Of a DNA stretch of 64,000 nt, positions 1 to 64,000 are shown in pieces. The notes under the pieces were generated by a model that did no database searches, was not told the DNA's origin, and worked only from the letters and a program-made list of their open reading frames with translations. Origin of the DNA: Bacteroidales bacterium (lineage in GTDB: Bacteria; Bacteroidota; Bacteroidia; Bacteroidales; UBA932); NCBI GenBank assembly GCA_016285175.1, contig JAEEQF010000001.1, positions 32,099 through 96,098 of the forward strand, in the 5' to 3' direction. Numbering within the stretch: position 1 is the first letter of the stretch; the number at the start of each line of letters is the position of its first letter. Both the position numbers and the translations under genes were made by a program.

Positions 1-523
1 AGATCATGGCCAGGAAGCAAAGGGCGACTCCCACCTTGGGGATGAGGGTAAGGAGGAACATTACCACGCAGATGCAGATAGCCAGGGCCATATAGACGAA
101 GAAGAGACGCCATTTCTCACCGCAGGTGGCATCGTAGCTGAGTCCCAGGGACTTGAGCGGAGAGGTCTTCCGGTCCAGGAAGAAGTAGATGGCGAACTGC
201 CAGGCAAGGCTCACTACCATGGCCGGGAAAAGGAAGAATACGGCGGCGGCGCCAACACCGGCGGTCTCCAGGCCGACCAGCAGGAAGAAGTCTCCCAGGG
301 ACTTGAAGTTGTCCTTGCTAAAGAGGCTGGTAGGGTCGATGGGCTCGCCCTTGCTCAGGGATATGATGACCTTGTAAAAACCGATGGTGGTACCCACGTT
401 CAGGTAGGGAATCCAGAAGGTGATCATAAAGAGGAGGGCCGTCAGCAGCAGGTTAACAATGTTCTTGAGACCCAGTCCGATACCATCTACCAGGGTCTGT
501 TGGATGTTAAGTTTACTTTCCAT
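1..523 (-). CDS. integral membrane protein, N-terminal part only (gene runs off the window start)
   Basis: Absent from the ORF track because it leaves the window. Reverse complement from the ATG at 521-523 reads MESKLNIQQTLVDGIGLGLKNIVNLLLTALLFMITFWIPYLNVGTT... with several hydrophobic spans, GC3-rich codons and no stop down to position 1. Confidence 0.6.
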   Translation of the reverse strand, partial: MESKLNIQQTLVDGIGLGLKNIVNLLLTALLFMITFWIPYLNVGTTIGFYKVIISLSKGEPIDPTSLFSKDNFKSLGDFFLLVGLETAGVGAAAVFFLFPAMVVSLAWQFAIYFFLDRKTSPLKSLGLSYDATCGEKWRLFFVYMALAICICVVMFLLTLIPKVGVALCFLAMI

Positions 524-534
524 ATAAATTATTG

Positions 535-1293
535 TTAAAGGTTGATGATCAGTTCGACGGGACAATGGTCCGACCCGAAAATTTCATTGTGGATCTCCGT
601 AGAGACAATGGCATCCTTCAGGGATTCCGACACCACAAAGTAGTCTATACGCCAGCCTGCATTCCTTGCCCGGGCATTCATCCTGTAGCTCCACCAGGAG
701 TATTTGGCCTCTCCGGGATGCTGGAAGCGCCAGCTGTCCACGAACCCGGCGGCGAGCAGCTCCGAGAACTTCTCCCGTTCCTGGTCCGTGAAGCCGGCGT
801 TCAGGTGGTTGGTGGAAGGATTCTTGAGGTCTATCTCTTCGTGCGCCACATTCAGGTCTCCGCAAAAGACTACCGGTTTCCCCAGGCCGCACAGATAGGC
901 CCGCATGGCATCTTCCCACTGCATCCTGTAGTCCAGGCGCCGGAGCCCGTCCTGGGAGTTGGGCACATAGGCGCACACCAGGAAGAACTTTTCATATTCC
1001 AGGGTTATTACCCGCCCCTCATGGTCATGTTCCTCTATGCCGATACCATAGCGGACGCCCATCGGCGAATGCTTAGTATAGACAGCCGTTCCGGAATAGC
1101 CCTTCTTTTCCGCATAATTCCAATAGGATTGATAGCCAAGGAATTCCAGGTCCAGCTGGCCCTCCTGCATCTTGGTTTCCTGCAGGCAGAAAAAATCGGC
1201 GTCCAGGCCTGCAAAAACGTCTGCAAAGCCTTTTCCCGCCACGGCCCGGAGGCCGTTCACGTTCCAGCTTATGAATTTTAGTCCAGACTCCAT
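535..1293 (-). CDS. xth: exodeoxyribonuclease III (AP endonuclease, EEP family)
   Basis: 252-aa ORF: [29 protein letters not shown] and C-terminal GSDHCPV, all typical of ExoIII. Confidence 0.9.
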
Positions 1294-2771
1294 GTGGCGC
1301 CGTCTTTTGTGTCTTTAACAGTTATGCCGAAGGAGGAGAGCAGGTCCCGGATCCTGTCGCTTTCCGCCCAGTTCTTTTCTTCCCGGGCCTTCTTGCGGTT
1401 TTCCAATACCAGCTCCATCACCCCTTCCAGGGCCTTTTCGGCCTTACCGGAACCGCCATCGGCCTCTTCGTCCTTGAGGCCCAGCACCCCTCCCACGATA
1501 TCGTCGAACAGTTGCTTCAGGGCTGCCTTATCGGCCGATGAGAGATTTCCCGCGTTGATGAGTTTCACCGCCTCGAACAGGTGCGCGATGGCAACGGGCG
1601 TGTTCATATCGTCGCAGAGCGCTTCCTCCACCGCCTCGCGGATGGGTGCGACAGGAGAGGAGGCATTCTCCTCCGCTGATAATAAGGCCGATGCTCCGGA
1701 AAATGCCTCCTCACCTGTCGAGAGCATTCGCCAAGCCTGCATCAGGCGCTTATAACCCTTTTCGGCCGCCTGCAGCGCCTCGTTGGAGAAGTCCAGCGTG
1801 CTGCGGTAATGGGCCTGGAGGATGAAGAAACGCACCGTCATGGGGCTATAGGCCTGGTCCAGCTTGGGATGCTTTCCGCTGAAAAGTTCCGGCAGCGTGA
1901 TGAAGTTCCCCAGGGACTTCCCCATCTTCTGGCCGTTGATGGTGATCATGTTGTTATGCACCCAGTAATGCACGCCGCCGGTGCCCCGGGAGGCTACGTT
2001 CTGGGCAATCTCGCATTCATGGTGCGGGAACATGAGGTCCATGCCGCCGCCATGGATGTCGAATTCCTTTCCCAGGTATTTTTCTCCCATCACAGAGCAC
2101 TCCAGATGCCAGCCCGGGAAGCCTTCTCCCCAGGGAGACGGCCAGCGCATGATGTGTTCCGGCTCCGCCTTTTTCCAGATGGCAAAGTCGTACGGCGCCT
2201 TTTTGTCGTTCTGGCCGTCCAGGGCGCGGGTGCCTTCCAGCGTAGCGTCCAGGGTGCGGCCGGAAAGGATGCCGTAATGGTGGTCTTTGTTATATTTCTC
2301 TACATCGAAATACACGGATCCGTTGGATTCATAGGCATAGCCGGCCTCCAGGATCTTCTTCACGGTCTCTATCTGCTCGATGATATGGCCGGAAGCACGC
2401 GGTTCTATGGAAGGAGACTGCACGTTGAGAAGGCGCATGGCCTCATGGTAGCGTTCCGTATAATACTGCACCACCTCCATGGGCTCCAGTTGCTCCAGGC
2501 GGGCCTTCTTGGCAATCTTGTCCTCCCCTTCATCGGCATCGTGCTCCAGATGGCCCACGTCCGTGATGTTGCGGACATAGCGCACCTTATAGCCCAGATA
2601 TTTTAGGAGACGGAACAGGACGTCATAGGTGACCCCGGGCCGGGCATGGCCCAGATGGGCGTCTCCATACACGGTGGGGCCGCACACGTACATGCCGGCA
2701 TGGCCCTCGTGGATGGGCTTGAAAAGCTCCTTGTTGTGGGTGAGAGTATTGGTTAGAAACAGGGGTCTCAT
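1278..2771 (-). CDS. cysS: cysteine--tRNA ligase
   Basis: 497 aa. Class I HIGH-type motif (AHLGHARPG) and KMSKS-type motif (KMGKSLGN). The 3' end overlaps the xth start by 16 nt. Confidence 0.93.
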
Positions 2772-2820
2772 AATTGATATCTTGCAATTTAACGCAAGTT
2801 AACAATTATTTGACTATTTT

Positions 2821-2854
2821 CAAAAGAAACGGCCCGGCTGTAAACCGGACCGTT
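2821..2854 (-). terminator. putative rho-independent terminator after the 402-aa lipoprotein gene
   Basis: AACGGCCCGG/CCGGACCGTT stem (9 of 10 pairs), 7-nt loop, followed on the minus strand by TTTCTTTTG. It lies just after the stop at 2862. Confidence 0.5.
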
Positions 2855-2861
2855 AAATTTT

Positions 2862-4070
2862 TTATTCTGCCTTGTAAGTTCTGGTCTGCCTGGGAACGTG
2901 GGTCTTAAGCTGTACGCGTCGCATGGCAGCCTTGGAAGCGATGCGCCTGGCCGGCTTCATGGCCGCAGTGCCGGCACCCGGCAGTTTCTCCATCACCAGC
3001 GGCAGGGAAGGCACACCGCTGTTGTTGTAGTGGGCCCAGTTATTCTCGTCGTAGCAGTAGCGGGAATAGCGCATGCTGTGATAGGTGGCCACGAATCCAT
3101 TGTCAAAGGTGAAGGACTCCGGAACGATGCGGATTCCGCCGTCATCGGCCACAGCGGTATGGGCGATGTCGTAATTGTTGTCCGCCCCCTCTTCGTCCAC
3201 GATACCGTTGGTGTCCGAATTGCTGGTGAGATAGGTTCCCACGAACATCTGGTCCACATAGGTACCCAGGGCTTCGTCATCGTAACTCATGAGGTACTGG
3301 CCGTAGAAGTACAGGTTGCCGTCGGTATTGCGGTAGCGGGCAAAGATCCAGTCACGCTCCATATTCATCTGCTCCTGCACGGCGCTGCCGGTCTCCCAGC
3401 CGTCCACATAGTACAGATAGTTGTTCTCGCAGGCCGATATGGTGATGTCGTATCCCACATAGCCGTCTCCGACGTGCCATCTCCCAATCCACTTAAGGTA
3501 GCTTTCCACAGCCTGCTCCTCTTCCACGGTATGGCGGAGCTTGGCATAATTGCCCGTCATCTCGCCATCCTTGGAGACCTCAATCATATAAGTGGTGTAG
3601 TCGCCGTGGATTAGCATGTCAAAATACACGGTTGTAGTGGATCTGCTGAACAACAGGCTGGACAACTCCGTTTTGTTGTTCCTGGCCATGGTAACGACAT
3701 CGTCCACCTCTCCCTTCATGAATTCCTTTATGTCGTTATTGTACCAATTCTTGAAATCCTGGTCCGTGATGCTGCGGACAAGGAAATAGGCATTTCCGGG
3801 ATAATTGAACTGGAATTCCTCTACGCGGGAAACGGTTCCGTCCGTCTCCTGATAATCGGCCCGGCCTACATACTTAAGGCCCCAGTTGGTGCACTCCTTG
3901 ATAGTGACCTCTCCGCCTCCCTGCTCACTGCCGCCCTGGCCTCCGCCCGGACGGGAAGGGTTCTCCTGATTGTTTCCACCTCCAGGATAAAACGGGATAT
4001 ACTTAGTGCATCCGGCGGCTGCCATGACCACTATCGCGGCCATTGACAGAAAAAATACTATTCTTTTCAT
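2862..4070 (-). CDS. hypothetical lipoprotein
   Basis: 402 aa. Signal peptide with lipobox (VVMAAAGC), a Gly-rich linker (PGGGNNQENPSRPGGGQGGSEQGGGE) and a basic C-terminal tail. No family recognised. Confidence 0.6.
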   Translation of the reverse strand: MKRIVFFLSMAAIVVMAAAGCTKYIPFYPGGGNNQENPSRPGGGQGGSEQGGGEVTIKECTNWGLKYVGRADYQETDGTVSRVEEFQFNYPGNAYFLVRSITDQDFKNWYNNDIKEFMKGEVDDVVTMARNNKTELSSLLFSRSTTTVYFDMLIHGDYTTYMIEVSKDGEMTGNYAKLRHTVEEEQAVESYLKWIGRWHVGDGYVGYDITISACENNYLYYVDGWETGSAVQEQMNMERDWIFARYRNTDGNLYFYGQYLMSYDDEALGTYVDQMFVGTYLTSNSDTNGIVDEEGADNNYDIAHTAVADDGGIRIVPESFTFDNGFVATYHSMRYSRYCYDENNWAHYNNSGVPSLPLVMEKLPGAGTAAMKPARRIASKAAMRRVQLKTHVPRQTRTYKAE

Positions 4071-4129
4071 GGCTGTAGGGTGTTTTTACACCACTTTAGC
4101 AAAAAGCCGGCCAAAACGGAGAGAGGACC

Positions 4130-5257
4130 TTATTCTTCGTCCAGTTTCTCCTTTACATCGGCACGCATCTTCTTGAAGAAGTCGGCGCCGAAGCCATACC
4201 AGGCCAGGGAAAGGAACAGGCCCATAAAGCCCCAGATAAGTACCCGCTTGGCACGGCTGTTCATGGCCTGCTGAGGCAGGGTGGCCGGCTGTACCACGGC
4301 ATAGACCGGCTTCTCTTCCTGGATCTTGGCCCGGGCCAACTCCCGCTGCTGGGCCATCTGGGAGTAGATGTCGCTAGCCAGATTGGCATCTGCGCGGAGA
4401 CGTTCCTTCACGGACTGGGCGCTCTGGAGGATGACGCTGCGGTCGTAGTCTACGGAACGGGCATAGGCATCCTGGGCCTTGATCTGGATTTCACGTGCCT
4501 CCTGGGCCAGCATCACATAATACTCATAGTCTGCCTGGGCCTTCTTGGTGCGGTATTCCGACACATACACCTGCAGACGGGTGCACACCGTATCGGCCAG
4601 TTGCTTGGCCATCATCCTGTCATCCATTACCACGGAGATGGTGGTAACGCCCGTCTTCTTGTCCACATCGGCCGATATGCACTTGCCCAGGGCCTTTACC
4701 ACATTGGCCTGCTTCCGAGGAAGCTCCGTGGCATCGGCCACGCCGGTGTAGGGCTTTTCTTCCTTCTCCTTCTTGAGGGAATCCAGCCATTTGGCCAGGC
4801 CCTTCTTCTCCTTGTCTTCACCGGTGAAATGCTTATACACGGTGGTATGCATGGGCTGCACGCCTTCCTCCTGCTGTTTTTCCGACACATAGGAAGTGAG
4901 AGGCACATCCAGGAGTGCGGCCAGGAACGGCGTGCTGCTGCAAATCTCCGGGAACAGGGTGATGTTCATGGCGTCCGTGCTGGGACTGAGCGTGGCATTG
5001 CCAAGGCCCAGCATGCTGGTGATGCTGCTGAGGTTGCTGTTGGAACGGTTCACCAGTTCCGGAGCCAGCGTCATGGAAACATTGTACTTGCGTGTCATGG
5101 TGAGGGCCGACACGATGCCCAGCACACCGAAAATGAAGGAAATGAGGAATATCTGCTTCCAATGCTTCAGGAGCTTGGTGAAGATACCCATCCAGTCAAT
5201 CTCAAGCTCGTCGGAAGCTTCCTGGATTCCGGGATTGTTGTTCTGATAGTCTTCCAT
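4130..5257 (-). CDS. polysaccharide chain-length determinant (Wzz-type) protein, no kinase domain
   Basis: 375 aa. N-terminal and C-terminal TM segments flank a long charged helical region. N-terminus (EIDWMGIFTKLLKHWKQIFLISFIFGVLG) is typical of Wzz/GumC-like proteins. It sits directly downstream of the Wza-like gene. Confidence 0.6.
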   Translation of the reverse strand: MEDYQNNNPGIQEASDELEIDWMGIFTKLLKHWKQIFLISFIFGVLGIVSALTMTRKYNVSMTLAPELVNRSNSNLSSITSMLGLGNATLSPSTDAMNITLFPEICSSTPFLAALLDVPLTSYVSEKQQEEGVQPMHTTVYKHFTGEDKEKKGLAKWLDSLKKEKEEKPYTGVADATELPRKQANVVKALGKCISADVDKKTGVTTISVVMDDRMMAKQLADTVCTRLQVYVSEYRTKKAQADYEYYVMLAQEAREIQIKAQDAYARSVDYDRSVILQSAQSVKERLRADANLASDIYSQMAQQRELARAKIQEEKPVYAVVQPATLPQQAMNSRAKRVLIWGFMGLFLSLAWYGFGADFFKKMRADVKEKLDEE

Positions 5258-5266
5258 AGAGCTCTC

Positions 5267-7657
5267 CTACTTTTTGGTAATATTGATGATATAGAAGATG
5301 GACATGCCCATGGTAGCCATCGATGAAGCTGCAGCGGCTATGGCACTGATGGCCGCATAGTTGAATTCCTTCTTGTCCTCAATCTTATACGGAACGAAGA
5401 TTTCCGCGCCCGGATCTATCCTGGTTCCGCCACGGAGTTTCTTGGCCCGGCCGTTCATATTCACCACATAGGCCTTGGAACGGAGTGCCTTTTCGTCGTA
5501 TCCGCCAGCGGCCTTGATGTAATCGCGTCCCCTCATGGAACCGTCGAAATTGACGGCCGTAGGATACTTCACGGCGCCATGGATACGGACTACGTTGCTA
5601 AGGACGGGGATTTCCAGCCGGTCTCCTTCGCGGAGTACCACATCTTCGTCTCCGCCCGGATTGGCCAGGGCCTTTTCCAGATCCACGGCCACGGTGAAGG
5701 TGGACTGGGTGGCCTGGCGGGCCTGTACATTAATGGTATCGGTCTTTTGCTCGATGATTTCCACCATCTCGTTGGCCTGGCGAAGTTCCTCTCCGGTTGC
5801 CCTGCGCACCAGGCGGACGCCATCGACATAGGCGAATTTGGTGAGTCCGCCGGCCTTCTTTACCAGGTCGGAGATTCGCTCTTCCCGGCTGGTGAAGGAA
5901 TAAGTGCCCGGGAAGTTGACTTCTCCGGAAATGGTGAAGTGGCGCTGGACGTTGTAAGAGGGGCTGCGGTGCACCACAACCTCGTCATAGGGTTCCAGGA
6001 CGAAGGAACGGTCTCCGTCGTCCATGAGGCCATCCTTGAGGGAGAAGGAATAAAGTTCGCCGATATCGCTGGTGGCCACCATGCCGTTAGCGTCCTTCTT
6101 GCGGCGGGTTACATCAATACGGGCATGGGAAGCGCCGTCCTGCAGGCCACCGGCCAGGATGATGATATCCTCAATGGTGGTATTCTCTGCAAACGGGAAG
6201 GAACCGGGATTCTTGACCATACCGGAGATGGACATGTTGCCCTGGTCCTTGAGGTCGAAACTGCTGGCGATGAACAGTTCGTCGTTGTTCTGAAGGACGA
6301 AGTCCGGAGCCTTGCCTTCCAGGATGTCCGTAAGGTTGATGGAGAAAATTTCCTTGGTCTTGTCCGGATGCTCGCGGTTCACCACCACGCGGCCGCCGAA
6401 AGCCTCCGGCAGCAGACCGCCGGCCTTTTCCACCAGAGCCTTGGCCGTGCGGATCTCACCCAGCTCGTAAGTTCCGGGGAAGTAGACGGCACCATGGATG
6501 ATGATCCGGTTCTGGAACAGGGACTGGAGCTCACCCACTTCCACACGGTCTCCGCTCACCAGGCGGAAGTTGGCATAATCGGCCTCTTCCACCGTGCGGA
6601 CCTCGAAGCTCTTGTTATCCTGGCGGATCACCGTCACAAAGGCTTTGTTGGCCCCGTTGGAGAAACCACCGGCATATTCGAAGAGGTTGGCCAGGGTCTC
6701 GCCCTCCTTCATTTCAAAGAACATAGGGCGCTTGACGCCGCCTTCCACATTCACCAGGCTGGTATAGGGGGTTACCAGGATTACATCTCCCTCTTCCAGG
6801 CGGATGTCGCTGGAGAGGTCTCCCTTCATGAGGAATTCATAGACATCCACGATGCCCACGACTTTACCGCCGCGGACCACCTTGATATTACGCAAGGTAC
6901 CGGGATCCACCACACCGCCGGCACGGTAGAGGGCATGGAAGGCCGTGGCAAAAGCCGAAAGCACATAGGTGCCGGGGCTGGTAACGTCACCCACGATATT
7001 CACCTGGATGGTACGGATCTGACCCAGGCTCAGGCGCATGTCCGTTCCCGAGCCGGAAAGGCCGCCGTAAATCTTGGCAAGGCGTTTTTTCAGATACGTA
7101 TTGGCCTCTTCCACCGTCATGCCGTTAAGGTATACGGGGCCCAGAATATCGGCATTGATGCTTCCTTCCGGAGAGATGGTGCTGCGCAGGGTGGTCTGGT
7201 TCTGACCAAAGATGTCGATGATGACCTCGTCTCCGGGGCCCAGGCGGTAATTCCGGGGCGTGGCCAGATTCTCACTGGGAGAGAAGTTGAGTCCCCTGTC
7301 CCGGAAAATGTTGCGGCCATAGACGTTGGCGTTGGAAGAGACGAAGGAGGAGACCTGGGTCTCGTCCGTCACTTCCCCGCTCACGGAATGGACACGGCTG
7401 ATGTCCTGCGAGGCGGCTACCGCCTGATTGGTATTCTGGCGGCTCAGATACAGGGCATACACCCTTTCGGCCTGGGCACGGTTCACGCCGCGGAGGGCCA
7501 GTTCGGATATCAGTTCATCGCGGGTTTTTCCTTCCGCGGCGCCCTGCTGGGCATATTCCAGTACTTGTTCATCGCTCATGGAGCTCTGGGCCCAGACGCT
7601 GCCGCAGAGGATAAAGAGGCCGGCGGTTACGGCCATCCATCTCTTGGAAAGTATCAT
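5267..7657 (-). CDS. polysaccharide export outer-membrane protein (Wza/BexD family, multiple SLBB repeats)
   Basis: 796 aa with a signal peptide. Contains YRLGPGDEVIIDIFG (Poly_export-type motif) followed by repeated SLBB-like units (GxVxxPGxY...). Confidence 0.8.
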   Translation of the reverse strand: MILSKRWMAVTAGLFILCGSVWAQSSMSDEQVLEYAQQGAAEGKTRDELISELALRGVNRAQAERVYALYLSRQNTNQAVAASQDISRVHSVSGEVTDETQVSSFVSSNANVYGRNIFRDRGLNFSPSENLATPRNYRLGPGDEVIIDIFGQNQTTLRSTISPEGSINADILGPVYLNGMTVEEANTYLKKRLAKIYGGLSGSGTDMRLSLGQIRTIQVNIVGDVTSPGTYVLSAFATAFHALYRAGGVVDPGTLRNIKVVRGGKVVGIVDVYEFLMKGDLSSDIRLEEGDVILVTPYTSLVNVEGGVKRPMFFEMKEGETLANLFEYAGGFSNGANKAFVTVIRQDNKSFEVRTVEEADYANFRLVSGDRVEVGELQSLFQNRIIIHGAVYFPGTYELGEIRTAKALVEKAGGLLPEAFGGRVVVNREHPDKTKEIFSINLTDILEGKAPDFVLQNNDELFIASSFDLKDQGNMSISGMVKNPGSFPFAENTTIEDIIILAGGLQDGASHARIDVTRRKKDANGMVATSDIGELYSFSLKDGLMDDGDRSFVLEPYDEVVVHRSPSYNVQRHFTISGEVNFPGTYSFTSREERISDLVKKAGGLTKFAYVDGVRLVRRATGEELRQANEMVEIIEQKTDTINVQARQATQSTFTVAVDLEKALANPGGDEDVVLREGDRLEIPVLSNVVRIHGAVKYPTAVNFDGSMRGRDYIKAAGGYDEKALRSKAYVVNMNGRAKKLRGGTRIDPGAEIFVPYKIEDKKEFNYAAISAIAAAASSMATMGMSIFYIINITKK

Positions 7658-7686
7658 AGTAAATAAATATTATTCCTTAAAACGTA

Positions 7687-7694
7687 CAAATATA
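7687..7694 (-). promoter_or_regulatory. Bacteroidota -7 promoter box (TAtaTTTG) upstream of the Wza-like gene
   Basis: Minus strand reads GTTATATTTGTACG about 30 nt upstream of the ATG at 7657. Matches the TAnnTTTG consensus described for Bacteroides sigma-A promoters. Confidence 0.5.
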
Positions 7695-7755
7695 ACACTT
7701 TTTACCGAAATAATATCTAAACCACCCAATTTAGAGCCCGAAGGGCGACAGAAAG

Positions 7756-7776
7756 TCCCTCTCCCGAGGAGAGGGA
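7756..7776 (-). terminator. putative terminator hairpin downstream of the dcu gene
   Basis: TCCCTCTCC-CGA-GGAGAGGGA 9-bp stem about 45 nt after the stop at 7822. The U tract on the minus strand is weak (CTTTCTG). Confidence 0.35.
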
Positions 7777-7821
7777 TTTAGGGAGAGGGTAACGTGAAAA
7801 AAGTAATGTGCGCGGGGGAAT

Positions 7822-9195
7822 CTACTGGATGAAGCTGGCAAAATAGCCGGCAAAGAACACGTTGGTAATGAGGTAACCCACCACCGTGGCCACTATCACG
7901 CTTATGAGGCCCGGCATCATAAAGCTGTGGTTGAGCAGGTATTTGCCAATTACCGTAGTTCCGGAACGGTCGAAGTTCACCGTGGCGATATCGGAAGGAT
8001 AATTGGGGATGAAGAAGTAGCCGTACACACTGGGAAGGACGCCCAGCAGCACCGGGCCGGCAATGCCCAGCTCATAGGCCAGCGGCAGCATGGCCACCAC
8101 CACGGCGCCCTGGCTGTTGATGAGCACTGAAACCAGGAAGAACACCACGGCGATGCTCCAGGGGTAGTTGGTAACCAGGTCGGCCAGCATCATCTTCATC
8201 TGGTCCATATAGTTGCCAAAGTAAGTATCGGCCAGCCAGGCGATTCCGTAGATGGCCACCACGGCCACCATACCGCTCTGCCACACGGCGCCGCCCACGG
8301 CCTTCTTGGGGGAAGCCTTGCAGAACATGATGTTGGCGGCTGCGGCCATGAGCATGATGATCTGGATGCAGATGTTCATCTTGGGCAGGTTGATCTTTGC
8401 CGCCAGCGTCTGGTCTCCCACATGGATCATCTGGCAGAAGGCGAAGCCCACGATGATGAGCAGGGAGCCCAGGAAGATGAATACGGATGCCTTGGCCTCC
8501 CGAGTGATATGCTTGTCCAGGGTGGTGGCGGTGTTGCCGTACATGTATGCATACTGTTCCGGATCTGACTTCCTTCTGATGAATTCCGGGTCCTTGTCCA
8601 GGTCTTTGCCCCTCCTGTAGGAGGCCAGGGCGGCACACATAAGGCCCATCAGGCAGGCCGGGATCGTGACCATAAGTACCTGCGGGATGCTGACCATGTA
8701 ACCGTTTGTGTTGGAGATGGTTACGAAGGCCACCACGGCCGCCGCGATGGGCGAGCAGGTAATACCTACCTGGGAGGCAACGGAAGAAACACCGCAGGGA
8801 CGTTCCGGGCGGATCCCCTTCTTGAGGGCTATGTCGCAGATAATGGGCATGATGGTGTATACCACATGACCGGTACCCACCAGCACGGTGAGGAAGAAGG
8901 TGACAAGCGGCCCCAGGAAGGTAATATGCTCCGGATGGCGGCGGAGCATCTTCTCCGCTATCTGGATCATCCAGTCCATACCGCCCGAAGCCTGCAAGGT
9001 ACCGGCGCAGGTGACGGCGGCGATGATGATATAGATGACGTCCGTGGGCGGCGTGCCGGGCTTGAGGCCGAAGCCGAACACCAGGATGGCCAGGCCGATG
9101 CCGGAGATGGCACCCAGGGCCAGCGACCCGTAACGGGATCCCACATAAAGCGCTGCCAGTACGATGAGCAGCTCGATGATCATGGTGAAGGTCAT
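7822..9195 (-). CDS. anaerobic C4-dicarboxylate transporter, DcuA/DcuB family
   Basis: 457-aa polytopic membrane protein. N-terminus IELLIVLAALYVGSRYGSLALGAISGIGLAILVFGFGLKPG... and overall length fit DcuA/DcuB. Confidence 0.85.
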   Translation of the reverse strand: MTFTMIIELLIVLAALYVGSRYGSLALGAISGIGLAILVFGFGLKPGTPPTDVIYIIIAAVTCAGTLQASGGMDWMIQIAEKMLRRHPEHITFLGPLVTFFLTVLVGTGHVVYTIMPIICDIALKKGIRPERPCGVSSVASQVGITCSPIAAAVVAFVTISNTNGYMVSIPQVLMVTIPACLMGLMCAALASYRRGKDLDKDPEFIRRKSDPEQYAYMYGNTATTLDKHITREAKASVFIFLGSLLIIVGFAFCQMIHVGDQTLAAKINLPKMNICIQIIMLMAAAANIMFCKASPKKAVGGAVWQSGMVAVVAIYGIAWLADTYFGNYMDQMKMMLADLVTNYPWSIAVVFFLVSVLINSQGAVVVAMLPLAYELGIAGPVLLGVLPSVYGYFFIPNYPSDIATVNFDRSGTTVIGKYLLNHSFMMPGLISVIVATVVGYLITNVFFAGYFASFIQ

Positions 9196-9200
9196 AGTTT

Positions 9201-9662
9201 CTAGAATTTATACATATTTAGACCGGTTTCTTCATCTTGACGGCGACCGACGGCAGTAAGGTAATAGTCTTCTACGAAAAGTTCGCAGGCACCGTTGATG
9301 CGGGCGTCCAGCAGATGGCCCCCGATGCAGGTATAATCTTCCCGGCTGGCGGTGATATGGAGATGAAGATAAGGTTTCTTGTCCTTGCAGGAAATGTTGC
9401 CCGTGAGATTGGTGATTTCCATCTGTTCCTCAAAGGTCTTGTCTACATATTGCAGGGTGGCGGGATTGAGGAAACGGAATGTGGCGCTGTTCACCGCACC
9501 CAGTCCGCTTACCTTTCCGGCATAGATTTCCTTTTCCTTGCAGAAGGCCGTAAGCGCCTCCACGATGCTCACATGGTTATCCAGGCTGAGAATATAGCGT
9601 TTGACTCCCTTTATGTCCATTCCGAGTGCCGTGGACTCCTTCACTTGGGTATATTGATACAT
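9201..9662 (-). CDS. PPC/DUF296 domain DNA-binding protein
   Basis: 153 aa. SGLGAVNSATFRF...LHLHITAS...GGHL pattern is typical of the PPC (DUF296) fold. Confidence 0.65.
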   Translation of the reverse strand: MYQYTQVKESTALGMDIKGVKRYILSLDNHVSIVEALTAFCKEKEIYAGKVSGLGAVNSATFRFLNPATLQYVDKTFEEQMEITNLTGNISCKDKKPYLHLHITASREDYTCIGGHLLDARINGACELFVEDYYLTAVGRRQDEETGLNMYKF

Positions 9663-9715
9663 GGTATTATTGGATTAGTGTCCGTAAATATAGTGATTTT
9701 TTGGCATAGAAAATG

Positions 9716-9723
9716 TATCTTTG
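9716..9723 (+). promoter_or_regulatory. -7 promoter box (TAtcTTTG)
   Basis: TGTATCTTTGCC 22 nt upstream of the ATG at 9745. Confidence 0.5.
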
Positions 9724-9744
9724 CCGATGGAAAATTAGAATTGG

Positions 9745-10731
9745 ATGAAAAAGCTTTTAGTTTTGGCCGCCGCAGCGCTGGCCTCCATCTCCTTGCAAGC
9801 CCAGGAAATCCGCACCAATTACCGGAGCGAAGGCATGACCCATATCTCTACGGACTATGAACTGCTGGAAGCCGGAAACGTCCCGGTATGGACCCGGGTG
9901 GAGCTGGTGGGGTTCCCGGACGGTTCCACCATGTATGTGCTGTACATGAACATGGAGCAGAAGAACGCTACCGTAGTGCCCAAGGGCGTAAAGATGGCTG
10001 TCACCCTCCCTGGCGGCAAGATTGTGCGGCTGGAGCAGATCGGCCAGGATTCGGCCACCAAACGCCGGCTGGACAACGGCCTGTTCTGGAACCGGCTAAA
10101 ATATGCCGTGGAACCGGAAGACATGGAAAAAATGGTCCGTGGCATCAAGTCCGTGGACATTGTAACCGGATGGGATCCGGACGATTACATCCAGGCCAAC
10201 TTTGCCGATGACGCCATGGGGAAACTCCTCAAGAATCACTGCGAGGCCATCCTGAAGGCGGCGGACAGCACCGTTGACCTTCAGGCCACCCTGGCGGGCC
10301 ATACGGACAACCTGAACAGCATCATGAACACCTCCAACCCGGTAGTGGGCAAGGGAGACCGCTTCCCGTACAACATCATCCTGTCGCACCTGTATTATAA
10401 GAATACCAACACGGAAGACATAGACCTGGCCTTCATGCTGGGTACGGAGGATTCCTACCATTTCGAGTACGACGCCCCCGTGCGTTTCACCCTCAAGGAC
10501 GGCTCCGTGATCGAACTCAAGCAAACCCGGGACGAAGTGAATTTTGTCTATGTGTTCCCCACCCTGGAGGAACTCCGGCGCCTGGCCGGGGGCATCGAGT
10601 CCCTGTCCATCGTCCATGAGAACGGCGTGGTGGTGGACACCTTCACCGGCGCCATCGGAGAAGGCGAATTCAGCTTTGCCGATGCGGTGAACCAGCAGCT
10701 CCAGCTCCTGCTGTCCCTGTCGGAACGCTAA
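9745..10731 (+). CDS. hypothetical secreted protein
   Basis: 328 aa with a cleavable signal peptide (MKKLLVLAAAALASISLQAQE). No family recognised. Confidence 0.6.
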   Translation: MKKLLVLAAAALASISLQAQEIRTNYRSEGMTHISTDYELLEAGNVPVWTRVELVGFPDGSTMYVLYMNMEQKNATVVPKGVKMAVTLPGGKIVRLEQIGQDSATKRRLDNGLFWNRLKYAVEPEDMEKMVRGIKSVDIVTGWDPDDYIQANFADDAMGKLLKNHCEAILKAADSTVDLQATLAGHTDNLNSIMNTSNPVVGKGDRFPYNIILSHLYYKNTNTEDIDLAFMLGTEDSYHFEYDAPVRFTLKDGSVIELKQTRDEVNFVYVFPTLEELRRLAGGIESLSIVHENGVVVDTFTGAIGEGEFSFADAVNQQLQLLLSLSER

Positions 10732-10758
10732 GCCTGTTGCCGTTTACGTATTTTTCAC

Positions 10759-10766
10759 TAACTTTG
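10759..10766 (+). promoter_or_regulatory. -7 promoter box (TAacTTTG) for tRNA-Arg
   Basis: CACTAACTTTGCACC ends 13 nt before the first tRNA base. Confidence 0.5.
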
Positions 10767-10779
10767 CACCCGCAAAACC

Positions 10780-10853
10780 GGTTCCGTAGCTCAGCTGGAT
10801 AGAGCAACAGCCTTCTAAGCTGTGGGTCTCGGGTTCGAATCCCGACGGAATCA
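10780..10853 (+). tRNA. tRNA-Arg (anticodon UCU)
   Basis: Hand-folded cloverleaf. Acceptor GGTTCCG/CGGAATC (one G-U pair), D arm GCTC-AGCTGGATA-GAGC, anticodon arm ACAGC-CTTCTAA-GCTGT, T arm TCGGG-TTCGAAT-CCCGA, discriminator A. CCA is not encoded. Confidence 0.9.
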
Positions 10854-10862
10854 CGCTTTTTC

Positions 10863-10885
10863 GCCCGGCCATCGGCCGGGCTTTT
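10863..10885 (+). terminator. rho-independent terminator after tRNA-Arg
   Basis: GCCCGGCC-ATC-GGCCGGGC stem followed by TTTT. Confidence 0.7.
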
Positions 10886-10893
10886 GCGTAATT

Positions 10894-10911
10894 CCGCCGG
10901 GATTTCACTTC
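10894..10911 (+). repeat. 18-bp direct repeat, left copy (CCGCCGGGATTTCACTTC)
   Basis: Identical 18-mer recurs at 11056-11073. The copies bracket 144 bp of very GC-rich, hairpin-dense sequence. Confidence 0.8.
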
Positions 10912-11055
10912 GTTTAATCCCCCGCCGCTTCGCGGCCGCCCCCAGGGGCATTGAAGGGGTTCCACCCCCTCAAACTCCCCCAAGTCGGCCTTCGGCCTCC
11001 AACTACTCGGGCCCCCGCAGGGGAGGGAACCCGGCGCCCCCCGGGCGACGGCATC

Positions 11056-11073
11056 CCGCCGGGATTTCACTTC
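11056..11073 (+). repeat. 18-bp direct repeat, right copy (CCGCCGGGATTTCACTTC)
   Basis: Identical to 10894-10911. Confidence 0.8.
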
Positions 11074-11154
11074 ATACTTTTATAAACGAGACGTTTCAAC
11101 CGATTTTGCGCTTTGCCGGATTATTACTAACTTGCGAAAGAAAAATCCATATCC

Positions 11155-11922
11155 ATGAGAATTGCCATCATAGGTGCGGGGAACATGGGCGGCGCTACGG
11201 CGCTGGGCCTTTCCCGTTTTTGCCCCGGGGTGGAAATCACCGTTACCGCCAAGCACCGGGAAACCCTGGAAAAATACACCGCCATCGGCCTTCATGCCAC
11301 TTTGGACAATGTCCAGGCGGCCCAGTGGGCCGATATTATCATCCTGGGTGTGAAGCCCTGGCTGGTGAAAGAGGTGCTGGAGCCGATGCTCCCCCACTTT
11401 AAAGGGAAACTGCTGTTCTCCTTAGCCGCCGGTATTCCTGGAGAGCAGCTCAAAAAATGGGTGGCCGATGTGGCACCGGAAGGCGTCTATACCGTTATCC
11501 CCAACCTGGCCATCGAACTGGGTGAGAGCATGACTTTCGCACACGAGGTCATCGGCACGGAATCCAGCCGGAAGTGCCTCCTGGACCTTTTCAACACTGT
11601 AGGGAAGACCCTCCTGGTGAACGAAAAACAGCTGGGCGCCGGCATGATGGTGGCCTCCTGCGGAACCGCTTTCGCGCTGCGATATGCCAGGGCCGCCATG
11701 GAAGGCGGCGTGCAGCTGGGACTGTATCCCGCCCAGGCACTGGAAGCGGTCCTTCAAACTATGAAGGGAGCGGTGGATCTGGTAGACGCCCACGGCACCC
11801 ATCCGGAGCAGGAGATTGACCGCGTGACCACTCCCGGCGGCATCACCATCCAGGGTCTCAACGCCATGGAAGAGGCCGGTTTCTCCAATGCCGTAATCCA
11901 AGGACTCATCAGCTGGAAATAA
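11155..11922 (+). CDS. proC: pyrroline-5-carboxylate reductase
   Basis: 255 aa. N-terminal Rossmann motif IAIIGAGNMGGA and C-terminal TTPGGITIQGL motif typical of ProC. Confidence 0.85.
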   Translation: MRIAIIGAGNMGGATALGLSRFCPGVEITVTAKHRETLEKYTAIGLHATLDNVQAAQWADIIILGVKPWLVKEVLEPMLPHFKGKLLFSLAAGIPGEQLKKWVADVAPEGVYTVIPNLAIELGESMTFAHEVIGTESSRKCLLDLFNTVGKTLLVNEKQLGAGMMVASCGTAFALRYARAAMEGGVQLGLYPAQALEAVLQTMKGAVDLVDAHGTHPEQEIDRVTTPGGITIQGLNAMEEAGFSNAVIQGLISWK

Positions 11923-11970
11923 GGTATTTCCGGACCTGCGGTACGGTTTTTGAGTTAAAAACCGCCCGGT

Positions 11971-12576
11971 ATGAAAAGTCTGCTGTTAACGCTTGTGCTG
12001 CTTTTGTCCTGTGCCCTGTTCCTGAAGGCGCAGGATTATTCGGTTACCGCCCTGGACGTCCCCCAGATGGACAGGGACAGCGTCAGGACCCGGCCACAGA
12101 TTTCCCCGCTTTTGCTGTCCCCCCTGTCTTCCTCGCTGGGCCTGCCTTTATTCCATTCCATGGAATTCCCCTTTGAGACCAAGGAGCAGCGGGCCGCCCG
12201 GATCAACGCCATGATATCGGCCAGTGTTTCGGGTTCAGTTAGTGAGTATCTGCGCTGGTATCGGCCTCCCAAGCTTTCCCAGGGCCAGAAAATGGCCCTT
12301 TTCGTAGCCCGGCTTTTCCTTACGCCGCCCGTCAACCCCTCCATCCCGCCCGTCTTTTCCCAAACCCCGGGGCCTGCTCCCTTCGAGCACCCATTTTCTC
12401 CGGACCGTTTCCCCCAGCTGATACGGACGGAATATGACGCCGCCAGCGGCACCTACAAACAAGTGATGGTCCCTTGGAACGAATTCCAACTCAATCTTAA
12501 CCAGAGTTACGGCGCATACCGGACCGACCCCGTTCCCAAGGTCTATTTCACCTCCGGAGACCGCCAGGTGCACTGA
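11971..12576 (+). CDS. hypothetical secreted Pro-rich protein
   Basis: 201 aa with a signal peptide (MKSLLLTLVLLLSCALFLKAQD). No family recognised. Confidence 0.5.
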   Translation: MKSLLLTLVLLLSCALFLKAQDYSVTALDVPQMDRDSVRTRPQISPLLLSPLSSSLGLPLFHSMEFPFETKEQRAARINAMISASVSGSVSEYLRWYRPPKLSQGQKMALFVARLFLTPPVNPSIPPVFSQTPGPAPFEHPFSPDRFPQLIRTEYDAASGTYKQVMVPWNEFQLNLNQSYGAYRTDPVPKVYFTSGDRQVH

Positions 12577-12581
12577 CGGTT

Positions 12582-13649
12582 TTGGCAGTACGGCCATTTT
12601 TTCGTAAATTGGCGGAAATAAACAGAGCCTTAACCGATACGAGACCGTCCATAACCCTTCTTACCTCCCTGCTGCTATCCGCACTGGTCCTTTCCGGCTG
12701 CGGCACTTCCCGCATGGCCGTCCAGGGCGAGGAAGGCTTCAAATTCTGGCTGGAGCGCAGCTATGAGTCCGAGGGGTATCAGCAGGACCGCGTGATGCTG
12801 GTGGATCCGCAAGGGGATGCCATGCTAATCCGGAAACTGGACACGGCCTTTGTAAAACTGGCTTCGGCCTTTTTCCACCAGGACCTGCCCCAGGCCGTAT
12901 CGGACAGGGAAAGAAAGGCCGGAGAGGCCGATTTCAAAATTGGGAAAACCTATTCCCTTGACAATGAGCTGCTGCTGGAACAGTTTGCCGATATCATCCG
13001 CCGGAACTATCCTGCCATTTCGCCGTACATCGGGGAAGAGCATGTATGGTCTCCAGAGGCTAAAGTCTATAATCTGTATGGCTACTGGCACCGCCTGTGG
13101 AGAAGGTTCTCCGGAAAGCAGCAGGACTTCCCCATCCCCGTTTTCATGCGGAGCAAACTGCTCATGTGCCTGGCCTGCGGCTGGACTTCCCGCTACTGTA
13201 TAACCGGGACGGAAGAAGCTCTGAAAGAGAGGATTATGAGCTATCCCGACCATAGCCTGCAAATCCACGAACTCTTTGCCGAAAGCTATGTCCTGAACCA
13301 GGGGAACCTGTATATGACGCTCCTCTCCTGCGAGAATGTGCTCACCGGCCAGCCCCACCGGGCAGAGCGGGAATTCGATCCGCTCCAGCAGAAACTCTCC
13401 TACATCCGGAACGACTCAAAACCGCTGGGCGACAACTACGGCGCCTGGTACCATTTCTTCGGCATCGCCCTCTATGGCATGCTCCGGCCGCAGTTTGTCT
13501 CCACCTTTGTGGCCAATACGGAAAGCCTGGGTTCCTTCTTCATGGAAGGGCCGGACCGGCAGGAAACCCTCATCAACTATTACGGAGCCCTTTTTGGCAA
13601 AGAGCTCCGTAAAACCATCAAGAAAGGAAGCTGGCGACAGGCTCAATAG
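12582..13649 (+). CDS. hypothetical lipoprotein
   Basis: 355 aa. The only in-frame start before the lipobox (LVLSGCGT) is the TTG at 12582. No family recognised. The 3' end overlaps the convergent GDPD gene by 7 nt. Confidence 0.5.
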   Translation: MAVRPFFRKLAEINRALTDTRPSITLLTSLLLSALVLSGCGTSRMAVQGEEGFKFWLERSYESEGYQQDRVMLVDPQGDAMLIRKLDTAFVKLASAFFHQDLPQAVSDRERKAGEADFKIGKTYSLDNELLLEQFADIIRRNYPAISPYIGEEHVWSPEAKVYNLYGYWHRLWRRFSGKQQDFPIPVFMRSKLLMCLACGWTSRYCITGTEEALKERIMSYPDHSLQIHELFAESYVLNQGNLYMTLLSCENVLTGQPHRAEREFDPLQQKLSYIRNDSKPLGDNYGAWYHFFGIALYGMLRPQFVSTFVANTESLGSFFMEGPDRQETLINYYGALFGKELRKTIKKGSWRQAQ

Positions 13650-14989
13650 CCCAGACGCTCCAGCGTAGCCACCGGATCCGGAACCGCCGCCGGGGCCGAT
13701 GCGCTGCGGAGCCCGTGGTCCAGCAGGTACTGGAGGGTAAGGTCCGAACGGTTGGTGAAAAAGCCGTCGGAACGGGAAGTCTGCTCCTCCATCTGTATCA
13801 CGGAATCAAATGAATAAGGATGGTTGAGCATGCCGGCTTTCCGCACCAGGGCGGCCTGCCAGGCATTGTTAAGCTCCGAATAATTGTTGGGTTCGCCGGA
13901 AATGGACGGTCCGCTGATGCTGGCGCCGTTGGCCTTGGCCCAGTCCAGGATGGCCTGGAAGCCTTCCGGCGTATCCAGGTCACCGCCGGGAATCTCTTCC
14001 GGGCAAGGCGGCCACAGGAGGAAGCACATGGGAAGCTTTCCCTTGAAAACGGCATTGGCACGCACCAGGGACGCCGGAGAGAAGGTTTGCAGGATCACCT
14101 TGCCGGCGGTCTTTCCCACCTGCACCTTGCCATCCTTGTAGAATTCCTTCTCCGTGGCGGGGGAAGTGATGATGTTCCACCCTGCGGCATCCAGGATGTC
14201 GTACACCCGCCGTTCCATGTCCTCCGGATTCACCTCCGGCTCCTTGAATTCGATATAGATGCCGGGCCGATGGCCTCCGTCGGCAGGGTCGGCCTCATAG
14301 GCAAGCGAGAAGTCATAATCCAGCATTTCCATGTATTTCCCGCCCTCGGCGGCCGTGGAGCGGATATCGGAGAGGGTTTTCCCTTTGCAGGAATCCTTCA
14401 GTTTCCAGGGCAAGACGCGATGGCCGTCGGCATCCCGGCGGAGCCGCTTTCCCTCGGCATAGGCAATCTGGTCCTGCAAGGCCGATACATACTGGCTGCG
14501 CGCAAAGGCCTCACGCGCCTGCTCCGGCCGTGCGGCATTGAACCAGGAACCGGCATCCAGCATGAGCAGTTCTGCATAATAATAGGAGGCGGCGAAATAA
14601 GGCTTGAAAGCTTCCCGGTCCAGGGAAAGCTGCTCATCGGCATCGGCCTGGGAGAAGCCCAGGGACAGGTAGAAATCCCTCCGCGAAGCCGGCACACCGG
14701 CCCCGAAGACCTCTTCAATGTTGGTGGTGCGGGTAAGGTTCACGTCGTGATTGGCCAGGATGATACCGTCCTTGGTGCACTGGAGGTCGCTTTCCAGATA
14801 GTCCGCGCCCATTTCACGCGCCCAGCGCCAGGCGCTCTCCGTCTCTTCCGGAGCCCAGTAGGTGGAACCGCGATGGGCCATTACGGCATAGGCAGGTACA
14901 TTTTCATTTACAGTAAGGGGACTTGGCTGCTCCGCGCAGGAGACAAGCGCCGCAATCCAGGCCAGCCCGGCAAGACGTATCAGTTTCAT
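13643..14989 (-). CDS. glycerophosphodiester phosphodiesterase family lipoprotein
   Basis: GDPD motifs AHRGSTYWAPEETESAW and ESDLQCTKDGIILANHD. Trimmed from the track's TTG at 15082 to the ATG at 14987-14989 (MKLIRLAGLAWIAALVSC lipoprotein signal), because the extension contains the promoter box. Confidence 0.8.
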   Translation of the reverse strand: MKLIRLAGLAWIAALVSCAEQPSPLTVNENVPAYAVMAHRGSTYWAPEETESAWRWAREMGADYLESDLQCTKDGIILANHDVNLTRTTNIEEVFGAGVPASRRDFYLSLGFSQADADEQLSLDREAFKPYFAASYYYAELLMLDAGSWFNAARPEQAREAFARSQYVSALQDQIAYAEGKRLRRDADGHRVLPWKLKDSCKGKTLSDIRSTAAEGGKYMEMLDYDFSLAYEADPADGGHRPGIYIEFKEPEVNPEDMERRVYDILDAAGWNIITSPATEKEFYKDGKVQVGKTAGKVILQTFSPASLVRANAVFKGKLPMCFLLWPPCPEEIPGGDLDTPEGFQAILDWAKANGASISGPSISGEPNNYSELNNAWQAALVRKAGMLNHPYSFDSVIQMEEQTSRSDGFFTNRSDLTLQYLLDHGLRSASAPAAVPDPVATLERLGY

Positions 14990-15003
14990 AGTATCTGTTT
15001 TTG

Positions 15004-15011
15004 CAAAGATA
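15004..15011 (-). promoter_or_regulatory. -7 promoter box (TAtcTTTG) for the GDPD gene
   Basis: Minus strand reads CGTATCTTTGCAA, 14 nt upstream of the ATG at 14989. Confidence 0.5.
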
Positions 15012-15071
15012 CGAAAAATGCCGCAAAACCATGTGAGGGGGCTAAAAGTTGCTTTTCTAGAAGAAAAGTAG

Positions 15072-15079
15072 TACCTTTG
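15072..15079 (+). promoter_or_regulatory. -7 promoter box (TAccTTTG) for the DUF3575 locus
   Basis: AGTACCTTTGCAAA 35 nt upstream of the ATG at 15114. Confidence 0.5.
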
Positions 15080-15113
15080 CAAAATTTTTCGCCGTTAGTA
15101 GTTTGGTTAGGGC

Positions 15114-16109
15114 ATGAATACCATTAAACGATGGTTGGTAGTTATTCTTATGTGCGCTTTTGCCTGGGCATCTCCCCTGGCCATGGCGCAGGATAATTCC
15201 CATACCTCGGAGAAGGATGCATCCAAAGGTCTTTTTGCCTTAAAAACCAATCTCTTGGAGTGGACGGCCGCCATCCCCAACCTCTCCGTGATGGCGGATC
15301 TTTCCGGCAAGCCCTGGAACCGTTCCGTAGCCGCCCTCACACTCAAGTATAAATGGAAGACCAGCGAGACTTACGTCCCTTCCTATATGCTGAACCTCCT
15401 GGAGATCCGCCCCGAATACCGTTATTATCTGAATAACAGATTCTACGTGGGCGGCTATGCGGCGTACAGCAACTTCACCGCCAAACTGCCCAACAATCCC
15501 ACGGGCTGGACGGGTTTTGCCGCAGGCGGCGGCGCCTCGGGCGGAATGGAACTCCCGCTGTACCAATACCGGAAGAGCGCCCTGGATATTGAGTTCGGCC
15601 TCTCCCTGGGAGCCCATTATGCCTTCTACCGGGACTTTACCGCCAACGCCGACCACACCGGCATCGAGATTTCCAGCACCCCCGCCGGGCGCGTCCTTCC
15701 CTATCCGGAACTGCGAGTGGCGCTGGTGTGGCGCAAGACTTCGGTAAAAGACAAGTACAACGAAACCGATCCCATGAAGGCGCTCTATGCCCAGGAAAAG
15801 GAATCCATCCAGATCAACCTGAACGCCACCAACAAAGAGACCTTCGACGCCATGCAGCAGGGGAAGCTGAAATTCTACCAGGATAACATCTTCCACGACC
15901 TGTACCGCAACGACGCCGAAGCCTACCGGGCCGATTATGAGGCCTATCTCCAGGAGAGTTTCGTGGATATGGCCCTGGACAGCGTGGAGCATTCCCGCCT
16001 GGATGAACGCTCCAAGAACAAGCTGCGCAAATGGGTGGAAAGCCTGCGCAAAAAAGCCCTGGCCGATTTTGACAGATCCCTTAAAGCAGAGTTAAATAAA
16101 GTTAAATAA
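15114..16109 (+). CDS. DUF3575-type outer-membrane barrel protein with a ~130-aa charged helical C-terminal extension
   Basis: 331 aa with a signal peptide. FALKTNLLEW...IPNL and RPEYRYY match the DUF3575 hallmarks KTNLL and PExRYW. The C-terminal third is K/E/D-rich (KLRKWVESLRKKALADFDRSLKAELNKVK). Confidence 0.7.
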   Translation: MNTIKRWLVVILMCAFAWASPLAMAQDNSHTSEKDASKGLFALKTNLLEWTAAIPNLSVMADLSGKPWNRSVAALTLKYKWKTSETYVPSYMLNLLEIRPEYRYYLNNRFYVGGYAAYSNFTAKLPNNPTGWTGFAAGGGASGGMELPLYQYRKSALDIEFGLSLGAHYAFYRDFTANADHTGIEISSTPAGRVLPYPELRVALVWRKTSVKDKYNETDPMKALYAQEKESIQINLNATNKETFDAMQQGKLKFYQDNIFHDLYRNDAEAYRADYEAYLQESFVDMALDSVEHSRLDERSKNKLRKWVESLRKKALADFDRSLKAELNKVK

Positions 16110-16112
16110 GTG

Positions 16113-16691
16113 ATGGCACGTCTGAGTAAGGCATATCTCCTGGTGATGGCACTGTTCCTGCTGCTTCCGCTGCAGGCCGGCGCCCAGCGGCTGGCCGTAA
16201 AGACCAACGTGCTGTCCCTTGCCGCAGCCACCCCCCACCTGGGATTTGAAATGGTGACGGGCGAACATGTGAGCCTGTCGCTAAGCGCCTTCGGCAGTTC
16301 CAATCCCTACTGGAGGGACAAATCCCTGGGCGAAGACGTTTCCACCCGCTTTTTCGCCCTGCGCCCGGAAGTCCGATACTGGTTCAACGGACGGCCCCTC
16401 ACGCGTTTTTTCGCCGGTGCAAACATCCTGGCGGGCAGCTATGACTTCCCCCTCTGGGGCACGCTCCATAAGGGCACCCTGGCCGGACCGGGACTGTCGG
16501 TGGGCTATGTCATCAATCTGGGAAAGCGCCTGGACCTGGAGTTCACCTCCGGCGCCGGAGTGCTGTTCTACTGGGGAAAACGCTCTGCCGGCGACGGCTC
16601 CGTCCCCGCGGAGGACAGTCTGCCCAAGACCTGGGGCTACAAACTCACGCCCAACCAGTTAGGCATCACCCTGGTCTATATCATCAAATAA
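16113..16691 (+). CDS. DUF3575 domain outer-membrane barrel protein
   Basis: 192 aa from the ATG at 16113 (the track starts at GTG 16110). Signal peptide, then AVKTNVLSLAAATPHLGFE, RPEVRYWF, GPGLSVGYVINLGKRLDLEF and GITLVYII. Confidence 0.75.
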   Translation: MARLSKAYLLVMALFLLLPLQAGAQRLAVKTNVLSLAAATPHLGFEMVTGEHVSLSLSAFGSSNPYWRDKSLGEDVSTRFFALRPEVRYWFNGRPLTRFFAGANILAGSYDFPLWGTLHKGTLAGPGLSVGYVINLGKRLDLEFTSGAGVLFYWGKRSAGDGSVPAEDSLPKTWGYKLTPNQLGITLVYIIK

Positions 16692-16694
16692 GCT

Positions 16695-19154
16695 ATGGGG
16701 AAGGTCTTCAGACATATCGTTTCGCTTCTTCTCTGCCTGGCAGCCCTGCCGGCGGCCTTTGCGCAGGATATCAAGACCGTGTCCGGCGTAATTACATCGG
16801 CCGAAGACGGCAGCCCCATCTCGGACGGCATAACGGTCTATACGTACATGACCACCGCCGAGGCCCGGGACGACTACAACCGGATCAAGCAGATGCTGGA
16901 AGAGAACAGCCTGGCGGGATATGTCTTCTCCGGCATCCCCAACACCACCCTGGGCAATTACTATTCGGTCCAGGTGGCGGGTACCGGCGCCCTCCTGTTC
17001 TTCTATGAAGACGCCCGCGTGATCAGGATGGAAGAGGTGAAAGGCCGCCTGGAGATCAATGTGGCCCTGAAAGTGGCCCGCCAGATCCAGAGGGCTATCA
17101 TCGAGGCCGATAATCCCAAGCCCTACGTGGTGCTGGAATCCATCCCCATCTCCGGCGACAACGAGATTGCCTCCGAATTCACCTTCCTGTTCTCCGGTGA
17201 CGCGGCCGGCCGGCCGGATGCCCGTTTCGCCATCCAGGCCTACCTGCTGGGAGAGAACCGGAAAGACACCCTCCAGTACTTCCACCCCATCGTCCTGGAC
17301 GGCAAGGATTATCACAAGACCCAGCTCCGGCGGAAAGACTTCAACCCGGAAGAGGATTATCTCTACCAGTGCGCCGAGGAGGCCCCGGACTTCCTCAGCG
17401 ACTCCACCGTGAGCATCACCTACCCCTTCCGCTTTAAACTGGAAAGCCGGGACGATATCCGCTACTTCTGCTACAAGTATTGGATGGAAGACTATAACAG
17501 GGTCTTCGTGCAGGATTCGGCCCAGGTGTTCTCTACCGCCCGCCTGCAGGACCCCATGCAATTCCTGGAATACCAGTTTGACAGCTACAACCTGGATCCG
17601 GACGACTACTTCGTGGACGCCCAGCGGGAACGGCACACCGGCAAGAAGGAACTGCCCCTGCGCTTCATGGTGGGTAAATCCCGTATAGACCCGGCCGATA
17701 CAACCGGTCTCCGCGCCCTGGCGGAGATCAAGCAGGAGATTTCCGATATCGCTTCGGACCGGGATGCCAGCCTGAAGGAACTCTATATCTCCGGCGTAGC
17801 CTCGCCCGAAGGCAACTACAGCAAGAATGTAGACCTGGCAAAGGCCCGCATGAACTACCTGCTGGACAACATCCTCTCCGTCCTTCCCTCCTACAGCCGC
17901 CAGCGGGTGTACCAGAGCGGCACTTCCCGTGTAGCCGGATGGGAAGAGGTGGCCGATATCCTGGAGCGGGATTCGCTGCAGGCCCTCTCCGCCCAGGTGC
18001 GGGAGATAGCCTCCACCTATTCCGGAAAGATGGACAGCCAGTGGGCCCGGGTGCAGCGCCTGCCGGAATACCAGAGCCAGATAGCGCCCCGCCTGCCGGA
18101 ACTGCGCTCCGTATCCTGCACCTACCTTAGTGAAGTATACCGGAAACTGCTTCCGGAAGAAATCCTGGAAAAATACAACAGCGACCCTGAATACCGCAGC
18201 GGCAAGAAAAAGCTTACGCTCAACGAATACTGGAACCTGTACCGGATGCTCAGCGACGAAGAGGAACTGGAGGGACTGTACAAGAGAGGCATCACGGCCG
18301 CCGGGGAGATGAGTTACTTCTGGCCGCTGCCCGCCAACAACCTGGCCGTTTCCTACATCCAGAAAGGCCAGGTGGACACCACGCTGCTGAAGCCCTATCT
18401 CCACGAAGGATATTCCGTGAACCGGCCCATCATGAGCATGGCGGACCCCAACAAATACGAAAGGGTGTGGAATCTGGATCCCATAGTGGCCAACCAGGTT
18501 ATCATGCTGCTGAATGCCAAATCCAGCACCCGTGCCGTATTCTGGGCCACCTACCTCAAGAATCTGCCCCAGTACAACACCCTGTATCACATTGCCCGTT
18601 GCCTGGGCGGATACTATCAGGTGGATAATGAGGAAGGACGTGAAACCTTCCTGGTGGTAAGCCGGTCCTCCACCCGCAACGCCGCCGTCATGAATATGGC
18701 CGTGGGGTCCTGGGCCAATGCGGAGAAGGCGCTGGACGCCCTGCCGCAGGAGGAGGCCCTCACCCAATATATGCGGGCCCAGTTCCTGGCGCGGAAATTC
18801 GGCGGCGGACGCGACTACGGCCGCATGCAGGAGGAACTGTGGGGTATGGACGAGATCGGCCTGGATATCATGGTGTCGGATGCCGCCAAGACCTTCCTCA
18901 AGGAAGCTTTCCGGCAGGATGACAGTTACCGCCTCACGGCACAGAAGGACGCCTACCTGCCGGAAGACCTGGTAGCGGAAGCCGCCCTGGAATGGGCCCA
19001 GGAGCTCAAGGGCGTACCCGGAAAGGAAGAGGCCCTGAAAGATTACCTGGCCACCTGCCTGAGGATGAACCGGAATATGCTCCGGCGCATCCAGGCGGGG
19101 TTCCCGGAAGATATAGTGGACGCAGCCCGCGTGAGGATGAACACATTCGAGTAA
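16695..19154 (+). CDS. large secreted composite protein (CarboxypepD_reg-like N-terminus, DUF3868-like middle, OmpA-tail-like ASPEG motif, helical C-terminal half)
   Basis: 819 aa with a signal peptide (ALPAAFAQD). Contains IKTVSGVITSAEDGSPISDGITV, then ISGVASPEGNYSKNVDLAKARMNYLLDNI, then about 400 aa of helical-repeat-like sequence. Domain assignments are from memory of the families, not from a search. Confidence 0.55.
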   Translation: MGKVFRHIVSLLLCLAALPAAFAQDIKTVSGVITSAEDGSPISDGITVYTYMTTAEARDDYNRIKQMLEENSLAGYVFSGIPNTTLGNYYSVQVAGTGALLFFYEDARVIRMEEVKGRLEINVALKVARQIQRAIIEADNPKPYVVLESIPISGDNEIASEFTFLFSGDAAGRPDARFAIQAYLLGENRKDTLQYFHPIVLDGKDYHKTQLRRKDFNPEEDYLYQCAEEAPDFLSDSTVSITYPFRFKLESRDDIRYFCYKYWMEDYNRVFVQDSAQVFSTARLQDPMQFLEYQFDSYNLDPDDYFVDAQRERHTGKKELPLRFMVGKSRIDPADTTGLRALAEIKQEISDIASDRDASLKELYISGVASPEGNYSKNVDLAKARMNYLLDNILSVLPSYSRQRVYQSGTSRVAGWEEVADILERDSLQALSAQVREIASTYSGKMDSQWARVQRLPEYQSQIAPRLPELRSVSCTYLSEVYRKLLPEEILEKYNSDPEYRSGKKKLTLNEYWNLYRMLSDEEELEGLYKRGITAAGEMSYFWPLPANNLAVSYIQKGQVDTTLLKPYLHEGYSVNRPIMSMADPNKYERVWNLDPIVANQVIMLLNAKSSTRAVFWATYLKNLPQYNTLYHIARCLGGYYQVDNEEGRETFLVVSRSSTRNAAVMNMAVGSWANAEKALDALPQEEALTQYMRAQFLARKFGGGRDYGRMQEELWGMDEIGLDIMVSDAAKTFLKEAFRQDDSYRLTAQKDAYLPEDLVAEAALEWAQELKGVPGKEEALKDYLATCLRMNRNMLRRIQAGFPEDIVDAARVRMNTFE

Positions 19155-19161
19155 AGGAAAC

Positions 19162-22100
19162 ATGAAGGGAAACAATAGGATATCGATGCTGCTGCTTGCC
19201 GCCTGCCTCCTGCTGGGGCCGGCCTTCCGGACCCATGCCCAGGAAGATACCCTCCGGGTAAAGGAAGAACCCGGCATCTTTGACATGAAGATGCAGCACA
19301 GATACACTCCCTCGCACCAGCCCTTCCAGGAGCCTGGCAGGAACGCCTTCCTCCGGATACTGGAGAACAGCAGCATTTCCCTTTCCGGCAGTTACCACCG
19401 CTGGCTGGACCCGGATCTCAGTTCCGGTCCGTCCCTCACGCTTTCCCTGGGAAAATGGGTCTCGCCCACCCACGGCTTCCGGATCGAGGCCGGCACCGGT
19501 TATTTCTTCAACAACGAAAACCGCAGCCGGGTGAAAATGCTCCCGGACATCCGGGTATCCCATCTCTTCAATTTATCGGCCTATCTGGATGGTTACAACC
19601 CCCTGAGGCTGGGAGACCTCTATACCATAGCCGGCGCAGGATACACCTGGCAGTACCATGGCCGGGAAACCGGCAGCTGGACCGCCCAGCTGGGCCTGGG
19701 GTACAGCATGCACATCCTCCGGGGCACCGACCTCTTTGTGGAGCCGGTATGGGAGCTGAACGGCAACGGCTTCGTGCAGCAGCAAGACGGCAACTGGCGC
19801 GGCTATTATGGCGGTTTCCGTGGAAACGTGGGCATCAGCTACCGGATAGACCGCTGGAATCCCCTGCTTGCACCCAAGAGGGAACACCGCTGGTTCCTGA
19901 TGGCCACCGGCGGCCCCGCCTGGCTGGTCTATTCCCCTTCGTCCACGCAGAAGGCTGGTTATCAGGTAACCCTGGGCGCCGGAGAGCGGCTCACCAGAGC
20001 CGTGAGCGTGCGCCTCACCGGGTCCTGGACACAGGCTTTCCTGCCTTCCGATTCCCAGGAACAGGCCCATTACGGAGCCCTCCGCCTGGAAGGCATGCTG
20101 GACCTGTTGGGACTGGGACGGCAGGACGAACGGCCCCTGAGCCTTTCCGTCATGGCCGGCCCGGAAGTAGGCTTCATGGACAGGGCCCAGGCCGATAAGA
20201 ATATTTATGGCCGTATCGGCCGGCTGGGCAGCCAGTTCTACTATGTGGGAGCAACAGCCGGCGTTCAGCTTAACACCCGGATATTCAAGCGCTTCCACGC
20301 TTTCCTGGAGCCCCGTGCCTCCCTGGTTCCCTATACGGTCCTCAATGCGGCCGACAACAAGGTGGAGAATACGCTGGACGTTCTTGTGAGCGCCAACCTG
20401 GGCCTCCAGTATGCCATCCCCACCGTGGAAGACAGAAGAGCCGCCTGGGAGAGGACCAAACAGTGGTCCCGGGACAGTTGGAACAAGACCGTGGAGTGGG
20501 ACCGCCGCACCTGGGATAACCTTAACGAACGCTGGGACAGGACCCGGGAAAAAATGCGGCGTACCGGTCAGCGGATGAACCTCTTCGCCTCGCTGGAAGG
20601 CAGTTACTTCCGTCCGCTGGGACGGGACTTCGCCAACGGTCCCATGGCTTCCCTGTCGCTGGGCACCTGGTTCCATCCGCAGCACGGCGCCATGATCAAT
20701 ACGGGCCTGGGCTACTTCCAGGACCTGCAGTACGGGAACGGCTATGTGAAAACCATGGAGTTCTCGGCCTCCTATCTCTTCAACCTGACTAATTTCGCCA
20801 AGGGATGGGATCCGGACCGCCAGGTGAGCCTGTCGCTGCTTGCCGGTGCCGGATATATGATGCCGCTGAGGGAGAAATGGACCGGATCGGCCATCTTCCG
20901 TACCGGACTGGACCTGCGCATGCACGTACTGCCCCGGACCGATATGGTCGTCCGTCCGGAAATGGATTTCCTCAAGGCTCCGTCGGATGTATGGTCTCCC
21001 GCCCTGCGCGGCACCTTCGGCCTCAGCTACAGCATGGGTGGCGCACCTGTGGCCAACTTCTCCGACAAAGGCAGGGAGTGGTATGTACTGGCGGGCGCCG
21101 GCTTCCAGAACGAAATCCTGCGCCTGGCGAGCCAGAAATATGAAGAGGATCCGTACAGTGAATACCGTATCAATGTGGGCGTAGGCCGAAAATACTCGGC
21201 CCGCATGGACTGGCGGCTTTCCGTATCCTACCTGAGCGAACTCCACAACTACCGGAGCAGCACCTTCGCCCACCGGCTCCGCTTCGCATCCGTGAACATC
21301 GACGCCCTCTATAACCTGGTGGGCGACGAGCTGGTGGACCGGAGATGGTCCCTGTCGCTGGTAGGCGGTCCGGAAATCGGCCTGCAGCATAAGAGCAACG
21401 AGGGCGAGGACATCAAGGGCAGCGGACTCATCTTCCAGCGCAGCACCATATCGGCCTACCTGGGTGTATCGGCCGGTGTCCAGATGAAATACCGCTTCAC
21501 GGACGGATTATCCATCTTCCTGGAGCCCAAATATACGCTGGCACCTTACGTGGCCAGGACCACCACGGGAGACGAAAACTACTATTCCCACGTCTACGGA
21601 ACCAATTTCGGCCTGGAATACGCCTTCGGCCGCAACCGCTATCTCACTCCGGGCATCGGGGAAAAGGAGGCGCGTGAGCGGAAGGAAAGGGCCATCCCCT
21701 ATTTCTTCATCCAGACCACCGGAACCATCATCCGTCCCTTCGGCGCGGGCTACGGCCAGGGTCCGCTCGTGAATGTGGCCCTGGGATACTGGTTCCGCGG
21801 CGCCAGCGGCGTGATGCTGGACTATGGCCTGGGTTACTTCCGGGACAATCAGCTCACCGTGGGGGCCGATGGACGCGAGTACCGTCCCCAGCACATGGCC
21901 ACCATGAGCTACCGGGCCTCCTACCTGCTGAGCCTGTCCCGCCTGGCCACCCGGAATGCCGTGGCCGGCCTCCCCGTGGAGGCGGCCCTGATGGCCGGCG
22001 TGGGCTACATGCTCCCCGAATTCAAGCAGAAGGAAACCGGAACCCTCTCCGCACATGCCGGCTTTGACTTCCGGATCCACGTGCTCCCGGGAACCGACCT

Positions 22101-22830
22101 GGTGGTGGAGCCGCAGCTGGAACTGTTCAAAGACCCGCACGCCATGGTGGACGGCACCCGGAAAGGCCTTGCCGGCGCTTTCAGGGGAACCTTCGGCGCC
22201 AGCTATAACCTGTCCAGGCGTGGCATCTTCCCCGCACAGGATCCCGGAAAGGACTGGTTCATAAATGTTTCGGCCGGTTACCAGAACGAGTCCGGCCGCC
22301 TCTCCGGTCCGGATGCGGAGGATGTCTACCACAACGAATACCGGATTTACCTGGGCTTCGGACGGCGCTATTCCAACGCCTTCAGCCTCCGCCTGGGCGG
22401 CTCCTATTCGGAGATTACCCCGCAGGAGGGCTCGTTCCTGCACAGCCTGCGCTACACCTCCGCCAACCTGGACTTCATCTACGACCTGATGGCCAACGAA
22501 GCGGGTGACAACCGGGTATCCCTGGGCCTGCTCGCCGGTCCCGAAGTGGGCTTTGCCAACAAGAGCCACGGAAAGGCCGGCCAGGAGAATCCCATGACCC
22601 TCCCGCTCAAGATTATGGGCCGGAGGAACCACGGTGTAACGGCCTATGTGGGCCTTTCCGCAGGCCTGCAGTTGAAGGTGAAGGTTGTGGACGGCCTGTC
22701 CCTGTACCTGGAGCAGCGCTACTCCATGGTCCCGTATGTGTCCCTCTACAGCAGCACCGACCACCGGAACATGACCACGCATCTGTGGAATGCCAGCTTC
22801 GGCGTCCAGTATTCTTTCGGCCAGAAATAA
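19162..22830 (+). CDS. 1222-aa outer-membrane protein made of three tandem ~350-375-aa beta-barrel-like modules
   Basis: Signal peptide (LLGPAFRTHAQE). Three colinear modules at about aa 66-420, 473-823 and 847-1222. Each splits into two ~175-aa halves and ends in an aromatic-x-aromatic motif (LQYAIP, LEYAFG, VQYSFGQK). Confidence 0.7.
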   Translation: MKGNNRISMLLLAACLLLGPAFRTHAQEDTLRVKEEPGIFDMKMQHRYTPSHQPFQEPGRNAFLRILENSSISLSGSYHRWLDPDLSSGPSLTLSLGKWVSPTHGFRIEAGTGYFFNNENRSRVKMLPDIRVSHLFNLSAYLDGYNPLRLGDLYTIAGAGYTWQYHGRETGSWTAQLGLGYSMHILRGTDLFVEPVWELNGNGFVQQQDGNWRGYYGGFRGNVGISYRIDRWNPLLAPKREHRWFLMATGGPAWLVYSPSSTQKAGYQVTLGAGERLTRAVSVRLTGSWTQAFLPSDSQEQAHYGALRLEGMLDLLGLGRQDERPLSLSVMAGPEVGFMDRAQADKNIYGRIGRLGSQFYYVGATAGVQLNTRIFKRFHAFLEPRASLVPYTVLNAADNKVENTLDVLVSANLGLQYAIPTVEDRRAAWERTKQWSRDSWNKTVEWDRRTWDNLNERWDRTREKMRRTGQRMNLFASLEGSYFRPLGRDFANGPMASLSLGTWFHPQHGAMINTGLGYFQDLQYGNGYVKTMEFSASYLFNLTNFAKGWDPDRQVSLSLLAGAGYMMPLREKWTGSAIFRTGLDLRMHVLPRTDMVVRPEMDFLKAPSDVWSPALRGTFGLSYSMGGAPVANFSDKGREWYVLAGAGFQNEILRLASQKYEEDPYSEYRINVGVGRKYSARMDWRLSVSYLSELHNYRSSTFAHRLRFASVNIDALYNLVGDELVDRRWSLSLVGGPEIGLQHKSNEGEDIKGSGLIFQRSTISAYLGVSAGVQMKYRFTDGLSIFLEPKYTLAPYVARTTTGDENYYSHVYGTNFGLEYAFGRNRYLTPGIGEKEARERKERAIPYFFIQTTGTIIRPFGAGYGQGPLVNVALGYWFRGASGVMLDYGLGYFRDNQLTVGADGREYRPQHMATMSYRASYLLSLSRLATRNAVAGLPVEAALMAGVGYMLPEFKQKETGTLSAHAGFDFRIHVLPGTDLVVEPQLELFKDPHAMVDGTRKGLAGAFRGTFGASYNLSRRGIFPAQDPGKDWFINVSAGYQNESGRLSGPDAEDVYHNEYRIYLGFGRRYSNAFSLRLGGSYSEITPQEGSFLHSLRYTSANLDFIYDLMANEAGDNRVSLGLLAGPEVGFANKSHGKAGQENPMTLPLKIMGRRNHGVTAYVGLSAGLQLKVKVVDGLSLYLEQRYSMVPYVSLYSSTDHRNMTTHLWNASFGVQYSFGQK

Positions 22831-22929
22831 AAAAGCGCCAAAATTCTTACACTTTTTAGGGAAACAGGTGGTTTTCCAAATAATTATGTGTAACTTGGTG
22901 CCCCGAAACTAACAACCTATTAAACAATA

Positions 22930-24834
22930 ATGAAAATCAACTCAGCCGATGCTCTTGAAAGCATCAGACGGGAGGCCGCCCTGGCCCTGGCCGTCAGGGA
23001 GGAGAGCAACCTGGCCGTGAGCGAGCAGTCCTGCGGTCTGGAAAAAGGAACGCCGCATATGCAGATCCTCTGCTGCGGCGGTACGGGTTGCAAAGCCTCC
23101 GAAAGCGCAAAGATCGTTGAGAACTTCCGCTCCAGCCTCGCCGCGCACGGCATTGCCGACAAGGTGGAAGTGCTGGTTCCCGGTTGCTTCGGCTTCTGCG
23201 AAAAAGGTCCCATCGTAAAGATCATTCCGGACAATACCTTCTACACTTCCGTCCATCCGGAAGACGTGGAAGAGATTGTCACCTCCCACATCATCGGCGG
23301 GAACAGGGTGGAGCGGCTCCTTTACCTGGACCCCGGAAGCGGAAAGCACATCAGCGACTCCAAGCACATGAATTTCTACCGCAAGCAGCTGCGGATCGCC
23401 CTCAGGAACTGCGGTTTCATCGATCCGGAGAACATCCTGGAATACATTGCACGGGACGGCTACAAGGCCCTCTCCGACAGCCTGAACCGGGACAGCCTGG
23501 ACGTGCTGGCCGATATCAAGGCCTCCGGCCTCCGCGGCCGCGGCGGCGCCGGCTTCCCCACAGGCGTGAAGTGGGAGATCGCCCGCAAATTCGACGCCCC
23601 CCACAAGTATGTGGTGTGCAATGCCGATGAAGGGGACCCGGGCGCCTTCATGGACCGTTCCATCATGGAGGGAGACCCCAACTCCGTGATTGAAGCCATG
23701 ATGATCTGCGGTTACTGCATCAACGCCAACCATGGCCTTATCTATATCCGTGCGGAATATCCGCTGGCGGTGCACCGTCTGCAGGTGGCCATCTCCCAGG
23801 CCCGCGAATACGGCCTGCTGGGAGACCATATCCTGGGTACGGACTTCTGCTTCGACATTGAAATCCGTTACGGCGCGGGCGCCTTCGTCTGCGGCGAGGA
23901 AACCGCCCTCATCCATTCCATGGAAGGAAAGCGCGGCGAACCCACCCTCAAGCCCCCGTTCCCGGCCGAGGCGGGTTATTTCGGCTATCCCACCAACGTG
24001 AACAACGTGGAGACCCTGGCCAACGTACCCGTCATCCTCACCAAGGGTCCCCAGTGGTTCTCTTCCATCGGCACGGAGAAATCCAAGGGCACCAAGGTAT
24101 TCGCCCTGGCCGGCAAGATCAATAACGTGGGCCTCATCGAAGTGCCCATGGGTACCACCCTCCGCGAAATCATCTACGATATCGGCGGCGGCGTAAAGGG
24201 CGGAAAGAAGTTCAAGGCCGTGCAGACCGGCGGTCCCTCCGGCGGCTGCCTCACGGAAAAGCACCTGGACATCCCCATCGACTATGAGAGCCTGGCGGCT
24301 GCCGGTTCCATGATGGGCTCCGGCGGTATGATCGTGATGGACGAGGACGACTGCATGGTGTCCGTGGCCAAATTCTTCCTGGAATTCACCGTGGGCGAAT
24401 CCTGCGGCAAGTGCACGCCCTGCCGTATCGGCAACAAGCGGATGCTGGAAATCCTCACCCGCATCACGGAAGGCCGCGGCAAGATGGAAGACATCGACAC
24501 GCTGGAAAACCTGGCCAAGGTGATCAAGGACACGGCCCTGTGCGGTCTGGGACAGACCTCCCCCAACCCGGTCCTTTCCACCATAGCCAACTTCCGCGAC
24601 GAATACGAGGAGCACGTGAAGGACCATATTTGCCGGGCCCGCAAGTGCAAGGCCCTGCTCACCTACAGCATCGACCCGGTGCTGTGCAAAGGCTGCAGCG
24701 CCTGCGCCCGCGGCTGCCCCGCCGAAGCCATCGCAGGCGAAGTCCGGAAACCCTTCGTCATCAATCCCGAAAAGTGCATCCGCTGCGGCATGTGCCTGAG
24801 CCGGTGCAAGTTTGGAGCTATCCGCGTAATCTAA
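22930..24834 (+). CDS. hydB: [FeFe] hydrogenase NADH/FMN-binding subunit (NuoF-like, HydB)
   Basis: 634 aa. N-terminal thioredoxin-like 2Fe-2S region (CCGGTGC...GCFGFCEKGP), GRGGAGFPTGVKW, ESCGKCTPCR, and a C-terminal 2x[4Fe-4S] region (CKGCSACARGCP, CIRCGMCLSRC). Confidence 0.85.
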   Translation: MKINSADALESIRREAALALAVREESNLAVSEQSCGLEKGTPHMQILCCGGTGCKASESAKIVENFRSSLAAHGIADKVEVLVPGCFGFCEKGPIVKIIPDNTFYTSVHPEDVEEIVTSHIIGGNRVERLLYLDPGSGKHISDSKHMNFYRKQLRIALRNCGFIDPENILEYIARDGYKALSDSLNRDSLDVLADIKASGLRGRGGAGFPTGVKWEIARKFDAPHKYVVCNADEGDPGAFMDRSIMEGDPNSVIEAMMICGYCINANHGLIYIRAEYPLAVHRLQVAISQAREYGLLGDHILGTDFCFDIEIRYGAGAFVCGEETALIHSMEGKRGEPTLKPPFPAEAGYFGYPTNVNNVETLANVPVILTKGPQWFSSIGTEKSKGTKVFALAGKINNVGLIEVPMGTTLREIIYDIGGGVKGGKKFKAVQTGGPSGGCLTEKHLDIPIDYESLAAAGSMMGSGGMIVMDEDDCMVSVAKFFLEFTVGESCGKCTPCRIGNKRMLEILTRITEGRGKMEDIDTLENLAKVIKDTALCGLGQTSPNPVLSTIANFRDEYEEHVKDHICRARKCKALLTYSIDPVLCKGCSACARGCPAEAIAGEVRKPFVINPEKCIRCGMCLSRCKFGAIRVI

Positions 24835-24843
24835 GAGTGCCCT

Positions 24844-26604
24844 ATGGAAAACATGATTAACCTTACCATCGACAACCGTCCCGTGTGTGTTCCCAAAGGA
24901 ACCACCATCCTGGATGCGGCCGCTTCCGTGGGAATCGACATTCCCGCCCTGTGCCATCTGGACCTCAAGGGCACCTGCGTAAAGAACACCCCCGCTTCCT
25001 GCCGCATCTGCGTGGTGGAAGTTCAGGGCCGCCGCAACCTGGCCCCTTCCTGCGCCACACAGGTAATGGAAGGCATGGTTGTGAACACCAATTCGGCCCG
25101 TGTGATCCGCGCCCGGAAGACCGTGGCGGAGCTCATCCTGTCCGACCATCCCAACGACTGCCTCACCTGCCCCAAGTGCAACCACTGCGAACTGCAGAAA
25201 CTGGTGACCCGTTTCAACATCCGTGAGATGACCTACAAGGGCGAACAGTCCACCCGCAAGAAGGAACAGACCCTGGCCATCACCCGCAACATGGACAAGT
25301 GCATCCTCTGCCGCCGCTGCGAAAGCGTTTGCAACAATGTCCAGAGCGTGGGCGTGCTGGGTGCCGTCCGGCGCGGTTTCGACACCACCATCGCCCCCAC
25401 CTTCGACCGCATGTTCTCGGAGACGGACTGCACCTACTGCGGCCAGTGCGTGGCCGTATGCCCCACCGGCGCCCTCACCGAGCGGGACAATACGGACCGC
25501 CTGCTGGAAGACATCTGCAACCCCGACAAGGTGGTGATCGCCCAGCCGGCTCCCGCCGTGCGCGTGGCCCTGGGAGAGGAATTCGGCTATGAGCCCGGCA
25601 CCATCGTGACCGGAAAACTGGCCACCTCCCTCCGCCGCCTGGGTTTTGACTATGTCTTTGACACGGACTTTGCGGCCGACCTTACCATCATGGAGGAAGG
25701 TTCGGAAATCCTTCACCGGCTCAAAGCCTTCCTGGGCGGAGACAAGAGCGTGAAACTGCCCATCATGACCTCCTGCTGCCCGGCCTGGGTGAACTTCTAC
25801 GAGCACAACTTCCCGGACCTGCTGGAGTATCCTTCATCGGCCAAATCCCCCGCCCAGATGTTCGGCGCCATCGCCAAGACCTACTGGGCCCAGAAGATGG
25901 GCATCCCGCGGGAGAAGCTGGTGGTCGTCTCCATCATGCCCTGCCTGGCCAAGAAGTTCGAATGCGAACGCGAAGAATTCAAGGTGGACGGCAATCCGGA
26001 CGTGGACTACAGCATCTCCACCCGTGAACTGGCCCGCCTGATCAAGCGCTCCAACATAGATTTCCGCACCCTGGAAGACTCCGACTTTGACAAACCCCTG
26101 GGAGAGAGTTCCGGTGCGGCCGTGATCTTCGGCGCCACCGGCGGCGTAATGGAAGCGGCCCTGCGTACCGCCTACGAATTATACACCGGAAAGACCCTTC
26201 CCCGCATCGAATTCCACGAAGTCCGCGGTCTGGAAGGCATCAAGGAAGCCACCATCGACCTGGACGGATTCCCGCTGAAGGTGTGCGTGGCCCATACCCT
26301 GGGCAACGCCCGGTACCTGATGGACAAGCTCCGTGCAGGAGAACTGGATTACCATGTGGTGGAAGTGATGGCCTGCCCCGGCGGCTGCATCGACGGCGCC
26401 GGACAGCCCTACCACCACGGGGATGTGGAAATTATCAAGGCGCGCGCAAAGGCCATCTATGCCGAAGATGCCGGAAAGCCCATCCGCAAGAGCCACGAGA
26501 ACCCCGATATCCAGAAACTGTACAGGGAATTCCTGGGCGAGCCGCTGAGCGAGCGCGCACATCACCTCCTCCACACCTGTTATTCCGATAAAACCATCAA
26601 GTAG
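24844..26604 (+). CDS. hydA: [FeFe] hydrogenase catalytic subunit (HydA, M3-type architecture)
   Basis: 586 aa. H-cluster motifs TSCCPAW, MPCLAKKFE and EVMACPGGCIDGAGQP. The N-terminus has a 2Fe-2S domain and ferredoxin-like Cys clusters. Confidence 0.92.
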   Translation: MENMINLTIDNRPVCVPKGTTILDAAASVGIDIPALCHLDLKGTCVKNTPASCRICVVEVQGRRNLAPSCATQVMEGMVVNTNSARVIRARKTVAELILSDHPNDCLTCPKCNHCELQKLVTRFNIREMTYKGEQSTRKKEQTLAITRNMDKCILCRRCESVCNNVQSVGVLGAVRRGFDTTIAPTFDRMFSETDCTYCGQCVAVCPTGALTERDNTDRLLEDICNPDKVVIAQPAPAVRVALGEEFGYEPGTIVTGKLATSLRRLGFDYVFDTDFAADLTIMEEGSEILHRLKAFLGGDKSVKLPIMTSCCPAWVNFYEHNFPDLLEYPSSAKSPAQMFGAIAKTYWAQKMGIPREKLVVVSIMPCLAKKFECEREEFKVDGNPDVDYSISTRELARLIKRSNIDFRTLEDSDFDKPLGESSGAAVIFGATGGVMEAALRTAYELYTGKTLPRIEFHEVRGLEGIKEATIDLDGFPLKVCVAHTLGNARYLMDKLRAGELDYHVVEVMACPGGCIDGAGQPYHHGDVEIIKARAKAIYAEDAGKPIRKSHENPDIQKLYREFLGEPLSERAHHLLHTCYSDKTIK

Positions 26605-26606
26605 CC

Positions 26607-27086
26607 ATGAGTGAGATTAAAGTATCCTGCGAGGCGCTCCGCCAGGTGGAGGAGATCTGCCGCAAATTCCATAACGACCCCGGTGAACTCATTACCATCC
26701 TGCACGAAACCCAGAACACCCTGGGCTATCTGCCGGAGCCGGTACAGCGGGTGATTGCCCGCGAACTGGGCATATCGGCCCAGAAGGTCTATGGCGTAGT
26801 TACCTTCTACTCCTTCTTCTCCATGGTTCCCAAGGGCAAGTATCCGGTGTCCGTATGCCTGGGCACGGCCTGCTATGTCCGCGGTTCGGACAAGGTGCTG
26901 GAAGAATTCAAGCGCGTGCTGGGCATCGAGGTGGGCGAGACCACCCCGGACGGCAAGTTCTCCCTGGACTGCCTTCGCTGCGTGGGTGCCTGCGGCCTGG
27001 CGCCGGTGGCCACCATCGGCGAGAAAGTCTATGGCCGATTGAATCCCTCCGACATCAAGAAGATTGTTGCCGAGTTCGAGGATTAA
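26607..27086 (+). CDS. hydC: [FeFe] hydrogenase 2Fe-2S subunit (NuoE-like, HydC)
   Basis: 159 aa. CLGTACYVRG...CLRCVGACGLAPV is the thioredoxin-like 2Fe-2S pattern of NuoE/HydC. Confidence 0.85.
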   Translation: MSEIKVSCEALRQVEEICRKFHNDPGELITILHETQNTLGYLPEPVQRVIARELGISAQKVYGVVTFYSFFSMVPKGKYPVSVCLGTACYVRGSDKVLEEFKRVLGIEVGETTPDGKFSLDCLRCVGACGLAPVATIGEKVYGRLNPSDIKKIVAEFED

Positions 27087-28132
27087 GGAAGGGAAACCCT
27101 TTCCAGCATCCCCTGCAACCGGGCGATAGCGATTCCGTAATTGGTGATGGGCACTCCCGCAAGGAGTGCCTTTCTTATGCGGGAACGCACCAGGGCGCCG
27201 CCAGCCACACAGGCGCCGCAGTGGATGATTAGGCTGTAAGGCGACAGGTCTTCCGGGAAATCGTTCCCGGCAGCGATATCGATGGAAACGGCCGCTTTCC
27301 TGCGGAGCAGCACAGGAATCTTTACCCGGCCGATATCTTCCGTATCTGGCACATGGGTGCAGGCTTCGGCAATGAGCACATGGTCTCCGTCCTTCAGGCG
27401 GCCGATGGCCCCGGCTCCTTCCACAAACGCCCGAATATCCCCCTTCATCGCCGCCAAAAGGATGGAAAAGGAGGTGAGCGGCCACTCCGGAGGAATGGTC
27501 TGGTTCACCAGTTTAAACACCTGGGAATCCGTAATTACCAGATTGGGCGTCATGTCCTTAAGCGCAGCAGGCAGCGATTCCGGAGTGCAGCACACCGGAA
27601 CGCAGCCGCGGTCCAGCAGTTCCCGGAGCACCTGCACCTGCGGCAGGATGAGACGGCCTTTGGGTGCCTCGCTGTCCTGCGGCATTACCAGCAGCACCTT
27701 GTCACCGGCTTTCACCAGATTCCCGGTGAGGTATTTCTCCTGCTCCCCGGGGGCGGCGGCCGCAAGCTGTTCCAGCAGGGACTCCCTGCTCTGCCCCCGT
27801 GCGTAACGCACCACGGGAATGCCGGCCCGTTCCAACTCTCCCATCAGGCTGGGGATGACAGGATCCAGAACCACGGCTAAATCCGTTTCGTCCAGGATGC
27901 GGCGAGTAAGGCGGGAGCGTTCAGGGCCCAGGACCCCCGCATCGTCCAAGCCGGCCGTATCTATGAGCACGCAGGGCCCCAGACCGGGCAGTTCGATAGC
28001 CTTCCGCACCGGGTCCGTGGTTGTGCCCGGCACAGGGCTCACCAAAGAAACCTCCTGACCGGCCAAGGTATTGACCAGCGTGGATTTCCCGCTGTTGGGA
28101 GGGCCGAAGAACGCTATGTGGAGCCTTTCCAT
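27083..28132 (-). CDS. hydF: [FeFe] hydrogenase H-cluster maturation GTPase HydF (compact form)
   Basis: 349 aa. G1 GPPNSGKS, G3 DTAG, C-terminal cluster-binding CTH...HCGAC. No NKxD/TKxD G4 motif is visible. Confidence 0.8.
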   Translation of the reverse strand: MERLHIAFFGPPNSGKSTLVNTLAGQEVSLVSPVPGTTTDPVRKAIELPGLGPCVLIDTAGLDDAGVLGPERSRLTRRILDETDLAVVLDPVIPSLMGELERAGIPVVRYARGQSRESLLEQLAAAAPGEQEKYLTGNLVKAGDKVLLVMPQDSEAPKGRLILPQVQVLRELLDRGCVPVCCTPESLPAALKDMTPNLVITDSQVFKLVNQTIPPEWPLTSFSILLAAMKGDIRAFVEGAGAIGRLKDGDHVLIAEACTHVPDTEDIGRVKIPVLLRRKAAVSIDIAAGNDFPEDLSPYSLIIHCGACVAGGALVRSRIRKALLAGVPITNYGIAIARLQGMLERVSLP

Positions 28133-28135
28133 GTG

Positions 28136-29551
28136 TTAGAACCTGAAATCGTGGGCACCGTTCTCAATCTCCGTGAGGTGACGGGCGCAAATGTCCCGGA
28201 CCTTGCCCTCGGGGACATCGGCCAGGCACTTCTGAATGAGCCGTTCACCCACCTCCCGGGTGGCGGGAGACGCATAGTCCACCAGGTATTCCTTTAAGGT
28301 CATAAGGGCGTTGGGCGTGCAGCAGAGGCTGATTTTCCCGCTCTTGCACAGGCTCATGAAGCGGTCTCCCGTGCGTCCTTCCCGGTAGCAGGCGGTGCAG
28401 AAGGAAGGGATATGGTCATTCTCCAGGAGCCAGCGCACCACATCGTCCAGCGGACGGGTATCCGACACGTCGAACTGCGCCGTTTCGTTATGCCGCTCTT
28501 CGCTGGTATAGCCGCCCACGCTGGTGCGCGACCCGCCGCTGATCTGGGAAATGCCGCAGTGGAGCAGCTGCTCCCGCATCCGGGCGCTTTCCCGGGTGGA
28601 AATGATCATGCCCGTGTACGGTACGGCAATCCGGAGCACGGCCACCAGTTTCCGGAAGATGCTGTCCGGAAGGGCATCCGGGAAATCTCCCAGGGAGATG
28701 TCATCGGCCGGACAGATGCGGGGCATTGAAATGGTGTGCGGTCCCACCCCGAAACGGGCCTCCAGGTGCTCCGCATGCATAAGCAGCCCCACCAGCTCGT
28801 AACGATACCCGGCCAGGCCGAAGAGTACGCCGATACCCACGTCGTCGCAGCCGCCCTCCTGGGCGCGGTCCATGGCCTCCGTATGCCACTCATAATTGCT
28901 CTTGGGGCCCGTGGGATGCAGCTTTTTATACTGCTCCTTATTGTACGTTTCCTGGAAAAGGATGTACGTGCCGATACCAGCCGCCCGGAGCTTCCGGTAA
29001 CTCTCCACGTCCGTAGCGGCAATGTTCACGTTCACCCGCCGGATGGAGTTCCCACCCTCGTTCACGGAATAGATGGTACGGATGGAGTCCAGGATATACT
29101 CCAGCGGATTGTGGACAGGGTCTTCCCCCGCCTCCACGGCCAGGCGCTTGTGGCCGATACGGATGAGGGCGCGGACTTCCTCCTCAATCTCTGCCTGGGA
29201 CAGTTTCTTGCGGGGGATACTGTGGTTCCTGGCATGGTACGGACAGTACACACAGCCGTTCACGCAGTAATTGGAAAGGTACAGCGGGGCAAACAGGACA
29301 ATCCGGTTGCCATAGAATTTCTGCTTGATGGCTCCGGCCAGGCGGAACAGCCGTTCCTCCAGGGCCGGATCCTCACAGTCCATGAGGATGGCGGCTTCCC
29401 GGTGGGTGAGCCCTTTGCAAAGGGCAGCCTTTTCCAGGATTTCCTGCACACGGGCCGGATTGCGGCTTTCCCGGGCCGCCTCTTCCAGGGTTTCCAGGAT
29501 TTCATCGTGGCAGATGAATTCATCGGCATGGACAGAAGAAGTATTATACAT
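28136..29551 (-). CDS. hydG: [FeFe] hydrogenase maturase HydG (radical SAM tyrosine lyase)
   Basis: 471 aa. Radical SAM CVNGCVYCPY plus a C-terminal auxiliary-cluster region CTACYREGRTGDRFMSLC...CC, which separates HydG from ThiH. Confidence 0.85.
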   Translation of the reverse strand: MYNTSSVHADEFICHDEILETLEEAARESRNPARVQEILEKAALCKGLTHREAAILMDCEDPALEERLFRLAGAIKQKFYGNRIVLFAPLYLSNYCVNGCVYCPYHARNHSIPRKKLSQAEIEEEVRALIRIGHKRLAVEAGEDPVHNPLEYILDSIRTIYSVNEGGNSIRRVNVNIAATDVESYRKLRAAGIGTYILFQETYNKEQYKKLHPTGPKSNYEWHTEAMDRAQEGGCDDVGIGVLFGLAGYRYELVGLLMHAEHLEARFGVGPHTISMPRICPADDISLGDFPDALPDSIFRKLVAVLRIAVPYTGMIISTRESARMREQLLHCGISQISGGSRTSVGGYTSEERHNETAQFDVSDTRPLDDVVRWLLENDHIPSFCTACYREGRTGDRFMSLCKSGKISLCCTPNALMTLKEYLVDYASPATREVGERLIQKCLADVPEGKVRDICARHLTEIENGAHDFRF

Positions 29552-29583
29552 AGCTAAGAGGTTATCGTCTTTTTTTGTTTACG

Positions 29584-29591
29584 CAAAAATA
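29584..29591 (-). promoter_or_regulatory. -7 promoter box (TAttTTTG) for hydG-hydF
   Basis: Minus strand reads CACTATTTTTGCG about 33 nt upstream of the hydG ATG. Confidence 0.45.
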
Positions 29592-29614
29592 GTGATTTAC
29601 CCGCAAAAAATCGC

Positions 29615-29622
29615 TATTTTTG
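29615..29622 (+). promoter_or_regulatory. -7 promoter box (TAttTTTG) for the sugar kinase gene
   Basis: CGCTATTTTTGCAGG 20 nt upstream of the ATG at 29643. Confidence 0.5.
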
Positions 29623-29642
29623 CAGGAAAGAAACCCTCGTCC

Positions 29643-30656
29643 ATGAAAAGAATCGTAACGTTTGGAGAAATCCTGCAACGCTGGTCCAAAAACGGAGCCC
29701 GGCGCCTGAGCCAGGGCTATGACTGGGAAGGCCATTTCGGCGGTTCAGAGGCCAACGTGGCCGTTTCGCTGGCCAAGCTGGGCAACCACGTGGGTTATGT
29801 CTCCCGCATTCCGGACAACGCCGTGGGGCGGGCCTGCCTGCAGGAACTCCGCTATCAGGGAATAGACGTAAGCGACGTAGTGCTGGGCGGGGAGCGCCTG
29901 GGTACGTACTACTTTGAGGCGGCCACCTCCGTGCGCCGCGGGCAGGTAGTATACGACAGGCAGGGTTCGTCCTTCTATTCATCGGCCCCGGGCATGTTCC
30001 CCTGGCGGGAAATCTTTGGCCGCACGGATATCTTCCACTGCTCCGGCATCACCTGCGCGGTGTCCCCCTCGGCCACGGAAGCCACCTTCGAGGCGGTCCG
30101 CACGGCCAAGGAAATGGGCCTCCGGATCACCTGCGACATCAATTACCGGAAAAACCTCTGGAAATACGAGGGGGCCGATGCCCACCGCACGCTGAACGCC
30201 CTCATGCAGTACAGCGACTTCATTTTCGGAGACCAGGATGAATGGGAAGTGGCCACCGGCGTAAAGCAGATCCCCATGGACCACATGCAGGCCGATACCA
30301 AGTTGGACATGGAAGCCTACCGCCGCTATTTTGACGAGATGCACCGCCAGTTCCCCCACTGCCGGGAGATGATGCTGGGTCTCAGGAACCAGATGACATC
30401 GGCCCACCATACGCTCACGGCGCTGCTCTGGTACGAAGGGGAAATCTACACCTCCCGCATCTACGACATCCAGCCCATCGTGGACCCCGTGGGCGTGGGC
30501 GACGCCTTCGTGGCCGCCTACATCCATGCGGCCGAAAAATGGAAAGGAAAGCCGCAGCAAGGCCTGGATTTCTCCGTTGCTGCGGCTCAACTCAAAAACT
30601 CCATCGTAGGGGATTTCAACCTGGTAACAGAAGAAGAAATCCTGGAGCAGCTTTAG
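29643..30656 (+). CDS. PfkB-family sugar kinase, 2-dehydro-3-deoxygluconokinase-like
   Basis: 337 aa from MKRIVTFGEIL. GGSEANVAVSLAKLG and PVGVGDAFVAAYI (PfkB signature). The track ORF start at 29325 is an antisense-of-hydG extension that spans the promoter. Confidence 0.7.
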   Translation: MKRIVTFGEILQRWSKNGARRLSQGYDWEGHFGGSEANVAVSLAKLGNHVGYVSRIPDNAVGRACLQELRYQGIDVSDVVLGGERLGTYYFEAATSVRRGQVVYDRQGSSFYSSAPGMFPWREIFGRTDIFHCSGITCAVSPSATEATFEAVRTAKEMGLRITCDINYRKNLWKYEGADAHRTLNALMQYSDFIFGDQDEWEVATGVKQIPMDHMQADTKLDMEAYRRYFDEMHRQFPHCREMMLGLRNQMTSAHHTLTALLWYEGEIYTSRIYDIQPIVDPVGVGDAFVAAYIHAAEKWKGKPQQGLDFSVAAAQLKNSIVGDFNLVTEEEILEQL

Positions 30657-30669
30657 TACTAATTCTCAA

Positions 30670-31269
30670 TTATTTAACCATTCCACTGAAGCCCATGAAG
30701 GCCAGGGCCAGGATACCCACGCTGATGATGGCGATGGGAACGCCCTTGAAGGCCTTGGGAACCTCGTTCAGGGCCAGGTGCTCCCGGATGCCGGCGAAGA
30801 TGACCATTGCCAGGCCGTAACCCAGGGAGGTGGCGAAGGCATACACCAGGGCCTGACCCAGGTTGAGCATGCCGCCGGGAACGAAGGAGAACTGCTTGGT
30901 AACCACGTTGATGGCCACACCCAGCACGGCGCAGTTGGTGGTAATCAGGGGCAGGAAGATACCCAGGGCCTGATACAGGCTGGGGCTCACCTTCTTGAGC
31001 ACGATCTCCACCATCTGCACCAGCGCCGCAATCACCAGGATGAAGGCGATGGTCTGCAGGAAGGTGAGGCCGAAGGGCACCAGCAGGTACTGGTTAATCA
31101 GGTACGTTACCAGGGTGGCCAGCGTAATCACGAAGCACACGGCCATGCTCATGCCCGTGGCGGTGGACAGCTTGTTGGACACGCCCAGGAACGGGCAGAT
31201 ACCCAGGAACTGGGCCAGGACGATATTGTTGACGAAAATCGCCGAAATAATAATCAGAAAGTACTCCAT
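30670..31269 (-). CDS. rnfA: Rnf electron transport complex subunit A
   Basis: 199 aa. [19 protein letters not shown]...[15 protein letters not shown] is near-canonical RnfA/RsxA. Confidence 0.92.
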
Positions 31270-31272
31270 AGC

Positions 31273-31860
31273 CTAGCTCTTTTTAAGGTATTTGTTGAAC
31301 AGGACCATCAGGTAACCCAGGCACAGGAAGGCGCCGGGAGCCATAACGAAGGCCAGCATGCCGTCGTGTCCGCCGATGAAGTTGTAGCCGAAGGCGCTGC
31401 CGGAACCCAGGATCTCACGGACCAGGCCCAGCACGGTGAGCGAGCAGGTGAAGCCGATGCCCACACCTAGGCCGTCACAGGCGCTTTCCAGCACGTTGTG
31501 CTTGTTGGCGAAGGCCTCGGCCCGGCCCAGGACGATGCAGTTCACCACGATGAGCGGGATGAACAGGCCCAGCGTCTCGTACATGGCGGGCGTGTAGGCC
31601 TGCATGAGCAGCTGCAGCAAAGTCACGAAGGTGGCAATGACCACGATATACACCGGAATGTGCACCTTATCCGGCACCACCGGGGCGATGGCCGATATGG
31701 CCATATTGCTGAGCACCAGCACAAACAGGGTGGCCAGGCCCATGGACAAGCCATTGATGGCCGAGGTTGTGGTTGCCAGCGTGGGGCACATGCCCAGAAG
31801 CAGCACAAAGGTAGGGTTATTCTTAACCAGACCGTCGGTAATCAGTTTGAACTTACTCAT
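31273..31860 (-). CDS. rnfE: Rnf electron transport complex subunit E
   Basis: 195 aa. NNPTFVLLLGMCPTLATTTSAINGLSMGLAT is the RnfE/RsxE signature. Confidence 0.9.
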   Translation of the reverse strand: MSKFKLITDGLVKNNPTFVLLLGMCPTLATTTSAINGLSMGLATLFVLVLSNMAISAIAPVVPDKVHIPVYIVVIATFVTLLQLLMQAYTPAMYETLGLFIPLIVVNCIVLGRAEAFANKHNVLESACDGLGVGIGFTCSLTVLGLVREILGSGSAFGYNFIGGHDGMLAFVMAPGAFLCLGYLMVLFNKYLKKS

Positions 31861-32395
31861 GGCTCACAGCTTTAAAGGTTTTAAGGGCATTCTCCACTGC
31901 CAGCGTATAGGCGCGGGAAGTGATGGTGGAAGCCGTGATGGCGTCCACGTCGCCGCCGTCCTTCTTCACGGAAAGGATCTTCACGGAAGGGTCGAAGCCC
32001 CTCCACTGGTCCATAAATTTAGCGTCCGTATTGCACTTGGCGCCCAGGCCGGGAGTTTCCGACTGGGACAGCACAGAAGTGTTGTACACCACGCCGTCCG
32101 GGGTAACGCCCACCATAAGGGTGAGGTTGCCGCCGAAGCCCACGGTAGTGGATTCGATGGCATATCCCACCACGGCGTCGCCGTCCGTTGCCTTGTAATA
32201 TCGGCCTTCCTCGTTATATTCCAGCTGGGAAAAATGAGGCAGCACCTGGGAGATGGCTTTCTCCGTCTTGGCGGCGGCCGCCTTGTCGATGGGTTCCTTG
32301 GTGAGGGCATAGGCTCCGCCCAGAAGGGCCGAGCACACCAGGCAGGTAATGCCCAGCACCAGCACCATGTTGGTAAGGTTGGATTTTACTGCCAT
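31853..32395 (-). CDS. rnfG: Rnf electron transport complex subunit G (FMN-binding)
   Basis: 180 aa. N-terminal TM segment and an FMN-attachment-type motif (DAITASTITSRA). Overlaps rnfE by 8 nt. Confidence 0.85.
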   Translation of the reverse strand: MAVKSNLTNMVLVLGITCLVCSALLGGAYALTKEPIDKAAAAKTEKAISQVLPHFSQLEYNEEGRYYKATDGDAVVGYAIESTTVGFGGNLTLMVGVTPDGVVYNTSVLSQSETPGLGAKCNTDAKFMDQWRGFDPSVKILSVKKDGGDVDAITASTITSRAYTLAVENALKTFKAVSHE

Positions 32396-32398
32396 AGC

Positions 32399-33382
32399 TT
32401 ATTTCCTCCCGAATTTTTTCTGTTTGAAGCCCATGTTGATGAGCGGCACCACAGAGTTCATGATAAGGATGGCGAAGGAAACGCCTTCCGGATAAGACCC
32501 GAAGTAACGGATGAGCACTGTAAGAAGGCCGATGCCCACGCCGAAGATGACTCCGCCCCAGGCCGACATGGGAGAGGTCACATAGTCCGTTGCCATGAAG
32601 CAGGCACCCAGGACCAGACCGCCGGTGAGGAGGTTGAACACGGGATCCGTGAAACGGGCCGGGTTGATACCCCAGAACACCAGGGACACCAGCGCCACGG
32701 TGGCGAAGATACTGAGGGTGATCCAGGGCTTGATGACCTTGCGGATGCACAGGTACACAAAACCGGCCAGCAGCGCCAGGGCGCATACCTCACCGGCACT
32801 GCCGCCCAGGTTGGCGAACAGCATCTGGCTGTAGTTGTAGCCATGCTCGGCCATGATGTCCTGTACCGAAGCGCCCTGCATAAGGCCTTCCTGGATAGCG
32901 CCCAGCGGGGTGGCGCCCGTTACCGCATCGGCCCCGAAAAGGCCCTGCGGCTGGCTCCAGGTGGTCATGTAGGTGGGGAAGGAAACCAGCAGGAACACAC
33001 GGCCCACCAGGGCGGGGTTCCAGATGTTCTGGCCGATACCGCCGAAAGTCATCTTGGCGACGCCGATGGCCACCACCGAGCCGATCACAATCACCCACCA
33101 GGGCGTTGTGTAAGGCACGTTCAGGGCCAGCAGGATACCGGTAATGACAGCGGAAAGGTCCCCTATGGTAGAGGGCTTCTTGAGCATATATTTGGTAATG
33201 GCCCATTCCAGCAGTACGCAGGAGGCCACGCTCACCGCCATCACCAGCATTTCCCTCCAGCCATAGAAGACGAAGGAACAGATGACGGCCGGTGCAAGCG
33301 CTATGATAACATCCAGCATCAGGGACTTGGTGGAGTCCTTGGAATGGATGTGGGGGTTTGGTGATACAATTAACTTACTCAT
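32399..33382 (-). CDS. rnfD: Rnf electron transport complex subunit D
   Basis: 327-aa polytopic NqrB/RnfD-type protein (SPNPHIHS..., GATPLG, CFMATDYVTSP). Confidence 0.9.
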   Translation of the reverse strand: MSKLIVSPNPHIHSKDSTKSLMLDVIIALAPAVICSFVFYGWREMLVMAVSVASCVLLEWAITKYMLKKPSTIGDLSAVITGILLALNVPYTTPWWVIVIGSVVAIGVAKMTFGGIGQNIWNPALVGRVFLLVSFPTYMTTWSQPQGLFGADAVTGATPLGAIQEGLMQGASVQDIMAEHGYNYSQMLFANLGGSAGEVCALALLAGFVYLCIRKVIKPWITLSIFATVALVSLVFWGINPARFTDPVFNLLTGGLVLGACFMATDYVTSPMSAWGGVIFGVGIGLLTVLIRYFGSYPEGVSFAILIMNSVVPLINMGFKQKKFGRK

Positions 33383-33388
33383 ACCCTC

Positions 33389-34780
33389 TTACTTTTTTTC
33401 AGTTTCGGCAGCCTTGGCGGCTTCGGCGGCAGCCTTTGCAGCGGCGGCCCTTGCACGGATATTGCCCATTACGGCACCCTTGCCTATGCGGATGTTGTCC
33501 AGCAGCGGGATGTGGGCAGGGCAGGAATACAGGCAGCAGCCGCACTCGATGCAGTCCTGGGCCGCGTTCTGCTCCATGGCATCCCAGTCCTTGGCGCGGG
33601 CCAGTTTGTTAAGCAGGAACGGTTCCAGGCCCATGGGGCAGGCATCGGCACATCTGCCGCAGCGGATACAGTTGCTCTCCGGAGCGCGGCGGGTCTGCTT
33701 CTCCGTGAGGAAGAGCAGGGCGCCGGTGCCTTTGACGGTGGCGGCATCCAGGTTGGCCACGGCACGTCCCATCATGGGACCGCCGCTGATAACCTTGGCA
33801 GCCTCTTCCGGGACACCGCCCAGATAGTCGATGATATAGCGGAGCGGAGTACCCACCCGTACCAGCAGGTTGGCCTGCCGGGGGAAGCACTCGCCCGTTA
33901 CGGTGACGGAGTTGTCCACGATGGGCTTGTTCTTCTGCACCGCATCGTATACGGCCAGGGCCGTTGCCACGTTCTGGACCACGGCGCCCACGGAAATGGG
34001 CAGGGCGCCGGAACCCACTTGACGGTGCATTACAGCATCTATGAGCTGCTTCTCACCGCCCTGCGGATACATCATCTTCATTTCCATCACCTCAATGCCG
34101 CTGTAACCCAGTTTGGCAATCACTTCCTGGATGTGGGCGATGGCCTCGGGCTTGTTTTCCTCGATGGCAATGGTGCAGGGAACGTCGCCCATAGCCTTCT
34201 TCAGGAGGGCGGCACCCACCACCACCTGTTCTCCCTTCTCCAGGAGGGTCCGGAAGTCCGAAGTGAGATAGGGTTCGCACTCGCAGCCGTTGATGATCAC
34301 CCGCTCGCACTTGGAACCCGGAGGCGGACTCAGCTTCACGTGCGTGGGGAAGGTGGCGCCGCCCAGACCCACCACGCCGCCCAGGCGGATCTTGTCCACT
34401 ATGGCTTTGGCGTCTTCGGGGATGGCGGTTACCAGGGTGTCGGAAGTATCAATCCCGTCGGCCCACTCGTCGCCTTCCACGGCAATCTCGATGTGGGTGG
34501 CGGGACGGCCGGCCAGATCGGCCCTGGGAGCGATGGATTTGACGGTTCCGCTCACGGAGGAGTGGATGAAGGCACCCACAAAGCCGCCCGGCTCCGCAAT
34601 CACCTGCCCCACCTTCACTTTGTCGCCCACGGCCACGACGGGCACGGAAGGCGCGCCGATGTGCTGGGCCACGGAAATATAGACGGTGGGAGCAAGCGGC
34701 AGCGGCTCAATGCGGCACTCGCGGGAAATCTTGTTGTCGTGCGGATGGACACCGCCGATGGAAAAAGTCCTCTTACTCAT
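33389..34780 (-). CDS. rnfC: Rnf electron transport complex subunit C
   Basis: 463 aa. GLGGATFPTHVK plus two 4Fe-4S motifs (CIRCGRCADACP, CIECGCCLYSCP). Ala/Lys-rich tail. Confidence 0.9.
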   Translation of the reverse strand: MSKRTFSIGGVHPHDNKISRECRIEPLPLAPTVYISVAQHIGAPSVPVVAVGDKVKVGQVIAEPGGFVGAFIHSSVSGTVKSIAPRADLAGRPATHIEIAVEGDEWADGIDTSDTLVTAIPEDAKAIVDKIRLGGVVGLGGATFPTHVKLSPPPGSKCERVIINGCECEPYLTSDFRTLLEKGEQVVVGAALLKKAMGDVPCTIAIEENKPEAIAHIQEVIAKLGYSGIEVMEMKMMYPQGGEKQLIDAVMHRQVGSGALPISVGAVVQNVATALAVYDAVQKNKPIVDNSVTVTGECFPRQANLLVRVGTPLRYIIDYLGGVPEEAAKVISGGPMMGRAVANLDAATVKGTGALLFLTEKQTRRAPESNCIRCGRCADACPMGLEPFLLNKLARAKDWDAMEQNAAQDCIECGCCLYSCPAHIPLLDNIRIGKGAVMGNIRARAAAAKAAAEAAKAAETEKK

Positions 34781-35792
34781 CTTTCTTGTCCTCCTTTGCT
34801 TTAGCGGCCGCAGGTGATTCTACGGGAGTATCGACCTTCTTTTTAGCGGTGGCAGGTGATGCTGCCGTAGCATCGGCCTTATTATTCGCGGAGGCAGCAT
34901 CACCTGCCGCCGCTTCCTTAGCCTTCTGCTGACGGATCTTGATACGTTCCTTTACAGCGTCCTTATCCAGGGGCTTCGGGAAGTTCACGCCGTGGATGGC
35001 ACCGGTGGGGCACATGGCCTCACACTCCCGGCAAAGCTTACACTTGGACGGGTCTATATACGCAATATTGCCTTCCACGGTAATGGCATCGTGCGTACAG
35101 GTCTTGGCGCAGATGCCGCAGCCGATGCAGGCGTTGGCGCAGGCCTTCTTGGCCACGGGCCCCTTGTCCTTGTTCACGCAGGAAACGAATTCGCGCATGC
35201 CGCGGGGACCCTGGGGCCGGATTTCGATGATGTGCCGGGGGCAGGCCTTCACGCAGGCGCCACAGGCCGTACACTTGCTCTGGTCCACTACCGGCAGGCC
35301 CGTTTCCGGATTCATGGAGAGGGCCCCGAACTGGCAGGCCGATACGCAGTCGCCGCAGCCCAGGCAGCCATAGGAACAAGCCGTGTCGCCGGTGTACAGG
35401 AGCGACTTCACCGCGCAGGAGGCATAGCCGTCAAACTCGTTCACCTTGGGACGGGCCTCGCAGGTTCCGTTGCAACGGACCACCGCCACCTGGGGAGCCT
35501 TGGCCTGGACCTCATAGCCCAGGATGGCCGCCACCTTGGCCATGACCTCGTTGCCGCCCACCGGACAGAAATTCTTGTCCAGATTGGAAGCCTTAACGGC
35601 CGATTCGGCAAAAGCGCGGCAGCCGGCAAAGCCGCAGCCGCCGCAATTGGCACCGGGCATCACCTTTTCCACCTCGTCGATGCGGGGATCCTCCTCCACC
35701 TTGAACTTCTTGGCCACCAGGTACAGGACCAGGGCCAGCAGGAGTCCCAGGACGGTGATCACCGCAACGGTCCAAATGATGATTTTAATCAT
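34773..35792 (-). CDS. rnfB: Rnf electron transport complex subunit B (polyferredoxin type) with a low-complexity Ala/Lys tail
   Basis: 339 aa. N-terminal TM segment, CGGCGFAGC motif, several CxxCxxCxxxCP clusters, and about 70 aa of A/K/P-rich tail. Confidence 0.88.
   Translation of the reverse strand: MIKIIIWTVAVITVLGLLLALVLYLVAKKFKVEEDPRIDEVEKVMPGANCGGCGFAGCRAFAESAVKASNLDKNFCPVGGNEVMAKVAAILGYEVQAKAPQVAVVRCNGTCEARPKVNEFDGYASCAVKSLLYTGDTACSYGCLGCGDCVSACQFGALSMNPETGLPVVDQSKCTACGACVKACPRHIIEIRPQGPRGMREFVSCVNKDKGPVAKKACANACIGCGICAKTCTHDAITVEGNIAYIDPSKCKLCRECEAMCPTGAIHGVNFPKPLDKDAVKERIKIRQQKAKEAAAGDAASANNKADATAASPATAKKKVDTPVESPAAAKAKEDKKDE
34847..34912 (-). other. strong inverted repeat (potential mRNA hairpin) inside the rnfB 3' coding tail
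   Basis: GGCAGGTGATGCTGCC (34851-34866) and GGCAGCATCACCTGCC (34893-34908) are perfect reverse complements. The stem extends to about 20 bp with one mismatch and has a 26-nt loop. Confidence 0.75.
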
Positions 35793-35798
35793 AGATTG

Positions 35799-36209
35799 TT
35801 ATTTAATAGTAAACACGTATTCGTTCCTCAAACGGTCCCGCAGGAGCCAGAGCAGCAGATAATAAACCGCCACGGCTCCAATTCCGCACAGTCCGGCCGC
35901 CACTTCCCCTACGCCCAGGGCCACCAGAAGCAGGATCACGCCCAGTAGCACCAGCAGCGGGATAAAGTACGCCAGCCAGACGGCTTTCATGCCCATGGAT
36001 GCCTTGAGCACCACTTCCACCTCGTCTCCCACTTGGTACGACGCATACGGGTCCGAGGGCACTTCCACGGCCTTTTCGGCCACATCGGCCATCCCGCAGA
36101 GGCCTGCGGCATGACAGGAGGAACAGGCGGCGTGCTGCTCTATGGCCACCGTGGTGGTCTGGGGGGTCATCCGGATAATCCGGCCCTTATGGCTCACCTG
36201 CTCTTTCAT
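35799..36209 (-). CDS. RseC/MucC-family (SoxR-reducing system) membrane protein
   Basis: 136 aa. N-terminal soluble part with CSSCHAAGLCG and two C-terminal TM helices. Sits directly upstream of rnfB, as in other rnf loci. Confidence 0.65.
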   Translation of the reverse strand: MKEQVSHKGRIIRMTPQTTTVAIEQHAACSSCHAAGLCGMADVAEKAVEVPSDPYASYQVGDEVEVVLKASMGMKAVWLAYFIPLLVLLGVILLLVALGVGEVAAGLCGIGAVAVYYLLLWLLRDRLRNEYVFTIK

Positions 36210-37033
36210 TTCTTCTCCAGGGCGGTAAAGTCGTACAGCAAATTCTTATAGCTTTTTATCATCCCCCGCATGGCACCCACGCGCAGCGGTGCCCAGAAGG
36301 ATATCGGCAGCTGGTTGGCGTCGTCCGACAGCCAGATCTTTACATCTTCATTCCCTTCGAACATGGCCCCTTCCACCACCGAGCAGCGCAGCATCTGGCA
36401 GCGGACCTTGCCCATTCCCCTTACCTTGATGGTCTCTATCCCCACCTTGGTGAGATAGATGTGGAAAACCATGTCGTCAATGGCGAAATTGAGCCCATAG
36501 CGCTTCCCGGTTTCCATTTTGGAAAGGTCCATCTGGCGGATGAAATACACCAGGGTAGGGACATCGCACACGCAGTCCACCAGCGGGATGTCCAGGTTCA
36601 TGGGTCCCGTGGAGGTCATGTCCACGTAAGCATGGATCTGGCGCGCCTCCCAGTCGTAACTGTACAGGTTATAGGCCGCATAAGTGCCCTCGTGCGTGTC
36701 CCGGATGCATTTTTGGGGCTGCAGCGTCCCCTTTTTGAACCAGCCCTCAAAATGCTCCCGGATCTTGAAGAAGACATCGAAGAAAGGAGCCGTACGGGCC
36801 GATAAATCGCTGTGATAGATGGTTTCCCGGCCCAGCCGGGTTTCGTCCAGGCGGAGGGTTGCCTGGGCCACTTCCGTATTCACGGCGCCCCACTTGTAAG
36901 AAATGCCCAGGGTTAGGGATTCCCCAACCTGGAAGCGGGATTCATCGGCGAAAGGGATGCAGGAATAACGGTCCTGCGCCCAAAGCGGCACAGACAGAAA
37001 AAGAGTCAGCCATATGACAAGCAGGCGGCGCAT
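36206..37033 (-). CDS. DUF3108-like secreted protein
   Basis: 275 aa with a signal peptide. Family assignment is from memory of the DUF3108 pattern and is low certainty. Confidence 0.45.
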   Translation of the reverse strand: MRRLLVIWLTLFLSVPLWAQDRYSCIPFADESRFQVGESLTLGISYKWGAVNTEVAQATLRLDETRLGRETIYHSDLSARTAPFFDVFFKIREHFEGWFKKGTLQPQKCIRDTHEGTYAAYNLYSYDWEARQIHAYVDMTSTGPMNLDIPLVDCVCDVPTLVYFIRQMDLSKMETGKRYGLNFAIDDMVFHIYLTKVGIETIKVRGMGKVRCQMLRCSVVEGAMFEGNEDVKIWLSDDANQLPISFWAPLRVGAMRGMIKSYKNLLYDFTALEKK

Positions 37034-37035
37034 CG

Positions 37036-38520
37036 TCAGAATCCGGCCTGCTGGTCAAAATCGTAATTGGAATCCGCCACGGCATTGTTGGCTCCGCTGG
37101 CCACAGGCTCCTGGCGGGCATAGACATCCAGGCTCTGGTCCGGCTCCACGAACTTCACCTGACCGGCCTTGTACTTCATTTCAATATCGCACACCTCACC
37201 GTTACGGTGCTTGGCAATGACCAGGATGGCCTTTTCCCGGTCTTCCGGATTCTCACTCATGCCCACGAAATCCGGCCGATGGATGAAGATGACCATATCG
37301 GCATCTTGCTCGATGGAGCCGGATTCGCGGAGGTCGCTAAGCTGGGGTTTGCCGGTGCCGCCGGTGCGCTGGACGGCATTTCTGGACAGCTGCGACAGGG
37401 CGATGATGGGAATGTCCAACTCCTTGGCCGTAGCCTTGAGGGTACGGGAGATGGCGGCCACCTCCTGCTCGCGAAGGCCGCGCAGTTCCGCCGGACCCTG
37501 CATGAGCTGCAGATAGTCCACCACGATGAGGCGGACGCCCTTCTGCTTTACCAGGCGCTTGGCCTTGGTACGGAATTCCATGATGGGAATGCCGGGCGTA
37601 TCGTCTATATAGAGCGGGGCCTTGGACAGCCGGCGGAGGGTGTCTTCCAGCTGCACCCACTCGTACTGCTCCAGCTTGACGCCGCCTTTGATCTTTTCTC
37701 CGGAAAGGCCGGATTCCGTGGTGATAAGGCGCTTGCCCAGCTGTTCCGCACTCATTTCCAAAGAGAATACGGCAACCGGCATGTTGGCCTCCACGGCGGC
37801 GTTACGGGCGATGTTAAGGGCAAAGGCGGTCTTACCCACGGAAGGGCGGGCGGCCAGGATAATGAGGTCGCTCTTCTGCCAGCCCTGGGTTACCCTGTCC
37901 ACGGACGGGAAGCCGGAAGGGACACCGGACAGGCCGGTAATCTGCTGCAGTTCCTGCAGGTTGTCCAGCACGGAATTGATGATGGAGCCGATATCCTGGA
38001 CATCCCGCTTTACATTGTTCTGGATGGCGGCGAAGACCTTGGTCTGGGCATTGTCAATAAGGTCGTCCACATTGGTGGACTCGTCATACGACTGCTTGAG
38101 AATCTCGTACGAAGCCGTGATGAGATCCCGCTGGATGGTCTTCTGCTTGAGGATTTTGATGTAATACTCTATATGCGCCGCCGCGCCGATGTTCTGCGAC
38201 AGGCGGGCCAGTACAACGGGACCGCCCACAATTTCCAGGTTGCCCTTGGAGCGGAGTTTTTCGCTCACGGTAACCAGGTCTATGGACGCGTGCTCGTTCA
38301 CCAGCTCCGCCATGGCCTCGAAAATCATCCGGTGCTGAGGGTTGTAGAAGCAGGAGGCAGTGAGTTCCTCCATGGATTCGTCGATGGTGGAAGGCTCCAC
38401 CAGCATGGCGCCCAGCACGGCCTCCTCCACATCCGGAGCCTGCGGGGGTTTATTCCCCATCAGGGTTTCCAGGTTGAGAGGCTCTTCCGAATGGTTTCTC
38501 TTTCGGGACGGCTCCGGCAT
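37036..38520 (-). CDS. dnaB: replicative DNA helicase
   Basis: 494 aa. APDVEEAVLGAMLVEP N-terminal domain, Walker A ARPSVGKTAFAL, DYLQLM, SQLSR. Confidence 0.93.
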   Translation of the reverse strand: MPEPSRKRNHSEEPLNLETLMGNKPPQAPDVEEAVLGAMLVEPSTIDESMEELTASCFYNPQHRMIFEAMAELVNEHASIDLVTVSEKLRSKGNLEIVGGPVVLARLSQNIGAAAHIEYYIKILKQKTIQRDLITASYEILKQSYDESTNVDDLIDNAQTKVFAAIQNNVKRDVQDIGSIINSVLDNLQELQQITGLSGVPSGFPSVDRVTQGWQKSDLIILAARPSVGKTAFALNIARNAAVEANMPVAVFSLEMSAEQLGKRLITTESGLSGEKIKGGVKLEQYEWVQLEDTLRRLSKAPLYIDDTPGIPIMEFRTKAKRLVKQKGVRLIVVDYLQLMQGPAELRGLREQEVAAISRTLKATAKELDIPIIALSQLSRNAVQRTGGTGKPQLSDLRESGSIEQDADMVIFIHRPDFVGMSENPEDREKAILVIAKHRNGEVCDIEMKYKAGQVKFVEPDQSLDVYARQEPVASGANNAVADSNYDFDQQAGF

Positions 38521-38526
38521 ATCAGA

Positions 38527-39348
38527 CTATTCGAAATCCGGGTTGATGATGATACGGCCGCAATGCTCGCAGATGATGAGTTTGCGGTTGGAGGCGATTT
38601 CCACGCGGCGCTGCGGGGTGATGGTGTTGAAGCAGCCTCCGCAGGAGTCGCCGTTGTAGATGCTCACCACGGCCAGGTGGTTGTGCACGCTGGCGCGGAT
38701 ACGCTCATAAGCGCTCATGGTGCGGGCGTCAATCTTGGCGGCGCATTCGTCACGGTGCTTCTGCAGCACGGCCTCTTCCTTGGCGGTGGACTCCACAATG
38801 GCGTCCAGCTCTTCCTTCTTGGCCTTAAGGTCGTCCGTACGGATGGAGAGGTGGTCCTTAAGGTCGTCCAGCTGGGCCTTGAGGGCGCCAATCTCGGCAC
38901 GGGTGTCCACAATCTTCTTCTCCTCAATCTGACGGAGCAGCTCCTGGTTCTCGATCTCCTTGTTAAGGGAGTCGTACTCACGGGAGTTGGAGATGGTCTC
39001 CAGCTGGCGCTGGTACTTCTCAATCACGCTCTCGTGCTCTGCAATGGCCAGTTTGGCATCGGCAATATTGCGGTTCATCTGGTCCATCGTGGCCGATATG
39101 GCGGCGCTGCGCTCCTTGAGGTTGGCTATCTCCTCTTCCAGGACGGCCACCTCGGCCGGCAGCTCACCACGGAGCTGGATAATCTTATCAATCTCTGAAT
39201 CCGCGGCCTGAAGCTGATAGAGGGTCTTGAGTTTCTCCTCTACGGGCATGTCGGAATCGGCAAAATTCTTCTGCAGGGACACGAAAGTCTCTCTCTTGTC
39301 GATCGGGGCCTCCACTTTCTTGGCGGCGGTAGTTTTCTTGGTTGCCAT
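38527..39348 (-). CDS. coiled-coil protein with C-terminal C4 zinc ribbon (COG1579-like)
   Basis: 273 aa. Long heptad-like region, then CGGCFNTI...CEHCGRII. Confidence 0.7.
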   Translation of the reverse strand: MATKKTTAAKKVEAPIDKRETFVSLQKNFADSDMPVEEKLKTLYQLQAADSEIDKIIQLRGELPAEVAVLEEEIANLKERSAAISATMDQMNRNIADAKLAIAEHESVIEKYQRQLETISNSREYDSLNKEIENQELLRQIEEKKIVDTRAEIGALKAQLDDLKDHLSIRTDDLKAKKEELDAIVESTAKEEAVLQKHRDECAAKIDARTMSAYERIRASVHNHLAVVSIYNGDSCGGCFNTITPQRRVEIASNRKLIICEHCGRIIINPDFE

Positions 39349-39369
39349 AAATTATAAATCGATTTATAT

Positions 39370-40155
39370 TTACATCACAAAATAGTGGACCGGATTGCTC
39401 CTGTCCAGCGCGGCACTTTTGTAGCTTGCAAAGTTAGGAAAATTTTTCCTTATCTGCGCCAAGAATATGTCCACAATCTCCACTTCGCTCTCAAAATGAC
39501 CGATATCCATGACCATAAACCCTTCCGGGGTAAAGAAATTGTGATAGGAAACGTCCGCAGTAATATAAAGTTGGGCGCCGGCCCTAAGGGCCGATTCCAT
39601 TTCCCCGCCGCCGCTGCCGCCCAGGAGCGCCACCCGGCTGATAGGGCCTTCCAGGGGCTTGGAACTGCGGATTATCTGCAGGCCGAAACACTCCTTCACA
39701 AAGGCCAGGGCCTCTTTCCCGGTCCTGGGTTCCGCCCAGTTGCCCACGCAGCCCAGGCCGAAGCCTTCCGGGCCCGGCTCCAGGAATTCCACGTCCTTCA
39801 GCCCCAGGCGGCGGGCCATGGCGCCGCTCACCCCGCCGATCACTTTATCGGCCGTAGTATGGGCCGCATAGACGGCCACGCCTTTTTGCACGGCCTTCAT
39901 GACGGCCGCGCCCACCGGATCCCCGGCGTTGATGCGGCGGATGCCCTTGAAAATGAGCGGATGGTGCGTTACAACCAGGTCACAGCCCTTCTCCACCGCC
40001 TCCTCAATGAGCTCCGGCGTACAGTCAAAGCCCACCAGAACGCCGTGGACAGGGTCCTGCGGCGAGCCGATGAGAAGGCCGCTGTTATCCCAGCTTTCCT
40101 GGATGTCCAGGGGCGCGAACGCCTCCAGCACCCGTGTAATCTCCCCTACCGTCAT
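39370..40155 (-). CDS. Nif3-like dinuclear metal centre protein (YbgI family)
   Basis: 261 aa. WDNSGLLIG, VVTHHPLIF and C-terminal DIGHFESE are typical of NIF3. Confidence 0.8.
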   Translation of the reverse strand: MTVGEITRVLEAFAPLDIQESWDNSGLLIGSPQDPVHGVLVGFDCTPELIEEAVEKGCDLVVTHHPLIFKGIRRINAGDPVGAAVMKAVQKGVAVYAAHTTADKVIGGVSGAMARRLGLKDVEFLEPGPEGFGLGCVGNWAEPRTGKEALAFVKECFGLQIIRSSKPLEGPISRVALLGGSGGGEMESALRAGAQLYITADVSYHNFFTPEGFMVMDIGHFESEVEIVDIFLAQIRKNFPNFASYKSAALDRSNPVHYFVM

Positions 40156-40469
40156 AACGCCTTCCTCACTTCCTTGAGCCGGGCCTGGATGTCCTTGAGG
40201 ATGGTGAGCGCCTTAACGCGCCCTTCCACACTGCGCCGGTCTTCCTGCAGTTTGAGGGCGGCGCCCTCCAGAGTGAGCCCCTGCTTCTTCACCAGGAACT
40301 GGATTTGCTGCAGCGTCTCCACGTCTTCCGGATGATAGAGCCGGTTCCCCTTGGCATTGCGGTCCGGTTTGATGAATTTTTCGAAATAATTGCTCCAGTA
40401 GCGTACGGCTGAGGTGTTTTCGCCCAGGATTTCCGCCACCTCGCCCATAGTGTATATTAATTTGGCCAT
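40152..40469 (-). CDS. MerR-family transcriptional regulator
   Basis: 105 aa from MAKLIYTMGEVAEILGENTSAVRYW (HTH). The track start at 40496 would include the promoter box. Overlaps the Nif3 start by 4 nt. Confidence 0.75.
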   Translation of the reverse strand: MAKLIYTMGEVAEILGENTSAVRYWSNYFEKFIKPDRNAKGNRLYHPEDVETLQQIQFLVKKQGLTLEGAALKLQEDRRSVEGRVKALTILKDIQARLKEVRKAL

Positions 40470-40476
40470 AGTTTTA

Positions 40477-40484
40477 CAAAGATA
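40477..40484 (-). promoter_or_regulatory. -7 promoter box (TAtcTTTG), only 7 nt from the merR ATG
   Basis: Minus strand reads TATCTTTG-TAAAACT-ATG. Confidence 0.5.
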
Positions 40485-40544
40485 GAAAAATTTCACCGCT
40501 AAACCCGCATTTTCCGCCTAAAATGCAGGCGCAGAAGTAAGAGG

Positions 40545-41525
40545 CTAAGCCTTACGGGTGGGTTGATGGGAGAAACTGCGGCGGGGACCTTCGGCCTCCA
40601 GCCAGTAGTCATGGTCAAAAGCCTCTCCCGGAAATACGTACGGCCCCTGGTGGTCTATGGAAAAAGCCAGATAAGTGATGGGCAGTCCCATCTCCAGGAA
40701 CATCTTCTCGTAAAAAGTCTGTATTTCAGTAATTTCATCGACAGAGAGGGTATACAGGTCTCTCAACCGTCGCTGCGCGACGTTTTGAGTGGCGCCAGCA
40801 GGCGCCCGGCCGTACCCGGGATTTCGCGGGGCGAAATCATTGAGGGAGAAAAGGCCGCGGGGGATAGTAGGGGGCAGAGCCCCCTCAGACTTTCCGAGGG
40901 TGGCCACGGGTTCCAGGATGTGTATACCCTCTCTGTAAATATCTGTACCTGAAGCCAATACCTGCAGATTATTCACCTGGCAGACGGCGGAGGTGTATTC
41001 GTACAGGAAGCGGGAATCGGTCTTAAGATGGACTAGGCCGCCGGGTTTCAGGAACTTGCGGTAGCGCTCCAGGAAAAGCGGCGAGGACAGCCGGCTGTTT
41101 TCACTGCCACGCAACTGAGGATCGGAGAAAGTGAGCCAGATCTCACTCACTTCCCCGGGGCCGAAGAAAGCCTCTATGAACTCTATGCGCGTACGCAGGA
41201 AAGCCACGTTGGGGAGGGCGTTCTCCGTGGCGTATTTGGCCCCTTTCCACAGACGCGCGCCCTTGATATCCACGCCTATGTAATTGATTTCCGGGTGCCT
41301 TTCGGCCAGGGCTATGGTGTAATCCCCCTTGCCGCAGCCCAGCTCCAAGACAATGGGATGGTCGTTTCCGAACATCTCCTCCCCCCATCGGCCTTTGATG
41401 GCATGGTCCCGGAGCTTCAGTTCCCGGGAACCCGGCTCCTTGGCCAGCACCTGCGAGGCATCCGGCTGCAGCAGGCAGCGGAAGGTCTCATTTTCGGCAA
41501 ATTTCTTCAGTTTCCCGTGTCCCAT
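40545..41525 (-). CDS. trmB: tRNA (guanine-N7)-methyltransferase with an internal ~60-aa insertion and a C-terminal extension
   Basis: 326 aa from the ATG at 41525. LELGCGKGDY, NYIGVDIKG, IWLTFSDPQ, LKTDSRFLYEY and QTFYEKMFLEMGLPITYL match TrmB. The segment between DIYREG and VDEITEIQ is far longer than in the TrmB sequences I recall. Confidence 0.85.
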   Translation of the reverse strand: MGHGKLKKFAENETFRCLLQPDASQVLAKEPGSRELKLRDHAIKGRWGEEMFGNDHPIVLELGCGKGDYTIALAERHPEINYIGVDIKGARLWKGAKYATENALPNVAFLRTRIEFIEAFFGPGEVSEIWLTFSDPQLRGSENSRLSSPLFLERYRKFLKPGGLVHLKTDSRFLYEYTSAVCQVNNLQVLASGTDIYREGIHILEPVATLGKSEGALPPTIPRGLFSLNDFAPRNPGYGRAPAGATQNVAQRRLRDLYTLSVDEITEIQTFYEKMFLEMGLPITYLAFSIDHQGPYVFPGEAFDHDYWLEAEGPRRSFSHQPTRKA

Positions 41526-41552
41526 AAACACCTGTATTACAAAGTTTTACGC

Positions 41553-41610
41553 AAATACCCTGCTGTAAATTAGCAGCAGGGTTTTCCTGTAATTGCTTGT
41601 CAATCAGACG
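41553..41610. repeat. palindromic terminator-like repeat element, copy 1
   Basis: ACCCTGCTG-N8-CAGCAGGGT hairpin plus GTAATTGC flank. About 36 of 44 positions match the copy at 63289-63346 in a hand alignment. Confidence 0.75.
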
Positions 41611-42031
41611 ATTGAGCTACAACCAGTCCCAGACCGCGAAGGATTTCCCGGCCATCGGCATAAGGGATGGCAACCCTGAGCGTCCAAAGGCCGGGCTGGA
41701 CGGGACGGACATGGGCCCGGTAGGGCTGAAAGACCTGGCGGGAGAACACGGAGGAGCGGCCGCTGAGGGGCATATAGACACTCTCCGTGTAGGAAGAATC
41801 CGAGGGGGAGATCCACGTAATGCGAAGCGGCAGCTCATGCGCGGCCTGCAGATCGGAAGGATAGCCGTCCAGGCGCGTAAAGAATGAAAAATCGTAAGAA
41901 GCCGTTGTGTCCGACATCTCTACCTGGAACTCGTACGGTCCGGGGGCGGGAATGAACTCTTCCAGGGAAGAGGGCTCCCGGCAGGCCGCCACGAGCAAGA
42001 TGAGGGACAGGAGGCAGGAAAGATTCTTCAC
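41600..42031 (-). CDS. small lipoprotein, GldH-like
   Basis: 143 aa with lipobox LLVAAC. Size, pattern (YDFSFFTRL...GLWTLRV...LRGLGLVV) and position after a PSP1 gene resemble GldH as I recall it. The GTG start lies inside a repeat element. Confidence 0.45.
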   Translation of the reverse strand: MKNLSCLLSLILLVAACREPSSLEEFIPAPGPYEFQVEMSDTTASYDFSFFTRLDGYPSDLQAAHELPLRITWISPSDSSYTESVYMPLSGRSSVFSRQVFQPYRAHVRPVQPGLWTLRVAIPYADGREILRGLGLVVAQSSD

Positions 42032-42060
42032 TTCGTTCAGAATGACATCAGAATGACAAT
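42021..42060. repeat. gene-junction repeat element, copy 1
   Basis: AGATTCTTCACTTCGTTCAGAATGACAT (42021-42048) is identical to 47071-47098. It is followed by a partial tandem repeat, CAGAATGACA. Confidence 0.85.
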
Positions 42061-42073
42061 TATAACGGCGTAA

Positions 42074-43234
42074 TTATTCGGCGTTGGAGGGCTTCTGGCC
42101 GGATTTCCGGTTACGGCCCCGGTTCTTGCGGCGGCGTTTTTTCTTCTCCGGATCGAAGCGGTTGATGGCGTCGTCCGTACCCGTAATGAACTCGGGAGCG
42201 GCGCCCTCTTCCTGACGCAGGGTTTCCGGCCTTTCTCCCCGGCGGTTCATCTCCTGGATTTCCTTCACTTCATCGGCCGACAGCGGAAACATCTGGGCCA
42301 GGGAGCCCTTCTCGTAGGAGAAGTACAGCGTCTCCGACAGGATGTCCGTCTTCACCAGCCAGGCCTGCCCGTCTTCCAGCTCCAGCGGTTCCACCACCTT
42401 GGGGATGCGGGAATGGGCGTCCAAGTAGGCCGCCACCTCGTAATTGAGGCAGCATTTGAGCTTGCCGCACTGGCCGGCGAGCTTCTGCGGATTCAGCGAA
42501 AGGTCCTGCGTCCGGGCGGCCGATGTGGTGATGGACTTGAACTCCGTGATATAGTTGGCGCAGCACAGTTCCCGGCCGCACACGCCCAGTCCGCCTATGA
42601 GGCCGGCCTCCTGGCGGGCGCCTATCTGCTTCATTTCCACGCGGATATGGAACTCTTCGGCAAAGTCCTTGATGAGCTGGCGGAAATCCACGCGGCCATC
42701 GGCAATGTAATAGAAGATGGCCTTGGTGCCGTCGCCCTGGAACTCCACGTCGCCGATTTTCATTTCCAGGCCCAGGTTGGCCGCCAGCACCCGCGAGCGG
42801 ATCATGGTCTCCTGCTCCCGCGCAATGGCTTCCTGCCAGCGCTCGATGTCATAGGGACGCGCCTTGCGGTAGATTTTCCGGATTTCCGTGGTCTCCGGGT
42901 CCACGCCCCGGCATTTCATCTGCCGGCCCACGATGGGGCCTTCCAGGGTTACGATACCCAGGTCGTGCCCCGTGGCGGCTTCCACCACCACCAGGTCCCC
43001 GGTCTTCACGCTCTGGCCGGACGCATTCACATAGAAGCCCTTGCGGGTATTCTTGAAGCGCACCTCGAAATAGGGGTTGAACTGCTCCTGCGGGATACCC
43101 TTGAGGTAGTTGTACACCTCCAGCTTGCAACAGCCCTGACGGTAACGGATATCCCGTTCCAGGGTCTCTTCGTCGGTGGTGATGGTACAGCCCCGGAAGC
43201 AGTCGTATTGTATGGATTCGTTGTTCCAGTCCAT
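42074..43234 (-). CDS. PSP1 domain protein (RicT/YaaT-like)
   Basis: 386 aa. Conserved PSP1 core (GLGVCGRELCCANYI..., GQCGKLKCCLNYE). Basic C-terminal tail. Confidence 0.85.
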   Translation of the reverse strand: MDWNNESIQYDCFRGCTITTDEETLERDIRYRQGCCKLEVYNYLKGIPQEQFNPYFEVRFKNTRKGFYVNASGQSVKTGDLVVVEAATGHDLGIVTLEGPIVGRQMKCRGVDPETTEIRKIYRKARPYDIERWQEAIAREQETMIRSRVLAANLGLEMKIGDVEFQGDGTKAIFYYIADGRVDFRQLIKDFAEEFHIRVEMKQIGARQEAGLIGGLGVCGRELCCANYITEFKSITTSAARTQDLSLNPQKLAGQCGKLKCCLNYEVAAYLDAHSRIPKVVEPLELEDGQAWLVKTDILSETLYFSYEKGSLAQMFPLSADEVKEIQEMNRRGERPETLRQEEGAAPEFITGTDDAINRFDPEKKKRRRKNRGRNRKSGQKPSNAE

Positions 43235-43235
43235 G

Positions 43236-44219
43236 TCAAATGCGGATATATAGTTGGTTCACCATGTCGGCGAACAGGATTTTCTGATTCACGTTGCGCT
43301 CTATCAGGAGCAGGGCCCGGTCCAGGCAGGAGAGGGCCAGGCGCGGAAAGGCGGGCTTCAATGCAGCCGCCATCCGCCTGTAATAGTCTTCTTCATCGGC
43401 CTTCACATGGGTGAGGGCCGGCAGGTTCTGCTGAAGCAGGAACAAGGTGCGAAGGTCCCGCGCAGCCACCCGGCAAAAGGCCTTCTGCCGTTCGCGCGAG
43501 TCCAGCGCAGCCACCGCCTCCCCCGTTTCCAGGGCACCCAGCAGGTCCTTTTCCACCAGCGCGTTGAGCAAGTCGTGGAAAAGGTCGGCCAGGACGGCAT
43601 CCCCGGCCGCTTCCCGGGCGTGAACCTCTTCCTCGGCCTCCGGGGACAGGGGCTGCACCCGCAGATGCAGGCAGCGGGAGGAGATGGTTGTGAGCACCTT
43701 CTCCGGAGCATGGGTGATGAGCAGGAACAGCGTCCCCACCGGCGGCTCCTCCACCATTTTGAGGAGCGCGTTGCCGGCCTGCATATTCATCTTTTCCGGC
43801 AGGTACATCACCACCGTGCGCCATCCGCCCTCCACGGCCGACAGGGAGAGCCTGTCCAGCACGGAACGGGCTTCCTGAACGGAGATATTGCTCTGTTTCC
43901 CCTCTATGCCGATGGCCGCATACAGCTCATTTTCAAAGAAATAAGGATTCTCCAGCAGCAGTTCACGGAACGGGCCGATGAACTGGAGCGACACCGGCTT
44001 GTCCGGCCCGGCGACGGGAAAGACAAAGTGGATATCCGGATGGATCAGCTTCCGGACGCGGGGAGAACCGCCGTACAGTTCCTCCAGGAAATGGAGGACC
44101 AGCGGGAAGGCTCCGCCGCCGTCATCCTCGTGCAGCAGCAGGGCATGCGGGACATGGCCGCTCACCGCCATCTGATGGAGGGCGTTCATAAGTTCCGTAT
44201 TCCCGTATACCGTTGCCAT
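43236..44219 (-). CDS. holB: DNA polymerase III subunit delta'
   Basis: 327 aa. HALLLHEDDGGG in a degenerate P-loop position, GNALLKMVEEPP and SRCLHLRV are typical of HolB. Confidence 0.75.
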   Translation of the reverse strand: MATVYGNTELMNALHQMAVSGHVPHALLLHEDDGGGAFPLVLHFLEELYGGSPRVRKLIHPDIHFVFPVAGPDKPVSLQFIGPFRELLLENPYFFENELYAAIGIEGKQSNISVQEARSVLDRLSLSAVEGGWRTVVMYLPEKMNMQAGNALLKMVEEPPVGTLFLLITHAPEKVLTTISSRCLHLRVQPLSPEAEEEVHAREAAGDAVLADLFHDLLNALVEKDLLGALETGEAVAALDSRERQKAFCRVAARDLRTLFLLQQNLPALTHVKADEEDYYRRMAAALKPAFPRLALSCLDRALLLIERNVNQKILFADMVNQLYIRI

Positions 44220-45200
44220 CTACCGGGTTCTGTCGCCCACATAGCGGGCCAGCTCAATCAAATAGGCCTTTTCGCGGGATTCCGGAAGCGCATCCAGGCA
44301 GGAAATGGAGCGGTCGATATAGCCGTCCAGCTTCCGGCAGGCCAATTCCACGCCGCCGCGGGACAGTACGAACGCCCGCACTTCGGCCGCCAGGGCCGGC
44401 TGGTCCAGGATACGGACTACCTTTTTCCGAACGGCCACGGCCTGCTCCTGGGGAACCGTTTCCAGGGCGCACAGCAGCGGCTGGGTTATCTTCTGCTCCT
44501 TCAGGTCTATGCCCACAGGTTTGCCCACCTGGGCGGCACTGGCGCCGTAATCGAAGATATCGTCCTTGATCTGGAAGGCCAGACCCAGGTTGCGGGCAAA
44601 GGCGCCGGCCGCTTCCCGGATGTTTCCCGGCGCATCCACGGACACCGCCGCCGCCAGGGCCGATGCCTCGAACAGCGACGCCGTCTTGCTGTAGATGATG
44701 CGGTGGTAATCTTCCTCCGTGGTGTCTCCGGAGGAGGCCTTCTGCATCTGCAGGAGCTCGCCTTCGGCCAGGTCGGCCAGGGTTTTGGCAAAGATGCGGA
44801 GCACCTGTTCGGAATAACGGTCCGCGTCCAGGATGGTCTGCATGCAGCGCACCAGCCAGTAGTCGCCGATGAGCACGGCGGCGGAGCTGTTCAGCAGGGA
44901 TGCCACCGTGGGAAGTCCTCTCCGCTCCGACGCACCGTCCACCACGTCGTCGTGCAACAGGGTGGAGTTGTGCAGCAGTTCCGCGGCGGCGGCATAGCGG
45001 ACGGTGTCTTCATTCACCGTTCCGCAGGCGCCTCCCACCAGGAGCCCCAGCACAGGACGCAGCATCTTCCCGCCGTTCTCCCGGAGGGAACGGTTGGTGG
45101 CGTCCAGCAGGGTGATGTCGCTTCTGAGAGACGTGTCCATCCGCGCCTCCACCCGCTCCATCAGCGGTTTCAGGAACTGTATTATCGGGCTCAGGCTCAT
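44220..45200 (-). CDS. polyprenyl diphosphate synthase (IspB-like)
   Basis: 326 aa. Two Asp-rich motifs, LLHDDVVDG and FQIKDDIFDY. Confidence 0.85.
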   Translation of the reverse strand: MSLSPIIQFLKPLMERVEARMDTSLRSDITLLDATNRSLRENGGKMLRPVLGLLVGGACGTVNEDTVRYAAAAELLHNSTLLHDDVVDGASERRGLPTVASLLNSSAAVLIGDYWLVRCMQTILDADRYSEQVLRIFAKTLADLAEGELLQMQKASSGDTTEEDYHRIIYSKTASLFEASALAAAVSVDAPGNIREAAGAFARNLGLAFQIKDDIFDYGASAAQVGKPVGIDLKEQKITQPLLCALETVPQEQAVAVRKKVVRILDQPALAAEVRAFVLSRGGVELACRKLDGYIDRSISCLDALPESREKAYLIELARYVGDRTR

Positions 45201-45733
45201 TTATCCAACATATCGGCCAGGGCTTCCACCGTATCGGCCACATGCACCAGGGCGCGGTCTTCCGGTTCCATCATATGGGTTGCCACATAATGGTCCAGCA
45301 GGGCCACCAGCGGGTTGAAGAACCCGTCTATGTTGAGCAGGTACACTTCCCCGTCCCAGCGGTGCAGTTTCCGGAGCACCAGGGTCTCTATTACCTCGTC
45401 CAGGGTGCCGATACCGCCCGGCAGGGCGATGGCCACGTCGCAGCCCAAGCGCATCCGCTCCTTGCGGGTGCTCATGGTCTCCGTCCACACCACCTCCGAA
45501 ACGCCGGGGTTTTCCAGCCCCTTCATAAAGCCCGGAAGCACAGCCACATGCGAAGCGCCCAGGCGGATGGATTCATCCGTGATGGCTCCCATGGTGCCGA
45601 TTTTCCCGCCGCCCGAGACCACCGAGTAGCCCAAAGCATGCAGCGCGCGAACAAGTTCACGCGCTGCCTGATTGTACTTCGGGTCTATGGACGACGAAGC
45701 CGAACAGAAAATGACAGCTTGTCTGTTACCCAT
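45197..45733 (-). CDS. LOG-family nucleotide phosphoribohydrolase
   Basis: 178 aa. GGGKIGTMG and PGGIGTLDE motifs. Confidence 0.85.
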   Translation of the reverse strand: MGNRQAVIFCSASSSIDPKYNQAARELVRALHALGYSVVSGGGKIGTMGAITDESIRLGASHVAVLPGFMKGLENPGVSEVVWTETMSTRKERMRLGCDVAIALPGGIGTLDEVIETLVLRKLHRWDGEVYLLNIDGFFNPLVALLDHYVATHMMEPEDRALVHVADTVEALADMLDK

Positions 45734-46413
45734 TAAAAGAAGAAGCCCAGGGTGAGTTTAACGCCGTTGTAGTTGTTAATGTCGCTGAAGTTGTCCTTCA
45801 CGTTGTCCCAGACCTTGGTGCCGTCCACCTTGCCGTCGCTGTTGTACAGCTTGCCCAGATTCATGAAATACTGGATGGAAAGCTGCAGATGCTTGATGAG
45901 CTCGATACCGGCACCGATGCTGAAGCCGTATTCCACCTTGTTCTTGGCCTTTTCCAGATCTGCATTGAAATCGTCGCTGCTCATTCCGATGCCCAGGATA
46001 TTGCTGGAGGACTTCTCACCGCCGGGGGCAATCATATAGCCCAGGAAAGGCTGCAGCATCACGAAAGGACGGCCGATGATAAGGTCCGGACCCCACTGCA
46101 GGCCCACACCCATCTCCAGGAAGCCGGATTTGCTGTCCAGGGAACCGGACCAGGCTGCGAAGTTGGCGGAGTCATTGATGGAGGCTCCCTTCATCTCATA
46201 CGTAAGGGCGGGCTGCAGGGCAAAACCTGCACCCAGGTTAAACTTGTAGGCGGCACCCACATGGAAGAGGGTAACACTCTTGGCCTGCTCCCACACCTGC
46301 TGCGAAGACAGATTGGTATTGGAGAAGTTAATGCCGGCAAGGATACCGAACTGGGCGTGTGCCAGCGTTGCAGAAGCAAACAGCACTGCAACAAGTGCTA
46401 AAAGTTTTTTCAT
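45733..46413 (-). CDS. outer-membrane beta-barrel (porin-family) protein
   Basis: 226 aa. Signal peptide, alternating beta-strand pattern, C-terminal VKLTLGFFF. Confidence 0.65.
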   Translation of the reverse strand: MKKLLALVAVLFASATLAHAQFGILAGINFSNTNLSSQQVWEQAKSVTLFHVGAAYKFNLGAGFALQPALTYEMKGASINDSANFAAWSGSLDSKSGFLEMGVGLQWGPDLIIGRPFVMLQPFLGYMIAPGGEKSSSNILGIGMSSDDFNADLEKAKNKVEYGFSIGAGIELIKHLQLSIQYFMNLGKLYNSDGKVDGTKVWDNVKDNFSDINNYNGVKLTLGFFF

Positions 46414-46417
46414 TGCT

Positions 46418-46732
46418 TTATAGATTTGCGTTAATTCTTTCTATGAGAGCCGTCTTGGGCATGGCGCCCACGGTCTTGTCCACAATCTGTCCGTCCTTGA
46501 TGAAGAGCAGGGTGGGGATGTTCATGATGCGGTAGCGGGCGGCCACCTCGTCGGCGTCGTCCACGTTCACCTTCACCACCACAATCTTGTCGGCCATCTC
46601 TTCCTCTACCTCGTCCAGCAGCGGAGACAACATCCGGCAGGGGCCGCACCAGACGGCCCAGAAGTCCACGATTACAAGCCTGCTGTCCAGAAGCAGGGAA
46701 TCGAAGCTGTTATTGGTTGCAATTTTTGCCAT
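46418..46732 (-). CDS. trxA: thioredoxin
   Basis: 104 aa with a WCGPC active site. Confidence 0.93.
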   Translation of the reverse strand: MAKIATNNSFDSLLLDSRLVIVDFWAVWCGPCRMLSPLLDEVEEEMADKIVVVKVNVDDADEVAARYRIMNIPTLLFIKDGQIVDKTVGAMPKTALIERINANL

Positions 46733-46756
46733 AAGTATAGTTGTTCTTTTGATTCA

Positions 46757-46764
46757 CAAATATA
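46757..46764 (-). promoter_or_regulatory. -7 promoter box (TAtaTTTG) upstream of trxA
   Basis: Minus strand reads CTTATATTTGTGAA 24 nt upstream of the trxA ATG. Confidence 0.5.
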
Positions 46765-46773
46765 AGCATTTTT

Positions 46774-47067
46774 TTACAATGCATCTTCCACAGGAAGCAC
46801 ATAAGCGCGCAGGCCCAGCTTGGGGTTATCGGCATCCAGTTGGCGGAGCGCCTCCATCACCCGGAGGGCGAGGGCGTTGTCCACCACCGTGAGGAGGGCG
46901 TGGTTCTGGGTGGGCCAGGCGTGGTTGCCCAGATGCGGTTCACCGTCCACGGAACCCCGTCCGCCAATCTCTTCCCAAACGGTATAACCGCGTTGGCCCA
47001 GATGCTCCAGCAGTTCTACAATCTCCTGATTGTAAGCCTGGTTGTAAACGACAAATATAGCTTTCAT
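46774..47067 (-). CDS. small P-II-like transporter-associated protein (PG0541/DUF3240-like)
   Basis: 97 aa, directly downstream of the RND permease. Assignment rests on memory of the family and on gene context. Confidence 0.45.
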   Translation of the reverse strand: MKAIFVVYNQAYNQEIVELLEHLGQRGYTVWEEIGGRGSVDGEPHLGNHAWPTQNHALLTVVDNALALRVMEALRQLDADNPKLGLRAYVLPVEDAL

Positions 47068-47070
47068 AAT

Positions 47071-47116
47071 AGATTCTTCACTTCGTTCAGAATGACATAC
47101 TCGTTCAGAATGACAT
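47071..47116. repeat. gene-junction repeat element, copy 2
   Basis: The 28-mer at 47071-47098 is identical to 42021-42048. The 16-mer TCGTTCAGAATGACAT is tandemly duplicated (47083-47098 and 47101-47116). Confidence 0.85.
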
Positions 47117-50100
47117 TATTCCGTTGCGGGGCTTTGCTTGGCCGCCTGGCGGGCGGCCTTGCGGGCCTTGCGCTTGGCGCGATGCTCGGTGAAACCGCAG
47201 TACAGCACCGGGATGAGCACCAGGGTGATGAGCGTGGAAATGCTCAAGCCCCAGGCCACCGTGATACCCAGGCCGCGCCACATCTCGGAGCCTTCGCCGG
47301 TACCCATCGCCATGGGCAGCATACCCAGCACCGTAGTGAGGGTGGTCATCAGGATGGGGCGCAGACGGCTCTTGGCGGCCGTTACGGAAGAATCCCGCAC
47401 GCTCATGCCCCGCTCCTGGCACAGGATGGTGTAGTCGATGAGCACGATACCGTTCTTCACCACGATACCCAGCAGGATGATGATGCCGATGAGGGACATC
47501 ACGCCCACGGCCTGCGAATGGATCAGGTTGCCCAGCGCCACGCCCGTGAGGGCGAACGGGATGGAGAACATGATCACGAACGGTCCCATGAAGGATTCGA
47601 ACTGGGAGGCCATCACCATATACACCAGGATGACGATGAGCAGCATCAGGAGGATCATGTCGGAGAACATGTCCTGCTGCTCCTCGTAGTCACCGCCGAT
47701 CTGCCAGGACATCTCCGGCGGAAGCGGGTTGGCCTCCATCAGGGCGGTGACGGTTTCCACACCGTCGCTCAGGGCCATCCCGCGGGCCATCATACCGGTT
47801 ACGGAGATATAACGCTCGCGGTTTTTGCGCTGGATGGTGGGCGGCACCTTGGATTCCACGATCCGGCCCAGGTCACGCACCTTCACGCCCCGGCCCTGGG
47901 GATTGTAGATAAGGATGTTCTCTATGTCCTCCACGCTCCGGCGGAATTCCGGGGCAAAGCGCACGCGGATGTTGTACTCTTCACCGTCTTCGCGGTAGAA
48001 GGAGGCCACGGTTCCGCTCATGGCGGCACTCACGGCAGCCGCCGCGGTGGTGGAGGTGAGCCCGTTCAGCGCCAGTTTCTCGCGGTCGAAGTCCACCTCG
48101 TATTCGGGGATGTACTGGTCCCGGCTTATCATCACCTGCGCAAACGCCGGATTCTCCAGCATCCGGGCCCGGATGTCGCGGGCCACATTCTCGGTAGCCT
48201 CAAAATCATAGCCATAGATTTCCAGAACCACGCTGGAACGGCCGCCCATGCCCATTCCGCCTTCCGTGACGGTGGCGCGGTTTAGCTCGGGGAACAGGGC
48301 CAGGTCTTCCCGAATGATATCGGCCAGCTCGGAGGTGGAGCGCTTGCGTTCCTCCATGGAGCCCACGTTGATGTTCATGGAAATGAGGTAGGCGCCGTTG
48401 TTCCGCATGGAAGCAAAGGCGTTGTCGGCATCGGCCTGGCCGAAGTTATAGCTGATGACGCGGATTTCCGGCACGTCGGCCACCACCTTCTCGTAGATAC
48501 GGGCGGCCACGCCGGCGGTAACTTCCTGGGCCGTGCCGATGGGCAGTTCGGCCGATACGGTAATACGTCCCTGGTCCTGCGTGGGGAAGTACTCGGTCTT
48601 CATCCGGGGGCCATACAGCGCCAGCACGCCCACGAAGATGACCACCGCCAGCAGCAGGATGAGCTTCTTGTGGTTCATGCACCAGGCGATAAGGCGGGAA
48701 TAGCCGCTGGAGATGCCGTCCAGCACCTTGTTCCAGGGGTCGAAGATGAAGTGGTACAGACGGCCGCTCTTGTTCTCCACCGTGAGCAGCAGGGAGCAAA
48801 GCATAGGTACCAGCGTAAGGGCTGCCGTGGTGGACACGATCATGATGATGGACACAATCCAGCCCAGCTGCTTGAACATGATGCCCGTCATGCCGGAAAT
48901 CATGGTGAGCGGCAGGAACACGCACAGCATGGTGAGGGTGGACGCGATTACGGAGATACCCACCTCGGCGGTGCCATGCACGGCGGCCTCCTTGGGTTTT
49001 TCTCCCCGGTCCAGATGGGACGTAACGTTCTCCAGCACCACGATGGCGTCGTCCACCACCATGCCGATGGCGATGGCCAGGGCGCTCATGGAGATGATGT
49101 TAAGCGTGTTCCCCGTGGCAAACAGGTACAGCAGCGAGGCCAGCAGGGCGATAGGGATGGACAGCACAACTATGAAGGTGGCCTTCCACCGGCCCAGGAA
49201 CAGCCACACCACCAGCATCACCACCAGGAAGATGATGACGATGGTCTCCTTGAGGGAGTTGATGGTGCGGAGGATGTTGTCCGAAGAGTCCACCACCGTG
49301 GTGATCTTGATGTCCGAAGGGAGGTCCCGCTCCAGGCGGGAGAGGGCCTTCTTCACGTCCCGGATCACGTTCACGGTGTTGTAGCCGGACTGGCGCTGGA
49401 TGATGATCTGGGCGCCGCGGACGCCGTTTGTATAGGATTCCTGCGACTTCTCCTCCAGGCCGTCGTACACGCGGGCCACGTCACGCAGATAGATGGCGTT
49501 CCCGTTGTAGGACATCAGGATGATGTCCAGCAGTTCGGACGGGTCCTTGAATTCCTTGGTGATGCGGAGCGTATAGGTCTCCGAGCCGATGTCGATGCTG
49601 CCGGAGGGCACGTTCCGGTTCTCGGCGGCGATCACCTGCGCGATGGAGGCGATGCTGAGCCCGTAGGCTTCCAGCTTCACCGGGTCGCAATAGACCTGGA
49701 TTTCCCGGTTGGGGGCGCCGGAGACGGAAACCGTACCCACACCCGACACACGGGCCAGCGGGGTGGCCACCTTGTCATCCAGGATCTTGTCCAGGGCGCT
49801 CACGCTCTGGTCGGCCGTGGCCGACAGGATCATGATGGGCATGTCGTCGGCGCTGAACTTGAAGATGGTGGGCGAAGAGGCTCCGTCCGGGAGGGTCTGC
49901 ACCACCATGTCCAGCTTGTCGCGGACGTCGTTGGTGGCTACTTCTATGTCTGTTCCGTATTCGAACTCCAGGGTGAGCACGGAAATGTTCTCCCGGGAGT
50001 TGGAGGTGATGTCCTTAAGGTTGGACACGCCGTTCAGGGAGTTCTCCAGCACCTTGGTGAGGTTGTTCTCCACGTCTTCGGCACTGGCGCCGGGATAGGA

Positions 50101-50247
50101 GCTCATCACCATGATGGTGTTGGACTCTATGTCCGGGAAGTTATCTACCGGGAGCCGCGTGAGCGCAAACACGCCCAGGATGGCGAAAGCCAGGAAGATA
50201 AGGGCCGTGGTTACCGGCTTGTTGACGGCTGCTCTGAATATGCTCAT
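47116..50247 (-). CDS. RND efflux transporter permease (AcrB/HAE1 family)
   Basis: 1043 aa with 12-TM AcrB architecture and two large periplasmic loops. Confidence 0.92.
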   Translation of the reverse strand: MSIFRAAVNKPVTTALIFLAFAILGVFALTRLPVDNFPDIESNTIMVMSSYPGASAEDVENNLTKVLENSLNGVSNLKDITSNSRENISVLTLEFEYGTDIEVATNDVRDKLDMVVQTLPDGASSPTIFKFSADDMPIMILSATADQSVSALDKILDDKVATPLARVSGVGTVSVSGAPNREIQVYCDPVKLEAYGLSIASIAQVIAAENRNVPSGSIDIGSETYTLRITKEFKDPSELLDIILMSYNGNAIYLRDVARVYDGLEEKSQESYTNGVRGAQIIIQRQSGYNTVNVIRDVKKALSRLERDLPSDIKITTVVDSSDNILRTINSLKETIVIIFLVVMLVVWLFLGRWKATFIVVLSIPIALLASLLYLFATGNTLNIISMSALAIAIGMVVDDAIVVLENVTSHLDRGEKPKEAAVHGTAEVGISVIASTLTMLCVFLPLTMISGMTGIMFKQLGWIVSIIMIVSTTAALTLVPMLCSLLLTVENKSGRLYHFIFDPWNKVLDGISSGYSRLIAWCMNHKKLILLLAVVIFVGVLALYGPRMKTEYFPTQDQGRITVSAELPIGTAQEVTAGVAARIYEKVVADVPEIRVISYNFGQADADNAFASMRNNGAYLISMNINVGSMEERKRSTSELADIIREDLALFPELNRATVTEGGMGMGGRSSVVLEIYGYDFEATENVARDIRARMLENPAFAQVMISRDQYIPEYEVDFDREKLALNGLTSTTAAAAVSAAMSGTVASFYREDGEEYNIRVRFAPEFRRSVEDIENILIYNPQGRGVKVRDLGRIVESKVPPTIQRKNRERYISVTGMMARGMALSDGVETVTALMEANPLPPEMSWQIGGDYEEQQDMFSDMILLMLLIVILVYMVMASQFESFMGPFVIMFSIPFALTGVALGNLIHSQAVGVMSLIGIIILLGIVVKNGIVLIDYTILCQERGMSVRDSSVTAAKSRLRPILMTTLTTVLGMLPMAMGTGEGSEMWRGLGITVAWGLSISTLITLVLIPVLYCGFTEHRAKRKARKAARQAAKQSPATE

Positions 50248-50256
50248 ACTGCCTTC

Positions 50257-51294
50257 CTACTTGTTAAGAACCACTACCTTCACGCCGTCCTTGAGGGCCG
50301 CCTGGCCTTTAGAGACCACCTGGTCGCCCTCGGAAACGCCTTCCAGCACCTCGTACTCCGTGCCGATGTGGCGGCCCAGGGTTACGGGGACGTAACTCAC
50401 GGTATTGTCGGCCTTGAGCAGGTACACGAAGCGCTGTCCGGTCCCTTCCTGCTTCACGATGCACAGGTCCGGGACCACGATGCTGTGGTTGTTGCCATAA
50501 TTCACGGTTACGCGGGCGTACATGCCGGGGCGAAGCACTCGGTCCGTGTTGGCCACGTGGACCTCGGCCCGGAAGGTGTGCGTTGCGGCGTCGATGGTGG
50601 GATACAGGCGTTCCACCTTGCCGGTGAAGCTGCGGCCGGGCAGGGCATCGGCTTTGATGGCCACCGACTGGCCCTTCTTCACCTTGGTGTATTCACTCTC
50701 GGAAATGCCCACGAGCAGTTTCACGGGAACCACCTGCTGCACGGTAAAGAGCGGGGCGCTCATGGAGAACATGTCCCCCTGGTCAAAGTTGCGGGCGGTC
50801 ACGAAACCCGTGATGGGCGTGCGCAGGATGGTGTTTTCCAGCAGGTTCTGGTAGTTGGTCTTGCGCACCTTGTAGCCCAGTTCGGCGGTCTCGAAATCGC
50901 TCTGGGACAGGCCGCCTTCCTCGTACAGGGCCTTCAGGCGCTTGAACTCTATCTCGTCGTTCTGGATCTGGAGCTCCAGCTGTTCCAGTTGCAGGCGGTC
51001 CATCTCGGCCAGCACCTGGCCCTTGGTCACATAGTCGCCCACCTCCGCGTTGATCTTGCGGATGCGGCCGCCGGCCTGTGGCATTATGTTGTTGGTGGCG
51101 AAGGCCTCCACCGTAGAGGAATAGGAGCTTTCCTGGGCCACGTCCTTGCTGGTGGCCGATATCACTTCCACATTGGGCGTAACGTTGGCCTGGGGGCCGA
51201 AACCGGCGGGACCCGCCTGGGTGTTTCCATTCCGGTTTCCGCAGGAAAGGGCCGCCAGGGCAGCTGCAGCCAATACAATGATTCTGGTTTTCAT
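50257..51294 (-). CDS. RND efflux periplasmic adaptor (membrane fusion protein)
   Basis: 345 aa. Lipoprotein signal (LSC), coiled-coil hairpin and barrel-sandwich pattern. Confidence 0.85.
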   Translation of the reverse strand: MKTRIIVLAAAALAALSCGNRNGNTQAGPAGFGPQANVTPNVEVISATSKDVAQESSYSSTVEAFATNNIMPQAGGRIRKINAEVGDYVTKGQVLAEMDRLQLEQLELQIQNDEIEFKRLKALYEEGGLSQSDFETAELGYKVRKTNYQNLLENTILRTPITGFVTARNFDQGDMFSMSAPLFTVQQVVPVKLLVGISESEYTKVKKGQSVAIKADALPGRSFTGKVERLYPTIDAATHTFRAEVHVANTDRVLRPGMYARVTVNYGNNHSIVVPDLCIVKQEGTGQRFVYLLKADNTVSYVPVTLGRHIGTEYEVLEGVSEGDQVVSKGQAALKDGVKVVVLNK

Positions 51295-51305
51295 ATCTGT
51301 TCTAT

Positions 51306-52835
51306 CTATTTTTCTAAGGTTGCTGTTTCGTCGGTGAAATCGTAGCCCAGGGTCTGCTCCAGGCCCGCTTTGGCGTTCACAAAGTTGTATACCGCCTGCA
51401 GGGCCTGCAACTTGGTCTGGGTGAGGGTGAGCTCCGTGTTGTTCAGGTCCGTGAGCGTGCTCCGGCCCACCTGATAGCTCTTGGCCGCAACATCGTAGGC
51501 CTTTTCGGCCGATTTGATGGCGTCCCTGGCCGCATCGTACGAGCGCATGGAAGTCTCCATGGTGGAGAGGCTCTGGCGGATGCCGATCCGGAGCTGGCGC
51601 TCCGCATTCACCCGCTGGAGGTCCAGTTCATCGGCCTGTACGCGCGTCTGCTTGATGGCATGGTAACGCTGGCCGCCGGAGAAGATAGGGATGCTGAGCG
51701 AAAGGGCCAGGGTGCTGGACGGCAGCCATTTCCACTGGGCCAGGTTGAACTTGTCGCTCTGGGTGTAGTAGTTGTAGCTAACCTGCATGGAAAGGGTGGG
51801 CAGGTATGCGTACTGCTGCATACGGATCTGCTTGGCCAGCATCTCCGCCTGTTTGGCCAGCTGGCGCAGCTGGGAGTTGCGCTCCAGGGAGGCCTCTTCC
51901 CCTTCGTTGATGTCGTAGAACATGTGCTGGGCATAATCTTCCAGACTGCCCGCCACATCTATGGCACGGTCCAGGTCCAGGCCCATCACAGCCTTGAGCT
52001 GCCACAGGGCGAGGTAGATGGAATTCTCCGCATTGTACAGGTTGGGAATGGCCGCAGCCACGCTGGCCAGGGCCCGGGAACGGTCCATTTCCGTGGCCTT
52101 CTGGGCGTTGAAACGCATTTCCGTGAGTTTGCAGTTCTCCACCGCATTCTCATACACGGCGTTGTATACATCGTAGGAAGCCTTGGCCAGCAGGACGGAA
52201 TAGTAGGCCTGCTTTACGGATGTAACCGTGCCCAGACGGCTTTCGCGGGCCTGTTCCACGGCCAGTTCCACCTGGTCGCCCGTGAGGCGCAGGCTCTCCC
52301 AAAGCTGGAAATTCACCACCGGCATGGAGGCCGACAGGCCCAGGGAGACTTGGTTGCGGCGGCCCATCTCGATGGCGCCGTCACCGGACTGCTGTTCCGT
52401 TTCCGGGGTTGTGGGGGGCACATACGGGACGAAGGGGGCACCTGTGTAAGCATACAGTTGTTCGATGTAGTACATGATGGGATCCATCATACCGGCCATC
52501 ATGCCGGCCATGCCGCCACCGCCGCCGGAACCTTCCTCTTCCGAATCCGATCCGAAGTATACCTTCTGCTTCTGGATGGCGTAACTGAACATGCCGGAAG
52601 CGCTGATCTGCGGGAAAAGCTGGCCATAAGAGCCCCTTTGTGCATATTTGGTGCGTTCCACCTCCATATCGGCCACTTTCACGGAGACATTCTCCGAAAG
52701 GGCGATCTTTACCGCATCCTCCAGCGTGAGCACCAGCGTGGTGTCGCCGGCGGGACGCTCCTCCCCTTTATACTGAGCCTGCGCCGCCAGGGGAACCAGG
52801 AGCGCAAGCATAAGAATACACTTTTTTAAAAACAT
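51306..52835 (-). CDS. TolC-family outer-membrane efflux protein
   Basis: About 509 aa from the ATG at 52833-52835 (the track starts at TTG 52844). Signal peptide and duplicated OEP repeats. Confidence 0.85.
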   Translation of the reverse strand: MFLKKCILMLALLVPLAAQAQYKGEERPAGDTTLVLTLEDAVKIALSENVSVKVADMEVERTKYAQRGSYGQLFPQISASGMFSYAIQKQKVYFGSDSEEEGSGGGGGMAGMMAGMMDPIMYYIEQLYAYTGAPFVPYVPPTTPETEQQSGDGAIEMGRRNQVSLGLSASMPVVNFQLWESLRLTGDQVELAVEQARESRLGTVTSVKQAYYSVLLAKASYDVYNAVYENAVENCKLTEMRFNAQKATEMDRSRALASVAAAIPNLYNAENSIYLALWQLKAVMGLDLDRAIDVAGSLEDYAQHMFYDINEGEEASLERNSQLRQLAKQAEMLAKQIRMQQYAYLPTLSMQVSYNYYTQSDKFNLAQWKWLPSSTLALSLSIPIFSGGQRYHAIKQTRVQADELDLQRVNAERQLRIGIRQSLSTMETSMRSYDAARDAIKSAEKAYDVAAKSYQVGRSTLTDLNNTELTLTQTKLQALQAVYNFVNAKAGLEQTLGYDFTDETATLEK

Positions 52836-52876
52836 ATATATCAACCTATTCTAAATCAAAAGACGCTTTTCCACTA

Positions 52877-52907
52877 CAAAAATCACACCCCCAGATAGGG
52901 GTGTGAT
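52877..52907 (-). terminator. rho-independent terminator after lgt
   Basis: ATCACACCCC-CAGATA-GGGGTGTGAT 10-bp stem, followed on the minus strand by TTTTTG. It starts 6 nt after the lgt stop. Confidence 0.75.
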
Positions 52908-52912
52908 AAAAA

Positions 52913-53797
52913 TTAGTGATTTATCGGCTTGGCGTAGTGGGTTTCCTCCTTCTTTTTGGGCCCCGCCTCCGGCGGGATGGCCCGGGCCGGCTGCTTTTTC
53001 TTATAGGCATACACCAGGAAGCCGATGCCCAGCAGGACGAAGGGGATACTCAGGATCTGGCCCATATTCAGGAGCATATCGGCCTCGAATTCCACCTGGT
53101 CGTTCTTGATGAATTCGATGAGGAAGCGGCTGCCGAAGCACACGATAAGGAAGATGCCCACGAAGGTACCGCGGTACACCTTGTCCAGTTTTTTCCAGTA
53201 AAGCCACATGAGCACTATGCCCAGAAGCAGATAGGTGCCGGCCTCGTAAAGCTGGGTGGGATGGCAGGGCTCCGTTTCTCCGTTGCGTTGGAAGATAAAG
53301 CCCCAGGGAAGGTCCGTGGGAGCGCCGTAAATCTCTGAATTGAAGAGGTTTCCCAGGCGGATGAAGCAGGCGGCGAAGGCCACCGGGATTACCAGATGGT
53401 CTATAACCCAGACATAGTCGAAGCCGTTCTTGCGGCCGTAGCGGCTGGCATACCACCAGATACCCAGCAGGATGGCGATGGTGCCGCCGTGGCTGGCCAG
53501 GCCGCCCTTCCAGGGCATGAAGATTTCCCAGAATCCCTGCCAGCTGCCCAGGTAATAGTCCGGCTGGTAAAAGAGGCAATGTCCCAGGCGGGCGCCCACG
53601 ATGGTGCAGATAAGGAGCATGTACAGCATGGGGTCCAGCAGGTCCAGCTTGATCTTTTCCCGTTTGAAGAAGCTCTTCATTATATACCAGCCCAGGATGA
53701 ATCCGCTCACGAACAGGATGGAATACCACCTTAGCTGGAAAGCGCCGATCTTAAAGATGACCGGGTCTATATTCCAATTGACTACCAATAAATCCAT
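52913..53797 (-). CDS. lgt: prolipoprotein diacylglyceryl transferase
   Basis: About 294 aa from the ATG at 53795-53797 (MDLLVVNWNIDPVIFKIGAFQLRWY). Contains GGLASHGG. The track start (TTG 53806) overlaps the promoter box. Confidence 0.9.
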   Translation of the reverse strand: MDLLVVNWNIDPVIFKIGAFQLRWYSILFVSGFILGWYIMKSFFKREKIKLDLLDPMLYMLLICTIVGARLGHCLFYQPDYYLGSWQGFWEIFMPWKGGLASHGGTIAILLGIWWYASRYGRKNGFDYVWVIDHLVIPVAFAACFIRLGNLFNSEIYGAPTDLPWGFIFQRNGETEPCHPTQLYEAGTYLLLGIVLMWLYWKKLDKVYRGTFVGIFLIVCFGSRFLIEFIKNDQVEFEADMLLNMGQILSIPFVLLGIGFLVYAYKKKQPARAIPPEAGPKKKEETHYAKPINH

Positions 53798-53803
53798 AAC
53801 TTG

Positions 53804-53811
53804 CAAAGATA
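53804..53811 (-). promoter_or_regulatory. -7 promoter box (TAtcTTTG), only 6 nt from the lgt ATG
   Basis: Minus strand reads TATCTTTG-CAAGTT-ATG. Confidence 0.5.
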
Positions 53812-53818
53812 CAAATTT

Positions 53819-54766
53819 TTATCGTTTCAGCCGCACATAGATGCTTAGCGGAAGCGCTTTCCCGAAGGAATCGTTGAGGGCCAGTTCCCCGGAAGTCATT
53901 TCCTTGAACTGTCCTTTGAAGGCTTCCCTCACAACGGTCTCCCCCAAGGCGGCGCTGTAGCCGTTGGAGTACAAATTCAGTACCATGAAGGCATCCCGTT
54001 CGTCAAGGATATCGGCCACGTTCTGCAACAGGCCGAAGAGCAGTTCGTCCAGCTTCCACTTTTCGCCGTCCGGCCCATGGCCATAGGCGGGCGGATCCAG
54101 GATGATGCCGCTGTAGCGGTTGCCGCGCCTGGCTTCACGCCTGGCGAATTTGAGCGCGTCTTCCACCACCCAGCGGATGCCGTCCAGGCCGCTGCGTTCC
54201 ATATTTTCGCGGGCCCAGGTGACCACCTGCCGCACCGAATCCAGATGGGTTACATCGGCCCCGGCGCATTTGGCGGCCAGCGAAGCGGCGCCCGTGTACG
54301 CGAAGAGGTTAAGCACCTTGGGGGCAGGCAGGCCGTTGGCCTTGTGGATACGGCATAACCGGCCGGTTTCCCGGTAGATGAACTCCCAGTTGGGGGCCTG
54401 CTCCGGGAAAACGCCCACATGCTTGAAGGAGGTGAGTCCCAGGCGGAGGGACAGGTGCAAGTCGCTGGCGGCATGGGTATCCTGGTCCGGAAGGCCGTTG
54501 TACGCTATGCCCCACTGGTCTTCCATCTTCTTAAGCCGGTTCCACGTGCCGCTGTCCTCCTTCCCCGCCTTGCCGAAACCGGCGCCGGGGATGAAGCTCA
54601 CATGGCACAGGCGTTTCCATTCCGCTTCCGGTAGGGACGGATTCCAGAGGGCCTTGGGTTCCGGCCTCCTTAACACATACTTGCCAAAACGCTCCAGCTT
54701 CTCTCCGGCTCCCGAGTCCAGGAGCTCATAGTCTTTCCAGTATTCCGCAGGGTATTCGACCGCCAT
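53819..54766 (-). CDS. class I SAM-dependent methyltransferase (COG1092/RlmI-like)
   Basis: 315 aa. ELLDSGAGEKLERFG N-terminal motif and NLFAYTGAASL SAM-binding region. Confidence 0.65.
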   Translation of the reverse strand: MAVEYPAEYWKDYELLDSGAGEKLERFGKYVLRRPEPKALWNPSLPEAEWKRLCHVSFIPGAGFGKAGKEDSGTWNRLKKMEDQWGIAYNGLPDQDTHAASDLHLSLRLGLTSFKHVGVFPEQAPNWEFIYRETGRLCRIHKANGLPAPKVLNLFAYTGAASLAAKCAGADVTHLDSVRQVVTWARENMERSGLDGIRWVVEDALKFARREARRGNRYSGIILDPPAYGHGPDGEKWKLDELLFGLLQNVADILDERDAFMVLNLYSNGYSAALGETVVREAFKGQFKEMTSGELALNDSFGKALPLSIYVRLKR

Positions 54767-54783
54767 TGTCTTTGAATTTTTTA

Positions 54784-54791
54784 CAAAGATA
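54784..54791 (-). promoter_or_regulatory. -7 promoter box (TAtcTTTG) for the methyltransferase gene
   Basis: Minus strand reads CTATCTTTGTAA 17 nt upstream of the ATG at 54766. Confidence 0.5.
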
Positions 54792-54793
54792 GT

Positions 54794-54801
54794 TATCTTT
54801 G
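54794..54801 (+). promoter_or_regulatory. -7 promoter box (TAtcTTTG) for pgk
   Basis: GTTATCTTTGTGG 33 nt upstream of the pgk ATG, and only 2 nt from the divergent box. Confidence 0.5.
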
Positions 54802-54834
54802 TGGACTGGACAATAATTTAACTCTTTATACTCC

Positions 54835-56088
54835 ATGCAACAATTCATTGACAAGTACAATTTCAAAGGCAAGAAGGCCATTGTACGCGTAGACTTCAAC
54901 GTTCCCCTAAACGAGAATTTCGAGATTACGGACGACACCCGCATCCGCCGGGCCATGCCCACCCTCAAGAAGGTGCTCGCAGAAGGCGGTTCCCTCATCA
55001 TCATGTCCCATCTGGGCCGTCCCAAGAAGGTGGATCCCAAGTTCTCCCTCAAGCACATCGTGGGCCGCGTAAGCGAATGCCTGGGCGTTCCCGTCCAGTT
55101 CGCCGAAGACTGCCAGAAGGCCAAGGCCCAGGCCGATGCCCTGAAGCCCGGTGAGGCCCTCCTCCTGGAAAACCTCCGCTACTATGCCGAGGAAGAAGGC
55201 AAGCCCCGCGGACTGGCCGATGACGCTTCCGACGAGGAAAAGAAGGCCGCCAAGGCTGCCGTGAAGGCCTCCCAGAAGGAGTTCGTGAAAACCCTCGCCA
55301 GCTATGCCGACTGCTACATCAACGACGCTTTCGGCACCGCCCACCGCGCCCACGGCTCCACCGCCCTCATCGCCGAATACTTCCCCAACGACAAGATGTT
55401 CGGCTACCTGATGGAAGGCGAGATCAAGGCCATCGACAACGTGCTCAAGAACGCCCAGCGCCCCCTCACCGCCATCATCGGCGGCTCCAAGGTAAGCTCC
55501 AAGCTCGCCGTTCTCAAGAACCTGGTGGGCAAGGTGGACAACCTCATCATCGGCGGCGGCATGGGTTATACCTTCATCAAGGCCCAGGGCGGCCATATCG
55601 GCCAGTCCCTCCACGAGGACGAGCTCATTCCGGATGCCCTGGAAATCATGAAGGAAGCCAAGGAGCGCGGCGTGAACCTGAGCCTGAGCGTGGCCACCGT
55701 CTGCGGCCAGAGCTTCGACAATGACACACCCCGCCAGATCTTCCCCATCCGCGAGATTCCGGACGAGTGGGAAGGCATGGATGCCGCACCGGAGAGCCTG
55801 GAGAACTGGAAGAAGATCATCCTCAGCTCCAAGACCATCCTCTGGAACGGCCCCGTGGGTGTTTTCGAACTCCCCAACTTTGCCAAGGGCACCCTTCAGA
55901 TTGCCGAAGACCTGGCCGAAGCCACCAAGATGGGCGCCTACACCCTTGTGGGCGGCGGCGACTCCGTAGCAGCCGTTACCCAGATGGGTTATGCCGATAA
56001 GGTGAGCTACGTCTCCACCGGCGGCGGCGCCATGCTGGAAGCCATCGAAGGCAAAGTGCTTCCGGGCATCGCAGCCATCCAGGACTAA
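54835..56088 (+). CDS. pgk: phosphoglycerate kinase
   Basis: 417 aa. [18 protein letters not shown] and STGGGAMLE. Confidence 0.95.
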
Positions 56089-56107
56089 GCCGCTCTCCGT
56101 CAGCGCA

Positions 56108-56153
56108 TTAAAGAAATCTCCCTGTGACCGGAATCACAGGGAGATTTCTTTAA
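56108..56153. terminator. bidirectional terminator hairpin between convergent pgk and the DUF2723 gene
   Basis: Perfect 20-bp stem TTAAAGAAATCTCCCTGTGA / TCACAGGGAGATTTCTTTAA with a 6-nt loop. T/A-rich on both flanks. Confidence 0.8.
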
Positions 56154-56169
56154 ATACTTGATTGTCAGG

Positions 56170-59100
56170 CTAATCCGTCTCAACGCTCAGGGTATCGGCC
56201 CCCTCCATATCGTAGGAGCCCGTGACGCCTTTCAGCAGGAAGTCGAAGCGGTCCAGTACAGCGTCCGAGAGTTCCTTGTCGCCGTACTGCTTCATCACAT
56301 CGGCAATGTACAGGATCACGCGGCCGGCGGTCTCGAATTCGGCCGATCCCAGTTCGCCCCAGTCCAGATAGAACGTGGCGGTCTCCTGCAGCAGGTCACA
56401 CATATGCATGCCCAGTTCGCGGGCCTTCTGCGTCTCACCCAGGAAGTAATAGTCCTCTATCATCTGGGCCACCATGTAGTCGTTGCCCGAGAAGCCCAGC
56501 GGAATGCTCTCCAGCGGGAAATTCCTTTCCGGGAAACGCTCCTGGCACAGATCCAGCATCTCCAGAGCCTTTTCATCCTCGCCTTCGGCGATGAGGGCGT
56601 TGGCGGCGGACACAAACAGCTGGCGCTGGCTCAGTACGCCCAGGAAGGTATACATGTTCTGGTAGTCTACAAAGTAGTCGTCCCGCTTGAGGGCGTCCCA
56701 CTTGTAGAGGTCCTTCATCTTGGCATAAAGTTCATCGGCATCCACCAGGCCGATGTCCGTGGAACTGATCTTGTTCTGGAGCGGGGTGAAACGGTAAGAG
56801 AAGCCGTCGTACAGCAGGTAATCCTTGATGCCCACCTTCAGGTCTCCGCCCATGTTGAGCACATGCAGCGGACGGTCCCAGTTGTAATTGGACAGCAGGT
56901 CCAGCATGAACAGTTCCGGCTTGGTGAGGTAATTCTTGTCTTCCGGGATGGTGAGCATGATCTGCTCCGGGATATAATCGGCGAACTTCTCCGGGACAAT
57001 TCCGTATTTGAGACAGTTCTCCTTGTTCACCGGCATCACCAGCTTGCGGGCGCAGATGAAGTCCAGCTTATAGCCGTCGTTAAGGGTTACCTTCATCTTG
57101 GGATCCTTGAAGACATCCATTACGTCGGACAGGAGCATCGGGGAGCCGTCGTCGTAGGCGATATACACGAACTCGTTGGTACCGTACAGATACTGCGACT
57201 GGGACACCGTAAGCGGCAGCGGGGCGCTCTTGTTGCAGGCCCACTTCATCTGGTCTATGTACCAGTCCGTACCCAGCAGGGAGGTATTCACCACACGAAC
57301 GTCCGTGCGTATACCTTCAATCTCCTGGGCGTACCAGAGCGGGAAGGTGTCGTTGTCTCCGTGGGTGACCAGCATGCCGTTGGGGCCTACGGACTCCAGA
57401 TAATTGGCAGCCATCTCCGTAGAGGTGTAGCGGTTGGAGCGGTCGTGGTCGTCCCAGTTTTCTTCGGCCATGAGCACGGGAACGCCCAGGCACAGCACGG
57501 AAATGCAAATGGCCACCAGCTTCTCCCGGCCCTTGACGGCCTGCGAGATCCAGTCGTACAGGGCGGCGACGCCCAGGCCGATCCAGATGGCGAACATGTA
57601 GAACGAACCGGCATACGCATAGTCCCGTTCGCGCACCTGGTAAGGCGGCTGGTTAAGGTAGAGCACAATGGCTATGCCCGTCATGAAGAACATCAGGAAC
57701 ACCAGCCAGCTTCCACGCTTGTCCTTGTCGAACTGGAACACCAGGCCCAGCAGGCCCAGCAGCAGCGGCAGGAAGAAATAGTGGTTCTTGCCCTTGTTCT
57801 CGCTGAGCACGGCGGGGGCGTCCGACTGGTCTCCCAGACGGAGTTCGTCAATGAAACGGATGCCGCTTTCCCAGTTGCCATAGAAGACCTCGCCCGGGGA
57901 CGGGCTGTGGATCTCGTTCTGCCGGCCCACGAAGTTCCACATGAAATAACGCCAGTACATCCAGTTGAGCTGATAGTCCAGGAAATACGCCAGATTGGCC
58001 CCGAAGGTGGGCTTGCGGTAAGTGGCGTCCTTAATCCGCTTGCCCTTTCCGCCGGTGTACTGCTGGTAGAAGTCTATGTAGCGCTGGTCTGTGCCGGACC
58101 ACATGCGCGGGAACAGCATCTTGCCTTCCTGGCGGTATTCGGCATCGGCCGGGGCATCGGCATGGACATATTTCCCGTTGAGCGGAGCCCAGTACTTGTC
58201 GGTACGGAGGTCATAGGGCGCATCGAAGTACTGTCCGTACAAAAGCGGCGTGCTGCCGTACTGCTCACGGCTGAGGTAGCGCACCAGGGTGTAGGGATTA
58301 TCGGGCTGATACTCGTTGGTGGGCGTCTTCACGCTGGAACGGATAATCACGATGGAGAAGAGCGAGAAGCCGATAACCAGGGTGGTCACACACAGGAGCA
58401 CCGTGTTCCAGAACACCTTGTCGCTCTTGATGGTATAGAACAGTCCCCAGAAGCACAGCACCAGCAGGGCCACCATGAAGAAGAGGGCGCCGCTGTTGTA
58501 CGGCAGGCCGAAACCGTTCACGAAGATGCGGTCGAAGAAGGCCGCCAGCTTGGGCAGGTACGGAATAAAGAGGTACACCAGCAGGAACTCGATGACTACG
58601 CCGATGAGGAAGATGCCCACCAACTTCTTGAAAGGAAGCTTCTTGTCCTCGTTCTTCCGGTAATAGTACATGAACACGAAGGCCGGGATGGTAAGCAGGT
58701 TCAAAAGGTGTACGCCGATGCTGAGGCCCATCAGGAAGGCGATGAGCACGATCCAGCGGTTGGCGTGCGGCCGGTCCGCCGTCTCGTACCACCGGCACAT
58801 GGCCCAGAAGACCAGGGCCGTGAACAGGGAGCTCATCGCATACACCTCGCCCTCCACGGCGCTGAACCAGAAGGTGTCGCTGAAGCAGTATGCCAGCGCG
58901 CCCACGGCACCGGAGCCGAAGATGGCGATGGCCTGGCCGACACTATAAGACTGCCAGTCCGTATTGTCTGCAGCATCGGCAAGGGCGTTTATGCCCGACG
59001 GAGCATCGGCCTTCTTTTTTGCGGAGGCGGGCATAAATGCCCTGCCTGTCACCAGCCTCTTGGCGAAGAAAACGATGGTAAGGTACAGGAAAAAGATGGT

Positions 59101-59367
59101 GAGGGCGCTCAGGACGGCATTCATGGCATTCACCGCCACGGCCGCGTGCTCCGGCTTTACGCCGATGGTAAAGAACCGGGCCAGGAGCTGGAACACCGGG
59201 TTTCCCGGGGGGTGGCCCACTTCCAGTTTATAGGATGATGCAATGAATTCCCCGCAGTCCCAGAACGATGCGGTGGGTTCTATGGTGGCCAGATACGTAG
59301 CACCCGAAATCACCAGCACGGCCAGGGCTACGATCCAGTTCCACTTGTCAAATGTCTTCTTATCCAT
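56170..59367 (-). CDS. DUF2723 domain polytopic membrane protein (glycosyltransferase-C-like) with a TPR-like C-terminus
   Basis: 1065 aa from the ATG at 59365-59367 (MDKKTFDKWNWIVALAVLVISGATYLATIEPTASFWDCGEFI). The track ORF extends to 60600 only as antisense read-through of the next gene. Confidence 0.8.
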   Translation of the reverse strand: MDKKTFDKWNWIVALAVLVISGATYLATIEPTASFWDCGEFIASSYKLEVGHPPGNPVFQLLARFFTIGVKPEHAAVAVNAMNAVLSALTIFFLYLTIVFFAKRLVTGRAFMPASAKKKADAPSGINALADAADNTDWQSYSVGQAIAIFGSGAVGALAYCFSDTFWFSAVEGEVYAMSSLFTALVFWAMCRWYETADRPHANRWIVLIAFLMGLSIGVHLLNLLTIPAFVFMYYYRKNEDKKLPFKKLVGIFLIGVVIEFLLVYLFIPYLPKLAAFFDRIFVNGFGLPYNSGALFFMVALLVLCFWGLFYTIKSDKVFWNTVLLCVTTLVIGFSLFSIVIIRSSVKTPTNEYQPDNPYTLVRYLSREQYGSTPLLYGQYFDAPYDLRTDKYWAPLNGKYVHADAPADAEYRQEGKMLFPRMWSGTDQRYIDFYQQYTGGKGKRIKDATYRKPTFGANLAYFLDYQLNWMYWRYFMWNFVGRQNEIHSPSPGEVFYGNWESGIRFIDELRLGDQSDAPAVLSENKGKNHYFFLPLLLGLLGLVFQFDKDKRGSWLVFLMFFMTGIAIVLYLNQPPYQVRERDYAYAGSFYMFAIWIGLGVAALYDWISQAVKGREKLVAICISVLCLGVPVLMAEENWDDHDRSNRYTSTEMAANYLESVGPNGMLVTHGDNDTFPLWYAQEIEGIRTDVRVVNTSLLGTDWYIDQMKWACNKSAPLPLTVSQSQYLYGTNEFVYIAYDDGSPMLLSDVMDVFKDPKMKVTLNDGYKLDFICARKLVMPVNKENCLKYGIVPEKFADYIPEQIMLTIPEDKNYLTKPELFMLDLLSNYNWDRPLHVLNMGGDLKVGIKDYLLYDGFSYRFTPLQNKISSTDIGLVDADELYAKMKDLYKWDALKRDDYFVDYQNMYTFLGVLSQRQLFVSAANALIAEGEDEKALEMLDLCQERFPERNFPLESIPLGFSGNDYMVAQMIEDYYFLGETQKARELGMHMCDLLQETATFYLDWGELGSAEFETAGRVILYIADVMKQYGDKELSDAVLDRFDFLLKGVTGSYDMEGADTLSVETD

Positions 59368-59389
59368 CTTGTCTTTTTTCTGCAATTTG

Positions 59390-59397
59390 CAAAGATA
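59390..59397 (-). promoter_or_regulatory. -7 promoter box (TAtcTTTG) for the DUF2723 gene
   Basis: Minus strand reads TTATCTTTGCAAATTG 22 nt upstream of the ATG. Confidence 0.5.
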
Positions 59398-59411
59398 ACA
59401 ATTATTCTGAT

Positions 59412-59419
59412 TATCTTTG
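59412..59419 (+). promoter_or_regulatory. -7 promoter box (TAtcTTTG) for the GNAT-like gene
   Basis: TTATCTTTGCAGTG 20 nt upstream of the ATG at 59440. Forms an 11-bp inverted repeat with the divergent box. Confidence 0.5.
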
Positions 59420-59439
59420 CAGTGAAAAGACGTGTACCA

Positions 59440-60573
59440 ATGAAACCCGAAACCAAGCTTCAGATCGTTTCCGTACAGGGACGGAAGATGCTCAAACAAT
59501 TCATCCGCTTCCCCATAGACCTGTATAAGGACTGCAAAAACTGGGTTCCTGCCCTGGAAGACGACGAATACAATTCCCTGGGAGACAACAATCCATCCCT
59601 GGCCTTTTGCGAAAGGGAACTGTTCCTTGCCATGCGCAGCGGCAAGGTGGTGGGACGCATCGCCGCCATCATCAACCACAATGCCAACAAGAAGTGGAAC
59701 GAGCATACCGTCCGCTTCGGCTGGCTGGATATGATTGATGATTTTGAGGTGGCCAAGGCGCTGGTGGACCGGGTTATCGCCTGGGGCCGCGAACGGGGTG
59801 CACAGAAGGTGAAGGGCCCCCTGGGCTTTACGGACATGGACCGGGAAGGCCTTCTGGTGGAAGGTTTCGAGAAGGAAAGCCCCTTCACCGTCATCTACAA
59901 TTATCCCTATTACGGAGAATTCCTGGAGCGCATGGGATTCCGGAAAGATGCCGACTGGACGCAGCGCATCATAGAATTCGGCGACACCCTGCCGCCCATG
60001 ATGCAATATGCCGACCTGGTGGAAAAACGCTACGGAGTACATCTGTACCGGGCCAAGACCCTCAAGCAGATGGCCCGCCGCGGCCGGGAGATGTTCGACG
60101 TGCTCAACAGCGCCTTCGCCGGCCTGTACGAATACAGCAAACTCTCGGACGAACAGATTGACGGCTATGTGAAGCAGTATGTCCCCGTCCTGAACAAGGA
60201 TATGGTGGCCTTCGTGGTCAACGAGCAGGACCAGCTGGTGGCCTTCACCGTTACCATGCCCCACATCAGCGCCGGCGTGCGCAAGGCCAAGGGCCGTATC
60301 CTGCCTTTCGGCTGGATCCACATCCTGCCCCAGCTGAACCCCAGGAAGAACCACATCGCAGAGGGCCTGCTCATAGGCGTACTGCCGGAGTACCAGGCCA
60401 AGGGAGCCGCCCTGCTCATGTTCAAGTATCTGCACGAGAATTATAACAAACTGGGGATCAAGCATCTGCTGCTCAACCCCCAGTTGGAAGACAATCACAA
60501 GGTCCAGACCTTGTTCGGCGACTATAATCCGCAGGAATACCAGCGGCGCCGCTCTTATGTAAAGGAACTCTAG
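59440..60573 (+). CDS. large GNAT-like N-acyltransferase family protein
   Basis: 377 aa from MKPETKL (the track's GTG at 59422 lies 2 nt after the promoter box). C-terminal GNAT motif-A-like VLPEYQAKGAALLMF. The N-terminal FIRFPIDLYKDCKNWVPAL pattern recalls an uncharacterised acyltransferase family. Confidence 0.55.
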   Translation: MKPETKLQIVSVQGRKMLKQFIRFPIDLYKDCKNWVPALEDDEYNSLGDNNPSLAFCERELFLAMRSGKVVGRIAAIINHNANKKWNEHTVRFGWLDMIDDFEVAKALVDRVIAWGRERGAQKVKGPLGFTDMDREGLLVEGFEKESPFTVIYNYPYYGEFLERMGFRKDADWTQRIIEFGDTLPPMMQYADLVEKRYGVHLYRAKTLKQMARRGREMFDVLNSAFAGLYEYSKLSDEQIDGYVKQYVPVLNKDMVAFVVNEQDQLVAFTVTMPHISAGVRKAKGRILPFGWIHILPQLNPRKNHIAEGLLIGVLPEYQAKGAALLMFKYLHENYNKLGIKHLLLNPQLEDNHKVQTLFGDYNPQEYQRRRSYVKEL

Positions 60574-60812
60574 TTCAACGCTGCCAATACCGCGTCGCAC
60601 ACCTCTCCCACCGTGGCAGGGGCGGGGGCTCCGTCGGGAAAGCGCATCTGGAATTTCTCCTCCACGGCCAGTGACAGCACCAGCATGGTGAGGGAATCCA
60701 CGCCCAGTTCGCGGACCAGTTCGGTCTGGAAACCGGCCTTGCTGAGGTCCGTATTGGGACGGATGGCCGAAAGGATCTCTTTCAGGCCTTCGAAAACTTC
60801 TTCCCTGGTCAT
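60570..60812 (-). CDS. acyl carrier protein
   Basis: 80 aa from MTREEVFEGL. Phosphopantetheine-site motif LGVDSLTML. The start overlaps the ligase stop (ATGA). Confidence 0.8.
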   Translation of the reverse strand: MTREEVFEGLKEILSAIRPNTDLSKAGFQTELVRELGVDSLTMLVLSLAVEEKFQMRFPDGAPAPATVGEVCDAVLAALN

Positions 60813-62305
60813 ACGCGTGCCACTTTCATGCTGCCGGTGCGCTTGAAGTCCTCCGTACGCACGGTCACTTTGATAATCTGATGGGTGGTGGGCAGGGTGG
60901 CGTTGATCTTCTTGACCAAGTTGTTCATATAGGCCTCCACTTCCTCCCAAGGCTTGCCGTCGAAGGCAGGCATGAACGGAAGGATCTCCACTGCAATCAC
61001 CTGGTTGCCATTGAGTTCATCCTCTTTCACCATGGCGTCGCGGACGCAAGGATCGGCATAGAAGGGCTCTTCCAGGCTCTCCGGGCTCACATTCTCGCCG
61101 TTGGAGAGGATGATCAGGTTCTTGATACGGCCGGTGATGTAAAGGAAGCCGTCCTCGTCAAAGCGGCAAAGGTCGCCGGTGCGCAGCCAGCCGTCTTCCG
61201 TGAGGGCTTCGGCCGTGCGTACGGGATCCTTGTAGTATCCGGAGAAGAGGTTGTCGCCCTTCACCCACAGTTCGCCGTCCACAAGCTTGGTCTCCTGTCC
61301 GGGATAGATCCTGCCGATAGAGGTGGGATGGGTGATGGCATCGGCATTGGCGCTGGTGAGGTTGGCGGTTTCCGTGAGGCCGTAGCCGAAGCAGAATTCC
61401 ACCCCCAGCTTGGTGAAGATGTCCACCAGGCGCGGCGGCACGTTGGCGGCGCCGGAGATGATCATCCGGAGGCTGCCGCCCAGGAACTGCGGACCGTACA
61501 TCTTGCAAAGGCCGGCCAGGATGTCGCAGATGCCCGGAACGATGACCAGCAGCGTGGGCTTGATCGCGGGCAGTTTGCCGATGGTGGCCTTCATATCCTC
61601 GCAGGTGAACATAAGGTTGCCGGTATAGAAGCAGCCGCTGAGGCCGGCGATGGCGCCGAACACGTGGCTGAGCGGAAGCAGAGCGATATAGCGGTGTACG
61701 CCAATCACATGGCCGGGCTTGAAGATGGTGTTATAGTTACCCCGCATGAGGGCGCGGTGGCTCAGGACAGCTCCCTTGGGAGCGCCCGTGGTGCCGCCGG
61801 TGAAGAAGATGGCGGCCGGGCTGTCCGGATCGGCCTGGAATACGGGGGCCTCCGTGTCTGCGATGCTGGCGGAAGGCAGTACCTGGGTGCCCTGGATCTT
61901 GGCGGTGAGGGGCATGAATTCTTCGCGCACGAAGATGGCGGCGATGTCAAACTTCACGCAGCAGCCCACGACGGCCATTTCCGGCAGCTGGGCCGGGAAG
62001 TTCATAGCTACATAGCCGGCGCTGGTAACCGCCAGATACAGCTCGATGGCATCCTGGCTGTTGCGGTCCCAGATGGCGATATGGGAGCCCTTGGGCAGGC
62101 CCAGGCCATCGATGAAGGCGCGGCGGCGGGCCACACGCTGGCCCAGCTCCTTGTACGTAATGGTGTTTACAGTGTCCGACAGGGCGGGATTATCGGCATA
62201 CTCCTTGGTGAACCAGTCAACAAACTGTCCCATGGTGGGAAGATACGGGATACGCTCAAACTCCTCCTTGGGGAGCATGTTGAAAAAGTACTCTTGGTTT
62301 GTCAT
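60809..62305 (-). CDS. AMP-dependent synthetase/ligase (fatty acyl-AMP ligase or acyl-ACP synthetase-like)
   Basis: 498 aa. Adenylation cores FFTGGTTGAPKGAVLSH, GYGLTE and TGDLCRFDEDGFLYITGRIKNLI. Confidence 0.85.
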   Translation of the reverse strand: MTNQEYFFNMLPKEEFERIPYLPTMGQFVDWFTKEYADNPALSDTVNTITYKELGQRVARRRAFIDGLGLPKGSHIAIWDRNSQDAIELYLAVTSAGYVAMNFPAQLPEMAVVGCCVKFDIAAIFVREEFMPLTAKIQGTQVLPSASIADTEAPVFQADPDSPAAIFFTGGTTGAPKGAVLSHRALMRGNYNTIFKPGHVIGVHRYIALLPLSHVFGAIAGLSGCFYTGNLMFTCEDMKATIGKLPAIKPTLLVIVPGICDILAGLCKMYGPQFLGGSLRMIISGAANVPPRLVDIFTKLGVEFCFGYGLTETANLTSANADAITHPTSIGRIYPGQETKLVDGELWVKGDNLFSGYYKDPVRTAEALTEDGWLRTGDLCRFDEDGFLYITGRIKNLIILSNGENVSPESLEEPFYADPCVRDAMVKEDELNGNQVIAVEILPFMPAFDGKPWEEVEAYMNNLVKKINATLPTTHQIIKVTVRTEDFKRTGSMKVARV

Positions 62306-62335
62306 TATTTAGATTAGGTTTAGATTTCAAAGGTA

Positions 62336-62343
62336 CAAAGATA
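62336..62343 (-). promoter_or_regulatory. -7 promoter box (TAtcTTTG) for the ligase-ACP pair
   Basis: Minus strand reads GTATCTTTGTACC 30 nt upstream of the ligase ATG, abutting the menG stop. Confidence 0.45.
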
Positions 62344-63042
62344 CTACTTTTCTCCGACATACATACGGCAAAGGCCCAGCGTGAAGGTCCTGTACCGGAC
62401 ATTCCGGAACCCTGCAGCCCGCATGAAAACGCAGAAAGTGTCCGGATCGGGGAAGGCGTGGACGGAGGCGGGAAGGTATTTGTAGGCCGCCTTGTTGCCG
62501 GATACCAGGCCGCCGATCCAGGGCAGGATATGCAGGAAATACAAGTCGTAAAGCCGGCGGATGCTGCGGTTGGTGGGAACGGACAACTCCAGGATTACCG
62601 TCTTTCCGCCAGGCTTGAGAACACGAAGGAACTCTACCAGTCCCTTTTCCTTATGTTCGAAATTGCGGATACCGAAAGCGCAGAACACCCGGTGATAGCT
62701 CTCATCGGCAAAGGGCAGGGCCTCGGCATCGGCCGTCTGCAGGCGGATCCTGTCGTGCACGCCCTCCTTGGCGGCTTTCCGCATTACCAGGGCCATCATC
62801 CCTTCCGAGATGTCCACGCCGGTGACGCGGCTCCCCAAGGCTGCGCCTTTGGCCAGGGCGATGGTGCTGTCCCCCGTCCCGCAGGCTACATCCAGGATCT
62901 GCTGTACGGAACCGTCCACCACTTCCTTCAGCGCCCGGCGGCGCCAGCACTTGTCCACCCCCAGGCTCAGCACATGGTTGAGCCTGTCGTACGACGGGGC
63001 TATGCCGTCGAACATTTCCTTTATGTTTTCTTTTTTGGGCAT
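62344..63042 (-). CDS. menG: demethylmenaquinone/ubiquinone methyltransferase (UbiE/MenG)
   Basis: 232 aa. FDGIAPSYDRLNHVLSLG, LDVACGTGD and LKPGG. Confidence 0.88.
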   Translation of the reverse strand: MPKKENIKEMFDGIAPSYDRLNHVLSLGVDKCWRRRALKEVVDGSVQQILDVACGTGDSTIALAKGAALGSRVTGVDISEGMMALVMRKAAKEGVHDRIRLQTADAEALPFADESYHRVFCAFGIRNFEHKEKGLVEFLRVLKPGGKTVILELSVPTNRSIRRLYDLYFLHILPWIGGLVSGNKAAYKYLPASVHAFPDPDTFCVFMRAAGFRNVRYRTFTLGLCRMYVGEK

Positions 63043-63278
63043 TACGGCACTGGGTCATAACCGCTTCCGCCCCAGGGGTGGCAGCGGAGGATTCTACGGA
63101 CGGAAAGGTACAGCCCCTTGAAAGGCCCGTACTTGCGGAAGGCCTCCAGGGCATACTGGGAACAGGTGGGTGTAAAGCGGCAGCTGGGCGGCGTAAACGG
63201 GCTGATGCACACCTGATAAAACTTGATCAGGAGCACAAACGGCGCAATAAGTATTTTCTTTAACCAGCTCACACTCAA
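63042..63278 (-). CDS. yidD: membrane protein insertion efficiency factor YidD
   Basis: 78 aa. [22 protein letters not shown]...[14 protein letters not shown]. The start codon is uncertain (TTG at 63278 or GTG two codons later). Confidence 0.88.
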
Positions 63279-63288
63279 TAGTTTATAC

Positions 63289-63346
63289 GAATACCCTGCT
63301 GTATTCTAGCAGCAGGGTATTTAGGTAATTGCCTGATTGACAGACG
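63289..63346. repeat. palindromic terminator-like repeat element, copy 2
   Basis: ATACCCTGCTG-N8-CAGCAGGGTAT 11-bp stem right after the rnpA stop. The GTAATTGC flank and beyond lie inside the rnpA coding sequence. Confidence 0.75.
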
Positions 63347-63686
63347 CTTGTACTGCGCACAGCACCTCCTCCATATTGCTTGCAATAGCGGCATACGGAA
63401 GCACTTCGGGGGCGTTGTAGATAAAGAGGATGTCCGTCGCGGCAGGCAGCAGGGCCTTTTGCCGACGGTACGCTTCGCGGATGCGGCGCTTGAGCAGATT
63501 CCGCTTTACGGCACGTTTGAAACTGCGTTTGGGGACGGAGACCAAAATGCGGGACGGGCCTTCCTCGCGCCGCAGATATCTATAGCGCAGGCAGCCCTTG
63601 ACTCCACCCTTCCCCTGTCCGAAGAGTGCCTCCACAGCTTTCTTGCCACAGAGCCGCTCGGACTTGGAGAGGGTTTCACCGGTCAT
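63321..63686 (-). CDS. rnpA: ribonuclease P protein component
   Basis: 121 aa, basic. LSKSERLCGKKAVEALF and KRAVKRNLLKRRIREAYR are typical. rnpA-yidD synteny. Confidence 0.88.
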   Translation of the reverse strand: MTGETLSKSERLCGKKAVEALFGQGKGGVKGCLRYRYLRREEGPSRILVSVPKRSFKRAVKRNLLKRRIREAYRRQKALLPAATDILFIYNAPEVLPYAAIASNMEEVLCAVQASVNQAIT

Positions 63687-64000
63687 TTTTGGAGGCTTTC
63701 CAGATACTGTTCAATGGCGCTGGCCACGGACGGGGCTTCCGGAGAGGGAGCCTTCACGTCTATGCGCAGCCCGGCTTCTTCCATGGCGCGGACGATGGAC
63801 CGGCCGTAAGAAACCATCTTGATGTCTCCCTGCTGGAAATCCGGGAAATTCTCCTGGAGGGATTTTACATCGGCGGGGTTGTAAAAAACTATCATGTCGT
63901 AGCTCTGCAGGTCCTTTTCGTGCAGGTCCTGGCTCACGGACTTTACAAATACGCCGGTGGAATAGTCCAGCTTATGGGCCTGGAACAGGGACGTAATGGC
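63683..64000 (-). CDS. uroporphyrinogen-III synthase-like protein, C-terminal part (gene continues beyond the window end)
   Basis: The frame stays open to position 64000. The C-terminal sequence (IVFYNPADVKSL...MVSYGRSIVRAMEEAGL) resembles the HemD-like gene that precedes rnpA in Bacteroidota as I recall. ATGA overlap with rnpA. Confidence 0.45.
   Translation of the reverse strand, partial: AITSLFQAHKLDYSTGVFVKSVSQDLHEKDLQSYDMIVFYNPADVKSLQENFPDFQQGDIKMVSYGRSIVRAMEEAGLRIDVKAPSPEAPSVASAIEQYLESLQK

Follow-up and report, generated by a model that had tools for sequence, protein, structure and literature searches.

Four adjacent genes in an uncultured gut or rumen Bacteroidales bacterium form a real and conserved set, probably one operon, and we give about an even chance to the reading that it specifies a cell-envelope structure rather than a fibre. 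The function that we think most likely is to form a raft in which small outer-membrane barrels are tied to the cell wall. The genes occupy positions 15114-22830 of the window (the whole stretch of 64,000 nucleotides that was analysed) and encode, in order, a long and a short DUF3575 protein, an exported multidomain protein and a multibarrel protein. The locus and its relatives tie the multibarrels, which were predicted in 2021 without a function or a context, to type V pili. The multibarrel protein always accompanies a DUF3575 barrel and a periplasmic protein of wall-binding type, and these three genes (the triad, formed here by genes 2, 3 and 4) are found either at the end of an Mfa-type pilus operon or on their own, and then with a longer chain of barrels. 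The window holds one instance of many and contains no new component; what makes it useful is that it is a clean case with six barrels and no pilins in which the head gene of the pilus operon has been retained.

Gene layout and the two DUF3575 barrels

All four open reading frames (ORFs) are co-directional on the plus strand, with gaps of 3, 3 and 7 nt between them, and by eye the N-termini of all four proteins read as signal-peptidase-I signal peptides ending at an A/Q junction. The candidate promoter is the box TACCTTTG (15072-15079, plus strand), located 35 nt upstream of the gene 1 ATG, which is a putative Bacteroidetes -7-type box by consensus match only and is the sole plus-strand TAnnTTTG between 15011 and 29615. 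A divergent box, TATCTTTG (15011-15004, minus strand), faces the GDPD gene. The single promoter box is weak evidence because the window has 23 copies of TAnnTTTG where 14.9 would be expected; taken together with the 3-7 nt gaps, it suggests that the four genes are co-transcribed. The flanks are the GDPD gene, on the minus strand, and a NuoF-like hydB/[FeFe] hydrogenase cluster. This layout agrees with the original prediction, which described four co-directional signal-peptide ORFs with short gaps behind a TAccTTTG box, bounded by unrelated housekeeping genes.

Gene 1 (15114-16109, plus strand) encodes 331 aa, comprising a "long" DUF3575 outer-membrane barrel (residues ~40-215) and a charged C-terminal tail of ~115 aa. 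Gene 2 (16113-16691, plus strand), the first gene of the triad, encodes a "short" DUF3575 barrel of 192 aa from the ATG at 16113, or of 193 aa if translation starts at a possible alternative GTG at 16110. Both had been assigned to DUF3575 from their motifs, and the assignment holds: against PF12099 (DUF3575; curated cut-off 21.1 bits), gene 1 scored 48.1 bits over residues 40-179 and gene 2 scored 108.4 bits over its full length, both above the cut-off, and the motifs KTNLL/KTNVL and RPEYRYY/RPEVRYW were found in the two proteins. Both genes were also recovered in a scan of the whole genome. A gene-3 homologue adjoins the short DUF3575 gene in all loci.

The charged tail of gene 1 had been thought to lie outside the norm for the family. 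The tail is present, but it is common to the long DUF3575 proteins that head pilin blocks, with whose tails it aligned. BLAST aligned residues 8-329 of gene 1 to a 487-aa head protein (locus L011; E 8e-43), and in the phylogeny gene 1 falls within a clade of long DUF3575 forms (support 100/99), as sister to those of loci L006 and L013 (98/96). Judging from alignment and tree, gene 1 is the orthologue of the long DUF3575 protein that heads Mfa-type pilin blocks, tail included.

A multibarrel protein encoded by gene 4

Gene 4 (19162-22830, plus strand) encodes a poly-8 multibarrel protein of 1222 aa. Its predicted model is moderately confident (pLDDT 70, pTM 0.48) and contains 48 strands. The chain contains a ~380-aa repeat in three copies (29-37% identity, E 2e-38 to 5e-81), and the halves of each repeat are themselves homologous (hhalign 99.7%, E 2.6e-24). 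Our reading of the model is that it comprises six homologous modules, each of ~175-200 aa and eight strands. The boundaries given by a module HMM, all on the plus strand, are 19339-19860 for module 1 (residues 60-233), 19867-20430 for module 2 (residues 236-423), 20551-21048 for module 3 (residues 464-629), 21049-21639 for module 4 (residues 630-826), 21673-22224 for module 5 (residues 838-1021), and 22228-22827 for module 6 (residues 1023-1222), which ends ...FGVQYSFGQK. A helical linker rich in Arg, Asp and Glu, with periodic Trp, joins modules 2 and 3 (20422-20571, plus strand; residues 421-470); its helices lie at 397-420 and 425-446 of the mature model, and its length differs among homologues. 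The predicted strands and the module HMM matches agree with the earlier description of gene 4 as a multi-barrel protein.

Relatives of gene 4 carry 2, 3, 4, 5, 6, 7 or at least 8 modules, and a representative library reaches up to 11 matched stretches. Independent eight-strand units are favoured because odd module counts occur among the relatives. Covariation across 988 modules gave a moderate signal between strand 1 and strand 8, with pairs ranked 27 (14-171, ~5.8 SD) and 86 of 15225, together with many cross-lumen pairs, as expected of closed narrow barrels. Homology, module counts and this moderate covariation favour an arrangement of 6 x 8 rather than 3 x 16 strands. Pfam and NCBIfam contained no match to gene 4, and with NCBIfam the other three proteins were likewise without a match. 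The modules of gene 4 show no detectable homology to DUF3575 (hhalign probability <8%), and the idea that gene 4 strings together DUF3575 barrels was rejected on this ground.

Fold searches with the whole gene 4 model returned only outer-membrane transport barrels, such as TonB-dependent receptors and LptD. This could be taken to suggest that the barrels are a transport route, for porin-like uptake or for export of a surface molecule, with gene 3 as its periplasmic partner. However, the matches have TM scores of 0.08-0.17 and rmsd of ~30 Å, and amount to a generic barrel similarity that is uninformative on barrel size. Eight-strand modules of this length with cross-lumen covariation point to packed interiors, and no enzyme, ABC transporter or glycosyltransferase is conserved beside the triad. 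We consider a transport route very unlikely.

Domain architecture of gene 3 and a possible wall-held raft

Gene 3 (16695-19154, plus strand) encodes an exported, multidomain protein of 819 aa, for which the AF2 model is confident (pLDDT 82.5). Its parts are an N-terminal domain of SusC type, a segment resembling a TonB box, another beta-sandwich, a fold like that of OmpA and a TPR-like solenoid. The expectation of a DUF3868-like partner was not upheld, as gene 3 had no DUF3868 match at E<=0.1; its sole Pfam match, in the OmpA-like region, was a weak one to DUF6852 (7.6e-4, below the cut-off). A lipobox is absent from the protein.

Residues 26-125 (16770-17069, plus strand) correspond to a SusC-type N-terminal extension, a CarboxypepD_reg-like beta-sandwich whose strands are seen in the model. 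A profile of this region matched SusC-like ORFs of ~1050-1080 aa from the same genome (E 1.7e-8 and 5e-8, with weaker matches to 1e-5), and the gene-3 homologue of locus L005 matched PF13715 (2.6e-10). PDB sequence searches with the barrel-unit and gene-3 profiles gave chance-level matches only, plus a weak match to the SusC N-terminus. Next to the extension, residues 132-140 (IQRAIIEAD; 17088-17114, plus strand) line up with the position at which SusC-type transporters have their TonB box (LxEVVVxG/A).

Gene 3 might accordingly be read as a TonB-coupled periplasmic adaptor, through which the TonB-ExbBD motor would act on the barrel raft and make it an energised device, not a static tether. 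The first 120 residues of the gene-3 family share homology with SusC-like transporters encoded in the same genome, over their N-terminal extension and TonB box, with alignments that extend through LDEVVVVGY, and distant gene-3 homologues keep LEEVVVTA or NEVVVAA at the TonB-box position. The segment also overlaps a low-confidence stretch of the model (pLDDT <50 at residues 129-143), as TonB boxes do. However, the motif is diverged in the window protein itself, the plug and the 22-strand barrel are absent (there was no Pfam match to Plug or TonB_dep_Rec in gene 3), tonB or exbBD adjoins none of the loci examined, and homology of the domain does not prove that the interaction has been kept. A TonB-coupled adaptor is in our view unlikely.

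Residues ~312-481 (17628-18137, plus strand) form an OmpA-C-like alpha/beta domain. Foldseek matched gene 3 to the C-terminal domains of OmpA, OprF and PorE (4rha, 5u1h, 3td5, 4erh, 5nhx and 6top), with TM scores of 0.5-0.65 (target-normalised), a probability of 1.0 and modest E values (2e-3 to 2e-2). The motif G-x-x-S-P-E-G-x4-N-x2-L-x3-R of this domain is invariant in the gene-3 family, and with it N378, L381 and R385, which correspond to the canonical Asn, Leu and Arg of OmpA domains. In canonical OmpA domains such as 3TD5, an Asp and an Arg bind diaminopimelate. At the Asp position of the OmpA motif gene 3 has S370 (in the motif ASPEG), followed by the invariant P371-E372. Peptidoglycan binding by the predicted domain is uncertain because the Asp is replaced by Ser and gene 3 has no match to the Pfam OmpA family (PF00691), even at E<=0.1. 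The remainder of the protein (residues 487-815; 18153-19139, plus strand) is an all-helical TPR-like solenoid according to the secondary structure of the model, and the TPR protein IFIT1 is among the fold matches of gene 3.

The wall-held raft that we favour would be built from these parts as follows. The outer membrane would contain both DUF3575 barrels together with the chain of six barrels, each narrow, eight-stranded and without a pore, and the exported 819-aa protein would be periplasmic. This protein would grip peptidoglycan through its OmpA-like domain, and with its solenoid and N-terminal domains it would bind the barrels as well as the helical tail of gene 1. Such a physical association would then give a wall-referenced patch or raft of outer membrane, analogous to a split and multiplied OmpA or to the PorP-PorE anchor of the type IX secretion system.

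Conservation of the locus and its link to type V pilus operons

Loci L001/L002, L003, L004 and L010 keep the quartet between flanks that differ, with gene 4 of L004 at only 25% identity. The triad is adjacent in 14 of the 15 loci retrieved with a gene-3 profile, the exception being L012, which ends inside the gene-3 homologue, and at all ten of the multi-module barrel proteins that a barrel profile recovered independently from 301 sampled genomes of the order. Triad loci in which the barrel protein has at least two modules span many Bacteroidales families. Within the genus of the window, the operon appears dispensable because it is present in only two of 25 species. Weak single-module matches of ~380-400 aa (L065, L066 and those from the same genus), which are without DUF3575 and gene-3 neighbours, were rejected as not belonging to the same system.

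Type V (Mfa/Fim-class) pili are encoded by operons such as mfa1-5 and fimA-E of Porphyromonas gingivalis and the DUF3575-headed Mfa-like operons of Bacteroides. In the pilin-linked loci of our dataset (L006, L013, L016, L018, L021 and others) the gene order is long DUF3575, DUF5119-like, three to six Mfa_like_1 genes, short DUF3575, gene-3 homologue and a 2-3-barrel protein. The triad closes an Mfa-type pilus operon of this kind in Bacteroides gallinarum (DSM 18171; L016), B. cutis, B. propionicigenes, Mediterranea and many MAGs. B. gallinarum DSM 18171, B. cutis Marseille-P4118 and B. propionicigenes NSJ-90 are cultured, which brings the role of the triad within reach of ordinary genetics.

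In the window, a pilin HMM built from Pfam-verified Mfa_like_1 proteins had no match on the contig (C121), and FimA/Mfa-class pilins were absent from the top 50 fold matches of the gene 3 and gene 4 models. Scanning the quartet and its neighbours against Pfam revealed no anchor gene (FimB, Mfa2 or a DUF5119-like lipoprotein), whereas one is present in the pilin-linked relatives. The original prediction that the locus has no fimbrillin was correct, and neither a pilin nor an Mfa fold emerged from the fold search of genes 3 and 4 that had been proposed as a check. The locus is nonetheless related to pili: in its closest relatives these genes surround a block of pilin genes. The broader proposal of a candidate uncharacterised envelope or surface assembly is supported by the absence of pilin folds and by the synteny of the quartet in relatives with different flanks. 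On gene content and order, the quartet looks like a pilus operon without its pilin block and with an expanded barrel chain.

At least 20 triad loci, including all ten from the barrel profile, have no pilin gene in the flank examined (up to ~10 kb). The barrel proteins of pilin-linked loci have 2-3 barrels, and those of pilin-less loci have 4-8. In the gene-3 tree the clade of the window is nested among pilin-linked loci (100/99). The trees call for 2-3 switches in pilin linkage, and L004, a distant quartet, likewise lacks pilins, which makes any direction of change tentative. Under the origin that we propose, the module would be what accompanies the pilins in Mfa-type (type V) pilus operons; this lineage has no anchor or pilin genes between the long and short DUF3575 genes, and its barrel chain would have grown from 2-3 to 6.

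These relationships also allow that the quartet encodes a platform dedicated to type V pili, serving as their base or in their anchoring or assembly, and acting here in trans on Mfa-like pilins encoded elsewhere in the genome. To our knowledge, no outer-membrane assembly or anchoring machinery has been identified for the type V pili of the dominant gut phylum, and such a platform would supply it. The position of the triad at the close of Mfa-type operons in cultured Bacteroides and many MAGs and the orthology of gene 1 to the operon head are consistent with this role, and Mfa-like pilins are indeed encoded in this genome, on contigs C129 and C161. However, the C129 pilus locus carries its own OmpA-DUF3575 fusion and DUF5119 anchor-like gene, pilin-less triads are numerous, the difference in barrel number suggests a changed role, and eight-stranded barrels offer no pilin channel. 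We regard a pilus platform as rather unlikely. It is distinctly unlikely, in turn, that the triad is the missing wall-anchored outer-membrane base of type V pili, with gene 3 coupling it to TonB-ExbBD, and that pilin-less lineages have kept and enlarged it as an energised envelope device.

A locus that is patchy within its genus and nested among pilin-linked loci could also be a decaying remnant of a pilus operon, functionless after loss of its pilins. The estimates of dN/dS were lowest for gene 3 (0.064, against L003), 0.15-0.24 for gene 1 and 0.15-0.33 for the barrel genes. These values point to purifying selection on all four genes and mark gene 3 as the most conserved gene of the operon. 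Combined with homologues at 25-99% identity, the overall range of 0.06-0.33 indicates that the ORFs of the quartet are not chance. The selection data largely refute the remnant reading, and it is further opposed by four intact and conserved frames, by a barrel chain that has expanded, not eroded, and by the recurrence of pilin-less triads in many families. We consider decay extremely unlikely, and the wall-held raft remains our preferred reading.

Poly-8 multibarrels are a Bacteroidetes-only superfamily of 2-11 barrels, shaped by module amplification and deletion, which was described in a purely computational study that gave no function (Solan, Pereira, Lupas, Kolodny and Ben-Tal, PNAS 2021, PMC8346858); the passages of that paper considered here do not discuss the gene context of poly-8 families. 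Like these proteins, gene 4 comes from Bacteroidales and carries its eight-stranded barrel modules in tandem on one chain (six HMM matches, where the class has two or more barrels), and it likely belongs to the published families. Relative to those passages, it is new that the operon always pairs the multibarrel with a DUF3575 barrel and an OmpA-like/TPR protein, as is the link to pilus operons. In the literature on DUF3575, DUF3868 and multibarrel proteins we found annotation tables and PMC8346858 only, and no functional study.

Gene 3 resembles SusC-type TonB-dependent transporters in that it begins with a homologous CarboxypepD_reg-like domain followed by a TonB-box-aligned segment, but it differs from them in its diverged motif and in having no plug, 22-strand barrel or SusD partner. 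A second comparison is with the OmpA, Pal and PorP-PorE tethers. PorE, which has a barrel protein as its partner, likewise contains TPR, CarboxypepD_reg-like and OmpA-C-like domains. The operon of the window joins outer-membrane barrels with an OmpA-C-like fold, and the C-terminal domain of PorE (6top) is among the fold matches. In contrast to these tethers, its barrel and wall-binding fold are on separate polypeptides and the barrels are multiplied, and gene 3 has the canonical Asp replaced, no lipobox and no membership of the Pfam OmpA family. Compared with type V pilus operons, the window and its contig are without an anchor gene (DUF5119 or Mfa2-like), a stalk or tip pilin and a lipoprotein pilin precursor, and the barrel protein has six modules where theirs have 2-3, but gene 1 is orthologous to the long DUF3575 head of those operons, and the three genes at their end have their orthologues in genes 2-4.

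Organisation of the locus and its flanks

The locus consists of four forward-strand ORFs in tandem, separated by gaps of 3, 3 and 7 nt: gene 1 (15114-16109), gene 2 (starting at 16110 or 16113 and ending at 16691), gene 3 (16695-19154) and gene 4 (19162-22830). A promoter-like box, TACCTTTG (15072-15079, plus strand), matches the TAnnTTTG consensus and is the sole plus-strand match within 15011-29615. This motif is slightly enriched in the window (23 observed versus 14.9 expected, at a G+C content of ~59%), so the box can only be regarded as suggestive. Direct reading of the sequence identified a signal peptide at the N-terminus of all four products, ending in Ala|Gln, a typical signal-peptidase-I pattern in Bacteroidetes. 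The quartet lies between a GDPD gene on the minus strand and a cluster encoding NuoF-like hydB, [FeFe] hydrogenase, HydF and HydG. The co-directional arrangement behind this box, the signal peptides and the unrelated flanks had all been proposed in the original prediction, and the ORF coordinates, box scan and neighbour annotation confirm it. The 99-nt spacer between gene 4 and hydB is A+T-rich and contains a near-match, TAACTTGG; no terminator-like hairpin was found in it.

The GDPD gene was called mechanically as an ORF at 13643-15082 (minus strand), with TTG at 15082 as its start codon. The more likely start is the ATG at 14990, which lies behind a divergent box directed at this gene (TATCTTTG, 15011-15004, minus strand); the divergent promoter region would then be 123 nt.

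Predicted architecture of the four products

Both gene 1 and gene 2 encode DUF3575 barrels, scoring above the Pfam cut-off as anticipated, and hhalign shows the two to be homologous (98.9%). The C-terminal tail of gene 1 had been thought foreign to the family; the tail is present, but it aligns with those of the long DUF3575 head proteins that open pilus operons (full-length alignment, tail included, E 8e-43). Phylogenetic analysis placed gene 1 inside the head-protein clade (support 100/99), as sister to L006/L013, two loci from relatives (98/96). Elsewhere in the same genome (contig C131:6191-9129), a fourth DUF3575 gene, which is very divergent and encodes 192 aa, is flanked by genes for proteins of 545 aa and 254 aa; the latter is lipoprotein-like, and neither has a Pfam match.

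No Pfam or NCBIfam family was found for the 819-aa product of gene 3. An AlphaFold model built from a 21-sequence alignment (pLDDT 82.5) predicts two beta-sandwiches (residues 26-125 and 145-280), an alpha/beta domain (~312-481) and a helical solenoid (487-815), with low-confidence segments at 129-143 and 150-154. The alpha/beta domain resembles the peptidoglycan-binding domains of OmpA, OprF and PorE (Foldseek, target-normalised TM 0.5-0.65, probability 1.0). No FimA/Mfa-class pilin was found among the Foldseek matches of the model, in keeping with the predicted lack of a pilin fold. An invariant motif runs through the gene-3 family (G367-x-x-S-P-E-G373 ... N378 ... L381 ... R385); relative to the canonical OmpA signature, Asn, Leu and Arg are retained and Asp is replaced. 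Residues 1-120 are homologous to the N-terminal extension and TonB box of SusC-like transporters from the same genome (E 1.7e-8 and weaker). The segment aligned to the TonB box reads LEEVVVTA or NEVVVAA in distant family members and IQRAIIEAD in the window's gene 3. This homology raises the idea of a TonB-coupled device, which we consider improbable, although it would be compatible with the wall-referenced barrel patch proposed below.

The gene 4 product (1222 aa) has three internal repeats of ~380 aa, and the two halves of each repeat are homologous (hhalign 99.7%, E 2.6e-24). A module HMM found six modules of 166-200 aa, and the structural model contains 48 predicted strands and helical linkers (pLDDT 70). 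Barrel closure was examined by mean-field covariation using 988 non-identical modules from 208 family proteins. The top covarying pairs mostly join neighbouring strands; strand 1-strand 8 pairs rank 27 and 86 of 15225, and cross-lumen pairs are numerous (S3-S7, S4-S7, S1-S6 and S5-S8). Together with the occurrence of relatives with 3, 5 or 7 modules, the covariation is moderate evidence that gene 4 forms six narrow eight-stranded barrels, each closed, rather than three of 16 strands. Barrels of that kind would make a transport channel a very unlikely role. With hhalign, no relationship of the modules to DUF3575 could be detected. Barrels 2 and 3 are joined by a linker (20422-20571, residues 421-470) that is a charged helix with a Trp every 5-7 residues; its length is highly variable in homologues and it is almost missing from 1140-1158-aa forms. 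In a same-genus species, a 1904-aa open frame (G019:C1:20440-25056) with several weaker barrel-unit matches probably represents a longer multibarrel from another subfamily.

A conserved triad and its link to Mfa-type pilus operons

Homologues of the gene 3 and gene 4 products, all unnamed, are restricted to uncultured Bacteroidales and a few cultured Bacteroides. The predicted synteny of the quartet was recovered with other flanks in L001/L002, L003, L004 (gene 4 identity just 25%) and L010. The closest relative, L003 (gene 3 93% identical), carries the same hydrogenase cluster on the opposite side of the quartet (hydA-hydC/hydF-hydG-hydE; window 22930-29551 versus L003:4-5724), which points to local rearrangement of the cassette or the hydrogenase block with the quartet kept intact. 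Across loci, the conserved core is a triad made up of a short DUF3575 gene, a gene-3 homologue and a gene for the poly-barrel protein. Its members are adjacent in 14/15 loci from the gene-3 profile, i.e., all with the downstream region present (L012 ends within its gene-3 homologue), and at all ten multi-module barrel proteins from an independent barrel-profile search of 301 genomes of the order. In an enlarged variant (L063:4571-14595 and L064:6221-16867), the encoded proteins are one of 749-881 aa that includes a DUF3575 part, a short DUF3575, a 1117-1144-aa gene-3 relative and one with 6-7 barrels.

In L006/L007, the gene-3 homologue (36% identical) lies within an Mfa-type locus, and the next gene (429 aa) corresponds to one gene 4 repeat (hhalign 100%, E 8.7e-46). 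L012-L014 and L016-L021 share this layout (L012 being truncated, and one of the two DUF3575 genes undetected in L017 and L019): long DUF3575, DUF5119-like, 3-6 Mfa_like_1, short DUF3575, gene-3 homologue and 2-3-barrel protein. Carriers include Bacteroides gallinarum DSM 18171, B. cutis, B. propionicigenes and Mediterranea massiliensis. In L011, the neighbours of the triad are a pilin-like gene and a long DUF3575 gene that is transcribed divergently. Barrel number splits cleanly by context, without correction for phylogeny, with 2-3 in pilin-linked versus 4-8 in pilin-less loci (L001-L024, L055-L064). The gene-3 tree nests the window's clade (100/99) within pilin-linked loci. The simplest reading is that the window's lineage lost the anchor-and-pilin block from between the two DUF3575 genes; this direction is likely but falls short of proof, because the trees are unrooted and require 2-3 changes overall.

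The Mfa-like pilins of the window's genome sit on contigs C129 and C161, and C129:17000-31939 is a classical Mfa-type locus in which several Mfa_like_1 pilin genes accompany those for a DUF5119 protein and a 458-aa OmpA-DUF3575 fusion. Given the triad's place in pilus operons, the quartet could be a pilus base or assembly platform working in trans, a reading we regard as unlikely. The C129 locus is adjoined by a pair of AraC-type regulators and by an OmpA-like protein (340 aa) with a weak match to the gene 3 profile.

Selection, proposed function and known systems

Comparison with L003 and L010 gave dN/dS values of 0.06-0.16 (gene 3) and 0.15-0.33 (barrel genes 1, 2 and 4), indicating that all four are maintained. 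These values contradict the idea of a decaying remnant, which we consider highly improbable. Constraint is strongest on the periplasmic protein, and the membrane proteins evolve at 2-4 times its rate. In the same genome pairs, amino-acid identity is 93% and 77% for gene 3 versus 57-79% for the three barrel genes; the membrane-embedded or exposed parts are the faster-evolving ones. The operon is accessory: the long form is carried by 2/25 species of the GTDB genus, and 13/301 genomes in the order-wide sample have a match at E<=1e-20, 11 of these 13 (counting the window's genome) with a multi-module protein.

The best-supported reading, which we hold at about even odds, is that the products form a wall-referenced patch made up of small outer-membrane barrels. 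The DUF3575 barrels would lie in the outer membrane together with the six-barrel chain; the gene 3 protein would link them to peptidoglycan via its OmpA-like domain, with the TPR-like part serving as a scaffold.

All the parts fall into kinds already known or predicted (DUF3575, poly-8 multibarrels, OmpA-like fold and SusC N-terminal domain), and as a single instance the locus is ordinary. In the literature searched, we found no description of this constant triad, of its place at the close of Mfa-type operons or of the pilin-less, barrel-expanded form. The locus offers a handle on two questions: the role of multibarrels and what secures type V pili in the envelope. A profile of one gene 4 repeat matched 1981 clusters (50% identity) among 1.84 billion representatives, 410 of them at E<=1e-30, and the best 150 are 417-2889 aa long with 1-11 matched stretches. 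These lengths and stretch counts are consistent with the "poly-8 multibarrel" superfamily predicted in Bacteroidetes, as described by Solan et al. 2021 (PMC8346858), where no function is given for it. Functionally, the proposed system would be a split and multiplied equivalent of OmpA, or an analogue of PorP-PorE.

Follow-up and report, generated by a model that had tools for sequence, protein, structure and literature searches.

The locus raises the question of how many β-barrels can be built from one long secreted polypeptide, and what such a chain might do in the cell envelope. The window is a 64,000-nucleotide stretch of DNA from a Bacteroidales bacterium (GCA_016285175.1), and the gene of interest, the fourth of an operon, occupies 19162-22830 on the plus strand. 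The ORF is as first reported: its 1222-aa translation has no internal stop, and every sequence block quoted in the initial annotation was found in the translation. That annotation had read the product as up to six small OmpA/OMP_b-brl-like barrels concatenated in one secreted chain, and this is supported by the AF2 models, the coevolution analysis and the OMP_b-brl scores of relatives described below. The first 26 residues (19162-19239) are a predicted signal peptide with a signal peptidase I cut at THA|Q, which would leave an N-terminal Gln. The cut agrees with the Bacteroidetes 'Q-rule'; A|Q is kept among homologues and Cys15 is not. The segment preceding the first barrel (aa 27-64; 19240-19353) contains a conserved motif, F-x-x-K-M-Q-x-R-Y-x-P. 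Q18, P23 and F28 are invariant in alignment A1 and R20 is nearly so, and the motif reappears as (Y/H)xLQ(K/R) in distant homologues.

The proposed division into three colinear modules was confirmed. Residues 66-420, 473-823 and 847-1222 show pairwise identities of 29%, 30% and 37% in BLASTP over approximately 350-380 aligned residues (E = 1.5e-41, 5e-37 and 5e-79), phmmer agrees, and the HMM-defined borders (64-423, 468-826 and 842-1222) are essentially those given earlier. The further claim, that each module splits into two halves of about 175 aa, also held: profiles of the N- and C-halves matched with an hhalign probability of 99.6% (E 3.8e-24), and a unit HMM of 174 positions found six matches of 107-127 bits each. 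Since the halves of each module are homologous, the chain consists of six units of about 175 aa, each a predicted 8-stranded barrel. The N-type units are unit 1 (aa 65-232; 19354-19857; 126.8 bits, eight AF2 strands), unit 3 (aa 471-628; 20572-21045; 115.9 bits, module-model pLDDT 83) and unit 5 (aa 843-1020; 21688-22221; 107.0 bits, AF2), and they end in GNVGISYRI, GTFGLSYSM and GTFGASYNL, respectively. The C-type units are unit 2 (aa 239-421; 19876-20424; 117.7 bits, AF2), ending in ANLGLQYAI, unit 4 (aa 636-825; 21067-21636; 115.5 bits), ending in TNFGLEYAF, and unit 6 (aa 1028-1222, the C-terminus of the protein; 22243-22827; 111.6 bits, AF2), ending in ASFGVQYSFGQK. The linkers are 5-16 residues long (median unit end-to-start gap 13), with one exception, a 49-residue Trp/Arg-rich linker between units 2 and 3 (aa 422-470; 20425-20571), in which AF2 places helices at mature residues 395-415 and 419-440 with low to moderate pLDDT. 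Its length varies among homologues, and is merely about 8-30 aa in P0012-P0017.

The same three-module layout is kept in 17 independent full-length homologues (1114-1224 aa, 47-99% identity), in agreement with the earlier view that the repeats are an old duplication and not an assembly artefact. The chance that three genes were fused by sequencing errors, or that repeats were misassembled, is close to nil, with modules just 29-37% identical to one another and the uninterrupted layout recurring in many independent assemblies. Across 175 family proteins there are 2 to 15 units each, and odd counts are common (five units, n = 52; seven units, n = 30); judged from these sequences, the unit is the evolutionary module. 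At 50% identity the family still numbers at least 2000 representatives. It belongs to Bacteroidia of gut and rumen, with relatives in Prevotella sp. UBA2742 and Ca. Barnesiella; the only name that its relatives carry is 'hypothetical protein'.

AF2 gave three sets of 16 strands for the whole chain (pLDDT 70) and 16 strands for a single module (pLDDT 83, pTM 0.75). A non-barrel fold had been named beforehand as the outcome that would speak against the proposal, and the predicted modules are all-β. Foldseek with the module model matched solely outer-membrane β-barrels (OmpG, FadL and porins, E 1e-8), but superposition was poor (TM 0.2-0.3, rmsd 17-20 Å), so the module model does not correspond to one barrel of 14-16 strands. 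Membership of the 16-stranded general porins was rejected on the values for the OmpG, FadL and porin matches listed (TM 0.14-0.27, rmsd 16-24 Å) and on the uncoupled S1-S16 pair. The models were used for strand counts and superposition, and closure was judged from coevolution, with a simple mean-field DCA of 765 pairs of consecutive units (Meff 737) drawn family-wide and not from the window protein's own subfamily. In this paired-unit analysis none of the 102 control pairs scored as high as S1-S8 (z = 3.0) or S9-S16 (z = 3.6), S8-S9 (z = -1.0) and S1-S16 (z = -0.9) were at background level, and 144 of the 150 top-ranked couplings were intra-unit. DCA at the level of the single unit recovered all seven hairpins and also lumen-crossing pairs such as R47-E136. 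The protein therefore has the two attributes of a poly-8 multibarrel: at least two non-overlapping tandem 8-stranded domains (six unit matches, 3 x 16 predicted strands), and self-closure of each domain as predicted by DCA, at family level and by computation only. Coevolution, the odd unit counts and the poor superposition on 14-16-stranded barrels together argue for six separately closed 8-stranded barrels rather than three of 16 strands or one giant barrel.

It could be supposed instead that each 350-aa module is one 16-stranded barrel, which would give three porin-sized channels per chain. The 16 strands are consecutive in the AF2 module model, and within the window protein's own subfamily whole modules are better conserved as repeats than their halves. 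Units of this kind could physically fuse, as tandem OmpX, an engineered chain in which an 8-stranded barrel is duplicated head to tail, can fold as a single 16-strand pore (Arnold et al. 2007, J Mol Biol 366:1174, as cited in PMC8346858). In the present family, however, coevolution points to separate closure: S8-S9 and S1-S16 show none while S1-S8 and S9-S16 rank first, and the strong lumen-crossing pair R47-E136 (S3-S7) suits a narrow barrel. TM to 14-16-stranded barrels is only 0.2-0.3, and there are relatives with 3, 5, 7, 9, 11 and 15 units, so that 16-stranded modules are unlikely. The case for one giant barrel of all 48 strands, comparable to those of 36 to 40 strands that Bacteroidetes are known or predicted to have, is much poorer, and we give it hardly any weight. 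Whole-chain Foldseek matches are to large barrels (TonB-dependent transporters and LptD, E 1e-7), and barrels of 38 and 40 strands are predicted by Solan et al. (PMC8346858), but those matches have a TM of about 0.1 and an rmsd of about 30 Å. Self-closure of the units, the concentration of couplings within them and the variation of unit number among relatives all oppose it, and a 49-aa helical linker, like linkers of variable length, is unfit for a continuous barrel wall.

The strand that closes each unit bears on how six barrels might be inserted. The initial annotation described an OMP-type β-signal at the end of each module; it is present at all three module ends but is not limited to them, as all six units end in G-x-x-Y-x-Φ. 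Likewise, the aromatic-x-aromatic ending is strict in units 4 and 6, but units 1, 2, 3 and 5 end in Y-x-I/M/L. By sequence pattern, G-x-x-Y-x-(I/M/F/L) in the six units, with GVQYSF-GQK ending the last, the protein resembles a BAM substrate. Among family last strands the Gly is found in 95-96%, and the Tyr or another aromatic in 70-82%, of internal and terminal units alike. A terminal Phe is found in 73% of the proteins' last units, as against 21% with an aromatic residue in internal units. Since the units are homologous, conservation of G-x-x-Y-x-Φ may have structural reasons alone. The β-signal-like end on every unit could also be taken to mean that the chain is a polyprotein whose small barrels are separated by cleavage, either in the periplasm or at BAM, with the multibarrel as a transient form. 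Under the canonical topology the linkers are periplasm-exposed, and the operon encodes further single small barrels. Most linkers, however, are only 5-16 residues long and have no conserved cleavage motif, the conserved cassette has no protease gene, and enrichment of terminal Phe is confined to the true last unit, whereas every unit should keep it if each became a free C-terminus. Processing of this kind is accordingly quite improbable.

Searches of Pfam, NCBIfam and PDB sequences gave no significant match for the window protein. Its unit 4 matches Pfam OMP_b-brl (PF13505) weakly (E 3.1e-3, profile positions 36-172 of 175), and the highest score of any window unit is 18.1 bits, against a gathering threshold of 28.7. 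Relatives match OMP_b-brl and OMP_b-brl_2 (PF13568) across one unit, reaching or approaching the thresholds, and P0039 reaches 31.1 bits. As the window units fall below the threshold and P0039 lies above it, the profile scores indicate remote homology to the OMP_b-brl clan rather than formal membership of PF13505. One unit corresponds to about one 175-position profile of this OmpA/OmpX-type group, and shares with it alternating Gly/aromatic strands, a G-x-x-Y-x-F last strand and charged pairs filling the lumen. It differs in the periplasmic turn T2, a conserved stretch of 13 residues with a short helix (YLxNL...GYxPxR); such a turn is unusual for small OMPs. The characterised members of the group known to us (OmpA, OmpX) are single barrels. 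Conservation across the unit is uneven, with 0.94-1.40 bits in the periplasmic turns against 0.27-0.54 bits in the surface loops; predicted surface loops are mostly of 2-7 residues, the longer ones being L4 of N-type units (13) and L3 of C-type units (16-25).

We know of no solved outer-membrane β-barrel structure with more than one barrel per chain, and multibarrel chains exist only as predictions. Solan, Pereira, Lupas, Kolodny and Ben-Tal (PNAS 2021, PMC8346858) reported no multibarrel chain among the structures known in 2021, and predicted Bacteroidetes poly-8 families of 2-11 barrels, including (8)6. The architecture, which the initial annotation had not known among characterised OMPs, had thus already been predicted; that description is computational only, so the well-characterised family whose discovery would have told against the annotation did not turn up. 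No experimental work on poly-8 multibarrels was found in the literature searched. Solan et al. describe tandem 8-stranded outer-membrane barrels in one chain, variable copy number with amplification and deletion of units, restriction to Bacteroidetes (Prevotella, Bacteroides and others) and, as here, closure per barrel supported by coevolution. Each barrel could, according to these authors, have its own sorting signal. Their sets were detected through HMMs of known-structure barrels, each domain matching such a family, whereas no such match is significant for the window protein, unit 4 matching only weakly and some relatives matching. The family described here is also much larger than their sets (at least 2000 representatives, up to 15 units per protein), of which poly-8 MB-superfamily 1 has 289 proteins from Prevotella and Bacteroides.

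The gene does not stand alone. Gene 1 of the operon (15114-16109, plus strand) encodes a 331-aa DUF3575 protein (Pfam E 1.1e-12, weak OMP_b-brl) whose signal peptide ends in A|Q and whose small OMP-like barrel is followed by a helical extension at the C-terminus; homologues of about 300-335 aa lie at the equivalent position in L001, L004 and L006. Gene 2 (16110-16691, plus strand) encodes a 193-aa DUF3575 small barrel (Pfam E 3.4e-31, full profile), and gene 3 (16695-19154, plus strand) an 819-aa partner protein. The four genes are spaced by 0, 3 and 7 nt. Inspection of eight relatives' loci (seven distinct, a Prevotella MAG among them) gave one order throughout: an ORF of about 170-210 aa, a partner of about 670-830 aa, then the poly-8 gene. 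Pfam matches the small ORF to DUF3575 in six of the eight (L001, L002, L003, L007, L008 and L009), and in L004 and L006 it was assigned by ORF size and position only. This conserved cassette of DUF3575 barrel(s), partner and poly-8 gene is new here, and the sections of PMC8346858 consulted do not mention the link. DUF3575 proteins have been tabulated among outer-membrane-vesicle proteins of P. gingivalis (PMC12937337).

The partner begins with a signal peptide and a SusC-NTE-like CarboxypepD_reg domain (aa ~25-140), carries an OmpA-like motif at aa ~318-396, and is helical in its C-terminal half. Its profile matches the N-terminal domain of the SusC homologue 5t3r_D (E 1.1e-5), and CarbopepD_reg_2 is found in four of 16 homologues (best E 2.6e-10). 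The OmpA-like motif is kept in all 16, OmpA (PF00691) matching weakly in six (best E 1.7e-3); hhalign against a genuine OmpA-family protein aligned the two in the register expected, though at E 0.01 and a probability of 4%. Orthologues of the partner are 72-86% identical. The 1222-aa protein itself has no match to PF00691. OmpA joins a barrel and a periplasmic peptidoglycan-binding domain in one chain, and the operon likewise combines small barrels with an OmpA_C-like motif; here, however, the barrel and the putative, weakly assigned OmpA-like domain are on separate polypeptides, and there are six barrels instead of one. By analogy, the operon products could be a split, multivalent OmpA-type envelope tether.

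On balance, the protein, from an uncultured bacterium of the gut or rumen Bacteroidia, is probably an integral outer-membrane (8)6 poly-8 protein, inserted by BAM barrel by barrel and serving as a scaffold or anchor with its operon partners. After Sec export and cleavage at THA|Q, the chain would be delivered to the BAM complex, where each unit, presenting its own β-signal-like last strand (Φ-G-Φ-x-Y-x-Φ), would be folded as a barrel of its own and then released into the membrane. Periplasmic linkers would join neighbouring barrels, and are so short that these should lie side by side. The barrels appear too narrow for pores; with surface loops short and variable and conserved features facing the periplasm, a membrane-embedded scaffold or anchor array is suggested. 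It would work with one or two DUF3575 small barrels and the periplasmic protein of about 800 aa, with its SusC-NTE-like domain and OmpA-like (peptidoglycan-binding-type) motif. Our best guess is that the poly-8 protein is the membrane-embedded scaffold of an envelope complex. Another role has been proposed for Bacteroides and Prevotella poly-8 proteins (Solan et al., PMC8346858), that of a multivalent surface adhesin in which the surface loops of many adjacent OmpA-like barrels would bind repeated epitopes, gut polysaccharides for example. Variable loops fit that proposal, as do the 4 to 10 units across orthologous operons, which avidity tuning would lead one to expect. The predicted surface loops are, however, the least conserved parts of the unit as well as short, conservation is concentrated at the periplasmic end and the conserved operon partner looks periplasmic; an adhesin thus seems a minority prospect, if the most credible of the alternatives considered. 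Taking the scaffold reading further, and tentatively, the poly-8 chain might be the membrane part of an undescribed Bacteroidia envelope complex encoded by the cassette. That complex would consist of the DUF3575 barrel(s), a row of 4-10 small barrels and a partner that starts like a SusC transporter, with an NTE domain and then a TonB-box-like strand, and also bears the OmpA-like motif. The barrels would act in trans as an anchor of tunable length, each presenting one conserved periplasmic docking turn.

For annotation, the case shows that six OMP_b-brl-like domains can be recognised within a 'hypothetical protein' of more than 1200 aa. The number of barrels is plastic in evolution (2-15 units), the partner by contrast strongly conserved, and the conserved operon context points to function and supplies testable partners. 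Solan et al. (PMC8346858) asked whether one C-terminal signal is enough or each barrel is inserted separately by BAM, and the family offers a clean natural system for that question. If the envelope-complex reading is true, the family would also lend itself naturally to testing how BAM copes with several barrels per chain, because old, diverged internal barrels retain a β-signal-like strand and only the last keeps the terminal Phe.

The open reading frame at 19162-22830 (plus strand) is real and translates to a 1222-aa product, referred to here as the hexabarrel protein. A self-BLAST of the whole protein gave the identity match alone, so searches of module against module were needed. In these, the three modules of about 350 aa proposed in the initial annotation align pairwise over their full length, with 29%, 30% and 37% identity (E = 1.5e-41, 5e-37 and 5e-79), and their borders by HMM are aa 64-423, 468-826 and 842-1222. 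The proposed division of the modules into halves also holds: profiles of the N-terminal and C-terminal halves of 60 modules match each other with an hhalign probability of 99.6% (E = 3.8e-24), and a 174-position iterated unit HMM gives six matches in the protein, of 107-127 bits each, at aa 65-232, 239-421, 471-628, 636-825, 843-1020 and 1028-1222. Searching 5.8 billion clustered proteins gave 30 relatives, 17 of them full-length (1114-1224 aa, 47-99% identity); these come from many independent assemblies and keep the three-module layout, in agreement with the earlier view that the repeats are not an assembly artefact. The gene has a GC content of 0.58-0.62, unremarkable within the window. All aspects of the observation are confirmed.

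Neither Pfam nor NCBIfam gave any match to the whole hexabarrel protein, and the module profile found none among PDB sequences. Pfam OMP_b-brl or OMP_b-brl_2 matches several relatives across one unit of about 175 aa; family protein P0039 scores 31.1 bits (gathering score 28.7), and unit 4 of the window protein matches weakly (E = 3e-3, profile positions 36-172 of 175). AlphaFold2, supplied with a 20-sequence alignment, predicted an all-β fold with 3 x 16 long strands (pLDDT 70, pTM 0.51), with a two-helix linker after unit 2. Module 2, modelled from a 36-sequence module alignment, again gave 16 strands (pLDDT 83, pTM 0.75). Foldseek matches in the PDB were solely to outer-membrane β-barrels (OmpG, FadL, porins, TonB-dependent transporters and LptD), with TM-scores of just 0.1-0.3 and rmsd of 17-30 Å, so that the local β-meander fits and the module model superposes on no single 14-22-strand barrel. 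The whole-chain search was uninformative (TM about 0.1).

The number of barrels into which the strands close (six small, three medium-sized or a single giant one) was judged from the anatomy of the family and from coevolution, not from model coordinates. A module-profile search of 1.84 billion representatives gave at least 2000 proteins at E <1e-3 and 411 with E <1e-30, the 150 listed spanning 417-2889 aa; all cluster members bearing a name are called 'hypothetical protein'. Among 175 sequences, the unit HMM finds 2 to 15 units per protein, odd counts being frequent (7 proteins with 3 units, 52 with 5, 30 with 7 and 9 with 9). The piece that evolves autonomously is therefore the unit and not the module. 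Among large relatives, unit count and length reach 15 and 2889 aa in P0033, 12 and 2427 aa in P0047, 10 and 2095 aa in P0019, and 8 and 1694 aa in P0031. The expansion of P0033 involves C-type units alone, ie the second halves of modules, and shows that single barrels have recently been amplified in tandem.

Coevolution was analysed with the strands of one unit numbered S1-S8 and those of the next S9-S16. Direct coupling analysis (DCA) of 315 modules was underpowered for closure (S1-S8 0.08, S9-S16 0.20, S1-S16 0.17, S8-S9 uncoupled) and was replaced by analyses of units and of paired units. Mean-field DCA of 957 aligned units (Meff 910) recovered all seven hairpins, with ladder scores of 0.38-1.54, and ranked S1-S8 top among the non-adjacent strand pairs, about level with S1-S7; pairs crossing the lumen were also found, eg R47-E136 linking S3 and S7. 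For 765 pairs of units that directly follow one another (Meff 737), the contacts closing each small barrel (z = 3.0 for S1-S8, z = 3.6 for S9-S16) both lay above all 102 control pairs, while those of a fused barrel were at background (S8-S9, z = -1.0; S1-S16, z = -0.9), and 144 of the top 150 couplings were within units. Taken with the unit counts and the low TM-scores, the coevolution favours six separately closed 8-stranded barrels.

In canonical outer-membrane protein topology both termini are periplasmic and the strand number is even. Assuming this topology for the hexabarrel protein, units are joined by linkers on the periplasmic side. All but one of these have 5-16 residues; the exception is a 49-residue Trp/Arg-rich helical hairpin between units 2 and 3 (20425-20571, aa 422-470), with Trp every 5-7 residues (AAWERTKQWSRDSWNKTVEWDRRTWDNLNERW), which is kept in the closest homologues and is much shorter in many others. 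The predicted surface loops are mostly 2-7 residues, L4 of N-type units (first halves of modules) reaching 13 and L3 of C-type units 16-25, and are the least conserved parts of the protein (0.27-0.54 bits per column, compared to 0.94-1.40 bits for the periplasmic turns). The signature residues, GxWFxP..G.R, DYLxNL...GYxPxR (a short helix) and LFxEPR, lie in periplasmic turns and periplasm-proximal strand ends. This suggests a functional face on the periplasmic side, with the barrels as closed anchors and not as pores or as adhesins acting through their loops.

The last strands of all six units follow the pattern Φ-G-Φ-x-Y-x-Φ (GISYRI, GLQYAI, GLSYSM, GLEYAF, GASYNL and GVQYSF-GQK). The initial annotation had counted one β-signal per module; the number three does not stand, and the claim survives as one signal-like strand per barrel. 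Across 956 units (171 terminal and 785 internal), Gly occupies its fixed position in 96% of terminal and 95% of internal last strands, and an aromatic residue is at -3 in 82% and 70%, respectively. The final position is Phe in 73% of terminal units, and 84% of all terminal units stop at this position; in internal units it is aromatic in 21% and hydrophobic in 67%. From these counts, the canonical terminal Phe belongs to the actual C-terminus of the chain, internal units being signal-like without it. Recent fusion has been raised as a caveat on retained signals (Solan et al. 2021, PMC8346858), but the units are old duplicates, with about 16% identity between halves, so it does not explain retention of the motif here. 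The retained motif could be structural and not a BAM signal.

The N-terminus of the hexabarrel protein is a signal peptide, MKGNNRISMLLLAACLLLGPAFRTHA, followed by QED. This A/Q junction is kept across homologues and the Cys at position 15 is not; a lipoprotein reading of "LAAC" (aa 12-15) was therefore rejected. Bacteroidetes follow a "Q-rule", by which signal-peptidase-I substrates have an N-terminal Gln, and we read the protein as a probable substrate of this type. The signal peptides of all four products of its operon (15114-22830) end in Ala followed by Gln (LAMA/QD, QAGA/QR, AAFA/QD and RTHA/QE), which is the same pattern. Upstream of the first barrel is a conserved segment (19240-19353, aa 27-64) with the motif F-x-x-K-M-Q-x-R-Y-x-P, which becomes '(Y/H)xLQ(K/R)' in distant relatives and is possibly a periplasmic docking peptide.

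The hexabarrel gene closes a compact operon of four genes on the plus strand, spaced by 0, 3 and 7 nt. It is preceded by a DUF3575 gene whose product has a charged helical C-terminal extension of about 130 aa (15114-16109), a second DUF3575 gene (16110-16691) and the gene for an 819-aa partner protein (16695-19154). Homology between the units and the neighbouring DUF3575 barrels was not detectable (hhalign probability <3%), so the other barrels of the operon are not simply further unit copies. A table of proteins from P. gingivalis outer-membrane vesicles includes DUF3575 proteins (PMC12937337). A 435-aa ORF at 13820-15127 (plus strand) was rejected as the first operon gene: it is Gly/Arg/Pro-rich and antisense-looking, lacks family matches and homologues, and is absent from relatives' locus L004. 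The real gene opposite it, divergent from the operon, is of the GDPD (glycerophosphodiester phosphodiesterase) family (13643-15082, minus strand). Scans for sigma-70 promoters and intrinsic terminators gave nothing above expectation. Adjoining downstream (22930-28132) is an unrelated three-gene [FeFe]-hydrogenase cluster, encoding a Nuo51/NuoF-like protein (634 aa), an Fe-only hydrogenase large subunit (586 aa) and a thioredoxin-like 2Fe-2S protein (159 aa). We interpret the cluster as electron-bifurcating and of HydABC type; the opposite strand carries a HydF maturase gene.

A genome-contig scan with a single protein query found no loci, and an alignment-based scan found three. In all eight relatives' loci examined, the gene order is a small ORF of about 170-210 aa, then a partner of about 670-830 aa, then the gene for the tandem 8-stranded barrels. 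L001 and L002 carry the same protein, so there are seven distinct loci; among the eight are relatives sharing just 21-25% identity and a Prevotella MAG, and protein length varies over 753-2095 aa (4-10 units). The small ORF matches Pfam DUF3575 in six of the eight, and in L004 and L006 was identified by size and position alone. L003, L007, L008 and L009 have the short DUF3575 gene without the longer one.

Conservation is much stronger in the partner (72-86% identity among closer homologues) than in the barrel protein (47-83%). The N-terminal 115 or so residues of the partner match the N-terminal extension domain of a SusC homologue (PDB 5t3r_D, E = 1.1e-5), and 4 of its 16 homologues match CarbopepD_reg_2 (best E = 2.6e-10). 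An L(E/D)EVxV segment follows, clearest in distant homologues, and in sequence resembles the TonB-box region of SusC. Residues 318-396 or so contain a motif, invariant at G367, S370, P371, G373, N378, L381 and R385, that aligns in register with OmpA_C of a genuine OmpA-family protein; with weak Pfam OmpA matches in 6 of 16 homologues, its OmpA-like nature is suggestive, not proven. The partner thus shares the signal peptide, NTE/CarboxypepD_reg domain and TonB-box-like segment of a SusC-type transporter, but in place of the plug and barrel come the OmpA-like motif ('ASPEG...N..LA..R') and an extended helical stretch.

Among the 34 multibarrel architectures predicted by Solan et al. (2021, PMC8346858), chains of tandem 8-stranded barrels (poly-8) were the most common; these authors, as here, separated 8-8 from 16 by contact prediction. 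They describe one superfamily confined to Bacteroidetes, whose members have 2-11 barrels, (8)6 among them, and another that combines 2-3 barrels with an α-helical linker; where the paper discusses function, it leaves this open with an adhesion/avidity hypothesis, and likewise leaves open the insertion mechanism. The literature searched contained that paper and GfcD modelling, and no experimental work on multibarrel or poly-8 proteins. The window protein is an unannotated member of a computationally known poly-8 kind. The finding is real and correctly read, though not categorically new.

The hexabarrel chain would be exported by Sec and cleaved, and BAM would fold its six barrels individually, side by side. 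The array may serve as a multi-point membrane anchor or scaffold, whose six copies of the conserved periplasmic turn would be presented to the DUF3575 barrels and to the partner, which may itself bind peptidoglycan, TonB or both. This proposal builds on results for the repeat anatomy, the barrel prediction, closure of each unit and the synteny; the location, mode of assembly, interactions and function of the protein are inferred. The remaining interest lies in the size and plasticity of the family, in the difference between internal and terminal β-signals, and in the conserved operon, which suggests an envelope complex not yet described.
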